Shown here in pieces: positions 1-64,000 of a stretch of 64,000 bases of DNA (positions are counted from its first letter, which is position 1; each line of letters begins with the position of its first letter). Below the pieces are notes generated by a model. That model was not told the origin of the DNA and did no database searches. It worked only from the letters and a program-made list of their open reading frames with translations. Source of the DNA: Macrostomum lignano (lineage: Eukaryota); the NCBI GenBank assembly GCA_002269645.1, contig NIVC01002652.1:1-64000 (forward strand), in the 5' to 3' direction. The position numbers and the translations under genes were made by a program.

Positions 1-512
1 GGCGGGGAAAGGGTCGCTCTATCTTGTGTGTACATTCTATGGGTGAGGCGGGGAAAGGGTCGCTCTATCTTTGTGTACATTCTATGGGTGAGGCGGGGAA
101 AGGTCGCTCTATCTTGTGTGTACATTCTATGGGTGAGGCGGGGAAAGCGTCGCTCTATCTTGTGTGTACATTCTATGGTGAGCGCGGGGAAAGGGTCGCT
201 CTATCTTGTGTGTACATTCTATGGGTGAGGCGGGGAAAGGGTCGCTCTATCTTGTGTGTACATTCTATGGGTGAGGCGGGGAAAGGGTCGCTCTGTCTTG
301 TGTGTACATTCTATGGGTGAGGCGGCGGAAAGGGTCGCTCTATCTTGTGTGTACATTCTATGGGTGAGGCGGGGAAAGGTCGCTCTATCTTGTGTGTACA
401 TTCTATGGGTGATGTGGGAAAGGGGTCGCTCTATCTTGTGTGTACATTCTATGGGTGATGCGGGAGAGGGTCGCTCTATCTTGTGTGTACATTCTATGGG
501 TGATGCGGGAGA
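1..512. repeat. 46-bp minisatellite (CASK intron)
   Basis: Unit GGCGGGGAAAGGGTCGCTCTATCTTGTGTGTACATTCTATGGGTGA, about 11 copies. Confidence 0.95.
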
Positions 513-607
513 GCGTCGCTGTATCGTGTGCGTTCATTCTATTAGTGGTCTCTCATTTGAAGTACTACTTAATAATAATCCAACCACCACCCACCCAACC
601 ATACCAG

Positions 608-3600
608 TATGGACGGCGCGATCTCTGCTTTGAAATCGTGAAACGCGCAACCGCAGGATTCGTATTCAGCGAAAGTGTAGCAACGTAAGCTAACGTTTTT
701 TGTTAATAACTTGACAAAATCGATTTCAGAACAGGAAGCAGGTATAAGACAATTAATTTTCCTACCATTTTCAGGCACTACATGCGCCAGATACTTGAGG
801 CCATGCGCTACTGCCACGAGCACAATATTATCCATCGGGACTTGAAGCCGCACTGCGTTCTACTTCACTCTAAGGAAAACTCGGCGCCAGTTAAATTAGG
901 CGGCTTCGGTATTGCTGTGCAGCTAGGCGAAGACGGACTCGTGCCCGGAGGTGAGTCACGTGACTTTCATTGCGTGCATTCGATAGGAGGACGAGGGGTG
1001 AATCAGCTATCTTGAATGTACATTAGGGGGTAGAGAGTTTTACTATCATCTTGCACAGAAAAATAGCTTGAAATTCGTTCCTTCCTTTTACGAAATATAT
1101 ACTTTTAGCATCGTTATATAACTGTAAAAATTATGCATATTACGCGTCAAAATAATTGTCTTGCATGCGTATTTCTGTTTTCTTGCATTTACTGGTTGAG
1201 TCTCGAATTTTTGCCGCCTTTGTTTTTTATCCTTTAGAATTGCGCGTCTTGTCGAGCTGTAGTAGTATAGTCTCCCATTACTGCTCTTTCTCCTTGCAGC
1301 TGAACTTTATGAATTATTATTCTAAAGTACAGAAGAAAGTTGACCCGATGTACATTAGATACGTTCCTAATAACCTGTGGTTTGTTTAGTTTGGCAGTCT
1401 TGTCTGGAGTCCTGTTATTGTGTACCTGGGGTGCATTGATTTTTCTGATCCTCTAATCCTTTATGTAAGATTCCCCACCCGCAGATTCCCACCCGTCAGC
1501 TTCCCCACGCGCAGATTCCCCACCCATCAGATTCCCACCCATCAGATTCCCCATCCGTCAGATTCCCCACTCATCAGATTCCCTACCCATCAGATTCCCC
1601 ATCCGTCAGATTCCCCACCCGCAGATTCCCCACCCGTCAGAATTCCTACCCATCAGATTCCCCATCCGTCAGATTCCCACCCATCAGATTCCCCATCCCC
1701 GGGCAGATCATGTCGAGTCCTGACTGTTTCAGCCCAGCCGAATCTGATAATCCCCATGCGTTGCAGACGAGCCCGTGAATCTAGAGCAGGAGATATTTGT
1801 CAGCCTGAAATCCGGCCAGCTGGGTAAGGCTGTGTCGGACTTGCCAGCCTCCAAGCCTGACTGTTTTCTACCCAGCTTGTATCGGATTCAGCAATTGTTT
1901 TCAACTTCTGTTCTTTACCGTAATAGAATTCGCAAGATATCCCCCGGTGTCGGTTCGTGCTTAAATAGCCTTTGCTTTGGGCTGAACTGTTGTCCCCTAG
2001 AAGCTGATTGATTGACTGGAAGATTTTAACATTTCTCAGTTTTTTAAGCATAACTTTAATAACGATTGGTCTTTCTAACAAAATTTGGCTGGGTCAAATG
2101 TTATATTGATTTTTACTTAGTAAACTGCTGGGCATTGTTTGAAGCAAATTTTTGTTGCCTGCTTCTAATATTGTTTTAAATATTTTTATTTAAAAAATTT
2201 GACTAACAAATTAAAACTAACTGTAAAACATTTGCAAAAAATAGCATCGTTGTAAATTTGAATGTGATGGAGTGGATTCGAAAATTTAAAATTATATATA
2301 ATTTGATAATTATAATTATAATTAATAATTAAGTTAGTATATTTGAAGTCCAGAAAATAGAGATTTTCTATTCCAGACTTTAGTCACAAAAAACATTGCA
2401 AGTTCAAAAAGGCAAAGCAAAACTGATTAAATTTAACAGCTTTTTATAAAAAACTTACATGTGAAGTTTTTTTCGAAACCCAAGCATCCCAAAAAGTATT
2501 AATTTTAAACATTATAAATGAAATTTAGAAACACAAGTTTTGTAGTGAAACCTCAAACCTGGAAATCTTTAATAAAAAATCCGAACCCGGAAATTTTTAG
2601 CAAATTATCAAACCCGAAAAACCTTGGTGTAAAATTGCAAACCCGGAAATATTGAGTAAATAACTTAAACACGGAAAATTTAAATAAAGTTTCTTCAATG
2701 AAGTTTAAACAACACTGAAGTTTCTGACTAATTTTTTCCAGTATATTTTCATTAAATTGATGATCACCAAGTAAGTTTCATCCTTAAGAATAAGTTATTA
2801 GCTGTCTATATAACTGTCTGAAAAATTCAAACTACGCAAGTTACCTGTTTTAAGTTTACCTGCTGAACCCATAAACTTTAAAAATAACTTTTTAAAAATT
2901 GGATCATTTGCAACTTCCTAATTCCTAGCATATTTTCCAATCTTCCTATAGGAAAGCGTTGCGGAAGCCACAAGCCCTTTATTGAAGTCTATTTATTATT
3001 ACAGAAGAATTACGTTTCGTTGCGCTAAAAAGTCACGTATTTTCAGGTATAGAAGAGAAAAAAACAAAATGAATGAGCCAACTCCTGTTTTTAATCAATT
3101 CGAAGGCTAATAAACAGACTGTATGCACTTTTACAATTATCGTGTTTTTCTGCCCAAATTAAAAACTGGTTTCTCATCAATAACAAAATCCGACTGCTTA
3201 TAATTTTCCCCGAATATTTTGCAATACTCGTAAGTATTTTCGCATTTTTCTACTGAATCTAGCGACTAAGGAGTAGTATGGCGCGAACTGGTTGAACACG
3301 TGCAAGGTATTGATAACAATAATGAAAAGCATTACTAGTAGAGCGTACCTAAAATCACTAATTTATCGCATTAGAATCACAACGACAGTAGTAACTATTG
3401 TATTCGGCTTAATTTGTATGTGATTTTAGCGTAGCACTATCAAACACGACTTAATTATAAGGAGGGTAAACTTTGTTTCTTAGTTTCAAATCATTCAAGG
3501 CTGGTTGTCCAAAGTGAAAACTACTATTGTAAAGCTTTCTCTGTAAAAATAGTTATTCAGTAATTTTTTCTTTTCGGTAGAAATGTCCTGAGCCAGTAAA

Positions 3601-6600
3601 AACTCCAATTTTTGCGTAGGACTAGCGAGCGTTTAACGATTTTCTAAGAAACGAAGTTTACCATCCTACTTAAGTCGTTCTTGACTACTATATAGTAGGC
3701 AAATATGCGCATTTTGTCCCGTGCTACGCCCGTAGGCCGCATTGGCACGCCGCACTTCATGGCCCCGGAGGTTGTCCGGCGAGAGCCGTACGGCCGGCCA
3801 GCCGACGCTTGGGGCTGCGGCGTCCTGCTGTTCGTTTTGCTCAGCGGCTCCCTGCCGTTCTACGGCACCAAGGATGTCCTGTTTGAGCAGATCCTGTGCG
3901 GCAGGTACCGGGTGAGTAGCCTTTAGCTGGATATGCGCTCCTCTTTGACCTTCTGCCCAGCCTCTCTCAGCCCCTCTTTACTCATCCACGTCACTCTCCT
4001 CTCTCCTCCACCCATCTCCCTCTCCTTTCTCCACCCACCCCCCTCTCCTCTCTCCACCCATCTCCCTCTCCTCTCTCCACCCATCTCCCTCTCCTCACTC
4101 TACCCATCCCCCTCTCATATCCTTTCCGTCTCTCTGTCCTCTCTCCCTCCCATCTCCCTCTCCTCTTCCTCCATCTCCCTCTCTTGTCTCCTTCCATCTC
4201 ATTTTCCCCACTACTCTCTTTCAAATGGCCGTCCGTTAAAGGTATATTGATTACGTACACACCTTATCGCAACTTCGACTTCCAGATGAAGCCACGCGTG
4301 TGGAACCTGATTTCCGCGGAGGCCAAGGACCTGGTTAGCCGCCTGCTAGAGCTGGACCCGGAGCGCCGCCTGACTGTGGCCGAGGCACTCCGGCATCCTT
4401 GGATTAACGACAAAAGCCGCGTGCCCAAGCTGCACCTGAGCGAGACAGTGGAAGAGATGAAGAAATTCAATTCTAGACGGAAATTGAAAGGCGCCATCTT
4501 GGCCGCCGTGTCCAGCGCTAAATGGTCCAATTTCTATTACGACCCGGCCGTGTCTGCCCCACCTGAACCGGACCCGGCTGAGGATGACGTCACCTCAACA
4601 GGTGAGAAAAAAGATACTTTGATTGGCAAATTTCGTATAATAATGATAGAATACATGGGCCTACTCTTTATATGAATCGAAAATTCTAAAAATAGTAACA
4701 ATAATAAGTAATAAAATTGGCTGTTGACTGGACAGAAGAGAGGGTGGGTTAAGCGGCCGACTAGAGAATCGATAAAGCATCACCCGCCCCTCGCAGTAGC
4801 AATAAAATTGGCTGTTGACTGGACAGAAAAGAGGATGGGTTAAGCGGTAGACCAGAGAAAGAATCGATAAAGCGTCACCCACCCCGCGCAGTAGCAATAA
4901 AATGGTGTGTTGACTGGACAGAAAAGAGGAAGGGTTAAGCGGTCGACCAGAGAATCGATAAAGCGTCACCCACCCCGCGCAGTAGCAATAAAATGGTGTT
5001 GACTGGACAGAAAAGAGGAAGGGTTAAGCGGTCGACCAGAGAATCGATAAAGCGTCACCCACCCCGCGCAGTAGCAATAAAATGGTGTTGACTGGACAGA
5101 AAAGAGGAAGGGTTAAGCGGTCGACCAGAGAATCGATAAAGCGTCACCTACCCGACGCAGTAGCAATAAAAGGAGGTGTTGACTAGACAGAAGAGAGGGA
5201 TGGGTTAAGCGGTAGACCAGAGAAAGAATCGATAAAGCGTCACCGACACCACGCAGAGCGGATACTTTGGCTCTCCCATTCTGTCTCAATTAAGCTAATT
5301 TCGCCTACTATTAGTAGGCTATGAGAGTGCCTCCTTCCGAGCGTCATACATAACGTTGGCTTGATGCAGCGATAGAGTTTTTATCCAATCAAATCCCGTA
5401 TAGCCCGACCATAGCCAATATCATGCCATGCTACTAGTATAAATTTAACGTTAGTTTTCGTAAAAAAAAACGACCGCTCCATACTGAAGCAACTGACACT
5501 CCCTAGACGGGATCGTTACGCGTATTTCTAAATAGTTTTTAAGCCGAGTTGATTATGCAACATAACTACTGTCCGTACCGGTCTCGGGTTCCCGCGCTCA
5601 ATTGTAAGCTGTCGATTTCTGAACTCTATTTTTTAAGTGAGCTTACTGGATTTGATAGTCTAGTTCTCGATTTGAGTGTATTTTCATGTTATTAGTTACA
5701 ATCATCATGCTAGTTACTGACAATCATCATGCTAGTTACTGACAATAATCATGCTAGTTACAGATAATCATCATGCTAGTTACTGACAATAATCATGCTA
5801 GTTACTGACAATCATCATGCTAGTTACTGACAATCATCACGCTAGTTACTGATAATCATCATGCTAGTTACTGATAATCATCATGCTAGTTACTGACAAT
5901 CATCATGCTAGTTACTGACAATCATCACGCTAGTTACTGATAATCATCATGCTAGTTATTGACAACCATCACGCTAGTTACTGACAATCATCACGCTAGT
6001 TACTGATAATCATCATGCTAGTTACTGACAATAATCATGCTAGTTACTGACAATCATCATGCTAGTTACTGACAATAATCATGCTAGTTACTGATAATCA
6101 TCATGCTAGTTACTGACAATAATCATGCTAGTTACTGATAATCATCATGCTAGTTACTGACAATAATCATGCTAGTTACAGATAATCATCATGCTAGTTA
6201 CTGACAATCATCATGCTAGTTACTGACAATCATCATGCTAGTTATTGACAACCATCACGCTAGTTACTGACAATCATCACGCTAGTTACTGATAATCATC
6301 ATGCTAGTTATTGACAACCATCACGCTAGTTACTGACAATCATCATGCTAGTTACTGACAATCATCATGCTAGTTATTGACAACCATCACGCTAGTTACT
6401 GACAATCATCACGCTAGTTACTGATAATCATCATGCTAGTTATTGACAACCATCACGCTAGTTACTGACAATCATCATGCTAGTTACTGACAATCATCAT
6501 GCTAGTTACTGACAATAATCATGCTAGTTACTGACAATCATCATGCTAGTTACTGACAATCATCATGCTAGTTACTGATAATCATCATGCTAGTTACTGA

Positions 6601-9600
6601 CAACTGTCATATCAGTTCATGACTATAAATCTAAACAAATTTACATTTGATGACACTTCTCAGACTCAGTCAAGTTAGTCAGTTGTTTTGCAAGCCTTGA
6701 CTTACAAACATGTCTCACTGCAGTATTTTTGCTATGACGTGACTGACTCTCTGCTCTGCCCAGATTGCATATCCGGCATACCCCTGGAGAGTTCCCCTTG
6801 AGCCTTGATTTTATCCATCCATGCAACAACTTGTTCGCTGAGAGTTTCGAGATCAAATAGTCATTATCCGCCCTCTCCATCGGCAGTCAGCACCAGTGTC
6901 CCTAAAATATCCCATCTGCCGAGCGGCTAGGACAGGATCCCCTATGAATGCAATCCTCATCCGTTTTGCCGGGCTTATCATCATGTCTTACCAATCCATT
7001 CTGCATGGGATTATTTCATAACTGGGAAGAACGGATGGCAAAGCTTGTCCCCAAAACTGGGATAGCTTTGATGCCTGTTTTTCTAGCGAATTGGCTAGCG
7101 AGCTCGCCCGCAGCCACTCTTCAGCAACTTCCCGAAACTGTCGGGGAAAAAACTTGCTTAATTTTTTCAACTGAATTTATTTCTCACAATGCCAGTCTCT
7201 CAGATCCTCAGTTGCTGGGCCAGTCTCTCAGATCCTCAGTTGCTGGGCCAGCCTCCCAGATCCCCAGTTGCTGGGCCAGCCTCCCAGAGTGTCAGTTGCT
7301 GGGCCAGCCTCCCAGATCCCCAGTTGCTGGGCCAGCCTCCCAGATCCTCAGTTGCTGAGCCAGCCTCCCAGATCCCCAGTTGCTGGGCCAGTCTCTCAGA
7401 TCCTCAACTGCTGAGCCAGCCTCCCAGATCCTCAGTTGCTGAGCCAGCCTCCCAGATCCTCAGTTGCTAGACCAGCCTCCCAGATCCTCAGTTGCTGAGC
7501 CAGCCTCCCAGATCCTCAGTTGCTAGACCAGCCTCCCAGATGCTCAGTTGCTGGGCCAGCCTCCCAGATCCTCAGTTGCTGGGCCAGCCTCCCAGATCCT
7601 CAGTTGCTGAGCCAGCCTCCCAGATGCTCAGTTGCTGGGCCAGCCTCCCAGATCCTCAGTCACTGGGCCACAGCCAGCCTCCCACATGCCAAGGCTGTGC
7701 CGTAACCCTCTTAAGTCCCCAGCTACAATATCGACTTTGCGCTGAAACCCCGCACCGCAGCCGTGTCGGCCGTGTTGGACAGCCTAGAAGAGATTCAGTG
7801 CCTGACGGAGTGCACGGAGCAGGACAGAGACCTGCTGCAGGCGGTGTTCCAGGACGACACTCTGCACTCTCTTCTAGAGGTAGGGCTCTCTAGCACACAG
7901 TTTTATTCCATTATCCTGACGCTAGCAACGCTTCTCACCCTGTTCATCCCACAGCTGTACGACCACATCAACTGTCGCAGCCTGGGCGGCACCATCCGCG
8001 GCCAGATTCCCGACGACGCTGTCGACCGGGCGCGCGACGTTCTGGCCAGCCTGGCCGCCGACTGCAGGTCGCGCGACTTCCTGGCCGACTGCGCCGAGCT
8101 GAGAGCCATCGTCACTCAGCCGCACTTCCGGGTATAAGAGGAGGATTAAGGTTGCTTTCGCGAACCGGAAGTAGTTGAGAATAGACCGGAAGCTTTTGTG
8201 GAGTGCAGCGTTTTTGCCTTTAGTCTTAAGAATGCAGGGCAGAGCAGCTCAAGCCATTAACGCGTCCAGCTCGCGCACCAATGATCCCGAGTTCGATTCC
8301 AAGGGTGGCCACACTATTTTGGGGCTTTTACGTTTCATTGATTTCCAGGAACCGGAAGTGCGTTTTGAATATGTAGGACAGAAACCGGAAGTCCGTTTTG
8401 AATATGTAGGACAGAAACCGGAAGTGCGTTTTGAATATGTAGGACAGAAACCGGAAGTGCGTTTTGAATATGTAGGACAGAAACCGGAAGTGCGTTTTGA
8501 GGATTTAGGACAGAAACCGGAAGTGCGTTTTGAGGATGTAGGACAGAAACCGGAAGTGTGTTTTGAATATGTAGGACAAAAACCGGAAGTGCGTTTTGAG
8601 GATGTAGGACAGAAACCGGAAGTGTGTTTTGAATATGTAGGACAAAAACCGGAAGTGCGTTTTGAGGATGTAGGACAGAAACCGGAAGTGTGTTTTGAAT
8701 ATGTAGGACAAAAACCGGAAGTGCGTTTTGAGGATGTAGGACAGAAACCGGAAGTGCGTTTTGAGGATGTAGGACAGAAACCGGAAGTACGTTTTGAATA
8801 TGTAGGACAAAAACCGGAAGTGCGTTTTGAGGATGTAGGACAGAAACCGGAAGTGCGTTTTGAATATGTAGGACAGAAACCGGAAGTGCGTTTTGAATAT
8901 GTAGGACAGAAACCGGAAGTGCGTTTTGAGGATGTAGGACAATAGCCAGAAGCGTTGAACTCGAATATTTTTTCAGTAATCGCTGATTCGCGATTTGCAC
9001 TAATAATATTTGAACGCAGGCACTGCTGCAAGCGCACGACGTTCTCGCCCACGACGTCTACAGCGAGCAGGCCATCCGCGTGACCCCGCCGCCCATCTCC
9101 TCCTACCTCAACGGCGAGGCAGACGACTGCATGGACACCGAGCTGGACAATGTCACCCGCGTGCGCCTGGTTCAGTTTCAGAAGAACACCAACGAACCTA
9201 TGGTGATGACTGCTCTGCTTTATCTGTTTGTTCACTCCCTGACCCACCAGTTTGCTCACTCCCTGACCCACCAGTTTGTTCACTCCCTGACCCACCAGTT
9301 TGTTCACTCCCTGACCCACCAGTTTGTTCACTCCCTGACCCACCAGTTTGTTCACTCCCTGACCCACCAGTTTGTTCACTCCCTGACCCACCAGTTTGTT
9401 CACTCCCTGACCCACCAGTTTGCTCACTCCCTGACCCACCAGTTTGTTCACTCCCTGACCCATCAGTTTGCTCACTCCCTGACCCACCAGTTTGTTCACT
9501 CCCTGACCCACCAGTTTGCTCACTCCCTGACCCACCAGTTTGCTCACTCCGAAAGCATCTGCTGCCACCCGCAGGGCATCACTCTGAAAATGTCGGACGA

Positions 9601-12600
9601 TGGCAAAATAATCGTGGCCAGAATTATGCACGGCGGCATGATTCACAGACAGGGTAAGCTTGGAGCATATTGTACTTTTATCGTGCATTGTAATTTTGTG
9701 CAAATTTAAATCTCAACATTTACTCTATCAGTGCTCACAGCCACAGTGGCTGACTTTTAATGACGATGCTAACCGCAGTCAATGCTACTTAACCTGCATT
9801 CAAGAAGACAGTCATTGTATCCAAGGATTACCTTCACCAGTTTGTAACCAGAATTTACAGGGGCAGATTAGCTCAAAGACTCTTGAGGCTCAAAGGTTTG
9901 CCAATCAGCAAGGCACGTGTACACCTCTGACAAATGAGAAAGTTAGGGCCGAACGCCGAATCCCGCAGGTACCCTACACGTTGGCGACGAAATTCGCGAG
10001 ATCAACGGAGAGCCTGTACTCGGCCAGTCTGTTGAAGCCCTTCAACGACTCCTGGTCAGTTGAAATTATCCATATTCAGTTTTTTCATATGTAGTGCAGT
10101 GTGTGTAGACCTCAACTTGCAAATCTACAAACTTACAAGGCTTAATAAAAACACTCAAAGTTTGGGCTGATGCGGTCATGCACTTACTCTATAGCACAGA
10201 TACTAGAATAACTAGATATGCCACTGGCAATGAAAGTTGTAAAAAAATTAGAGCGTCTACTCTCTTTCAGTAGTTTTTCTGCGCAAGACCGCCTAAATTT
10301 AATGTGGCAGCTAAAATTTCCTTTCCTTGTCGGGTTTCGCGGACTCAGCAATTATGTAACTCGATGTGCACAAGTAAACACAAGGTGGACGAAGCTGGGC
10401 AGGCCCAATCTAGCTCAGCCAATGAGAGAGCAGTAAGGAGAGAAGTCAAAATTAGACGGACGAAACTCAACCTAGGGGGACAGGGCCAATCTAGCTCAGC
10501 CAATGAGAGAGCAGTAAGGAGAGAGGGTCAAAATTAGACGGACGAAACTCAGCCTAAGGGGGACAGGGCCAATCTAGCTCAGCCAATGAGAGAGCAGTAA
10601 GGAGAGAGTTCAAAATTAGACGGACAAATCTTAGCCCAGGGGGCAGGCCCAATCTAGCTCAGCCAATGAGAGAGCAGTAAGCAGTAAGGTCAAAGTGAGA
10701 CAGGCACAAGCGGGTAAGAGGAAGCCTAACCGTTTATCGGCCTGGCGGGAGGGGCTGGAGCGCCACCTCTTTTCTCTCTTACCCGCTATGCAGACGTACT
10801 AGATTTTGTTTTTCAAATTTTCCTGCAATCTTCAGACTAATAAATTTAAATACGAGTACAAAATTCTTAATGTTACTATTATACAGGTAAAAGGCTCCAA
10901 TTTGCTACTGAAAAAAGAGTAGATGAGCGCATTTCGCGAGTAACATATCTAGCTATTCTGGTAGTCTATAGTAATAGCTCGTATTTTTATAACTACGTCG
11001 TACTAATTATTGGGCAAACAAAACGCTTTTTTGCTACTTTAAGTAGCATAATTTACACTATCTTTCTTGGTTGAATCGTCTATATATAAATTCGTGTTTG
11101 CGTGCATAAACTTTGACTGCCTGAGTGCTTCCGTCTTTATCAAAGTGTACAGCCTATCTTCCTAATATCAATAAGCTTATAGTTAATATGTAGATAATAA
11201 TTCATTCCTATTTTGTTATACCAATGCCCATGATAGTTCAGTTTTGTTATAATGAAACACAATTTTGAGCGTTATGCGATTTTAGATATATAGCAACTAA
11301 GCAAATCATTTAATATCCAGACTGGCTTTAATCCACTTGGTTTCCTTCATCAGTACTGTACTTATCATTGTTACTAAACTCTAAAAATGCTTATAAATGC
11401 CGACTCATTTTGCCTATTCTTTTCTTTGATGCCTTTGTACGTCAATATTCCCGTTTTAAACTCTTTGTGATGGTCTAAGACTCCGATTGATCAGTGATAA
11501 GAATTGAAGGCATGGGACTCTCTGATTGGTCAGTGATAAGAATTGAAGGCATGGGACTCTCTGATTGGCCAGTGAAAAGAATGAAATGGACTGGGACTCT
11601 CTGATTGGTCAGTGATAAGAATTGAAGGCATGGGACTCTCTGATTGGCCAGTGAAAAGAATGAAATGGACTGGGACTTTCTGATTGGTCAGTGATAAGAA
11701 TGGAAGGCATGGGATTCTCTGATTGATCAGTGATAAGAATTGAAGGCATGGGACTCTCTGATTGGCCAGTAAAAAGAATGAAATGGACTGGGACTTTCTG
11801 ATTGGTCAGTGATAAGAATTGAAGTCATGGGACTCTGATTGGTCAGTGATAAGAATGGAAGGTATTGACTCTCTGATTGGCCAGTGATAGGAATGAAATG
11901 GACTGGGATTCTCTGATTGGTCAGGGATAAGAATAGAATTGACTGGGACTCTCTGATTGGTCAGTGATAAGAATGGAAGGCATGGGATTCTCTGATTGGT
12001 CAGTGATAAGAATGAAATGGACTGGAACTCTCTGATTGGTCAGTGATAACAATTGAAGGCATGGGATTCTCTGATTGGTCAATGATAAGAATGAAATGGA
12101 CTGGAACTCTCTGATTTGTCAATGATAAGAATGCAAGGCTTTGCAAGGCCTTGATGGTCAGTGATAAGAATGCAAGGCCAATCTTTGATTGGTCAGGGAC
12201 ATGGAGGCAGGGCCCATTCTACAGTACATTAATGCAGAGAGAAGCGCAGACCGTGAGCTGAAGCTGGCGATTGCCGCTTTGCAGAAGTCTCTCCGCGGCA
12301 TGGTGACCATCAAAATTGTGCCGAACCTGTCCGTGAGCAGGAGCTCGCATCAGCTCTCAATGCTCAAGGAGGTAACAATTTGACGGGTGAAAATCATATT
12401 TTTATAGGAATCGATATAATTCAACATATTCGCCTAATTCGGGCATTTGGCCTACTTTAAGTAGTCTAATTTAGAAGAAATGTTTTAAAGAGCATGAATG
12501 CAGAGGCAAATCCGCGCATTGAGGATGCTGTCCGATTATTTTATGCATTTTACTAATGTGATCAGCGTCTCTCATGGATATGAATCTTCATTTGACTATT

Positions 12601-15600
12601 AACTATTCTAAGCGCAATTAATAATATCAGTTTTGCTGTCTATTATTTATTTTGATATCAATTTTTTCTGAATCTAAAATTTATTTACCACAACAGTCTC
12701 TTTCTTGTGCGTGCGTTTGTGCGTTTTAATTTTTTTATTTATATTTCGTTTCAACTTCTAAGCCTTGGTTTCCGTTTTCTGAATCTATTAATACTGTAGA
12801 CATTAACACTACAGAGGGACTTCTAGACACCTAGACTAGTCCAGGTGTCTAAGAGGTCCATGCAAAGAATTTCTGCATGACCGCAGTCCCCATTTGGGAA
12901 GGTTGGGCTGTAGGGTAACCACCATGGCTACAGCTCAATCCCATAGGAAGACCCGGAAAGTTTAAAAAATTACCCATTGAAAAAACTGTTTCCTGCAATC
13001 CAGGTTTTTAGCTTAAGGTGTCCATGAGCCTGACCCGAGCCGCCCGCCCCCGTATTGCAGAAGGAGGCCCGTGGCAGTGTCACGCTAAAAATTGTGCCCA
13101 GCTACAGGAATCACCCGATGCAGTGCGAGGTAATTAAATTATATTCAATATTTCTAACTCGCTACTGCCGGTAGTCTGGTGCAAGCTACGAGTAGTATAG
13201 AAAAATTAGAGAGAATTTAGTGTAAATTGCATCATTCTTAGTTTTCTACTTCTACTTCTACTTATTAGTCTTTTCGATACATATCGGCAAAACCTAGTTT
13301 TAAAACGCGCACAATATGCTCGAATTTTCTGCACCGCATGCAGTTCTGTTGCGATTTCTTCTTCTACTGCCATTATTAATTTTGATTTAGTAATAGTTCT
13401 GTTTGGAAGCATGTCGGGATTAAGGAACTTATTCTAGTGTCTTGGGTGCACAGTGCAGTAGATCAAATGTGATCATTCTTATCCTCTCACTTCCCCTCCT
13501 TTCCCCTCACTTCCCTTTCTCAATTCCCCTCTGACTTCCCTCTCACTTCCCCTCTCACCTCTCCTCTCACATCTCCCCTTACTTCCCCTATCACACCCCC
13601 TCTCACATCCCCTCTCACTTCCCCTCTCACTTCCCCTCTCACTTCCCCTCTCACCTCCCCTCTCACTTCCCCTCTCACCTCCCCTCTCACTTCCCCTCTC
13701 ACCTCCCCTCTCACTTCCCCTCTCACCTCCCCTCTCACTTCCCCTCTCACCTCCCCTCTCACCTCCCCTCTCACTTCCCCTCTCACCTCCCCTCTCACTT
13801 CCCCTCTCACTTCCCCTCTCACCTCCCCTCTCACTTCCCCTCTCACCTCCCCTCTCACATCCCCTCTCACATCCCTCTCACTTCCCCTCTCACCTCCCCT
13901 CTCACTTCCCCTCTCACCTCCCTCTCACCTCCCCTCTCACTTCCCCTCTCACTTCCCCTCTCACTTCCCCTCTCACCTCCCCTCTCACCTCCCCTCTCAC
14001 ATCCCCTCTCACATCCCCTCTCACCTCCCCTCTCACTTCCCCTCTCACTTCCCCTCTCACTTCCCCTCTCACCTCCCCTCTCACCTCCCCTCTCACATCC
14101 CCTCTCACCTCCCCTCTCACTTCCCCTCTCACCTCCCCTCTCACTTCCCCTCTCACCTCCCCTCTCACTTCCCCTCTCACCTCCCCTCTCACTTCCCCTC
14201 TCACCTCCCCTCTCACCTCCCCTCTCACTTCCCCTCTCACCTCCCCTCTCACTTCCCCTCTCACTTCCCCTCTCACCTCCCCTCTCACTTCCCCTCTCAC
14301 CTCCCCTCTCACATCCCCTCTCACATCCCTCTCACTTCCCCTCTCACCTCCCCTCTCACTTCCCCTCTCACCTCCCCTCTCACCTCCTCTCTCACTTCCC
14401 CTCTCACTTCCCCTCTCACTTCCCCTCTCACCTCCCCTCTCACCTCCCCTCTCACATCCCCTCTCACATCCCCTCTCACCTCCCCTCTCACTTCCCCTCT
14501 CACTTCCCCTCTCACTTCCCCTCTCACCTCCCCTCTCACCTCCCCTCTCACATCCCCTCTCACATCCCCTCTCACTTCCCCTCTCACTTCCCCTCTCACT
14601 TCCCTTCTCACTTCCCCTCTCACTTCCCCTATTTCTCAGCTCTCCCAACCCTTCTTCGTCACTCTCATCTCTCCCGTTCCAAATCCCAGCCTTCTTCCTC
14701 TCCCCTCCCCCGTGTTTCATCCGCAGATCTACGTGAAGGCGATGTTCAACTACAGCCCAGACGAGGACGATCTGAACCCCTGCCCCAGGCTGGCATTCGG
14801 TTCCGCGTTGGCGACATCCTGCAGGTGATCAGCAAGGACGATCATAACTGGTGGCAGGTGAGCCGGCCAATATCGCTTTTTCGTGTCCGGAGTGGGCAGA
14901 ATCGGATTCTATAACACAATTTTTATTCTTATTGTTGAATTAAATAGGAAGCAAGAAATTTGGTCGTATTTGCCAAAGTTTCCTCAAAATTATTTCAGTT
15001 TCTTACTACCCTACTTATGAATGAAACAAGTAGGCTATATCGCGCATATTTTGCGAAATTTCTACCAAAATAGCTTTCAGTTTCTTACTACCCTACTTAG
15101 GAATGAAACAGTAGGCTATGGTGAATATTTCAGTCTCGAATTTCATTACCCAAACAAAACGCGCTCTCGCCAGGCTCGCGAGTGGAACGCGCCGCCGGGC
15201 ACGCCGGCCAGTTTGATTCCCTCGCCCGAGCTGCAGGAATGGCGCACCGCCTGCAGCGCTATCGAGCGCGCCAAAAAGGACACGGTGAACTGCACGGGCC
15301 TGTTCTCCTTTGCCAGGCGGGGCAAGCACCGGAGCGGTGCCGCTTCCAAGCAGGCGGTTGGCGCCACCCTCGATCAGCTGGAGATGGTCACCTACGAGGA
15401 GGTCGTTCACTTGGCCAATTTCCGCAGGAAGACCCTGGTGCTGCTCGGAGCGCACGGGGTGGGCAGGCGGCACATCAAGAATACGCTGATCCAGGCCTCG
15501 CCAGACAGATACGCCTACCCCATTCCGCGTTAGTGCCTGCCGTGTCTTGTGTCCTGGCTTTGATAAGCTCGCTCAGCTAGCTAGTCTCTTCTGCCTGATG

Positions 15601-17574
15601 CCATCCAATCAGCCCGCATTGCACCCCATCTACCGGCACCCCATCTACAGGCACCCCATCTACAGGCACCCCATCTACAGGCACCCCATCTACCGGCACC
15701 CCATCTACAGGCACCCCATCTACAGGCACCCCATCTACAGGCACCCCATCTACAGGCATCCCATCTACAAACACCCATCTACAGGCATCCCATCAACAGG
15801 CACCCCATCTACAGGCACCCCATCAACAGGCACCCCATCTACAGGCACCCCATCTACAGGCACCCCATCTACAGGCACCCCATCTACAGGCACCCCATCT
15901 ACCGGCACCCCATCTACAGGCACCCCATCTACAGGCACCCCATCTACAGGCACCCCATCTACAGGCACCCCATCTACAGGCACCCCATCTACAGGCACCC
16001 CATCTACAGGCACCCCATCTACAGGCACCTCATCTACAGGCACCCCATCTACAGGCACCCCATCTACAGGCACCCCATCTACAGGCACCCCATCTACAGG
16101 CACCCCAACTACAGGCACCACATCTACAGGCACCCATCTACAGGCACCCCATCTACAGGCACCCCATCTACAGGCACCTCATCTACAGGCACCCCATCTA
16201 CAGGCACCCCATCTACAGGCACCCCATCCACAGGCACCCCATCTACATGTACAGGCACCCCATCTACAGGCACCCCATCTACAGGCACCCCATCTACAGG
16301 CACCCCATCTACAGGCACCCCATCTACAGGCACCTCATCTACAAACGCCCATCTACAGGCACCACATCTACAGGCACCCCATCTACAGGCACCCCATCTA
16401 CAGGCACCTCATCTACAGGCACCCCATCTAGAGGCACCCATCTACAGGCACCCCATCTACAGGCACCCCATCTACAGGCACCCATCTACAGGCACCCCAT
16501 CTACAGGCACCCCATCTACAGGCACCCCATCTACAGGCACCCCATCTACAGACACCCCATCTACAGCTACCTCATCCTCCCCACGCCCACCCGCAGACAC
16601 CACCCGGCCGCCCAACAAGAACGAGGTGAACGGGCGCAATTACTTCTTCGTCAGCCGCGAGGAGATGATGCGCGACATCACTAACAATGAATATTTGGAG
16701 TACGGCACGCACGAGGACGCGATGTACGGGACCAAACTGGACACGATCCGCGACATTCACCGGCAGGGCAAGATTGCCATTCTCGACGTTGAACCGCAGG
16801 CGTTGCGCGTCCTTCGAACAGCGGAATTTGCGCCGTTTGTCGCTTTCATCGCCGCTCCGGAGCTCAGCGCTATGAGCGACGTTCACGGCCTCAATGTGAG
16901 TCGCCCCGAGATCGTCTTCGAATTCACACGTTTTATTTCACAACCGATTCAGCTACTTTAAGTAGGCTGTTTAAGACCAAACCTCTATCTTAAGACTTTA
17001 AATCTTCTAGGATGTGATATTCTAGGATGTGAATCTTCTAGGATGTGAATCATGTAGTGTGTGAATCTTCTAGGATGTGAATCTTCTAGGATCTGAATCT
17101 TCTAGGATGTGAATCTTCTAGGATGTGAATCTTCTAGGATGTGAATCTTCTAGGATGTGAATCTTCTAGGATGTGAATCTTTTAGGATGTCAATCTTCTA
17201 GGGTGTGAATCGTCTAGGATGTGAATCTTCTAAGGTGTGAATTTTTTAGGGTGTGAAGCTTCTTAGGTGTGAATCTTCTGGAGTGTGAGTCTTTGAGAAT
17301 ATGCTAATTCCAGAATGCTTTTTAGGTAGGCGAATCTTCGAAATGCGGTGAATGCTTGTGCGAATCCCCATGACGCCACCCTCCCCCCTCCCGCCAGGAC
17401 GGCAGTCTGGAGCGGCTGGCCAAGGAGAGCGAGCTGCTGGAGCGTCAGTACGGTCACTACTTCGATCTGAAAATTGTTAACAACGACATTGAGGAGACCA
17501 TTGGACAGTTGAGGCAGTGGATCGACCAGGTGCAGACCAAGCCGCAATGGATACCTGTCAATTGGGTCTACTGA
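608..17574 (+). CDS. CASK: Peripheral plasma membrane protein CASK/LIN-2 (CaMK-like pseudokinase, 2x L27, PDZ, SH3, guanylate kinase); 5' exons lie upstream of the window
   Basis: Exons read by hand with GT-AG ends: 608-684, 775-950, 3736-3911, 4286-4601, 7761-7879, 7955-8131, 9020-9202, 9575-9653, 9969-10054, 13061-13129 (or 12285-12371), 14727-14857, 15174-15528, 16597-16895, 17398-17574 (TGA). Diagnostic CASK motifs: HRDLKPHC and KLGGFG (GFG in place of DFG), AVLDSLEEI (L27), [19 protein letters not shown] / [26 protein letters not shown] (PDZ), KDDHNWWQ (SH3), [18 protein letters not shown] and [14 protein letters not shown] (GK), C-terminal [10 protein letters not shown]. One base is missing near 620 and one near 14785. 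Confidence 0.96.
1468..1700. repeat. Degenerate 15-16-bp minisatellite
   Basis: CCATCAGATTCCCCAC-type units. Confidence 0.85.
4700..5257. repeat. About 89-bp tandem repeat
   Basis: AGTAGCAATAAAATGGTGTTGACTGGACAG... recurs at 4981 and 5070, with about 6 copies in total. Confidence 0.9.
5694..6605. repeat. 22-bp minisatellite
   Basis: Unit AATCATCATGCTAGTTACTGAC, about 40 copies. Confidence 0.95.
7190..7685. repeat. 28-bp minisatellite
   Basis: Unit CCTCCCAGATCCTCAGTTGCTGGGCCAG. Confidence 0.95.
8349..8942. repeat. 33-bp minisatellite
   Basis: Unit ACCGGAAGTGCGTTTTGAATATGTAGGACAGAA, about 18 copies. Confidence 0.95.
9228..9550. repeat. 24-bp minisatellite in the CASK PDZ intron
   Basis: Unit CACTCCCTGACCCACCAGTTTGTT, about 13 copies. 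Confidence 0.95.
10400..10685. repeat. About 81-bp tandem repeat, 4 copies
   Basis: CCAATCTAGCTCAGCCAATGAGAGAGCAGTAAGG recurs near 10405, 10486, 10569 and 10649. Confidence 0.85.
11485..12195. repeat. 39/40-bp minisatellite
   Basis: Unit CTCTCTGATTGGTCAGTGATAAGAATTGAAGGCATGGGA, with an alternating 40-bp variant. Confidence 0.9.
12285..12371 (+). CDS. CASK: Putative alternative (duplicated) CASK PDZ C-terminal exon
   Basis: ctttgcag|AAG...GAG|gtaaca, 87 nt, phase 0-0. Encodes [29 protein letters not shown], which aligns to the canonical exon 13061-13129 [23 protein letters not shown] from the same 5' boundary. Confidence 0.7.
13480..14630. repeat. 12-bp pyrimidine-rich minisatellite
   Basis: Unit CCCCTCTCACTT/CCT, about 90 copies. 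Confidence 0.95.
15620..16565. repeat. 15-bp minisatellite
   Basis: Unit ACAGGCACCCCATCT. Confidence 0.95.
17020..17280. repeat. 16-bp minisatellite
   Basis: Unit GATGTGAATCTTCTAG. Confidence 0.9.
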
Positions 17575-17899
17575 CATGATTGGAGAGGCCGACTGCCTGT
17601 CTCTGCTGTTGTATAGTTTCTGTTTATTTGCTTTTCCATATTAGTGCGATTGACAGGTGGCTGCTTGAGCCGCCCAGGAGGGGCAGGGGGCTCGGCTAAT
17701 GCTGGCCCGCGACCCCTGCAATTATTGTGGCAGCTGCTTGTCCGCGCGAATCTGCCGCTTCTAGTGGATTTTTGATGCGGCGCGAACTTTTTTCTGTTCC
17801 GTTCTTGTCCTTACCGAATTCTTCTTCTGCGAAGTGCAATGCCGAACATGCAAGGTTTGCTTTTTTGTGCTTGACTTTGGCTTGTTTTGTACTCTGGTT

Positions 17900-18975
17900 A
17901 GACACAATGATGCGGTCCATCTATCTGTGTCCTTGAATGAACACAATGATGCGGTCCATCTATCTGTGTCCTTGAATGAACACAATGATGCGGTCCAGCT
18001 ATATGTGTCCTTGAATGAACACAATGATGCGGTCCAGCTATCTGTGTCCTTGAATGAACACAATGATGCGGTCCAGCTATCTGTGTCCTTGAATGAACAC
18101 AATGATGCGGTCCAGATATCTGTGTCCTTGAATGAACACAATGATGCGGTCCAGCTATTTGTGTCCTTGAATGAACACAATGATGCGGTCCAGCTATCTG
18201 TGTCCTTGAATGAACACAATGATGCGGTCCAGCTATCTGTGTCCTTGAATGAACACAATGATGCGGTCCAGCTATCTGTGTCCTTGAATGAACACAATGA
18301 TGCGGTCCAGTTATCTGTGTCCTTGAATGAACACAATGATGCGGTCCAGCTATCTGTGTCCTTGAATGAACACAATGATGCGGTCCAGTTATCTGTGTCC
18401 TTGAATGAACACAATGATGCGGTCCAGCTATCTGTGTCCTTGAATGAACACAATGATGCGGTCCAGTTATCTGTGTCCTTGAATGAACACAATGATGCGG
18501 TCCAGCTATCTGTGTCCTTGAATGAACACAATGATGCGGTCCAGCTATCTGTGTCCGTGAATGAACACAATGATGCGGTCCAGCTATCTGTGTCCTTGAA
18601 TGAACACAATGATGCGGTCCAGCTATCTGTGTCCTTGAATGAACACAATGATGCGGTCCAGCTATCTGTGTCCGTGAATGAACACAATGATGCGGTCCAG
18701 CTATCTGTGTCCTTGAATGAACACAATGATGCGGTCCAGCTATCTGTGTCCGTGAATGAACACAATGATGCGGTCCAGCTATCTGTGTCCTTGAATGAAC
18801 ACAATGATGCGGTCCAGCTATCTGTGTCCGTGAATGAACACAATGATGCGGTCCAGCTATCTGTGTCCTTGAATGAACACAATGATGCGGTCCAGCTATC
18901 TGTGTCCTTGAATGAACACAATGATGCGGTCCAGCTATCTGTGTCCTTGAATGAACACAATGATGCGGTCCAGTT
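17900..18975. repeat. 39-bp minisatellite
   Basis: Unit ACACAATGATGCGGTCCAGCTATCTGTGTCCTTGAATGA, about 27 copies. Confidence 0.95.
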
Positions 18976-19349
18976 CTTGAACATTGTGCTAACCTGTGAT
19001 CGAATTGCATAAAGGCTTGACAGATGTCCTCTACGCAATTTATATGGAGCCTCGGGGAAAAATTTTGGCATTAAAGAAGTTCGTATTGATTAGCAGAAAA
19101 TTTGAAGCTTAATTATTATCTAAGTTAGGATGAGTTCAATCGATCACGTACTCCTTCTTTGATGTCAGCAACTCCCTCATCTGTACGCGCCCAGGCCTTT
19201 ACTTGTTGTTAATTTTAGTCTATTTTTACCTTCTGGCCATCAAAATTAGACAACCGAGCTGCCTCATATTGGAATTTCGACGCGTGCGTGCAAGTTTTGG
19301 AATTCATCTATAAGTATGTCATAGTAGTGCAGGGCTCGGTAACATTTTA

Positions 19350-19860
19350 TGAGATCTTATCTCATCTATCTCAGATCTTATCTCATCTATCTCAGATCTT
19401 ATCTCATCTGTCTCAGATCTTATCTCATCTATTTCAGATCTTATCTCATCTATCTCAGATCTTATCTCATCTGTCTCAGATCTTATCTCATCTGTCTCAG
19501 ATCTTATCTCATCTATTTCAGATCTTATCTCATCTATCTCGGATCTTATCTCATCTATCTCGGATCTTATCTCATCTATCTCAGATCTTATCTCATCTAT
19601 CTCAGATCTTATCTCATCTATCTCAGATCTTATCTCATCTATCTCAGATCTTATCTCATCTATCTCAGATCTTATCTCATCTATCTCAGATCTTATCTCA
19701 TCTATCTCAGATCTTATCTCATCTATCTCAGATCTTATCTCATCTATCTCAGATCTTATCTCATCTATCTCAGATTGTATCGCATCTATCTCGGATTCTT
19801 ATCTCGTGTATCTCAGATCTAATCTCATGTATCTCAGATTTGAAGATGAAATAAGATCTC
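19350..19860. repeat. 21-bp minisatellite
   Basis: Unit AGATCTTATCTCATCTATCTC. Confidence 0.95.
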
Positions 19861-20574
19861 ATTCGTGCCGAATTTCACCTCGGTCTTGGGTTCCATCTCG
19901 AATCTCTATCTCTCTGTTCATTTCCTGACTTTTCCTGCCGCGGCAGCTCTCTTATAATCAACTACCAGCTGTCTCTTCTTCATCGCCCAGCATCTTAAGA
20001 GCCGTCCCTTGTCCGCAGCCCACTCAGCCTCTACGCTACCCTGTCCGCGGTCTGTCATCAAGCAGAATTATTCAATTTTTCCTTCTTTTCCTTCCTAGCC
20101 GAGCTCTGCTCCCATCGGTTCTGTTTTGATCCCCCGTTTTGCGTCATAAATATCTCGGCTTCCTCTCGGGTTGCTGACAGCCGGGCGGGTCACGCTATTC
20201 TATCGAACTCGTACAACCTATCGTCAGCTTTGATTACCTTAGCTGCCTGTCCGAATACACTGCTGTAATTATTGATTATGAAGCGCTGAACAAACTAATG
20301 CATCATGACTGACTTGCTTCTGTACATAGCCTGCTGACATAACATTGTTTGTGTTGTTAAAAGTTCGTTCTTAGAAATGCCAGAATCTAAATACATGTTT
20401 TAATGCATATTTGACGGTTTAGTTAAGGCATGGATGTGACCTCCTCAGCTACTCCGAAATTGTTCACTGATCAGTTGGTTTATTGTGTTGCCTTCCACTG
20501 CTTCGAAGTTTCACATCGTCGGGAAGTTTTGAGAAAAGTAATTTTTTATTTACAAAACTTCATGGTGGCGCGCT

Positions 20575-23560
20575 TGTGAAGCTTCTGGTTTGTGAAGATT
20601 CGAGCTTGTGAAGATTCGAGCTTGAGACGACTCGAGCTTGTGAAGATTCGAGCTTGTGAAGATTCGAGCTTGTGAGGATTCGAGCTTGTAAATATTCAAG
20701 CTTGTGAAGATTCGAGCTTGAGACGACTCGAGCTTGTGAAGATTCAAGCTTGTGAAGATTCGGGTTTGTGAAAATTCGAGCTTGTGAAGAAAATTCAAGT
20801 TTGTGACAATTCGAGCTTGTGAAGATTCAAGCTTGTGAAGATTCGAGCTTGTGAGGATTCGAGCTTGTGAAGATTCGAGCTTGTGAAGATTCGAGCTTGT
20901 AAAGATTCGAGCTTGTGAGGATTCGAGCTTGAGACGACTCGAGCTTGTGAAGATTCGAGCTTGTGAAGATTCGAGCTTGTGAATATTCGAGCTTGTGAAG
21001 ATTCGAGCTTGTGAAGATTCGGGTTTGTGACAATTCGAGCTTGTGAAGATTCGAGCTTGTGAAGATTCGAGCTTGTGAGGATTCGAGCTTATGAAGATTC
21101 GAGCTTGTGAAGATTCGAGCTTGTGAAGATTCGAGCTTGTGAGGATTCGAGCTTGTGAAGATTCGAGCTTGTGATGATTCGAGCTTGAGACGACTCGAGC
21201 TTGTGAAGATTCGAGCTTGTGAAGATTCGAGCTTGTGAAGATTCGAGCTTGTAAAGATTCGAGCTTGTGAGGATTCGAGCTTGAGACGACTCGAGCTTGT
21301 GAAGATTCGAGCTTGTGAATATTCGAGCTTGTGAAGATTCGGGTTTGTGACAATTCTAGCTTGTGAAGATTCGAGCTTGTGAAGATTCGAGCTTGTGAAG
21401 ATTCGAGCTTGTGAAGATTCGAGCTTGTGAAGATTCGGGTTTGTGAAGATTCGAGCTTGTGAAGATTCGAGCTTGTGAAGATTCGAGCTTGTGAAGATTC
21501 GGGTTTGTGAAAATTCGAGCTTGTGAAGAAAATTCAAGTTTGTGACAATTCGAGCTTGTGAAAATTCGAGCTTGTGAAGAAAATTCAAGTTTGTGAAAAT
21601 TCGAGCTTGTGAAGATTCGAGCTTGTGAAGATTCGAGCTTGTAAAGATTCGAGCTTGTGAGGATTCGAGCTTGAGACGACTCGAGCTTGTGAATATTCGA
21701 GCTTGTGAATATTCGAGCTTGTGAAAATTCGAGCTTGTGAAGATTCGAGCTTGTGAATATTCGAGCTTGTGAAGATTCGAGCTTGTGAATATTCGAGCTT
21801 GTAAAGATTCGAGCTTGTGAGGATTCGAGCTTGAGACGACTCGAGCTTGTGAAGATTCGAGCTTGTGAAGATTCGAGCTTGTGAATATTCGAGCTTGTGA
21901 AGATTCGAGCTTGTGAAGATTCGAGCTTGTGAGGATTCGAGCTTATGAAGATTCGAGCTTGTGAAGATTCGAGCTTGTGAAGATTCGAGCTTGTGAGGAT
22001 TCGAGCTTGTGAAGATTCGAGCTTGTGAATATTCGAGCTTGTGAAGATTCGAGCTTGTGAAGATTCGGGTTTGTGACAATTCGAGCTTGTGAAGATTCGA
22101 GCTTGTGAAGATTCGAGCTTGTGAATATTCGAGCTTGTGAAGATTCGAGCTTGTGAAGATTCGAGCTTGTGAAGATTCGAGCTTGTGAAGATTCGAGCTT
22201 GTGAAGCTTCGGGTTTGTGAAAATTCGAGCTTGTGAAGATTCGAGCTTATGAATATTCGAGCTTGTAAATATTCAAGCTTGTGAAGATTCGGTTTTGTGA
22301 AAATTCGAGCTTGTGAAGAAAATTCAAGTTTGTAACAATTCGAGCTTGTGAAGATTCGAGCTTGTGAAGATTCGAGCTTGTGGGGATTCGAGCTTATGAA
22401 GATTCGAGCTTGTGAGGATTCGAGCTTGTGAAGATTCGAGCTTGTGATGATTCGAGCTTGAGACGACTTGAGCTTGTGAAGATTCGAGCTTGTGAAGATT
22501 CGAGCTTGTGAGGATTCGAGCTTGTAAAGATTCGAGCTTGTGAGGATTCGAGCTTGTGAAGATTCGAGCTTGTGAAGATTCGGGTTTGTGACAATTCGAG
22601 CTTGTGAAGATTCGAGCTTGTGAAGATTCGAGCTTGTGAAGATTCGAGCTTGTGAAGATTCGAGCTTGTGAAGATTCGGGTTTGTGAAAATTCGAGCTTG
22701 TGAAGAAAATTCAAGTTTGTGACAATTCGAGCTTGTGAAGATTCGAGCTTGTGAAGCTTCGGGTTTGTGAAAATTCGAGCTTGTGAAGAAAATTCAAGTT
22801 TGTGACAATTCGAGCTTGTGAAGATTCGAGCTTGTGAAGATTCGAGCTTGTGAAGCTTCGGGTTTGTGAAAATTCGAGCTTGTGAAGATTCGAGCTTATG
22901 AATATTCGAGCTTGTAAATATTCAAGCTTGTGAAGATTCGGGTTTGTGAAAATTCGAGCTTGTGAAGAAAATTCAAGTTTGTGACAATTCGAGCTTGTGA
23001 AGATTCGAGCTTGTGAAGCTTCGGGTTTGTGAAAATTCGAGCTTGTGAAGAAAATTCAAGTTTGTGACAATTCGAGCTTGTGAAGATTCGAGCTTGTGAA
23101 GATTCGAGCTTGTGAAGCTTCGGGTTTGTGAAAATTCGAGCTTGTGAAGATTCGAGCTTATGAATATTCGAGCTTGTAAATATTCAAGCTTGTGAAGATT
23201 CGGGTTTGTGACAATTCTAGCTTGTGAAGATTCGAGCTTGTGAAGATTCGAGCTTGTGAAGATTCGAGCTTGTGAAGATTCGAGCTTGTGAGGATTCGAG
23301 CTTATGAAGATTCGAGCTTGTGAAGATTCGAGCTTGTGAAGATTCGAGCTTGTGAGGATTCGAGCTTGTGAAGATTCGAGCTTGTGATGATTCGAGCTTG
23401 AGACGACTCGAGCTTGTGAAGATTCGAGCTTGTGAAGATTCGAGCTTGTGAAGATTCGAGCTTGTGAAGATTCGAGCTTGTGAAGATTCGAGCTTGTGAA
23501 GATTCGAGCTTGTGAGAATTCAAGCTTGTGAAGCTTCGGGTTTGTGAAAATCAGAGCTTG
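20575..23560. repeat. 3-kb 16-bp satellite with higher-order variants
   Basis: Unit GAAGATTCGAGCTTGT, with recurring variant blocks GAGACGACTC and GAAGAAAATTCAAGTTTGTGACAA. Confidence 0.97.
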
Positions 23561-24569
23561 AGAAGCGTCCCCAGTTCCCGTTTCACATACTGCATGACCA
23601 GAGCCAGCCCAGCTGCTATTTTAGTTCAGACTTGGCACCGCCCACACACCAAAACGCGTGTAGCAAGGCAAGGTAGGCAATGCCGAATTCTGTAGTTACC
23701 ATGGCGGCAGTCGAAACTGCAAGCAAACCGCTTTGCGGAGGGGCGGCAGTTGGCTTTGGGCTGAGCTCGTTAATACCCGCCCACCGGATCTGCAGGTACG
23801 CCAGGGGGCCGGCAGCTGGTGATGAGGCGCCGAATTCTTAGTAAGAGGAAGAGTAGGATTATTAAGCAACTTGCTAATTAATCTGTTCGCTGGGACTATG
23901 AAGCAGATCCGTGCGGTCCGCAGCCGACAGCACTGCTTTCGCAGTTTCCTACATGCAGTGGCATGAAAGTTCTGTTTAGCCTACACAGTCACAGGCGTAA
24001 AATCTCAGAGCAGTCGTGGTCCATCATTCCACTGACCCTGAGCACTGGCTTGGCCCTGCTTTTGCAATGCGCGCGCTTGTGTGCCTGCTCAGGGGAGTCT
24101 GCGGAGTGGGCAGAAATGCTTCTCTCTCGCTGGTTGTGTGACAATGTCGCTTACAGTGCGCCAGGGTGCACACAGCCGCCTGTCTCTTATATCCGATGCA
24201 CATCTGGTGCGCATCCGGTGCACATCCGGTGCACATCCGGTGCACAAGCCCCATTCGAATGTGGCCGCGCGCGGAGTCGAATCCCCAGGGGTCGCGTCAC
24301 GAGAGCCAGACCCTTGCCCTATTTCGTACATGATTTGTTCCGTATTTTTAATTTTCCCACACAAAAAATGAAAAAGATGCTAATAAAATTGAAGTTTACG
24401 ACTGAATGGCATTTGACTTGCAAACAATCGCTCAGAATCTAGATTTGCATGTAGATACATGAACCAGACGAATGACTTCTGACTTTCACAAAAAACCCAA
24501 GTCAAAGGTAGGGAGGGTGTGACAGACAAGAGAAGTGCAACCAGTTAGACTTTAATCTCCAGAACTCCG

Positions 24570-25835
24570 CTAGCGCCGTCCGCATGTCAGAATCCGGCGG
24601 AACGCCTGTCTGAAGTCCTTGTTGAACACCGTGTAGATGACCGGGTTCAGAGCGCTGTTGCAGTAGCCCAGCCAGAAGAAGAAGTCGAATAGGATCAGCG
24701 GCACGCAGCCGCAGAAAATGTCCGTCAGGTAGGTGGTGAAGAAGGGGAACCAGCAGAGCACGAAGGCGCCCATGATGAGGCCCAGGACGAGGGTCGCCCG
24801 GCGCTCCCGGGCTCGCGCCAGTCGGCGCTTCTGCCGCAACGCCGCCTCGGCTGCCGACATGGCCTTCGGGGCTGCGGACTGCGCCGCTTCCACCGCAGCG
24901 GTCTCGCCCGAGTCCATCAGCTGCTCGTCGGGTTCGACATCCGGTTCGACATCCGGTTCGACATCCGGTTCGACATCCGATCGAGCTCCGTCTTCGACGG
25001 CGTCGGCGTTGGAGGCGCGCTGTTGAAGCCGCCTAACAGAGCGTCGCAACGCGTCGACATTTCGCTGCGTCGATGTCGCCGCCGCAGCGGCTGCCGTCGC
25101 TGACGTCGACAACGGCTGAGGCGGGCAGCGCCGGCGGGCGTGGCGTCTGGCGGTGCGGAAGATCCTGGCGTACACGAACAGCATGATGAGCATGGGGATG
25201 TAGAAGCTGCCCATGCTGCTGTACATCACGTAGCCGATGTCTGTGGTCAGTTCGCACCTGTCCGGCCGGGCCTGCGGCTTCCGCCAGCCCAGCAGCGGCG
25301 GCAGGCAGATGGCGGCGGACAGCAGCCAGACGACGCCAATCATCCCGGCGGCCCGCCGCGGCGTCCTCCTCCGCGGATACGTGAGCGCCTTGGAGACGCT
25401 CCAGTAGCGGTCTAGGCTGATGAGGCACAGGTTCATGATGCTGGCCGTGCACGCCAGGACGTCGATGGCCAGCCACAGCTCGCACCAGCGGACGCCGAAC
25501 ACCCAGGCGCCCAGCAGCTGCTTGACCAGGGAGAACGGCATCACCAGCAGGCCCAGCAGGAGGTCAGCGAAGGCCAACGACGCCAGGAACCAGTTCTGCA
25601 CACTGGACACCTTGCGGTCGCGTGCAATGGCCGCGATCACCAGCAGGTTGCCGAGGACCACCAGCGTCCAGATGATCAGCACCGCCAGGATGATTGCGGC
25701 GGCCGCGACCGGCGGGTACTGCAGCTGGACTAAGGCGAGGAACTCGTCTTCTCCGAGGGCTGCGGAGGCAGTGACGCCGCTAGTGTTTGAGGCCAGCGAG
25801 CTGGCCTGCCGCTGCGAATGCTGGTGCGGCGACAT
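24570..25835 (-). CDS. Intronless class A aminergic GPCR, alpha2-adrenergic-like / alpha2-type octopamine receptor (421 aa)
   Basis: Single ATG-initiated ORF with 7 hydrophobic segments. Motifs: GN in TM1, SLAFAD, TM3 Asp (AIDVLACTASI), DRY, TM5 SSMGSFYIP, RERRATLVLGLIMGAFVLCWFPFF, FFWLGYCNSALNPVIY. The TM6/TM7 pattern matches what I recall of alpha2-type receptors. Confidence 0.9.
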   Translation of the reverse strand: MSPHQHSQRQASSLASNTSGVTASAALGEDEFLALVQLQYPPVAAAAIILAVLIIWTLVVLGNLLVIAAIARDRKVSSVQNWFLASLAFADLLLGLLVMPFSLVKQLLGAWVFGVRWCELWLAIDVLACTASIMNLCLISLDRYWSVSKALTYPRRRTPRRAAGMIGVVWLLSAAICLPPLLGWRKPQARPDRCELTTDIGYVMYSSMGSFYIPMLIMLFVYARIFRTARRHARRRCPPQPLSTSATAAAAAATSTQRNVDALRRSVRRLQQRASNADAVEDGARSDVEPDVEPDVEPDVEPDEQLMDSGETAAVEAAQSAAPKAMSAAEAALRQKRRLARARERRATLVLGLIMGAFVLCWFPFFTTYLTDIFCGCVPLILFDFFFWLGYCNSALNPVIYTVFNKDFRQAFRRILTCGRR

Positions 25836-25904
25836 CGCTCTGGAGGCTGGGATCGGGGCGGGCGGGGAGGCTGTTCTGTTTATTTAAATCTCGATCCCGA
25901 GTCT

Positions 25905-26850
25905 CTATTCCCTATCCCGAATCTCTAACCCGCATTTCGAATCTCTAATCCCCATTCCGAATCTCTAATCCCCATTCCGAATCTCCAATCCCCATTCCGA
26001 ATCTCCAATCCCCATTCCGAATCTCCAATCCCCATTCCGAATCTCGAATCCCCATTCCGAATCTCGAATCCCCATTCCGAATCTCCAATCCCCATTCCGA
26101 ATCTCCAACCCCCATTCCGAATCTCGAATCCCCATTCCGAATCTCCAACCCCCATTCCGAATCTCCAATCCCCATTCCGAATCTCGAATCCCCATTCCGA
26201 ATCTCCAATCCCCATTCCGAATCTCGAATCCCCATTCCGAATCTCTAATCCCCATTCTGAATCTCTAATCCCCATTTCGAATCTCCAATCCCCATTTCGA
26301 ATCTCCAACCCCCATTCCGAATCTCCAATCCCCATTCCGAATCTCCAATCCCCATTCCGAATCTCCAATCCCCATTTCGAATCTCCAATCCTCATTCCGA
26401 ATCTCCAACTCCCATTCCGAATCTCCAACCCCCATTCCGAATCTCCAATCCTCATTCCGAATCTCTAATCCCCATTCCGAATCTCCAATCCTCATTCCGA
26501 ATCTCCAATCCCCATTCCGAATCTCCAACCCCCATTCCGAATCTCCAATCCCCATTCCGAATCTCTAATCCCCATTCCGAATCTCCAATCCCCATTCCGA
26601 ATCTCTAATCCCCATTCCGAATCTCGAATCCCCATTCCGAATCTCGAATCCCCATTCCGAATCTATAATCCTCATTCTGAATCTCTAACTCCTATTCCAA
26701 ATCTCTATTTTTAATTTCGAATTTATAATCTTCATTTCGAATCTCTAATCCCTATTCCGAATCTCTAATCCTCATCCCGAATCTCTATTTCCCATTCCGA
26801 ATCTCTAATCCCCATTCCGAATCTCTAATCCCCATCCCCGAAGCTCTAAT
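25905..26850. repeat. 20-bp minisatellite immediately upstream of the GPCR
   Basis: Unit ATCTCCAATCCCCATTCCGA. Confidence 0.95.
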
Positions 26851-27254
26851 CCCCAACCAGAATGGGAACTGAAGCATTTCTAGCATTCCCACATTTTCAA
26901 AAGCAGCCGGCGAGAATTCGGTGCGACAAGGGCTGCAGGCCGGGTCAACTTTAATTCGCTAAATAACAGCTGGGTCGGAAGTGGATCTTTTTGGCATTTC
27001 AAGGCTCCCACGCTTTGCTGAAAATCACCGTTGGGATCCGCTTCGCCCACCCCTCCCCCACAGCCAAATGCCCTTTACCCTTCCTGGCAACCAACTCCCT
27101 AAAGAGTTCTTAATGGCTTTGGATTGCGCAGCCTCCCCCGCTTTTGCCTTCATTGGCAGCGGTGCTTTTGGCATCCCGCTTTTCCACCGAAACCCGCTCT
27201 GGAATGCAAACAGCTGCTTGTGGTTGCGGCAGATTCCAACTGTAGGTCCTGGGC

Positions 27255-27300
<46 letters not shown>

Positions 27301-27644
27301 AATCTATCAATCTATCAATCTATCAATCTATCAATCTATCAATCTATCAATCTATCAATCTATCAATCTATCAATCTATCAATCTATCAATCTATCAATC
27401 TATCAATCTATCAATCTGTCAATCTATCAATCTATCAATCAAGCAATCTATCAATCTATCAATCAAGCAATCAATCAATCAATCAGTCAAGCACTCAATC
27501 AAATCAATCAATCTATCAATCTATCAATCTATCAATCTATCAATCTATCAATCTATCAATCTATCAATCTATCAATCTATCAATCTATCAATCTATCAAT
27601 CTATCAATCTATCAATCTATCAATCTATCAATCTATCAATCTAT

Positions 27645-27684
<40 letters not shown>

Positions 27685-27740
27685 TAATCAATCAATCAAT
27701 CAATTAATTAATCAACCTATCAATTAATCAATCAATCCAA
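27255..27740. repeat. (ATCT)n / (ATCAATCT)n / (ATCA)n compound microsatellite
   Basis: Read directly. Confidence 0.95.
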
Positions 27741-28553
27741 AAATCCATCAATGTAGCTATCTATTCAGCTCCTTTAAATAGGGACAAGCGCAGCCGAGAC
27801 AATGGACCAGCCTATTCGGGACAGCAGTGCAGCAGTATTCTGTGATGAATAGCGGAGGCCCTGGCCATTTTCAAGCAACCCGCAGTTTTGCGCTGGTCGC
27901 CGGGCGTTGCCAGATTCATAATTGAAAGGGAAGCCTCCTAAATCCGGAACCTTCGAGACCTGCCCGGATGGATGAAGCCGCTTTTTAAATAACTGAGACC
28001 GAATTCCACTGTGTTGTGTCCGAACGGGTTAACAGAAATCGCTGCTTTTTATTTTGAAGCCGTTCCACTTTGCCGAGCCACCTTGCAATTCCAGCTCATG
28101 CTAGCAGAATTTGGAATCAATAAATTCAGAAATCTACAAATTTTGATTTTTTGCCACTATAATGCCACATTTTTAAAACTAAAATTGCATTTTTTTAATC
28201 AACAAGTCTGTTCAGGTGCGACATTGCCGCACTCCTGTCCCATCTGTGCCAAGCTGCGGCATGCATTTCCTGCCTGCCTGCCTGCCTGTCTGTCTGTCTG
28301 GCTAGGCGTCCCGCAATTAAGAAGTGGTAGCCCCCGGCCCCCGAGACTCCACTGCTGCATATGGGTTTCCACACGGTCTCTGTCTCGGGTTAAGAGCCTC
28401 CTTGAGAGGCAGAGGAATCGATTCAATTCTACTCGAATTGGCCGTATGGAATATGGGATATGTGAGTTTTGTACGGTGCAGACTACACTGAACCGCATCG
28501 TTGTGTTCAATTTAGCCTGAGCATTTTCCTGCAATTGAGTCCCCAGCTTCGTT

Positions 28554-29490
28554 AGGTTTAAGTCTAGGGTTTAGGTTTAGGTCTAGGGTTTAGGTTTAGG
28601 TCTAGGTTTAGGTTTAGTTTTAGGTCTAGAGTTTAGTTTTAGGTCTAGAGTTTAGTTTTAGGTCTAGGGTTTAGTTTTAGATCTAGGGTTTAGTTTTAGA
28701 TCTAGGGTTTAGTTTTAGGTCTAGGGTTTAGTTTTAGATCTAGGGTTTAGTTTTAGGTCTAGGGTTTAGTTTTAGGTCTAGAGTTTAGTTTTAGGTCTAG
28801 GGTTTAGTTTTAGGTTTAGAGTTTAGTTTTAGGTCTAGAGTTTAGTTTTAGGTCTAGGGTTTAGTTTTAGGTCTAGAGTTTAGTTTTAGGTCTAGGGTTT
28901 AGTTTTAGGTTTAGAGTTTAGTTTTAGGTCTAGGGTTTAGTTTTAGGTCTAGAGTTTAGTTTTAGGTCTAGGGTTTAGTTTTAGGTCTAGAGTTTAGTTT
29001 TAGGTCTAGGGTTTAGTTTTAGGTCTAGAGTTTAGTTTTAGGTCTAGGGTTTAGTTTTAGGTCTAGAGTTTAGTTTTAGGTCTAGGGTTTAGTTTTAGGT
29101 TTAGAGTTTAGTTTTAGGTCTTGAGTTTAGTTTAGGTCTAGGGTTTAGTTTTAGGTCTAGAGTTTAAGTTTAGGTCTAGGATTTAGGTTAAGGTCTAGAG
29201 TTTAAGTTTAGGTCTAGGGTTTAGGTTTAGGTCTAGAGTTTAGGTTTAGTTTTAGGGTTTAGGGTTTATGTTTAGGTCTAGGGTTTAGGTTTAGGCTTAG
29301 GTTTTAGGTTTAGGTCTAGGGTTTATGTTTAGGCTTATGGTTTAGGTTTATGGTTTAGGTTTAGGTTTATGTTTAGGGTTTAGGTTTAGGTCTAGGGTTT
29401 AGGTTTAGGGTTAGGGTTTAGGTTTAGGTCTAGGGTTTAGGTTTAGGGTTAGGGGTTATGTTTAGGGTTTAGGTTTAGGGCTTTGGTTTA
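28554..29490 (+). repeat. Interstitial telomere-like G-rich repeat (19-bp TTAGGTCTAGGGTTTAGTT grading into TTTAGG/TTAGGG)
   Basis: Read directly. The + strand has almost no C outside the TCTAG motif, and TTAGGG occurs in the 3' part. Confidence 0.85.
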
Positions 29491-29839
29491 CAGATAGATA
29501 TATCCATGGTTATATAGCACAGAGGCCTCGTGCCTGAAGAAGAGGCTTAGGTAATTTTTCTACAAGGCTAGAATAGAGATTAAACTGGTTCTTTGAAATG
29601 ATGGCTCAGTGGTTTCCTTTTAAGACGCTGTTGAAACCTGATCCGTCTAACCGTAAGCTTTAAATGCTTTAAAACTGTAAGAATTTTTGTCTTGCCCGCG
29701 ATTCTCTTGACTTTCGAAACAAACCAAAAGACTTGAAACCGGAGCAAGCAGGTAATGCTTCCTTTAAAAGCGGCTTTGCTGCCAGAGGACTGGATTTGAA
29801 AGGAAAGAAAATGACAGTTAAAACCAGCTTTAATGTCAC

Positions 29840-30317
29840 ATCGTTGTGTTCAATGTACACTGGACCGCATCGTTGTGTTCAATGTACACTGGACCGCATC
29901 GTTGTGTTCAATGTACACTGGACCGCATCATTGTGTTCAATGTACACTAGACCGCATCGTTGTGTTCAATGTACACTGGACCGCATCGTTGTGTTCAATG
30001 TACACTGGACCGCATTACTGTGTTCAATGTACACTGGACCGCATCGTTGTGTTCAATGTACACTGGACCGCATCGTTGTGTTCAATGTACACTGGACCGC
30101 ACGTTGTGTTCAATGTACACTGGACCGCATTACTGTGTTCAATGTACACTGGACCGCATCGTTGTGTTCAATGTACACTGGACCGCATTACTGTGTTCAA
30201 TGTACACTGGACCGCATCACTGTGTTCAATGTACACTGGACCGCATCGTTGTGTTCAATGTACACTGGACCGCATCGTTGTGTTCAATGTACACTGGACC
30301 GCATCGTTGTGTTCAAT
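29840..30317. repeat. 29-bp minisatellite
   Basis: Unit TTGTGTTCAATGTACACTGGACCGCATCG, about 16 copies. Confidence 0.95.
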
Positions 30318-31211
30318 CTTAACTTTCATGGCGAATCCGTTTTGTACTTTTGTACTTGCATAGCAGCTCAGTGCGCTCAGTCTGCTCCCAATGATGCGCA
30401 CAAATGAACTAGAAATACGCTCCGAACCCGCATCTACTTGGCGACAGCAGTAAAAAAAGAAGCTTTTGCACTTTTTATTTATGCTATCGCGAATGCTCAG
30501 CTGAGAGATACTGCGGAGCCACGGCAGTTCTGACGGCCGGAGGTGTGGCAGAAGTTTCTTTCAGGCGGCTGACTACACACACACACACACACACACACAC
30601 ACGTAATCTGCTCAGTCCTCCGCTACGTGGCGGATACGGGCAGCTTGGAAAAGACCGACAGCTCAGTATAGAGAGAGACGGGAAGTGGGAGGCACAGTGA
30701 CACCCCGTAGAGTCAGCCCAGTCTCGGAATTCGTGATGGATCGCGGAGCGGAGAGTGTCGCCCATCGGACAAAAAAATGGCTCCGTCAGTCACATAAAAA
30801 TAATGTTTGACGGTCGGTCGAAGGCAGGCTGGGTGAGAACGGAGAGTTGCCTGCATCATATACGTGGGTTTTATACAGGCATAGAACTGCTGCACCATCT
30901 CTGCTTCTACCCCTGGGAGGGGCTCACAAACTGCGTCCCAAAGTTTCAGCTCAAATTTAAGACTGAATCGCAAGTGCATTCCACCTCGATGCCAGCTCAG
31001 AGGGTGAGAATTCTGGGTGGAGGTGCGGTTTAAAGTAGGATTGGCCTTAGACAAACCTCAACATTAAAGAAGTGTTTCAATTGCCAAGTCTCACTAGTCG
31101 GATAATTCCTGTCAATTCGACTTGGGAAAACTCCTTGTTCAGTTGGGATCTCCTCTATTAGACTATTAGATCCTAGTAATAATAATAATACTGAATTGAT
31201 TGCACCTGCCT

Positions 31212-31478
31212 TAATGGCCAGATGTGCAACCGACAGCTCAGCCGCAGCTATTGCGCGGCGCATCTGAAGGCTGCGTACGGCTGTTCAGTCCAAGGACTGG
31301 GGGGTCGCCACACACCCTCAGTTACTCCAGCTAATGCTGGCACCCATTTTACAGCTGGGTGAACTGAAGCATTGCAGAGTTAAGTGTCTTGCTCAAGGAC
31401 ACAAATTGCTCCGAGTGGATCGAGAATCGAACCCCCGACCTTTCACTCATGAGTCCGACGATCTGACCACTAGGCTAC
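31212..31478 (-). mobile_element. tRNA-derived CORE-type SINE, copy 1
   Basis: The minus strand reads GTAGCCTAGTGG (A box) ... GGTTCGATTC (B box), then GTGTCCTTGAGCAAGACACTTAAC...CACCCAGCTGTAAAATGGG (CORE-like). A (TAT)n-like tail lies near 31178-31190. Highly similar to the copy at 40954-41210. Confidence 0.8.
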
Positions 31479-32245
31479 AACCTGCTTGCTCACCTGGCCC
31501 TATAGGCAACCTAAATAGTTGGGGGTCCGGATCTCCCATTTAATACAATAAGTAAAACATATAGTCTATGGCCTCTGTGGCGTAGTCTATGGCACAGAGC
31601 AAGTGAGGGCATTAATTAAGTCAACAAACAGCCGAAAAAAGTACTCACACTCTCTCGTCTCTTTTATCGAAAGAAACTCTTACAAACAAATAGAAATTAT
31701 AAACTTTTTCGGTTGAAAATGCTGAAATTTTTTTAGTTTAAACTGTCACTAGTAAAGTCAGCGGCGGTGAGGCCGTATGCTTCTGGCAGTGTATTTATTC
31801 ACCGTAGAAAGTCATCCCTAGGGCTTCCAGAGAATTGGCGCAGATCACTTCCTGATTGGTTGCTGGGTAAAAGCAGAGGAATGTCCAATCGGTATAAAGC
31901 TACACAAGGTTCAATCCAATGTGAAACTTATTAAGGTTTCGTCAAGGCTTAATGAAACCTGACAGTGTGACGTTTAAAAAGAATGCATTTGAATGGCAAA
32001 ATGCCATGATTTGCCTGCGCCTTTTCGTTTTAACAGCTTCTACAGAGCATTTATCCCGGCAGGGATGTGGAAAGGAAACAAGCTGTGCTGTGGTCCGTAG
32101 GTTCCTATTTCCACTGTGGCCTAAAGGACACGAAATCTTACTGCTGCACTGCAGAGGAGTCTGGGACGTCCTGAAGCAGCCTTCAATGTTGACACAAACA
32201 TCCGTCAGGACTTTGCAATGAGCTCGGTCACGCTTCAATGTACGG

Positions 32246-35050
32246 CTGAGGGAGCGGAGAGGCAGATTCTCATGGAGTGATGGAGCGGAGAGGCAGATTC
32301 TCATGGAGTGATGGAGCGGAGAGGCAGATTCTCATGGAGTGATGGAGCGGAGAGGCAGATTCTCATGGAGTGATGGAGCAGAGAGGCAGATTCTCATGGA
32401 GTGATGGAGCGGAGAGGCAGATTCTCATGGAGTGATGGAGCGGAGAGGCAGATTCTCATGGACTGAGGGAGCGGAGAGGCAGATTCTCATGGAGTGATGG
32501 AGCGGAGAGGCAAATTCTCAAGGAATGATGAAGCGGAGAGGCAGATTCTCAAGGACTGATGAAGCGGAGAGGCAGCTTCTCAAGGAGTGATGGAGCGGAG
32601 AGGCAGATTCTCAAGGACTGAGGGAGCGGAGAGGCAGATTCTCATGGAGTGATGGAGCGGAGAGGCAGATTCTCAAGCACTGAGGGAGCGGAGAGGCAGA
32701 TTCTCATGGAGTGATGGAGCGGAGAGGCAGATTCTCAAGCACTGAGGGAACGGAGAGGCAGATTCTCAAGCACTGAGGGAGCGGAGAGGCAGATTCTCAA
32801 GGACTGAGGGAGCGGAGAGGCAGATTCTCATGGAGTGATGGAGCGGAGAGGCAGATTCTCAAGGACTGAGGGAGCGGAGAGAAGATTCTCAGGGACTGAT
32901 GGAGCGGAGAGGCAGATTCTCAAGCACTGAGGGAGCGGAGAGGCAGATTCTCAGGGAGTGATGGAGCGGAGAGGCAAGATTCTCAGGGAGTGATGGAGCG
33001 GAGAGGCCGATTCTCAGGGAGTGAGGGAGCGGAGAGGCCGATTCTCAGGGAGTGATGGAGCGGAGAGGCCGATTCTCAGGGAGTGAGGGAGCGGAGAGGC
33101 CGATTCTCAGGGAGTGAGGGAGCGGAGAGGCCGATTCTCAGGGAGTGATGGAGCGGAGAGGCAGATTCTCAGGGAGTGAGGGAGCGGAGAGGCAGATTCT
33201 CAGGGAGTGATGGAGCGGAGAGGCAGATTCTCAGGGAGTGAGGGAGCGGAGAGGCAGATTCTCAGGGAGTGATGGAGCGGAGAGGCAGATTCTCAAGGAC
33301 TGATGGAGCGGAGAGGCATCTCAGTGAGACAGAGATCACAGCACGATCACTGCGCCTCCAAGACAATGAGCAGTAACTGATGACAGCAGGCTAAGGTTCA
33401 TAGTCCTACAATAGCCCAAGGTTCATCACCGCATGCGTGTCGGAGCATACGAAATTCCCTAAGTAGTCTTTCTGATGAGATGCTGCATAGGGGCGGGAAA
33501 TTATTAAAACAGCCAGACACCTCTCTTCAGGTTTGTTTTTACCCTACTGGCTTCTGTTGCGAATAACAAGTGCTGCACTCTGCAATATTTTGACTGCATA
33601 GGGTACTCTGAAAATAAAAAACAAACTTGCCTATTCCGCTTCTTTAAAGTCTCGCAATTTGTCAAATTTCTGTGATCACGTTTCAGAAAAAATCGTGGAT
33701 CTAAAAAGCTGTCCGAAATATTGTGGAAAGTAATTCAAATAGACTTGAATCTGCATCTCCGCTCCATCACTCCTTGAGAATCTGCCTCTCCGCTCCATCA
33801 CTCCATGAGAATCTGCCTCTCCGCTCCATCACTCCTTGAGAATCTGCCTCTCCGCTCCATCAGTCCTTGAGCATCCGCCTCTCCGCTCCCTCACTCCTTG
33901 AGAATCTGCCTCTCCGCTCCATCAGTTCTTGAGAATCTGCCTCTCCGCTCCATCACTCCTTGAGAATCTGCCTCTCCGCTCCCTCAGTCCTTGAGAATCT
34001 GCCTCTCCGCTCCATCAGTTCTTGAGAATCTGCCTCTCCGCTCCCTCAGTCCCTGAGAATCTGCCTCTCCGCTCCCTCACTCCTTGAGAATCTGCATCTC
34101 CGCTCCATCACTCCTTGAGAATCTGCCTCTCCGCTCCCTCAGTCCCTGAGAATCTGCCTCTCCGCTCCCTCACTCCTTGAGAATCTGCATCTCCGCTCCC
34201 TCAGTCCCTGAGAATCTGCCTCTCCGCTCCCTCACTCCTTGAGAATCTGCATCTCCGCTCCATCACTCCTTGAGAATCTGCCTCTCCGCTCCCTCAGTCC
34301 CTGAGAATCTGCCTCTCCGCTCCCTCACTCCTTGAGAATCTGCATCTCCGCTCCATCACTCCTTGAGAATCTGCCTCTCCGCTCCCTCAGTCCCTGAGAA
34401 TCTGCCTCTCCGCTCCATCAGTCCCTGAGAATCTGCCTCTCTGCTCCCTCACTCCTTGAGAATCTGCCTCTCCGCTCCCTCACTCCTTGAGAATCTGCCT
34501 CTCCGCTCCCTCACTCCTTGAGAATCTGCCTCTCCGCTCCCTCAGTGCTTGAGAATCCGCCTCTCCGCTCCCTCAGTGCTTGAGAATCTGCCTCTCCGCT
34601 CCATCACTCCTTGAGAATCTGCCTCTGCTCCATCACTCCTTGAGAATCTGCATCTCCGCTCCCTCAGTGCTTGAGAATCTGCCTCTCCGCTCCCTCAGTG
34701 CTTGAGAATCTGCCTCTCCGCTCCATCAGTCCTTGAGAATCTGCCTCTCCGCTCCATCACTGCTTGAGAATCTGCCTCTGCTCCATCAGTCCTTGAGAAT
34801 CTGCCTCTCCGCTCCCTCAGTCCTTGAGAATCTGCCTCTCCGCTCCATCAGTCCTTGAGAATCTGCCTCTCCGCTCCCTCAGTCCTTGAGAATCTGCCTC
34901 TCCGCTCCATCAGTCCTTGAGAATCTGCCTCTCCGCTCCCTCAGTCCTTGAGAATCTGCCTCTCCGCTCCATCAGTCCTTGAGAATCTGCCTCTCCGCTC
35001 CATCACTCCTTGAGAATCTGCCTCACAGTTCCATCAGTTCCTTAGAATCT
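32246..35050. repeat. Inverted pair of 31-bp minisatellite arrays (foldback-like structure)
   Basis: 32246-33317 has unit GATGGAGCGGAGAGGCAGATTCTCATGGAGT. 33747-35050 is the reverse complement (ACTCCTTGAGAATCTGCCTCTCCGCTCCATC). They are separated by a spacer of about 430 bp. Confidence 0.9.
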
Positions 35051-35193
35051 GTCAGTCAAACGAGAACACTAAAACTCTAACATAGCCAACACTGTAGTTA
35101 CAGCAAATAATGTTTTGTATTCTCTCTCGCAAATGAAAATGCGCATCAGAATTGAGAACAAAAACAGGCAACAGAAAGCCTCAGCCCTGCACC

Positions 35194-37640
35194 TCAATGC
35201 AGTTGGAATCTCGGATAGGCCAGGTTCAGCGCGGCCGTTGCCGCCTCCTCCTCCAAGTCCTGCAGCTCGCCCCGGCGATGCAGCTGAAGTTCGCTGCCAC
35301 CACCGCTGCCCCCCAGCAGGTGGCCTCCAATCTCACGGCCTGGCAGCAGCAGCAGGTCCTGCAGAGAGCGCCGGCCGCTGCTGCCTCGGCCCGGCGGTCG
35401 GGCGGTCCCGTAGCTCGAGTCCATGGCCGCCGCCGCTGCAGCAGCCGCAGCCGCCGCGGCCAGAAGCAGCGGGCTGGGCAGCGACAGCTCGCGATTGCCC
35501 AGGCGGGCGATAATCCTGGCCCGGCGGACCCGTTCGAAGTGCTTCGTCTTGTAGGCCTCGTAGAAGCCGTTGCCAGAGCAGCTCGGCGAATCTTCGTTGT
35601 TGGCAAAGTTTCGTCGAAGCAGCACCCGCCAGACGGAGCTGTCGCGGTGCAGCTCGGCCAGGAGCCGGCAGGTTTGGCCCAGCCGGCAGACCTCGACGCA
35701 GCTGTCGCAGCGGCGCAAGATTTGCAGCAGCAGCTCGGGCGGCAGGCAGACGAGGCTGGGCTGGGGAGGCGGTCGGCCGTTCAGCTCGAACAGAGCCGTC
35801 CTGGCGGGCAGGGCGATCTGCGTTTGCGGAAAAGTGACGACTCTTGTCCATGCACCGAAGATGGATGAGGCTTAGTCTAGGAAAATCGAAAAATCATCTC
35901 ACAACTAGCGGGTGCTGCAATTCTACCCATTTCGCTGACTTTGTGCTTCTGGCCCTCACGGTTGGATGAACAACCCTGACCAATATTTGTGCGCCAGCCC
36001 CAAATTAATGAATTGAACCAGTCCGATGAAAACGGTACCTAGGTCAAGAAGCGTCCCAGAGTAACTTGAGTCTCCCCAGAGTCGTTTCAGAGTCGTTGCA
36101 GGTAACACAGGTAAAATAGAAAAGAAGTGACTCTAGACGACTCTAAAACGTCAAGATGTCACGGTACAGGTTGCGAAAAAGTCGTCTAAGGCGTTTTTTT
36201 TATTTGAGGCATTTTATTCTGCGACTTTGAGACGACTCTGGGGCGACGCAAGCTTCCATAATGACTTAGGGGTCGTAGAGTCGTATTTGAGGCGTGCTTA
36301 AAGTCGCTGTAAATTTAGGCCTAAAGCGTATATGCATTAGAATCGCATTTCGCATTTACAACAGCTCTATTTAGTCTACTTAAGTTAGTAGTTCAAAGTT
36401 AAGCGCCAACACAACTACTCTGGGACGACTTTTTCGCGACTCTTACGATTCTGTAACTCACGTGACGCGCACGTGACTCAACAGTCGCCTCTCAGTTGCA
36501 AGTGAGTTGTTCACAATGACTCACTAGCGATTCTTGTCATGGTAACGTTTTCAACGGGCAGGGGTCGTGGCGGGATAGTCAAGTGCTACAGCCGCTGAGC
36601 TTCACTGCTCCTAAAGGCGAGTTCACATTACCGCCGGTAGCTTCGCGGGCCAAACTCAAATGAATTCTAAAATGGGTCTGAACCAACTGCTACATTGGTT
36701 TGAACAATCTTTGACCCCGCGGAGCTACTGGCGGTAATTTAAACCGGCCTTAATGCGTCCAAACACCTAGCTTAGCTCGTTATGTTTCCGGGTTTCGTGC
36801 ATAAATAGAGCGCGACTACTGTAAGTAGTATTTTGAAAAGTTCTTCGGGTACTTTTAGTACTTCCGACTTAAATTACATCGCGCTTGTAACTTTTTCTTC
36901 CAAAGCTCAGATCTACTTACTATTAGCAGATGTAACAAGGGCTTTTTGTAAATATTGTCGGTACAGTCAATTGACTTGAAACTCACCCCATCCTTGAACT
37001 TCATGCTCAACTCCCGCTGGTTCAACAGTCGAACACTGGCCGAGGCCGGGTCGCTGCCAAAGTACCTGGCCACGACGAGGTGCTGGGATGCGCAGGCTGA
37101 CGCTGGCAGGTTGTCAGCCGGTGCAACGCCGCAGTGACAGCCGACTTGTCCGCCTTCGTTCAGCAGCTTCAACAGTGCGTAGCCTTCAAGTTGGTCAGCA
37201 GGGCGATGCCGGTAAGAGTAGCGGAGCGCCACCGAGACGGCGGGCTGGCAGCCGAGCTGTCGGAGCTGCTGGACCACCGACGACGGCAAGTCAAAGTGGG
37301 TCAGCCTTGCGGACTCATTCTGATCGGTTCCTGAATAACTTGCGCCTGCCAGTTGCGGGGTCACCCGCAGTGCGTCTAGTTCCGTCTTTATTATCGATTG
37401 GTCATCCGGGTTGTCTTCGAAGTCCGGCTGCGACCGCTGTTCAGCTTCTTCGGTCTCTGCGTCCTCGCCCGCGGCTGTAAATCCGCACTCCGCCATCAGG
37501 CAGTGCAGAGTGAGCAGCAGCCAGTGAAACTGACTCTCCGGGCGGAGGTCTGCTACCAGGCGACTCAGCGATGGACAAAGTTGGCCATCTTCTGTGCAGA
37601 TTTCCGACACCTCCTGGGGGAGTTGGTGCGACCTCGCCAT
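35194..37640 (-). CDS. FBXO7/nutcracker-like F-box protein (FP-type dimerisation domain + F-box)
   Basis: Two coding exons, 37640-36987 (ATG in cacaATGG; donor GGG|gtgagt) and 35817-35194 (cag|ATC; TGA), joined in phase 0. Gives LLLTLHCLMAECGF ... LSMKFKDG|IALPARTALFELNG-PPPQPSLVCLPPELLLQIL...VWRVLLRRNF, matching the FBXO7 order FP domain - FKD - F-box (LPxEL...W). An alternative upstream in-frame ATG lies at 37733. Confidence 0.78.
36615..36750. mobile_element. 136-bp MITE with imperfect TIRs and TAA target duplication (PIF/Harbinger-like) in the F-box gene intron
   Basis: taa|AGGCGAGTTCACATTACCGCCGGTAGCTTCGCGGG ... CCCGCGGAGCTACTGGCGGTAATTTAAACCGGCCT|taa. The arms are about 35 bp, and a 23-bp core matches at 21 of 23 positions. 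Confidence 0.7.
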
Positions 37641-37874
37641 TGTGCTGCATGCAGCCAGGCAACAGACTGTGCACTGCGCCAAATAGGCCAGTGTAATTTC
37701 CAAACCAATATCTACAAAGTCACTGTTACTCATTTTAGAAGTTAACTTTCTCCATAGACAAAAGACTCGCCACTTCTCTTCCTCGAAATCAGCTGTTAGA
37801 GATCGTAGAGGAAGTAATCGAGTTGCAACCTTTTTATTTGGGAAGTTTTATTTGACAAAAATAGCATACTTCAT

Positions 37875-38382
37875 TGAATCACCAGTGACTGAAGCCCACC
37901 CGTGACTGAAGCTCACCAGTGACTGAAGCCCACCCCGTGACTGAAGCCCACCCGTGACTGAAGCTCACCAGTGACTGAAGCCCACCCCGTGACTGAAGCC
38001 CACCCGTGACTGAAGCTCACCCGTGACTGCAGCCTACCCGTGACTGCAGCCCACCCGTGACTGCAGCCCACCCGTGACTGCAGCCCATCCGTGACTGAAG
38101 CCCACCCCGTGACTGAAGCTCACCCGTGACTGAAGCTCATCCGTGACTGTAGCCCACCCGTGACTGCAGCCTACCAGTGACTGAAGCACACCCGTGACTG
38201 AAGCTCACCCGTGACTGTAGTCCATGACTGCAGCCTACCCGTGACTGTAGCCCACTTGTGACTGTAGCCCACCCGTGACTGCAGCCTACCCGTGACTGAA
38301 GCAAACCCGTGACTGTAGCCCATCCGTGACTGAAGCTCACCCGTGACTGCAGCCCACCCGTGACTGCAGCCCACACGTGACG
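37875..38382. repeat. 17-bp minisatellite between the divergent F-box and AChBP-like genes
   Basis: Unit CCCGTGACTGCAGCCCA / CCCGTGACTGAAGCTCA. Confidence 0.9.
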
Positions 38383-38768
38383 GTGTGTTGAAACTCATTT
38401 TAATTATTTGTTCCAACAATAAAAATTGAAAAAAATTATATTTAATTTTATTGAATCGCTTTAGAATTTACATTTTAAATAAAAAATATAGGCAGATCTG
38501 TAAAACTAGCCAACTCAGAACAAAGAATTTCCTGATCCCATTTTTTAACTCGTCTTTCTTTCAGTGCTCTTTGTTGACAAAATGCTTGGACTGTGAGCTC
38601 TCAGTTATTGATTTGTGGAGCAAAAAGAGCGAATTTAGCATTTTTGTTGGTTCATTTTCACACCTGAAGGTCATAGGCTTAGATAATAACTAGAAATGTG
38701 CACTGGAATTCATAAGGCTATGAATTCCAGTTCATAGGAAATTCATATGCTAAAATCAAAAGTAGGTC

Positions 38769-40623
38769 ATGAAGAATTCTCTTGCTCTCCTGCTGCTGCT
38801 GGCCGCGTCCACCTGTCTGGTGCAAGGTGATCTAACTTGAATGCTTTCGTAACTATTTTATGCTTCTGAGCAGTTTGAATTCAAACTTCATTGTTGCTTT
38901 GTCATGCCATCGCTTTAGGCCAATCCGATGAAGACCGACTTGCGAGCTACCTGCTGAGGCGGTTGGGCAAAACCGGCTCCATCGCTCGGCCTATCGCTCC
39001 CGGCAACGGAAGCCAGGCGGTGGACTTGTCTCTGGGCCTGTCTCTGCTGCGAGTGGCGTCACTGAAGGAATCGTCTGCTGAGATGGACGTGTGGATCCAG
39101 ATGGTGAGAGAAATCTCTTCACACTCGAGCGTAGGTGGGGGCCCAGGACGATTGGAGGTTTCGTGTGAAGGGGTTGCTGACGGAGAAACCGGGACAGAGA
39201 TGTGTCCGCAGCGTGGTCCCCCTCCGGAGAGTCCAGCAGGTGGATGGTTGCTCGCCCGGTAGCCCTTCGGTAGCGGACGAGCTGGCAGAGATTCTCGGGC
39301 CTGAAAACGTGGGAGACTCTCTTATTCTCAATCGCCACTCCGCAGTTCTGGAAGGACCCGAGACTCAGCTGGGACCCGGCCGAATTCGGTGGTCTGAGCC
39401 AGATCGCCCTGCCCTCCAATCTGCTGTGGATTCCGGATGTTCGACCTTTCCATGCGTAAGTGTCTCGTGACAGGCTTCTAAGATAAAGCTTCCATCTGCC
39501 CGCTCTGCTCCATCATTACAAGTATTCCCTCCGCCACCCGACCACCTCAGCGGGAACTACATACCGGACCGGGTCTCCCCAGTCCGAGTGGTCGCCATGA
39601 GCAGCTCTGACGTCATCTACGTACTGCCGGCCAGGCTGCGGGCTCCCTGCGACCGTCTGCGAAACAAGTCGATGAGCTGCCGCCCGGTGCTGGGCAGCTG
39701 GGTGTACAGCGGCCTCTTGCTGAACGCGACGCTGAGCTCCAGCCCCTTCAATATCGCCGATTTTGAGCCTCTGGCCGGTTGGGAAGTGGCCAGAGCCACC
39801 GCCAAGAGGGTCGAAACCTACTACGATTGCTGCCCGGAGCCCTACATCTCCATCAAATACAGCCTTGTGTGAGTAAACCCTACATCTCCATCAACTACAG
39901 CCTTGTGTGAGTAAACCCTGCATCTCCATCAACTATACAGCCTTGTGTGAGTAAACCCTGCATCTCCATCAACTATACAGCCTTGTGTGAGTAAACCCTA
40001 CATCTCCATCAACTACAGCCTTGTGTGAGTAAACCCTGCATCTCCATCAACTATACAGCCTTGTGTGAGTAAACCCTGCATCTCCATCAACTATACAGCC
40101 TTGTGTGAGTAAACCCTACATCCCCATCAACTATACAGCCTTGTGTGAGTAAACCCTGCATCTCCATCAACTACAGCCTTGTGTGAGTAAACTGACAGAC
40201 GAATACTCCAGAATGCCACATAGTTCTTTATTCTTTAGCAGAAAAAACCATCTATTCACAGAATGTGCGTTGTAGTCTACTCCTTGGGCGAAGATAAAGA
40301 GTAGGCAATTAGCGAATTTTCACGCCACGGTCGCAAGTTTACAATGCGCCTAATTACGATCGTGGGCCAACGTATTTATGCACTTGAATCCTGGCTTCAA
40401 TGCATTTTAAACTTTGCTAATTGCCTACTCTTAATCTTCACTAAAAGAGTAGGTTATAACACATTTAACGCAATATTTTGTGCATTTTGTAAGGAAACTC
40501 GAATTGGTGTCTTGTCGGTGAACCATGCTGCCCCCCGCAAATATTCACAGGCTCGACAAGAAGCGCAAGGGCAAGGATGGCAAGGGCAAGGGCAGGCCTC
40601 GCGGAGAAGAAGATGATGACTGA
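38769..40623 (+). CDS. Secreted acetylcholine-binding-protein-like Cys-loop ligand-binding domain (about 247 aa, no transmembrane domain)
   Basis: Exons 38769-38826, 38919-39103, 39346-39455, 39551-39868, 40551-40623 total 744 nt, with consistent phases. Signal peptide MKNSLALLLLLAASTCLVQG, then DEDRLASYLL, DVWIQMFWKDPRLSWDP, WIPDV, PC-x9-C, GSWVY, YYDCCPEPY, and a charged tail VLDKKRKGKDGKGKGRPRGEEDDD*. AATAAA at 40655. Confidence 0.85.
39840..40192 (+). repeat. 38/40-bp tandem repeat derived from an exon-intron junction
   Basis: Unit CCCTACATCTCCATCAACTACAGCCTTGT|GTGAGTAAA, 9 copies. The first copy is the real end of exon 4 plus its donor. Confidence 0.95.
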
Positions 40624-40953
40624 TGAATCTCGAAGACTGCCAAACTTTGATCTCAATAAACGTCTCAAGCTAACAATATTAAACAATCGGAGATTTTCTT
40701 GAAAAAATAAATCGCAATGCCACCAAATAGATTAAGATGTCTTGAAACTGCACAACTACGAGCTTCCAATTACTCCAGACCCGACTCCAAGTCTCAAGTG
40801 GTACTTTTGTACTTTAGCGCATATGTCGCTTACCCCATAAGCTTGACCAGATGTCAAGACTTTTTAAGCTAAATAAATTCTCCAAAATTTCTGAATAAAT
40901 TGTCAACACTACAATACAAGAATAATAAAACCTGTAATTGACTACACCTTTCC

Positions 40954-41210
40954 TAATGGGCAGAGGTGCAACCGACAGCTTCTGAAGGCTGCGTACGGCT
41001 GTTCAGTCCAAGGACTGAGGGGTCGCCACACACCCTCAATTACCCCAGCTAATGCTGGCACCCATTTTACAGCTGGGTGAACTGAAGCAATGCAGAGTTA
41101 AGTGTCTTGCTCAGGGACACAAATTTCTCCGAGTGGATCGAGAATCGAACCCCCGACCTTTGTTAGGTAGAATCGAAGTCGTGAGTCCGACGCTCTGACC
41201 ACTGGGCTAC
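40954..41210 (-). mobile_element. tRNA-derived CORE-type SINE, copy 2
   Basis: Nearly colinear with 31212-31478. It carries a short extra segment in the tRNA head (near 41160-41180) and lacks about 24 nt near the 3' end. Confidence 0.8.
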
Positions 41211-42392
41211 TGCAACCCACTCCTAGGCTACAACACTGCATGCTATAAACGTCAAATCCAATTATCAGTAGCGTTTTTAACAAAAAAGATTTAAAAAGAT
41301 GTCCAGAGCCTTTGTTAGGTAGACAGTAGTATAGCTAACTTTTTACTTGCAAATATGTGAAAAACGCAAAAAAGACGAACTAGCTAAAATTGTGACTGCG
41401 CCGCGCCAATGCAAGCTTCCAAACTGTCCTGTGCGCTTAAATAAGTTTTGTCAGTGGGGCAGAGCGCGCAACCGTATTGTCGAAGAATTGTGCGAGAATA
41501 AGGATTGCACTGTTGCGGCCCAGCAGTCCAACGCATTTGGTGCCGCATCTGTGTGTCGCAACGGGCTGCTTCAAAGAGCAAAGAGAGCTAATCAATAACT
41601 TCAGTCGATAGTCAGAATTCTAGGAAACGATAGTCAGAAGAGGGCAGAAATCGAGACCTGACTCACATTATGTACAAGGAAATTTGTAAGCAATGGACCA
41701 AGAACCAGTTGGGGTCAGTCACAATCTTCGGCAGATGCTTCTATTGAAAACATGCGAATTGAAAAGCAACACTGTGCTGCAGCGGGAGCAAAGCTAAGCA
41801 CGGGACGGTGCAGGAGAGGCTGCTGGTGTACCGATTAGAAAGCTGGCGATGCGCTCAGCATACTGCTACAAGTAGCTAAGGCAGTAAGACTGACCGATTT
41901 AATAAGCATTTTATGCGCACAGTTTTAAAAACCTTTGCAGAAGGTGTTTTACAAAGTCGAAAGATTAAATGATCGCTAGGGAGAGCTTTGGTCAGTTAAA
42001 TAAACCAAAACATGAAGGCGAAATCAGCATTGGATTTGCAGCTTATCAAGTGCAGGCAGGTTTGCAAACTTCAGCGGTTCTTTGGTAATTCGGGAGGCGC
42101 TGAAGCAGACAGTTACAGATCAGGCTTGGTCTGACTGCAGTTGTCTCTCAGCGTCTGCAGGACCTCCGGGTCTCTCGTTGCGCTGTCAAACGAACGGTTT
42201 TGATGAGGACTCGCGCACAGGCAAGGCGCCTCTCGGAGCAGTACCGAGCTCAAATGTATGTCACATCAGAGCCCGGAAAACTCTCAAGAAGACGCTCTAC
42301 TAGGAGCTAACAGGCGAAGAACACCGGAAGTCCTACTACTACTACTAGTATACATGTACATGGTCAACAACAGCGCAGAGTTGGTCGGAGGG

Positions 42393-45300
42393 TCAGTGAC
42401 GCGACATGTCCACAGCCATGTCTTCTTCCTCATCGATGTCCTCCATGTCTCCGGCCTGACAGCAGCCGGTGGTGGAGTCCTCTCTGGCCGGTGAGGTACG
42501 GCCCAGCGGGCTGCCCAGCTGGCTGCCCTGGTCTTCGGCAGTCTCGCCGGAACTGCCGGCCACCTTGATGCCAAGACTCTTGGGTATCTTGGCCAGTATG
42601 TGCACTCCGGCGCCGAAACTTTTGAACCAGGCGCCGCCCTGCTCCCAGGCGGTGTCCACGGACAGATAGAACGGGTGATAGGGCTGTCGGCATTCGATGG
42701 GTCTCAGGTTTGTGTAAATCTGCAAGTTTATTTGTTACAATGTCTGGAGATGTGGCACAATAGTAGAGAAGTGAAACATGATTCACTGACTTGTGCTCAT
42801 AATTGACTGCTCATAAATCACAGTGTGCTCATTAGGGACTGTGCTCATTAGGGACTGTGATCATAAGGGACTGTGATCATAAGGGACTGTGCTCGTTAGG
42901 GACTGTGATGATAAGGGACTGTGCTCGTTAGGGACTGTGATGATAAGGGACTGTGCTCATAAGGGACTGTGCTCATAAGGGACTATAAGGGACTATAAGG
43001 GACTGTGCTCATAAGGGACTGTGCTCATAAGGGACTGTGCTCATAAGGGACTGTGCTTACTGCTTACCTTGAACACCTCGAGTGCGTCGATGGGCAGCTC
43101 ACTGTAGGAGTTTGAGGCCGGCAGGTAGTACCGCCTCTCATCAGCGCCCGGACACTGGCTGAACTGCAGGAACTCGGAGCCGTCAATATTAGTCAACACC
43201 TGGAACTGGCCCCAGGTGAGCGACTTGTGCCGACTGGTGCCACGGACGCAGAAGTGAACTCGATTGAAGAACCACAGCGTGTTGAGTAGAGCCTAAAATC
43301 AAGTGCATGTATTCTGTTGCACTATCTGCTACTTTTATCAAATAAACAACAACCGTTATGTAAGTTTAATTTTGGAAAACAACAACAACTGTTTGGGTGA
43401 GGGTTATTAAATAATTATTGATCGACCCCACCAAACGAATGTACATCAAGAGTACAAGTGTATATTGTGGCTTTATTAATTTTGTGTCTATTCATTTCAT
43501 TTAACTTCCTTTCTAAAAACCTTTATATCTCCGAAAATTCATTTCTCCGGAACTTCATATCTCCGAAACTTCATATCTCCGAAACTTCATATCTCCGAAA
43601 CTTGATATCTCCGGAGCTTCATATCTCTGAAACTTCATATCTCCGAAACTTCATATCTCTGAAACATCTCTGAAACTTCATATCTCTGAAACTTCATATC
43701 TCCGGAGCTTCATATCTCTGAAACTTCATATCTCCGAAACTTCATATCTCTGAAACTTCATATCTCTGAAACTTCATATCTCTGAAACTTCATATCTCCG
43801 AAACTTCATATCTCTGAAACTTCATATCTCCGGAACTTCATGTCTCCGAAACTTCATGTCCCCAAAAACTTCATATCTCCGGAACTTCATATCTCTGAAA
43901 CTTCATATCTCTGAAACTTCATATCTCCGGAACTTCATATCTCCGGAGCTTCATATCTCCGGAGCTTCATATCTCCGGAGCTTCATATCCCTGAACCTTC
44001 ATATCTCCAATAAGCCTAACCCCAACGGAGATATAAAGTTTCGGGGTTGGGAAAAAGGCTGCTATTTCGGAGATATGAAACCTTCAAGTTCTTGCTAAAA
44101 AAAGTCCTGGATAAAACAACTCGCATCATTGAAGTGCATTATTAAAGGTGTCTTTGTAGCTATTAAAAAACTTCATTCGATTTGACGGTTTGACACGACT
44201 TATTTTTACCCATTCACGTGTGTCCCTGCTCAGAGCCAGAAGCAATTCCATTTGCCCAATCTGCAATTCATTCTTTGTCTCAGCAATAATTATAAATATT
44301 AGTATTCATAATTTCACATGCCGAAAGCAGAGAACAGAAAATGTTCGGCGTCAGCCGTCATAATAATTAATGCCGCTAGCAGCCGACTGCTTCCGCAGTT
44401 GCGCTCTGTTTCAATAAGCATATGCAAGTGTCCGATATACCAAGTGGACAGCCCTGATTCAACAAGCCCATAATGCCTGCTCTCCAGTCTACCGGTAATT
44501 TGGCAGTTGAACAGAGTGACTTTTCCTACTCAACAAAGCTGTATGACTCATATCGTGCCGATATAATTGTTTCTCTGTTGCCAGGCGCAAGTTGAAAGCT
44601 CAATTTGTACAACATAGTCGAGGAAATACAACTGGAAGCAAAAAAAGCAGCACAGAGCCGCTAATTTAGCAGAGGAAATCGAGCTTTCTGGAGATATGAG
44701 ACTCCATAGAACAGGTGAACTCCACCCCACCTTTAGCTTGGATACCAAAAATCTGCATTTAGCCACGCACGAGTGCCCCTCCGAGCCATAGACATCTCGC
44801 ATTTGTTTCGGACGCGCGGGACCCAATCGGTGGACAATGTCGCCTGTATTACAGTCGAGCCGAGGAAACAGCAATCAGACGAATAAAAGCGCGGGGGGGG
44901 CATTCAGACCAGGAAATATATGGGCGCCTTGTGCAATAAAATGTAATTGGCAAAGTAGCGAATTTCTGGCAAAAGAGCGGAAAGTCATTTCAAGCAGAGA
45001 GATCGAGAGGATGGGTAGAAATACGACCTAATGTGTCTGTCTTCTTTTGCAGCCACGGTAAGAGATGGAATTCCAAGGACCGAGCACAATGGATACTGTC
45101 TCCTGCAGCCAGATAGTTAGCCCCCGCTTTAGGCAGCCTCTTGTGACAAGAGACGAAAATTGATATAAGTTGAAAAAAGACAACAGAGGAACTGAAAAAC
45201 ACACTGGTGGATGCTCTGCTGTGTCAGCATCAACTGCCGGTAGCGAGCCAACAAGTTCAAACTTCGCGGCTGCTCCTAGTGAAGTATTTTTTTCTTCAGC

Positions 45301-48300
45301 GGCTCTTTAAACCTGAAACAATGTAGCGAACTGGTGGCGGGACCGCTCTGATCTCGACGGTTCTCGGCATTCCCTTGTTTTATATTGGCTGACCGAATTC
45401 ACGGGTGTTTCACGAGTCGCTCCCGAGCGCGCCGGGAGGCCCCGCGCGGCTTATTGCCAATTATAACCATCGGGGGCCCCCGCTCTTCCGCACGGGTTAT
45501 GTGTATAAATATACTGTATATATATAAATAGTCTTTTGAATTTTTACGCTCCAACTTCATGTTGCTTGTCCCCAAATCGGGTTCATCATCTGCTACTATG
45601 CCGGGCCGATGTATTGTGTTGAACCAATAAGGCGCTTCACCAGGCCACGGCGGTCCAAAACCCATGGGAGCGGAAGCCTGGGGGACCGGGGGGGGGGGGC
45701 GCAATAAACCTTCGCTCAGGTGGCTTCAATAAATGCTGCGATTTTTCTCTTTTTTATACAATTTTATTATTTCATTTTTTACACTGCACAAAATAAGCGG
45801 TCCTTTATACTCCGGAAGAATTGGGAAATGCGACCACATTGCTCCCGGTGTAAATTCTGTCTGGAGAATCTGTTATCTAAACAAATTGCCCCATGTCCAA
45901 GAGAATTAATAGTGTGCTTGCACAGGAAATCCTGACACGCAAGACTGGCCCGCTTTCGCCCCAAATTCAGGGCGGAACCGCCGCTGACCCATTAAAGATT
46001 TAAGAGATTTGTTTCCGTAATTACCTGCTGCAACCCCGGCGCAGCTGACAAACAATTTCAGATTGACAAGCTCAGGTGGCGTGTGAAAATTGCTGTACTT
46101 CGCTAAAAGCTCAACCAAGTGATCCGAAAAAGGATGCCGATCAGTGCAAGACCATCTTTTCTTCGGTTCGTTTAATCCTTCCCTGTACAGCATGTTGCTT
46201 ATGAAAATTTTTAATTCGGAATTACACTCCCCCCGACCTATTTTGATTATTTCATCCTCCATTTTTTATATTATTACAAGCCGCGGCGTGGTTCGCAATA
46301 ATGATACGAAGTTTGCCGCGATGCGGCTTCAGCCTCTGCCTTACCCCAGCAACCTCCTGATGCCCTCCTGAGCTTTCTTCTTTCCCCTTTGCTGCTGCGT
46401 CTTTCGCGGGTATAAAAGTTTAATAAAACACGGGCTGGGTTGCGGTGTGCATTTTTGGGTCGTTCTCCTTTTCTTTTTAAATTCGCAACCATCTCTGGCT
46501 GGGAGCAGAAAATCGGGAGAAACTGCGAAGCGCGGGACAGTAAATTGGCTTGAGAGGCGGAAGCAGAAATGACACATCGCGAAGGCTTGGGACCAGCCAA
46601 CTACTTGGGGTTGGCTGGTAGCTTCGAATGCTGGAAGAAAAACTTTTGCTTGTCAAAATCAAGAAGAAACGGATATTTCTGCTTCTGAATGTCGCGCGTA
46701 GCCGCCCCGCCAATTTAACGATGCGATCTTTCTATCACTAATGCATTTTGCCTGTATACAGTTTGGTCTGTTCAATGAAAGAATTCAATTTTGATAGAGT
46801 TGCTACCAGCCTATCTCAAGAACTACCGGATATTCTGCTCGCTTCATTGACTAAGTACTGGAACAGCTGTTTGCGATTCCATCCTTGAGTTGCCAGCTAT
46901 TTTTTAAATCATTTTTAAACAGCATTGTAACTGTAAGATTGCGGGTATCGGCGCGTCACACTTTCCATCTTTCTTTCATCATCTGCCGAAAATTACTTGA
47001 TTAATCATTTAATGTTACATTTGCTGCCATTTTACAGCCACATATTCCGCTGTGTTACATCTTCCACCATGCTACATCTTCCGCTGTGTTACATCTTCCG
47101 CTGTATTACATCTTCCGCCATGCTACATCTTCCACTGTGTTACATCTTCCGCCGTGCTACATCTTCCGCTGTATTACATCTTCCGCTGTGTTACATCTTC
47201 CACTGTGTTACATCTTCCGCCATGCTCCATCTTCCATTGTGTTACATCTTCCGCTGTGTTACATCTTCCGCCATGCTACATCTTCCGCTGTGTTACATCT
47301 TCCGCTGTGTTACATCTTCCGCTGTGTTACATCTTCCGCTGTATTACATCTTCCGCTGTGTTACATCTTCCGCTGTGTTACATCTTCCACCATGCTACAT
47401 CTTCCGCTGTGGTACATCTTCCACCATGCTACATCTTCCGCCTTGCTACATCTTCCTATTATCAGCCACAATCTCATCAAAGAAGCAATTAAACCCCATT
47501 CGGACTCTCACCTGCGGACTGTCTGTACCGAGCAGGCCAGAATTGAACAGATGCGCCGCGTGTTCAACCGACAAGCTCTTTGGCACCGCCGTAGTCCTGG
47601 AGATCGCCCGCAACTCCTGCAGCCTGGCATTCATGGCGGTCCTCGTGCCAACGAATGCGGCGTCACGCAGAACCGAGCCGTTGTAGTTGTAGGTCTGCGC
47701 GGTGAGGATGGGGATGGGGAGTGACTGTCGGTCCTTCAAATCGTCTGCACGAATGAGGACACTAGAACAGAGCAAGGTGCTCAATGCAAGGTGTAGTCGG
47801 TGAGCTAGCACCTCCTCCCTGTACACTTTAAGCTAAGATCGAGCCTCACAAAAGCGATAAGCTCTGGGAGGCCATCCTGAGAATTCTCAACTTTTGTTTC
47901 TCGTCTTTACTTCTTTGCAAAATAAATGGCAACTTCTCTGTAAATTTGCAATTCATGATCTAATAATGACTGTCAGAAAATCTGACGCAGACACTCAGGC
48001 AGGCATTGAGACAGGCATTGAGACAGGCACTGAGACAGGCACTGAGACAGGCACTGAGACAGGCACTGAGACAGGCACTGAGACAGGCACTGAGACAGGC
48101 ACTGAGACAGGCACTGAGACAGGCACTGAGACAGGCACTGAGACAGGCACTGAGACAGGCACTGAGACAGGCACTGAGACAGGCACTGAGACAGGCACTG
48201 AGACAGGCACTGAGACCATACGGTTCGAAAAGACCGGGGTCTTTGCGTCACGACCCAGAAAAATCCCTCCAATCCAACAGCAGAACCGCTATGCGTGCCT

Positions 48301-51300
48301 TTTTCCCCGACGCCCATTTAGTTTGCATTAATCCATCTGAATCTCGCGACAGGGAGTTTTCCTCCAAACCTAGATATCTGTTCTCTTATTCCTGTGCTGG
48401 CCAAATATTGAAGCAGCGATATGAGAGGCTTGAAGGTGAGTAGGAGGGCGGAGAGGTCTCTAGGCCCGCGGCTTATCACAGAAATCTCAAACATGAACTT
48501 GCCAGCTACGTAATCTGCCAGTTGCTGCTGCATCCGCAGCCCAGCATCCACGCGCGCGCGCCATAATTTAATTAGCTGCGCCCCTCAAGAGCGGCCGGAG
48601 CCCCTTTTTTCTGCGCTGCCTTACATGATATGAAAATATCAATGAAATATTGACTTTGCCACCAAGGTTTGGGCCAATAGTGCTTGATGAAGCCGAACTA
48701 TTGCATGTATTGCGGGTGCTTTCAGCTGCGCTAAGTGTAAAACCTTGTCATGATGTTTGGATGCAGAATAACTGGGAATTTGGTGTTTTAAATGCTAACC
48801 TGCTGAGTTGACTGGGATCAGGATACTTGCTAGAAATTGGGTGTTACTAAGATGATGGTTGAGCAATGTGCTCAGCAGACGGACGGGCTGCTCAGCTGAA
48901 GTATTTTCCTAGAAAGCATCAAAACAGTGGCCAGTGAATGAGATTCCGCCTGCTCAAAACCACAGCACATGAAGGCATCGCTTATGAAAGGAAATCGATT
49001 GGATAAAATTCGATTCGAACTGATGGCCGGAGTTGGGAAATAATTGTGCGAAGGGTCGATGGGGATTAGGGACAGATGCCCGCCGGATCGACGGCGCCGC
49101 TGTTAGAACAATCCCTCTTGAGACCCGGCAGTGCCGGCCGTCTGCGATCTGTCTTGGGAATTTCTACTCAGAAGCAATTATTGCAAACTACTGAAAATTT
49201 GCTGCAGAAGAAATAATTAACAAAATGAGTTCAGACTGGGAGGGATTAACGGGGGGTTGATCTCGGGTATTGGTAAATCTGACGATAAGCTTTGCTAGGC
49301 CGCTTGCCCAGTTCTCTAAATTGAGCCGGCTGAGCTGCGAGTCGCCCCCGAGACCCATGCTGGCATTTTTCCAACACAGTTTCTTGTCAGTGACACCTTC
49401 TTTGCGAAACATTTCCTAGGCCTGTTCTAGTAAGGAATACGCTCGGGCAGACAGGCACTGAGACAGGCACTGAGACGGGCACTGAGACAGGCACTGAGAC
49501 AGGGCACTAAGACAGGCACTGAGACAGGGCACTAAGACAGGCACTGAGACAGTCACTGAGACAGTCACTGAGACAGGCACTGAGACAGTCACAAAGACAG
49601 GCACTGAGACAAGCACTGAGACAGGCACTGAGACAGGGCACTAAGACAGGCACTGAGACAGGGCACTAAGACAGGCACTGAGACAGTCACTGAGACAGTC
49701 ACTGAGACAGGCACTGAGACAGTCACAAAGACAGGCACTGAGACAGGGCACTAAGACAGGCACTGAGACAGGGCACTAAGACAGGCACTGAGACAGTCAC
49801 TGAGACAGTCACTGAGACAGGCACTGAGACAGTCACAAAGACAGGCACTGAGACAAGCACTGAGACAGGCACTGAGACAGGGCACTAAGACAGGCACTGA
49901 GACAGGGCACTAAGACAGGCACTGAGACAGTCACTGAGACAGTCACTGAGACAGGCACTGAGACAGTCACAAAGACAGGCACTGAGACAAGCACTGAGAC
50001 AGGCACTGAGACAGGCACTGAGACAGGCACTGAGACAGGCACTGAGACAGGCACTGAGACAGGCACTGAGACAGGCACTGAAACAGTCACTGAGACAGTC
50101 ACTAGAACAGGCACTGAGACAGGCACTGAGACAGGCACTGAGACAGGCACTGAGACAGGCACTGAGACAGGGCACTAAGACAGGCACTGAAACAGTCACT
50201 GAGACAGTCACTAGAACAGGCACTGAGACAGTCACAAAGACAGGCACTGAGACAGGCCCTGAGACAGGCACTGAGACAGGCACTGAGGCAGGCACTGAGA
50301 CAGGCACTGAGACAGTCACAAAGACAGGCACTAAGACAGGCACTGAGACAGGCACTGAGACAGGCACTGAGACAGGCACTGAGACAGGCACTGTGACAGG
50401 CACTGAGACAGGCACTGAGACAGTCACAAAGACAGGCACTGAGACAGTCACAAAGACAGGCACTGAGACAGGCACTGAGACAGGCACTGAGACAGGCACT
50501 GAGACAGTCACAAAGACAGTCACAAAGACAGGCACTGAGACGCCACAGCAGACTCACTCTGAGATGCCGCTCCAGCGAGTGGATGAAGGCCTTGAGGCTC
50601 TCGGGCTCATACTCTTGGCCGTCCTTCTTCCTGGCCTGACTGACGAACTCCCGCAGGTGCTCGTCCAGCTCATCGGGCGGAATGCTCTGAACATCGCGCT
50701 GGTCGCCGCGCACCTGCTGAATAAAGCGGCAGATGACCTTCATGTCCGACTTGGTCTTTCGCATCGTGTTGTGCACCCCGACGACTCCGGCGGCCCCGAT
50801 GCCTCCCCCGCCCGGGCTGTTGTTGTTGGCGGCGTCGGCTGCGGCGGCAGCGGCTGCGGCGGCGGCGGTGACGGCAGCGGATGAAGAAGTCGATGAAGAT
50901 GAAGAATTGTTGCTGACGGGGTTCAGCGGCTGGCCGTCCCGGAGCTGCTGAGGCCGAGCTCGGGGGCTGTGAGACGACTTGGCGACGCCTCCTGTTGTTG
51001 AAGCAATGAGTGATTTGAGATTAAGATGAAAGTGGCAGAGTCCAACCCGAACTCTAACACTGGTTTCAGTATATGGATTCAGGTCATCTTCAGGCCGTCC
51101 TGGATGCTGACAGCGGGGCTATAGGAGCGGCTTGGGCGCAAACAAGTCAGGAACAGCTGGTTCCCGCTTATTCTCACTTAATCGCAACCGAACTTTTTTC
51201 AACTGACAAAAATAACAAAAAACACAAGCGATTTTAAGCTAGCGAGGCTCCATAAAGCTGAAAGGAAGCGACTCGGAAGTCCGTGATGCAGCTGATAGAC

Positions 51301-54300
51301 AGTCGATGCAAATGACAAAGGGAAAAAGCTGACAACAATATTTCGGCCTGAGCAGACAGCCGGGCACCAGCAGTTTCCCCATTCAACTCAGTCAGAGGGA
51401 TTTTCTACTTTTTCGGGAAAGTCATCAGCTTCATCAGGTTTCCCAGATTTTTTAGAAACTAATCAACACTACCTGGAAGCCAGGGGGTGCTTGAGCTGCT
51501 GCGAATTGGTTGATAGGACAACTGCAAGGTGCGGATCGGAGACTGAGCCCTCCCGCTATGATATAAAACCCTAGGGTAGAAAAAGCCGAGCAGAGCAGCC
51601 GGAAATTCCCCGGAAATTCCCCGCAGGCTCACCGAGCAGCGGAGCAGCCGGCGGAGCGGCGCCGCCCGCTGACGCGTCTCCGCCAAGTCCGGACTCGGAG
51701 CCCGCCGGGCTGTCCACCGCCTGTGGCTCCAGCGGCGGTGGCGGCAGCGGCGGCGGTGGCGGGACTGGCAGCTGCGGCTGAGGCGGCAGTGACGGGAGCG
51801 AGGCCGGTTTTCTACCTTCCGCAGCGGCCGCGGCGGCGGCAACCGCGGAGGGCCCGAAGCCGTGCGCGGCTGTCATGTGGGCCTCCAGCTGGCGCAGGCT
51901 GCGGGCTGGCGAGCCGCAGATCAGGCACTGGAAGTCAGGCAGGACGCCGCCTCCTCCGCTGGCTGCCGCGGCGGCCGCCGCCGCTGCCATCAAGCCGAAA
52001 TGCGGCGGCGGCGGCGGAGGAGGCGGCGGCGGAGGCGGCGGTGGTGGCGGCCCGAGCGGTGGCGGGTGCGCATGCTGGGGGAACCCGGACGCGCCGCCCG
52101 ATGTGACGGCGGCAGCGGCGGCAGCAGCGGCAGCGGCCGCAGCAGCAGCGGAGACTGGGACGGGGCGGCTCAAGCCAGCGGCTGCGGCGGCCATGTGCGA
52201 CATCGGAAAGTGCAGGACCTGGATGTGGGTGCTGAGGTCCTCGGAGCACTGGCACAGCGCCTTGCACAGGGGGCAGGCGATCCCGCGCAGCTCCTGACAG
52301 GCGTTGGCGGCCTTCTGGTGCTGCAGCAGCTGCTGGTGCCACGCCTTGTCCAGCTGGGTCCCGTTCGCCAGGCCCGGCCGCCCGGTGAACTTGCGCACCG
52401 TGTCGCAGCACTCGATGATGTTGGCGTGCTGGAATGAACAAATTTTCAAAGTGGCCCTGAGCACCATCTGAAACTCAAGACCATCCTCCTCTTCTTTCTC
52501 AACGATATCGCATTCTGTCTGAGAGCTATTCTCAGTGGCTGTGTGAGTGTTGAATGACAGCAACTGGTCTGAGCCCGATATTAATTATCTGTCCGACTTT
52601 TTTCTCACCCAGAGCAGTCGTTTCCTATCGCATCAAAAAAGCAAGACAAGGTAAATCAAGCGGCTGTGTGTTTTTTTTCAGTCAGTGGCAAGAACAAAAG
52701 AGGGATCAAAGAGGGACTCTGGTCCCCTTTGAGTCGGGCATTTGATACTTTGAGTTGCCATCTCTTCCATTTGGTTTTTGTCGATTATTCAATTGAGCAA
52801 CCTGAGCTGATGAAGGAACTCCCCCCTTCCACCAAATTGGAGATTTGAGGATAAATTAACAAAAACAATTTCGGGCTGGGGTGGAGGGTCAAGTTCTGTT
52901 TTGAGTTTGCGGATCAATGGAACAGGCCGTGAAATCTCGGGAGCTCTGAATCTGCAGCAATATCGCCCCAATTATTTGATAGAGAAATCAACCGCTAGGA
53001 AGCGGAATGCGAAAAGCTGCTTGCTCCCCAGCCTCTTCCCCATCGGTTCAGTTTTTGTTGCTTCAAATTTTTGATGCAGACCCCCCTCCCTCCCCTCTAT
53101 CTCCGCTTCCCGGTCGCGTTTAATTGGGAGAAGAAGCTGGAGGAGCCTTATTAGAGCCTCATCAAGACACAGGAGAGGGTTGGAAGCAACGAGACGAGAC
53201 TTGGGCAGTTTAGTGAGGAACTGAGCCCGATCCGGGGGGAAACAATGCATTGTACGGCCCAGCTTTGCGAGAACAAAAACTGAAGGAACTTGGGGGGCTC
53301 ACAGCTCAAGAATGAGAAAAGGAAGGAGACAGCTTCCTTGCAAGCCCCATCACTCCAGCTTCCTTGGTCGCGGGGGGTGGTGGGAATAATACGGAGATGA
53401 GAGTTTGTTGGGGATCACGCGATGAGGAACAGACAGAGAGTCCCAGGGCAGATATGGCTTTTCAGTTCTCAAGCCCGCTGTTGTCAATCAGTCTCACACA
53501 GGGCAGTGGGGAAGCCGCCGCATCCAACAAATAATTTGCAAAGCATCTGTGGTAGTAGAAAGATGGCGACCCGAAATTCTTCTAACTAATGGCCGCCACA
53601 CCTTTTATAGCACCGGCTGCTCCTCGGCATCAGTGCTAATGGCCCCCCGTATTCACCTGCTCATTTATTCACCCACCATCTATGCTCAGATTATTGTAGT
53701 GACGGCCCGAATTCGCTGGAGAATAATTTTGGTGCGATCTCACATTGAAGGGCTAGTCAATTCACTGTAGGCTCTATAGGCTGTGAGGTCTATCGGCTTT
53801 AGAGTCTAAAGGCTCTGAAGGTCACTGAAGGTCTAGTTGGAGCTCTAAAGGCTCTGACGGTCACTGAAGGTCTACTTGGAGCTCTAAAGGCTCTAACAGT
53901 CACTGAAGGTCTACTTGGAGCTCTAAAGGCTCTGACGGTCACTGAAGGTCTAGTTGGAGCTCTAAAGGCTCTGAAGGTCACTAAAGGTCTACTTGGAGCT
54001 GTAAAGGCTCTGACGGTCACTGAAGGTCTAGTTGGAGCTCTAAAGGCTCTGAAGGTCACTGAAGGTCTAGTTGGAGCTCTAAAGGCTCTGACGGTCACTG
54101 AAGGTCTACTTGGAGCTGTAAAGGCTCTGACAGTCACTGAAGGTCTACTTGGAGCTCTAAAGGCTCTGACGGTCACTGAAGGTCTAGTTGGAGCTCTAAA
54201 GGCTCTGACAGTCACTGAAGGTCTACTTGGAGCTCTAAAGGCTCTGACAGTCACTGAAGGTCTACTTGGAGCTCCAAAGGCTCTAACGGTCATTGAGAAG

Positions 54301-54540
54301 GTTTTGGTCCCTTCCACGTGGCACTCACCTTGACTTTCCTATGGTAGATCTCACGATGGTCCTCCATGATCTCCCGGCTGGTGCTGATAGCCTGGCAGAC
54401 GCTGCAAACGTACGTGAAGTACTTTGGCGGCTCATCCCGCAGGCTGCACGGAAAATGAGTCTCGAACTTGTGCAGGTTCAGCGTGGTGTAGGCGCATTCC
54501 GGACAGCGGACGAAGTGCACCCAGGGCTGCGACTGTGGCT

Positions 54541-54571
<31 letters not shown>

Positions 54572-54628
54572 TTGTTGTTGTTGGGGCGACGACGGCGGCG
54601 GCTGCTGAGCCTGCGGCTGCTGCTCCAT
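42393..54628 (-). CDS. Zinc-finger protein fused to a Crypton-type tyrosine-recombinase-derived (DUF3504-like) domain, about 754 aa
   Basis: Exons 54628-54329, 52428-51633, 50991-50558, 47694-47512, 43292-43068, 42719-42393 all have GT-AG ends and are in frame (2265 nt). Fingers: CPEC-x12-H-x2-C, CSVC-x12-H-x4-H, CPLC-x12-H-x4-H, CLIC-x12-H-x4-H. C-terminal half: NTMRKT...ELDEHLREFVSQARKKDGQEYEPESLKAFIHSLERHL...LFNSGLLGTDSPQALLNTLWF...HFCVRGTSRH...FKIYTNLRP...PFYL...AWFK, typical of ZMYM/QRICH1/KIAA1958/Crypton domains. Confidence 0.82.
42825..43058. repeat. 16-17-bp minisatellite
   Basis: ATAAGGGACTGTGCTC units. Confidence 0.9.
43520..44010. repeat. 16-bp minisatellite
   Basis: Unit TTCATATCTCTGAAAC. 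Confidence 0.9.
47045..47455. repeat. 17-bp minisatellite
   Basis: Unit TGTTACATCTTCCGCTG. Confidence 0.9.
47995..48216. repeat. 12-bp minisatellite
   Basis: Unit GGCACTGAGACA. Confidence 0.95.
49450..50540. repeat. 12-bp minisatellite, same unit as 47995-48216
   Basis: GGCACTGAGACA with GTCACAAAGACA variants. Confidence 0.95.
53800..54295. repeat. 39-bp minisatellite
   Basis: Unit GGTCACTGAAGGTCTAGTTGGAGCTCTAAAGGCTCTGAC. Confidence 0.95.
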
Positions 54629-56823
54629 CGTTGTTGCTAAGCTTGAGTAGGCGGGAATTGGCAGGAGCAGGCCGAGAGGTGCTGCGCCGAACTGCAGTGG
54701 GAAGTTTGCTGCTGCTGCTGCTGCTCCCGGAGTCGCTTGTAACTGTAGCTGATCCACTCTGCAGCTCTTGGCCTTGCTCTGCCGGTCGAGTCGGTGGCGC
54801 TGGCGCTGGCGGAGTTATCTGAAACGGTTCAAGTGCAGACGCGCTGCAGCAGCCTTGAGCCCGTCACTGGGGGGGGGGGGGGGCAGAGGCGGTAGTGAAG
54901 GGGACGCGGAGAGTGAAGGAGGCTCTGGGGGAGCAATAACAGAGTCGTGCATTATTCAAATTATCGGATCGGGTCCGGCGCGCACCGCAACCCCGGGCGG
55001 CTGATGGTTACAAAACAGTCCCCTCCAGTTCCTTCTTCCTTCGCCTCACACCTGGCCCATCATCATAAAGAAAAGGGAGGCTGAACAGTAAGAACAGTAG
55101 GAGCCTTGAACAGGACCGCGAGGCGTGTTGGCTCAGCAAAGTTTTCCTAGCATTAATTCTATATCGCGGCGCTGGACTTAGAGAGGGATGGGGAAATAAC
55201 TCCCGCCTGGAGTGGGCATTGATTTTTCAAGACTCCGCTTTTGACACCTCTGCTGCAACAGACCCCTGTGCTTGCCGACTTCTCCTAGAGGCCGCACCGC
55301 CGCTCAGGTCAATACAGGCAGGCTGCTGGTTACGCAATCAAACAATTGAGCAGCCGGGAGCTTGCAAAACAATGCGCAAGTTTTTCTCTGCTTCCTGCTG
55401 AATGCAAAGTTTCCTTTTTTAAACAGCAGACAAGCTTTTTTTTCCGTGTGAGATATGCTCCTTCTAGGAGGAAGCCAGGAAACCCAGCTGGTCCTGCAGA
55501 GACCCAACTAACTACACCCAATTTATTCTCCCAGAGCCTATTCCATTTTCACGGGTAATTCAAAATTCATGGACAAATGAATTGGTGGCTCTGCTGTCTC
55601 CCTACCTCTCTTCTCTCCTCTGCAGTCTTGTTCAAGTTTTTCCATGCCTTGGCCTCTCCTTTCATTATCGTTAAGGATTTTGCGGCTCTGATACGAGAGA
55701 CTGCTGGGGCTTGAGAACAGAGGAAGCTGCGGACAAAACACCCCGCTGCTATCCCTCCTCCCGACCCCACAGCCCGGCTCAGGCTGGCTCCGCCTTGAAA
55801 TTCTTTTATTCTATTCTCGGGCTCTTCCTAAGTCGCTTCCTCCTTCTCTGTGGTGTCTTTGTATTCATGTGTGGGTGTGCAGTCCCTCCGCCACCATTCA
55901 GGCCGGAGTTGAATGCTGCTGCTGCTGCTGCTGCTGCTATGATGATGTCGATGTTAAAGTAAGTTGCTTGCCAATGAGGAGTGTAAAAAACTGACTTTAA
56001 AACCAATTTCTTTCTTTCCGCCTCTTTCTGGGGCTCCTAGCATTGCTGGGCGGCCCGCTCCGCTCCTTCCCCCTCCCCACACACACCGGGGTCTCCTTGA
56101 CGCGGGTCTCCTGCGGAAGCGGGGGTCTCACTACTCACCACTCACTCACTCACCGCAGGAGAGGGCCCAGAGGCAGCGCAGACAACAGACTGGGCCATGC
56201 AGAAAATGGCATAAAAAATTAACTAATAATTTTCTATCAATTCACCAACCCCAATTACAAATTTTGCTCAGAGCAAAAGCAGAAAATGCCTTCTATAGTT
56301 TACTCTCTTTTTTCACCTCAATACAATTCAAGCTTTTTCAGGCCCTGCGCAGCACAAGGCATGTCTTGACAAAGCCACTGACAGAGCGTGATACACAATA
56401 AGCGCAGCCCCACGCAGTGACGCCGATTACACTCTGTCGGAGTTGTTGAGATGCTCCACTGTGGTTGGGGGCGAATGCTATCAGGAATACAACCCGGATA
56501 AATGTTCGTAACCCCCCCCCCAGTAACCATCTGTTTTATCAAGTGGATCGATTCTGTTAGTCTAGTTGACGCAAAAGTTGTGGCCAACCCTTAATGGATC
56601 GGTTTGACAGTCCTCTTGCGAAAGTTATCTTCTGTGCCCGGCTTTTATCTTTCAGTGACAAAATTGGCTCTTTGCCTCCCAAGCAGATTTAAGCTTGCAG
56701 ACGTGAATAATATTTTCATATCTGTCTGGCTAAAGCAAGCAATGCGCTTCTTCCCATTATATTTTGGGCAGCGAATCGTTACCGCAAATTCCTCCAGCCC
56801 CGAAGGGATCAGCCCCGATCGCT

Positions 56824-56855
<32 letters not shown>

Positions 56856-58089
56856 GCGATCGTTGCTCTCCCCTGGCTATGATAAAAAATTGAAGCAGCA
56901 GACTGGCCTGAACAATTCGCAGGGACGCACAGAGACAGGATGGGGGACGCTGGGGGGTTGCCAACCTGCCTGCTTGATGCGAAGCTGTGATAACAAAAAT
57001 ATTCCTTCTGTGTGTGTGTTATGTGACGTTTTTTCTGCTGCTACCGGGGAACTGCGGTTTAATCTGCGCTCCAGTCGTGTAAGTTGGCCTTAAGTCTGCA
57101 GAAGGGGGCCTGTAGGGGTGGGCGCTAAATGTCATAGCAGGTTGCTGGGACCCAAATATATATAGCGGCTTTAGAAATCCCAGATCATGCTTATATTGGG
57201 GCAGCTGATGATGTCTGATACGAATGTCACAGAGCTGCTTCTGTGCCGCCAGTTCCTGCAGCAATGCGGGGCTTTCGCGACCAAAATCTACCTGGAAAGG
57301 TGCGCACAGACTGCGTGCGCGCTTCTTTCGGGGTTAATTTGAATTGAAAGAAAATGCTTTATTTCTGTTTGCTTACAATCGGGGCCCAGTATCTATAGCA
57401 CACGCGCCAAGCATAGCGTACTCAGTCACGCTCTGCTAAAATAAAGATTTTGTGTCGCAAACAACTTATCAGAGCCCCATATCTGCTAGCAGCGACTCAT
57501 TCTATATTTCTCTTGCTCATTAAAAAAAGAAGTAAAAGAAAAATAATAAAAAATGTTCCAATCGCAAGAAACTAGAAGAAGAAGACTTGGTTTGCCTTCC
57601 TCGCTAGTCAAAAGTAGTGAATTATAGATTATTTGGTGCAATACTGGCCAATGAACGACTGCAAAAGGGTGCAGTCTGATAAGATCACCTGGTCGATGCC
57701 CTATCTGCATGGCTCTCTGCACCCGCCAGACAGCCGCGGCTGGCCGCAGGCGAGAGGCGCCCTCTGTTATGCCCGACCCTCCGGTAATCGTCAGATTAGC
57801 CCAGCAACTGGTTAGCGTCTCAAGGAGGCTATTATAACACTATTTGCCGTTGTGCTCAGCCAGCGTGTGTGACTTTTTGTTGTTGCTATTTAGAATAATT
57901 CTGAACGCTGCCCCACCTCCCCTGCTTCCCCTTATCGACAGCTGCTCGAGTTGAACAAGTAGAAAATAGTCAGAGTAGTCCTGCTAGCACCGCAGTTGCT
58001 GGGGCTTACCACGAATACTGAGCACAACTGTGTTGGTAAATTGCAGTTTGGAATATTATATTAGGATTTCATTGATACGGAAAATGGGT

Positions 58090-59953
58090 CACTGAAGGAG
58101 CGGAGGTTAACAGTGGCAGGTCACTGAAGGAGCGGAGGTTAACAGTGACAGGTCACTGAAGGAGCGGAGGTTAGCAGTGGCAGGTCACTGAAGGAGCGGA
58201 GGTTAACAGTGGCAGGTCACTGAAGGAGCGGAGGTTAGCAGTGGCAGGTCACTGAAGGAGCGGAGGTTAACAGTGGCAGGTCACTGAAGGAGCGGAGGTT
58301 AACAGTGGCAGGTCACTGAAGGAGCGGAGGTTAGCAGTGGCAGGTCACTGAAGGAGCGGAGGTTAACAGTGGCAGGTCACTGAAGGAGCGGAGGTTAGCA
58401 GTGGCAGGTCACTGAAGGAGCGGAGGTTAACAGTGGCAGGTCACTGAAGGAGCGGAGGTTAACAGTGACAGGTCACTGAAGGAGCGGAGGTTAACAGTGG
58501 CAGGTCACTGAAGGAGCGGAGGTTAACAGTGGCAGGTCACTGAAGGAGCGGAGGTTAACAGTGGCAGGTCACTGAAGGAGCGGAGGTTAACAGTGGCAGG
58601 TCACTGGAGGAGCGGAGCGGAGGTTAACAGTGGCAGGTCACTGAAGGAGCGGAGGTTAACAGTGGCAGGTCACTGAAGGAGCGGAGGTTAACAGTGACAG
58701 GTCACTGAAGGAGCGGAGGTTAACAGTGGCAGGTCACTGAAGGAGCGGAGGTTAACAGTGGCAGGTCACTGGAGGAGCGGAGCGGAGGTTAACAGTGGCA
58801 GGTCACTGAAGGAGCGGAGGTTAACAGTGGCAGGTCACTGAAGGAGCGGAGGTTAACAGTGACAGGTCACTGAAGGAGCGGAGGTTAACAGTGGCAGGTC
58901 ACTGAAGGAGCGGAGGTTAACAGTGGCAGGTCACTGAAGGAGCGGAGGTTAACAGTGGCAGGTCACTGAAGGAGCGGAGGTTAACAGTGGCAGGTCACTG
59001 GAGGAGCGGAGCGGAGGTTAACAGTGGCAGGTCACTGAAGGAGCGGAGGTTAACAGTGGCAGGTCACTGAAGGAGCGGAGGTTAACAGTGACAGGTCACT
59101 GGAGTAGCGGAGGTTAACAGTGGCAGGTCACTGAAGGAGCGGAGGTTAACAGTGGCAGGTCACTGGAGGAGCGGAGCGGAGGTTAACAGTGGCAGGTCAC
59201 TGAAGGAGCGGAGGTTAACAGTGGCAGGTCACTGAAGGAGCGGAGGTTAACAGTGACAGGTCACTGGAGTAGCGGAGGTTAACAGTGACAGGTCACTGAA
59301 GGAGCGGAGGTTAACAGTGGCAGGTCACTGGAGGAGCGGAGCGGAGGTTAACAGTGGCAGGTCACTGAAGGAGCGGAGGTTAACAGTGGCAGGTCACTGA
59401 AGGAGCGGAGGTTAACAGTGGCAGGTCAGTGGAGGAGCGGAGGTTAACAGTGGCAGGTCACTGAAGGAGCGGAGGTTAACAGTGACAGGTCACTGGAGTA
59501 GCGGAGGTTAACAGTGGCAGGTCACTGAAGGAGCGGAGGTTAACAGTGGCAGGTCACTGAAGGAGCGGAGGTTAACAGTGACAGGTCACTGAAGGAGCGG
59601 AGGTTAACAGTGGCAGGTCACTGAAGGAGCGGAGGTTAACAGTGGCAGGTCACTGAAGGAGCGGAGGTTAACAGTGACAGGTCACTGAAGGAGCGGAGGT
59701 TAACAGTGGCAGGTCACTGGAGTAGCGGAGGTTAACAGTGGCAGGTCACTGAAGGAGCGGAGGTTAACAGTGGCAGGTCACTGAAGGAGCGGAGGTTAAC
59801 AGTGGCAGGTCACTGAAGGAGCGGAGGTTAACAGTGGCAGGTCACTGAAGGAGCGGAGGTTAACAGTGGCAGGTCACTGAAGGAGCGGAGGTTAACAGTG
59901 GCAGGTCACTGAAGGAGCGGAGGTTAACAGTGGCAGGTCACTGAAGGAGCGGA
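58090..59953. repeat. 32-bp minisatellite, about 58 copies
   Basis: Unit AGGTCACTGAAGGAGCGGAGGTTAACAGTGGC. Confidence 0.97.
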
Positions 59954-62689
59954 TTATTAAAATAGCTTTTGAAAGTGTAGATATCCTAATAAAAGGGATT
60001 GCTCCGAGCTAAAATTCCCGAATGCCGGATAGAATCGCGGTGAACAGAGGAACTTACCACTTGAGTTTGGCGCAGAATTTTGCCAAACTTTAGACAGCTA
60101 ATCGAAGTTTAGATTTTTAGCGTTGAAACTGACCGCCTCGGATTGTAATAAATGAGTAACTGAATGAGCAGCACTCGTGGGTTTTGGAGAGAGAGAGTAG
60201 GGCCCCGTTATCGCTGTGGTGTCTAACTTTTAAAAACTTCGGGCCGGAGTGAGGCCGGGGTGAGGAGGGGACGGAGGTGTGGGAGGGCCCCCAGTCGTTG
60301 CGGCTGGCGGAAGTTGGCGAACACTGGGCAGTCCCCATTGGCCAGCAGAGGGTTTGGGGGAGGGGCACCCGAGGGTAGCCCATGCTGTTGAGGTACTACT
60401 GACACGGATGATACTACTGAGACACACAACACCGCTTTCAGACCAGAATCTGCAACTGAAACTCCCAGAGCGACTGCGCAAATAAACGCTAATAGTTGAG
60501 CGCAGATTATCTTCCCTATGGGATAGCAGGAGTGGCACCCAGGATACTGCTGCACTGGGGAAGTGATGTTGCCTCTCCCCCAACCAGAAGGCCTCACGAA
60601 CCTTTGGCAGCTTTAGCTCAACACTTCCCCTCTCTGCTGTCCCATCTCCCCTTCTCCGCTATTATGGAGAGGATAAAACACCGGACTGCGAGTTCGCTTT
60701 GTGTTTTCGTTTTGGGGATCTGGGCGTTGGGTCAGCAGCCCGTGCTTGGGGTCCCGGCCGGAAGCTGGGGGCGCCAAGTCACTTTTCTCCCCCCTCCCAG
60801 CATCCAGCCTCGCTCTCTCAGCACCTCAATGGGATAATACAGGGAAGCTGGGCAGGGGATATGCTCCGCCCCTCCCAGCTCAGGCCTTGAGTCGTTGAAG
60901 TTGTGGCCCTCCTCAGCTCCCGGACACCGCTTGTAAAACCAGCTTTTTGTATGCAGCAGCCCAGCTTTTTCAAGGGAAGCAGCCAGCGCACGGGGTCTTC
61001 CTTCTGCCTTCTCCATCCGTGCAAGTTGTTTCCTTTCTGGTGCCTCCTCTGCTCCTCCCCTCCAAGCAGTTATATCTGGGGCAATAAGCTTCATCTGCTC
61101 AAAAAAGTCTCCTCAATAGAAAATTCAGCACCGCACACTCTGGGTGCTCCGAGACCGCAGTCCGGGGATGGGGGGGGGGTTAGGCGCTACGGGGGGCGGA
61201 CGGGTGAAACAATGGGAATCTTCCAGTGGGAGTTGCTGCGCTCCCTCATCTAGTTAGAAGAAGTTTTTTGGCTAATTTCTCAATTTAAGTAATAAGAAGT
61301 TTCGCTGGACCCACTTGAGGCCCCGTTGAGACCTAACTGGAGACTCAAGCTGCTTCTCTCTTGGGTGTCAAGTTCTGAAAAATTTAAAGAAGTGCCAGCA
61401 TCTTCTCGGCTGCACAGCACATGGGGATGTTTTCTAATTCTCTGCTTCTGGAGTCTGTCGGGTGCTCATTATGCCGGACTGTCCCCATATTCACCTGGTC
61501 ACTACAGGGATTATTACCTTGCAAAAATATCAACACTGAAACACACGGAGAGAATTCTCAGTAGTCGCCAAAATAGCAACAGGGCAGTGAGCACTGCTCA
61601 CGGCAAGACGGTGTTGCACCGTGGAGCAGGCAAAGCTACAGAGAGGCAGAGTCGTCAGTCAGGGGATCCGTGGCAGCAGTCTCGGTAATTAGAAGGCATA
61701 TACGGTTTATCAGCACAAGTCGAGCATGAACAATGCGGCGATAACGGAGCCGGGGGGCCGTATCTCAGGAGCTCTGGAGCCCGCACCCCCTTCCCCCGGG
61801 GGGGCTAACGATGTCCGCGTCCAGACTAAAGAAAGCAAAGAGAAGCAAAAGAAGAAGGAGAGGAGCAGCTCAGCAAAAGGTGATCGCCGCATTCCGCCGG
61901 GCAGCCTCCGGTGCGAGCATCTGTAAAAAAATCCCCCCCGCCCATGAGCTATTACCCCTTTTCCCCTGCCTCTGTTCCCCCAATCCCAACAGACTCACCG
62001 CACGCACGAGCCCTGAATTTACTGATTACAGGAGTCTTATATTTAGGGGTTGAAAGGCCATTAATTTACAATGGCTGAGCTGTCCGGTCTCATTCACCCC
62101 ATCCCAGCCTCCCCAGCCAGTTCCCAGCGCCTCATCAACCAGAAGTTTTTTTGGCAACGCTGGATACGGTGAAGCTGAAATAACAAATTTGCGCAGCAAA
62201 ATTAGCGACCAATTCTGCATTGCTTAACAACTGTTAATTTATAAAATTAGTCAGGCCCTTCAGGTGAGCTCCCAGCCTGGGGCTGATAATATCCTCTCAA
62301 CTGGGATATCTCAGTCAGTCAGAGAGAGAGGCTGCGATGATGGGGGGCCCAGCCCGAGCAGAACTGATTGAGCTGGAGGGCATTAAACAATCCAGGTTGG
62401 CCAAGTGTGTAGCAGGGCCTAGCAGCGGCTTACTCCAGAGGTGAGAGAGTTATTCAGCATCCCTAGGCCGCCTCATCAAGAGCCTGTGAGAGCTCGTCGG
62501 CGCCCCCGGGGCAAGCAGCTTCCTGTCAGCGGGACTTCGCATCCGCGGCATAAAAAATAATCAAAATAACAAAAGTAGAGGCAGACACAGAGTTTCACTT
62601 GATCTGCGGAGAACTGCGCTAAAATCCCAGCTAATAAACACCCTGACCATGGGATCATCAGCTCTATCAGACTGGAGACAGAGCCTGCT

Positions 62690-63360
62690 GAGAGTGAATC
62701 ACAGCATCAGTAGCGAGTGAATCACAGCATCAGTAGAGAGTGAATCACAGCATCAGTAGAGAGTGAATCACAGCATCAGTAGAGAGTGAATCACAGCGCC
62801 AGTAGATAGTGAATCACAGAATTAGTAGAGAGTGAATCACACCGCCAGTAGATAGTGAATCACAGCATCAGTAGAGAGTGAATCACAGCGCCAGTAGAGA
62901 GTGAATCACAGCGCCAGTGGAGAGTGAATCACAGCGCCAGTAGAGAGTGAATCACAGCATCAGTAGAGAGTGAATCACAGCATTAGTAGAGAGTGAATCA
63001 CAGCATCAGTAGAGAGTGAATCACAGCATCAGTAGAGAGTGAATCACAGCATCAGTAGAGAGTGAATCACAGCGCCAGTGGAGAGTGAATCACAGCATCA
63101 GTAGAGAGTGAATCACAGCATCAGTAGAAAGTGAATCACAGAATCAGTAGAGAGTGAATCACAGCATCAGTAGAGAGTGAATCACAGTATCAGTAGAGAG
63201 TGAATCACAGCGCCAGTGGAGAGTGAATCACAGCGCCAGTAGAGAGTGAATCACAGCATCAGTAGAGAGTGAATCACAGAATCAGTAGAGAGTGAATCAC
63301 AGCATTAGTAGATAGTGAATCACAGCATAAGTAGAGAGTGAATCACAGCGCCAGTGGAGT
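62690..63360. repeat. 23-bp minisatellite
   Basis: Unit AGAGAGTGAATCACAGCATCAGT. Confidence 0.95.
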
Positions 63361-64000
63361 CAGCACTCGCCACTTTGCCAGCCAATAATTTTTCTCAATA
63401 TTCCCCGTCAGATTCCGACTTTCTTTTGTTTTAGCCGCGCGCTCGCGCCCCAGAGTCCCGTCTTCATCCTGCCTTTAATATGCGCTGCCGCCTAGAAGTG
63501 GCGCCACTGATTGCATTTAAAAAAACTGAACCTGGTCTCATGGTTCCTCTTATTTCGTCCCCCTCCTCCCTCACTCTCTCGGACTCTCGTATTGCTAAAA
63601 AATCAATTTCCTCAAAAGCGAAGTGGTGAGTTCAGCCAGGCAGCCAGCCACCCGGGTATTATCCCCGCAAGGCCCAGTTTTCAACCCCCCCTTTTCCCGA
63701 GGATTTTCAAGCCTCCAATCTTCAATCCCAGCCAAGGGGCCAAGTGGCTCGCAGTTGGCGCCACCACATTTGCGCTTATATTTTGGCCGGAGCGGTAAAG
63801 CGCGCCCATATTGACAAATCTCTCTTGTTACACACCTGAAAGATATTGAATTATAACTCCCACACAGGGGGGGGGGGCAACAGCTCAGCGAAAACTTTTT
63901 GCAAGCGCGCGTACAGTTGCTGACTGACTGAGGTCCTGCAGACGGTATTGTGGGCAGGAAGGAAGCGACCTCCTCATATATTGGTCATATTGGCCCCGTG

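Follow-up and report, generated by a model that had tools for sequence, protein, structure and literature searches.

AChBPs are the workhorse structural surrogates of nicotinic receptors; as far as we know, most work on what they do physiologically has been carried out in the pond snail Lymnaea. The molluscan proteins (Lymnaea Ls-AChBP, Aplysia Ac-AChBP, Bulinus Bt-AChBP and that of Pleurobranchaea) are composed of a signal peptide and a single Cys-loop ligand-binding domain (LBD) of ca. 210 residues, with no M1–M4. LBD-only proteins of AChBP type are also found in non-mollusc spiralians, namely the annelids Capitella teleta (Ct-AChBP) and Owenia fusiformis (CAH1796943.1, uncharacterised), the Owenia sequence being the one used for comparison here. 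Such an architecture can serve non-synaptic roles: ACCBP of Pinctada and Haliotis binds amorphous calcium carbonate and has a role in shell formation, and Biomphalaria AChBP forms a 60-mer dodecahedron in the haemolymph, both being secreted and LBD-only (PMC3423370).

A gene located on the + strand of a 64-kb stretch of DNA from the flatworm Macrostomum lignano (hereafter the window) was proposed in an initial annotation to encode a protein of this kind. The gene spans positions 38769–40623 and comprises five exons encoding a 247-aa protein. The results presented below make it likely that it is a functional gene whose product is secreted, lacks a channel and belongs to the nicotinic-receptor family, as a protein of the AChBP type.

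Gene structure

Exon 1 (38769–38826, 58 nt) starts with the ATG at 38769, encodes the signal-peptide-like stretch MKNSLALLLLLAASTCLVQG (signal peptide MKNSLALLLLLAASTCLVQ|G) and is followed by a phase-1 intron with donor AAG|gtgatc. Exon 2 (38919–39103, 185 nt) encodes the N-terminal helix, beta1-beta2 and loop D, whose motif DVWIQM, with Trp78 and Gln80, lies at the exon end, just before a phase-0 intron. Exon 3 (39346–39455, 110 nt; FWKDPRLSWDP...LWIPDVRPFHA) contains loop A, with Phe116 for the usual Tyr, and precedes a phase-2 intron. Exon 4 (39551–39868, 318 nt) contributes loop E, a shortened Cys-loop, loop B (GSWVY), loop F, loop C (YYDCCPEPY) and beta10, and exon 5 (40551–40623, 73 nt) encodes a charged tail, (V)LDKKRKGKDGKGKGRPRGEEDDD, closed by the stop codon TGA at 40621–40623. 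An AATAAA polyadenylation signal, recognized as a sequence motif, is located 32 nt past the stop (40655–40660). All these features are on the + strand, and the four introns are of the GT-AG type. Each gene element of the initial annotation was found base for base at its coordinates, including the charged tail, stop and AATAAA that it had placed after the last splice.

The donor of exon 4, GTGAGT at 39869, overlaps an in-frame TGA (39870–39872), at which, as had been claimed, the frame ends if exon 4 is left unspliced. This boundary lies in a tandem repeat (39840–40192, + strand) of nine copies with a unit of 38–40 nt, the first copy being the true exon-4 end and its donor. Each of the eight intronic copies duplicates the final 29 bases of coding sequence together with the stop and the GTGAGT donor, the repeated donors lying at 39907–40180, and translates as ...ISINYSLV*, the Asn agreeing with the M. 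lignano paralogue or allele P0005. With any downstream donor the TGA at 39870 would be read in frame, and the product would lack the tail.

Intron positions were compared with those of other LBD-only genes and of nicotinic receptors. Intron 1, at the end of the signal peptide, is also found in Saccostrea, Haliotis and amphioxus, and presumably in human CHRNA7. The phase-0 intron after IQM81 is identical in position and phase in the Owenia and amphioxus LBD-only genes, and corresponds to the intron that we take, from the exon sizes assumed for human alpha7 (CHRNA7), to lie at IWLQM80|S81. The phase-2 intron after loop A is common to all five LBD-only genes examined and to alpha7. The 110-nt exon is also found in Owenia, whose gene continues, like that of the flatworm, with one long exon, and the IQM81 and loop A introns with a 110-nt exon between them match amphioxus as well. 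On the exon sizes that we assume for human CHRNA7, the flatworm gene would share three intron positions and phases with it. By contrast, the terminal intron (phase 2, in Val224) and the tail exon were found only in the flatworm gene among those compared, the oyster, abalone, Owenia and amphioxus LBD-only genes having their stop within the loop-C exon. The flatworm pattern is of the canonical nAChR type up to loop A, unlike that of the Biomphalaria AChBP genes, which reportedly share intron 1 alone with nAChR genes (PMC3423370).

Two features of the surroundings were also checked. Linkage to cholinergic genes was rejected, since the adjoining single-exon GPCR gene is alpha2-adrenergic/5-HT1A-like and not muscarinic, and a suspected tRNA-derived SINE downstream showed no tRNA-like gene with ARAGORN.

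Absence of the channel

The initial annotation had noted that no M1–M4 exons appear before the next gene, and this holds for the whole window, which contains no N and is gap-free. Searches with tblastn, using the alpha7 transmembrane region and two full-length receptors as queries, revealed no transmembrane exon in either orientation across the 64 kb; their top matches had an E of about 1 and lay inside minisatellites. Likewise, a Pfam search of the protein gave no match to the transmembrane channel domain PF02932, and hydropathy analysis showed no hydrophobic segment past residue 20. Of a nicotinic receptor, the protein comprises the outer, ligand-binding half alone, without the channel.

Features of the encoded protein

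Pfam analysis matched the protein to Neur_chan_LBD (PF02931; E = 1.1e-24) over profile positions 16–214 of 216. The closest solved structures are those of Aplysia AChBP and its chimeras (E = 1e-26 to 1e-22), followed by alpha7 (E = 2e-22). An AF2 monomer model based on a 13-sequence alignment (pLDDT 80.4), which superseded a run with a 6-sequence alignment (pLDDT 68.6), consists of an N-terminal helix and a beta-sandwich. Its best Foldseek matches were the extracellular domains of nAChR alpha9, alpha1 and alpha7 (E = 3e-19), with a target-normalised TM-score of up to 0.86 against those of alpha9 and alpha1. The predicted fold is that of a complete Cys-loop extracellular domain. Together with the Pfam match, the presence of Trp78, Trp168 and Cys211-Cys212 bears out the complete domain with loop D, B and C motifs described in the initial annotation.

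The signal peptide was called by hydropathy and inspection by eye: in MKNSLALLLLLAASTCLVQG|QSDEDRL a short n-region with charge precedes a core of Leu and Ala, and the residues at -1 and -3 are small. This region, encoded by exon 1, is the most hydrophobic of the protein, providing its top Kyte-Doolittle 19-residue window (1.48; no window of the protein reaches 1.6). In alignments, the mature N-terminus falls where the N-terminal helix begins in AChBPs and nAChRs.

The ligand-binding residues Trp78 (loop D), Trp168 (loop B), and Tyr209, Cys211-Cys212 and Tyr216 (loop C) are conserved. The vicinal cysteines (YYDCCPEPY) are the hallmark of alpha subunits, and both they and the fold are common to nAChR alpha subunits (alpha7, alpha9, ACR-16-like), from which the flatworm protein differs in having neither transmembrane domain nor intracellular loop. 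Molluscan AChBPs have the aromatic cage and the vicinal cysteines in common with the flatworm protein, but carry Tyr in loop A, where Phe116 keeps the aromatic character of the canonical residue. The Cys-loop, C151-DRLRNKSMS-C161, has nine residues between its cysteines and no FPFD. In molluscan AChBPs it likewise lacks FPFD and departs from a length of 13, with 12 residues between the cysteines, whereas in nAChR alpha subunits it has 13 residues with FPFD.

Overall identity to molluscan AChBPs is only about 29–34%. These provide the best sequence matches among solved structures, and the Pleurobranchaea protein P0017 is among the top HMMER matches. A short basic stretch follows directly after beta10 in both. 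The 23-residue flatworm tail is charged, Lys/Gly-rich and then acidic, ending in EEDDD; it is longer than in molluscan AChBPs, and its Lys/Gly-rich composition, acidic end and own terminal exon also set it apart from them. The Owenia protein (ca. 29% identity) shares the acidic C-terminal end and differs by a Lys-rich N-terminal extension. The domain of the flatworm protein is basic (pI 8.4–8.9) and contains three N-glycosylation sequons.

Relatives, transcripts and selection

The translation of the gene model is identical to the deposited M. lignano protein PAA56211.1, labelled only as hypothetical. Further M. lignano copies have 247–269 aa and related tails, such tails being present in the deposited M. 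lignano sequences P0001, P0005 and P0008 and in the cDNA-derived P0002; residues 225–250 of P0001 match positions 40552–40620 in tblastn. A profile homology search limited to 8000 candidates retrieved mostly arthropod, nematode and vertebrate receptors, with no further M. lignano paralogues among the matches listed. An exhaustive search found no relatives of more than 37% identity beyond M. lignano and the transcriptomes SRR28338164-166, the SRA runs from which P0002 and P0010 derive.

The same truncation is seen in cDNA contigs from two relatives, 67% and 46% identical, which have no introns and run from the tail straight into a stop and 3' UTR. The dN/dS ratio was 0.23 for the pair with the 67% relative and 0.44 for that with the 46% one, and these coding-sequence comparisons show purifying selection on the gene. 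Such selection and the transcripts of the relatives speak for expression of the gene. The window contains no gap in which channel exons could be hidden, the relatives' cDNA ends after the tail and not in transmembrane exons, and there are signs of expression, these being the three points on which the initial annotation had made its reading depend. P0010, the relative furthest removed, has lost the two cysteines of the Cys-loop as well as the aromatic residue of loop A, and given these losses ligand specificity within the clade may be non-cholinergic.

That the locus might be a pseudogene, a gene fragment or an annotation artefact was considered, the M. lignano genome being highly repetitive and recently duplicated and the tandem repeat breaking the exon 4/intron 4 boundary. 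Against this, the five-exon frame is intact with canonical splice sites, an identical deposited model and several conserved copies exist, transcripts of two relatives are spliced, the dN/dS is 0.23 and the predicted fold is confident. On the intact frame, canonical splice sites and dN/dS, a pseudogene was rejected; this whole family of readings has a negligible likelihood and is effectively refuted.

Class assignment and origin

About half of the best 150 HMMER representatives (protein clusters) are LBD-only, including sequences from the sea slug Pleurobranchaea (a soluble AChBP), oysters, abalone, an annelid and amphioxus. Among these 150, nearly all LBD-only sequences are devoid of FPFD and the majority depart from a Cys-loop spacing of 13, whereas channel-bearing ones mostly show the 13-residue spacing with FPFD. 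For the flatworm domain, an LBD-only profile outscored a receptor profile by 14.7 bits, and the margin of 10.7 bits obtained with the Cys-loop masked exceeds the maximum reached by 83 receptors in cross-validation (7.8).

A neighbour-joining (NJ) tree of 182 LBDs, taken without M. lignano's own receptor repertoire, recovered the Macrostomum clade with a bootstrap of 0.98–0.995, all deeper nodes being at or below 0.055. The clade falls nominally in a 39-leaf group of 30 LBD-only, no receptor and nine unclassified sequences, at a node without bootstrap support. By distance, the channel-bearing P0014 (from SRR31412048) and P0175 rank among the closest sequences.

The initial annotation had stated that AChBPs are best known from molluscs and some annelids and had placed this protein in what seemed to be a different lineage. 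The lineage is indeed another one, Platyhelminthes, still within Spiralia/Lophotrochozoa; the surprise is nevertheless smaller than implied, since LBD-only relatives are numerous in oysters, abalone, an annelid and amphioxus and the protein was already deposited as hypothetical. Literature searches yielded no report of an AChBP for a flatworm, Platyhelminthes or Macrostomum, and none on the protein or the gene identifier. An AChBP-type protein in a flatworm is thus apparently unreported before, the kind of protein itself being already known.

As to descent, the initial annotation had named two alternatives, an AChBP orthologue and an independently truncated nAChR alpha subunit. In an independent origin within the macrostomid lineage, truncation of a receptor subunit gene and replacement of its channel exons by a new small terminal exon would have generated the same soluble LBD-only protein as an analogue, not an orthologue, of mollusc and annelid AChBPs. 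The unique tail exon argues for such an origin, as does the terminal intron, which sits exactly where M1 would start; so do the nAChR-like positions and phases of the three upstream introns, unlike those of Biomphalaria AChBP genes (PMC3423370), the absence of closer relatives outside M. lignano and SRR28338164-166, and the channel-bearing P0014 and P0175 among the nearest sequences. On the other side stand the bootstrap-unsupported NJ placement with 30 LBD-only sequences, the preference for LBD-only over receptor profiles even with the Cys-loop masked, and the Owenia LBD-only gene, with matching retained and lost introns up to loop A. However, relaxed constraint could yield LBD-only resemblances by convergence, so that neither side is decisive, and we give an independent origin a little less than an even chance. 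Its more explicit version, in which the channel exons were lost and the donor overlapping the new stop recruited a lineage-specific tail exon to produce an independently evolved AChBP, is offered as a tentative scenario.

Proposed function

For the AChBP-type gene favoured here, the following mode of action may be proposed. The signal peptide would direct the product to the secretory pathway, and the mature protein of ca. 25 kDa, with its Cys-loop ligand-binding fold, would form a soluble homopentamer by analogy with AChBPs and alpha7. At each subunit interface, Phe116, Trp168, Tyr209, Tyr216 and the Cys211-Cys212 disulfide of one face would build the aromatic cage, opposite Trp78, Gln80 and the hydrophobic Val132, Ile140 and Val142 of the other. 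The predicted ligands of this cage are acetylcholine or another quaternary or protonated amine, e.g. choline or nicotinoid toxins. As there is no pore, binding could do no more than sequester or buffer the ligand. That the Cys-loop is shortened and devoid of FPFD would fit a lost need for coupling to a membrane domain. The variable tail, with Lys/Arg followed by Asp/Glu, is probably a disordered appendage; that it might serve in attachment to the matrix or in processing is speculative. From these features we infer secretion, pentamer formation, the identity of the ligand and a buffering role, the protein being, to judge from its conserved binding-site residues, a putative acetylcholine- or toxin-binding decoy.

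A secreted LBD pentamer could instead have a physiological ligand other than acetylcholine (another amine, a dietary or environmental alkaloid, a peptide or a mineral phase) and act in defence, transport or structure and not in synaptic buffering. ACCBP and the Biomphalaria haemolymph 60-mer set a precedent within the family (PMC3423370), the context of ACCBP being the shell, which flatworms do not have. The Phe for Tyr substitution in loop A, the variation of the binding loops in the clade, extending in P0010 to loss of the loop A aromatic residue and the Cys-loop disulfide, and the basic pI with three sequons point the same way. Nonetheless, alpha7 and AChBP share with the flatworm protein the residues at four of five aromatic-cage positions, the vicinal cysteines, and Trp and Gln of loop D, and the fifth cage position is still aromatic. 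In addition, the loop E positions hold hydrophobic residues, as do those of Aplysia AChBP, an equivalence that we assume from our reading of the alignment and the residue numbering taken for that protein. On balance, a non-acetylcholine ligand appears unlikely, though credible.

Truncated or partial nAChR subunits that modulate receptors exist in other animals, e.g. human CHRFAM7A. A complete extracellular domain with interface-forming loops might similarly co-assemble with full-length nicotinic subunits in the ER, reducing or altering surface receptors. The flatworm protein has, however, no membrane anchor and no C-terminal ER-retention motif, ending in EEDDD; its short Cys-loop without FPFD resembles that of freely soluble AChBPs, unlike a subunit packed against a membrane domain; and it classifies with the soluble class. 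Such an intracellular assembly modulator is accordingly very improbable.

Significance

The gene does not represent a new mechanism, and its product is already public as an uncharacterised entry. As an AChBP-type gene of a flatworm, it would extend this architecture to Platyhelminthes and, with the LBD-only relatives of bivalves, abalone, annelid and amphioxus, would make channel-less nicotinic domains a widespread invertebrate gene class and no mollusc oddity. Through its unique terminal intron and tail exon, the gene lends itself to studies of the way in which a channel half disappears. Being a transparent flatworm with established RNAi and transgenesis, M. lignano would offer a tractable system for testing the synaptic-buffer and toxin-decoy hypotheses in vivo. 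If the independent origin were true, soluble acetylcholine-binding decoys would have arisen repeatedly in animals.

Gene structure and transcription

Splicing of candidate exons in the interval 38000–41500 yielded a clean + strand gene of five exons, at 38769–38826 (58 nt), 38919–39103 (185 nt), 39346–39455 (110 nt), 39551–39868 (318 nt) and 40551–40623 (73 nt), introns of 92, 242, 95 and 682 nt (GT-AG in all four), a TGA stop at 40621–40623 and AATAAA at 40655. The translated product, of 247 amino acids, carries the DVWIQM, GSWVY and YYDCCPEPY motifs and the Lys/Asp-rich tail described in the initial annotation. As also stated there, without splicing of the last intron the frame ends at a TGA (39870–39872), which overlaps the GTGAGT donor. 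This boundary falls in a 38–40-nt unit present in nine copies (39840–40192). The unit comprises the final 29 coding bases from exon 4 together with the in-frame TGA, the GTGAGT donor and another 3 bases, so that intron 4 contains eight additional donor copies. Where the true exon encodes Lys, the intronic copies read ...ISINYSLV*, with Asn, which is also the residue of PAA75741, a paralogue or allele. Splicing at any downstream donor copy would be expected to yield a tail-less protein.

Some 390 bp separate the start codon from an upstream 17-bp minisatellite (CACCCGTGACTGAAGCC; ca. 30 copies, 37880–38381). Similar minisatellites occur throughout the window and generate long spurious ORFs, for example at 8175–9700, 13520–14720, 15547–16684, 17761–19071 and 20550–22079.

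The closest database match belongs to a 90% cluster that includes Macrostomum lignano entries. PAA56211.1 (Mlig018664g2) is identical to the model, and further copies (PAA75741/PAA79548, PAA85864, of 269 aa, and A0A1I8I0E5) show few residue changes or a slightly altered tail; all are labelled hypothetical or 'Neur_chan_LBD domain-containing'. Two further relatives, P0002 (67% identity) and P0010 (46%), are encoded by RNA-type contigs of 0.9–1.05 kb from SRA runs SRR28338164–166, with an unbroken ORF, a stop and a 3' UTR, evidencing that the truncated architecture is transcribed and conserved. Nei-Gojobori dN/dS was 0.23 versus P0002 and 0.44 versus P0010, with dS near saturation, and indicates purifying selection. 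A pseudogene reading is effectively excluded.

Absence of a channel and predicted binding site

The AChBP-like protein has no channel. Pfam identified Neur_chan_LBD (E = 1.1e-24) as its sole domain, covering nearly the full length, with no channel domain, and the only strongly hydrophobic stretch is an N-terminal signal-like segment. The absence of M1–M4 exons, noted initially, was borne out by tblastn of the 64-kb window with the alpha7 membrane region and two full-length receptors, which revealed neither a transmembrane exon nor a second ligand-binding domain (LBD) copy. The window contains no N bases and hence no assembly gap able to conceal exons.

Top sequence matches among solved structures were Aplysia AChBP and AChBP/alpha7 chimeras (E = 1e-26 to 1e-22), with alpha7 itself level with them. 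An AlphaFold2 model built on a 13-sequence alignment (pLDDT 80.4) consisted of a beta-sandwich plus N-terminal helix, and Foldseek matched it to the extracellular domains of nAChR alpha9, alpha1 and alpha7 (E ~1e-19, target-normalised TM-score ≤0.86).

Alignments showed conservation of loop D Trp78 and Gln80, loop B Trp168, and loop C Tyr209, Cys211-Cys212 and Tyr216, whereas loop A has Phe116 in place of the Tyr of receptors and AChBPs. Loop E positions, which we take to be Val132, Ile140 and Val142 from the alpha7 alignment, are hydrophobic, resembling those of Aplysia AChBP. In the Cys-loop, 9 residues separate the cysteines, and FPFD is missing. The protein has three N-glycosylation sequons and a mature pI of ca. 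8.9. In P0010 (SRR28338166), the most distant flatworm-clade member, the two Cys-loop cysteines and the aromatic residue of loop A have been lost, and Trp is retained in loops B and D, as is YxCC...Y in loop C; the soluble flatworm lineage can therefore do without the eponymous disulfide.

Most likely, the flatworm protein would be secreted as a homopentamer whose five interface sites sequester acetylcholine or a related amine without generating any signal. A non-cholinergic ligand or role seems unlikely, though it deserves some weight; action as an intracellular assembly modulator is highly improbable.

Membership of the LBD-only class

HMMER, run exhaustively over 1.84 billion representatives, returned 3108 matches. 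About half of the best 150 are proteins of 200–265 aa that end at most ca. 50 residues past loop C without a hydrophobic segment, among them a Pleurobranchaea 'soluble acetylcholine binding protein', Saccostrea and Haliotis 'alpha-like' predictions, one Owenia (annelid) protein and one Branchiostoma protein. The LBD-only class is therefore widespread, and the AChBP-like gene is a member in form. Within these 150, FPFD is missing in nearly all short proteins and Cys-loop spacing is not 13 in most; nearly all channel-bearing proteins have the 13-residue spacing and FPFD. The flatworm LBD scored 14.7 bits better on an LBD-only profile than on a receptor profile, and with the Cys-loop masked the margin, 10.7 bits, exceeded those of all 83 cross-validated receptors (maximum 7.8), which supports its placement in this class by form.

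Unusual top matches, long or hydrophobic-ended, included P0011, P0012, P0013, P0024 and P0080, and P0027, P0043 and P0069. Several are predictions of 857–1215 aa with 2–5 tandem LBD or LBD-plus-channel units, which may be gene-fusion artefacts or genuine multi-domain proteins. A few LBD-only proteins finish in a single hydrophobic segment, suggesting a GPI or single-pass anchor.

Origin of the flatworm gene

In a neighbour-joining tree of 182 LBDs (200 bootstraps) only the Macrostomum clade was supported (0.98–0.995), all deeper nodes being at ≤0.055. Among the sequences nearest this clade by distance were the channel-bearing P0014 (SRR31412048; 36% identity), P0175 and P0040, with a 12-residue Cys-loop without FPFD; these could represent the receptor lineage that gave rise to the soluble form.

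Exon structures of the Owenia, Saccostrea, Haliotis and Branchiostoma LBD-only genes were solved by exact spliced mapping. A phase-2 intron after loop A is present in these and in the M. lignano gene. Saccostrea, Haliotis and Branchiostoma also have a phase-0 intron located 15 codons ahead of the loop D motif, which M. lignano and Owenia lack; a phase-0 intron after that motif (IWLQM) is present in M. lignano, Owenia and Branchiostoma and absent from Saccostrea and Haliotis. The stop lies in the loop-C exon in Owenia, Saccostrea, Haliotis and Branchiostoma, in the latter past one additional phase-0 intron at residue 193, and in M. lignano in the separate 73-nt tail exon, past a phase-2 intron in Val224. 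Positions common to M. lignano and amphioxus are also those of human CHRNA7, judging from its exon sizes; on these grounds the M. lignano gene is a bona fide family gene, and a retrocopy origin was rejected. Among the five genes, only that of M. lignano has an intron at the beta10 end, where M1 starts in receptors. Biomphalaria AChBP genes are reported to have only intron 1 in common with nAChR genes (Saur et al., PMC3423370). Given that unique intron, the intron comparison and the Biomphalaria report, we lean slightly towards a separate history of the flatworm gene, or at least of its 3' end.

Genomic surroundings

Exons at 4184–4675, 15021–15533 and 16626–16961 (+) code for the C-terminal portion of a protein-kinase domain (Pfam E = 3e-7) as well as for a guanylate-kinase domain (2e-30), and look like a CASK-like MAGUK gene that extends, upstream, over 13 kb or more. 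At 24570–25835 (−) lies a rhodopsin-family GPCR of 421 aa encoded by a single exon (7tm_1, E = 7e-74), with alpha2A-adrenergic and 5-HT1A receptors as top solved relatives (E = 3e-88); it is aminergic, a muscarinic identity was rejected, and there is thus no cholinergic gene cluster around the AChBP-like gene. The adjoining upstream 292-aa ORF on the opposite strand (36855–37733, −) had no Pfam match, and its exact sequence was absent from the protein collection searched. Downstream, an ORF at 50102–50776 (−) matches the QRICH1 domain over its N-terminal 75 residues (E = 6e-6) and continues into a SACL/SVPV minisatellite. Poly-Ala/poly-Pro/poly-Gln-rich ORFs with C2H2-like zinc-finger motifs (51571–52563 and 54290–54757, −), whose sole Pfam match is a weak Zn_SUZ12 (E = 2e-4), probably constitute a transcription-factor gene.

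Significance

Gastropods, bivalves (ACCBP) and a single annelid are the published sources of AChBPs (PMC3423370). A literature search for AChBP in Platyhelminthes or Macrostomum found no description, and the 247-aa protein is already deposited, though uncharacterised. The main value of the flatworm gene lies in the phylogenetic breadth it brings and in the tractability of M. lignano as an experimental animal.
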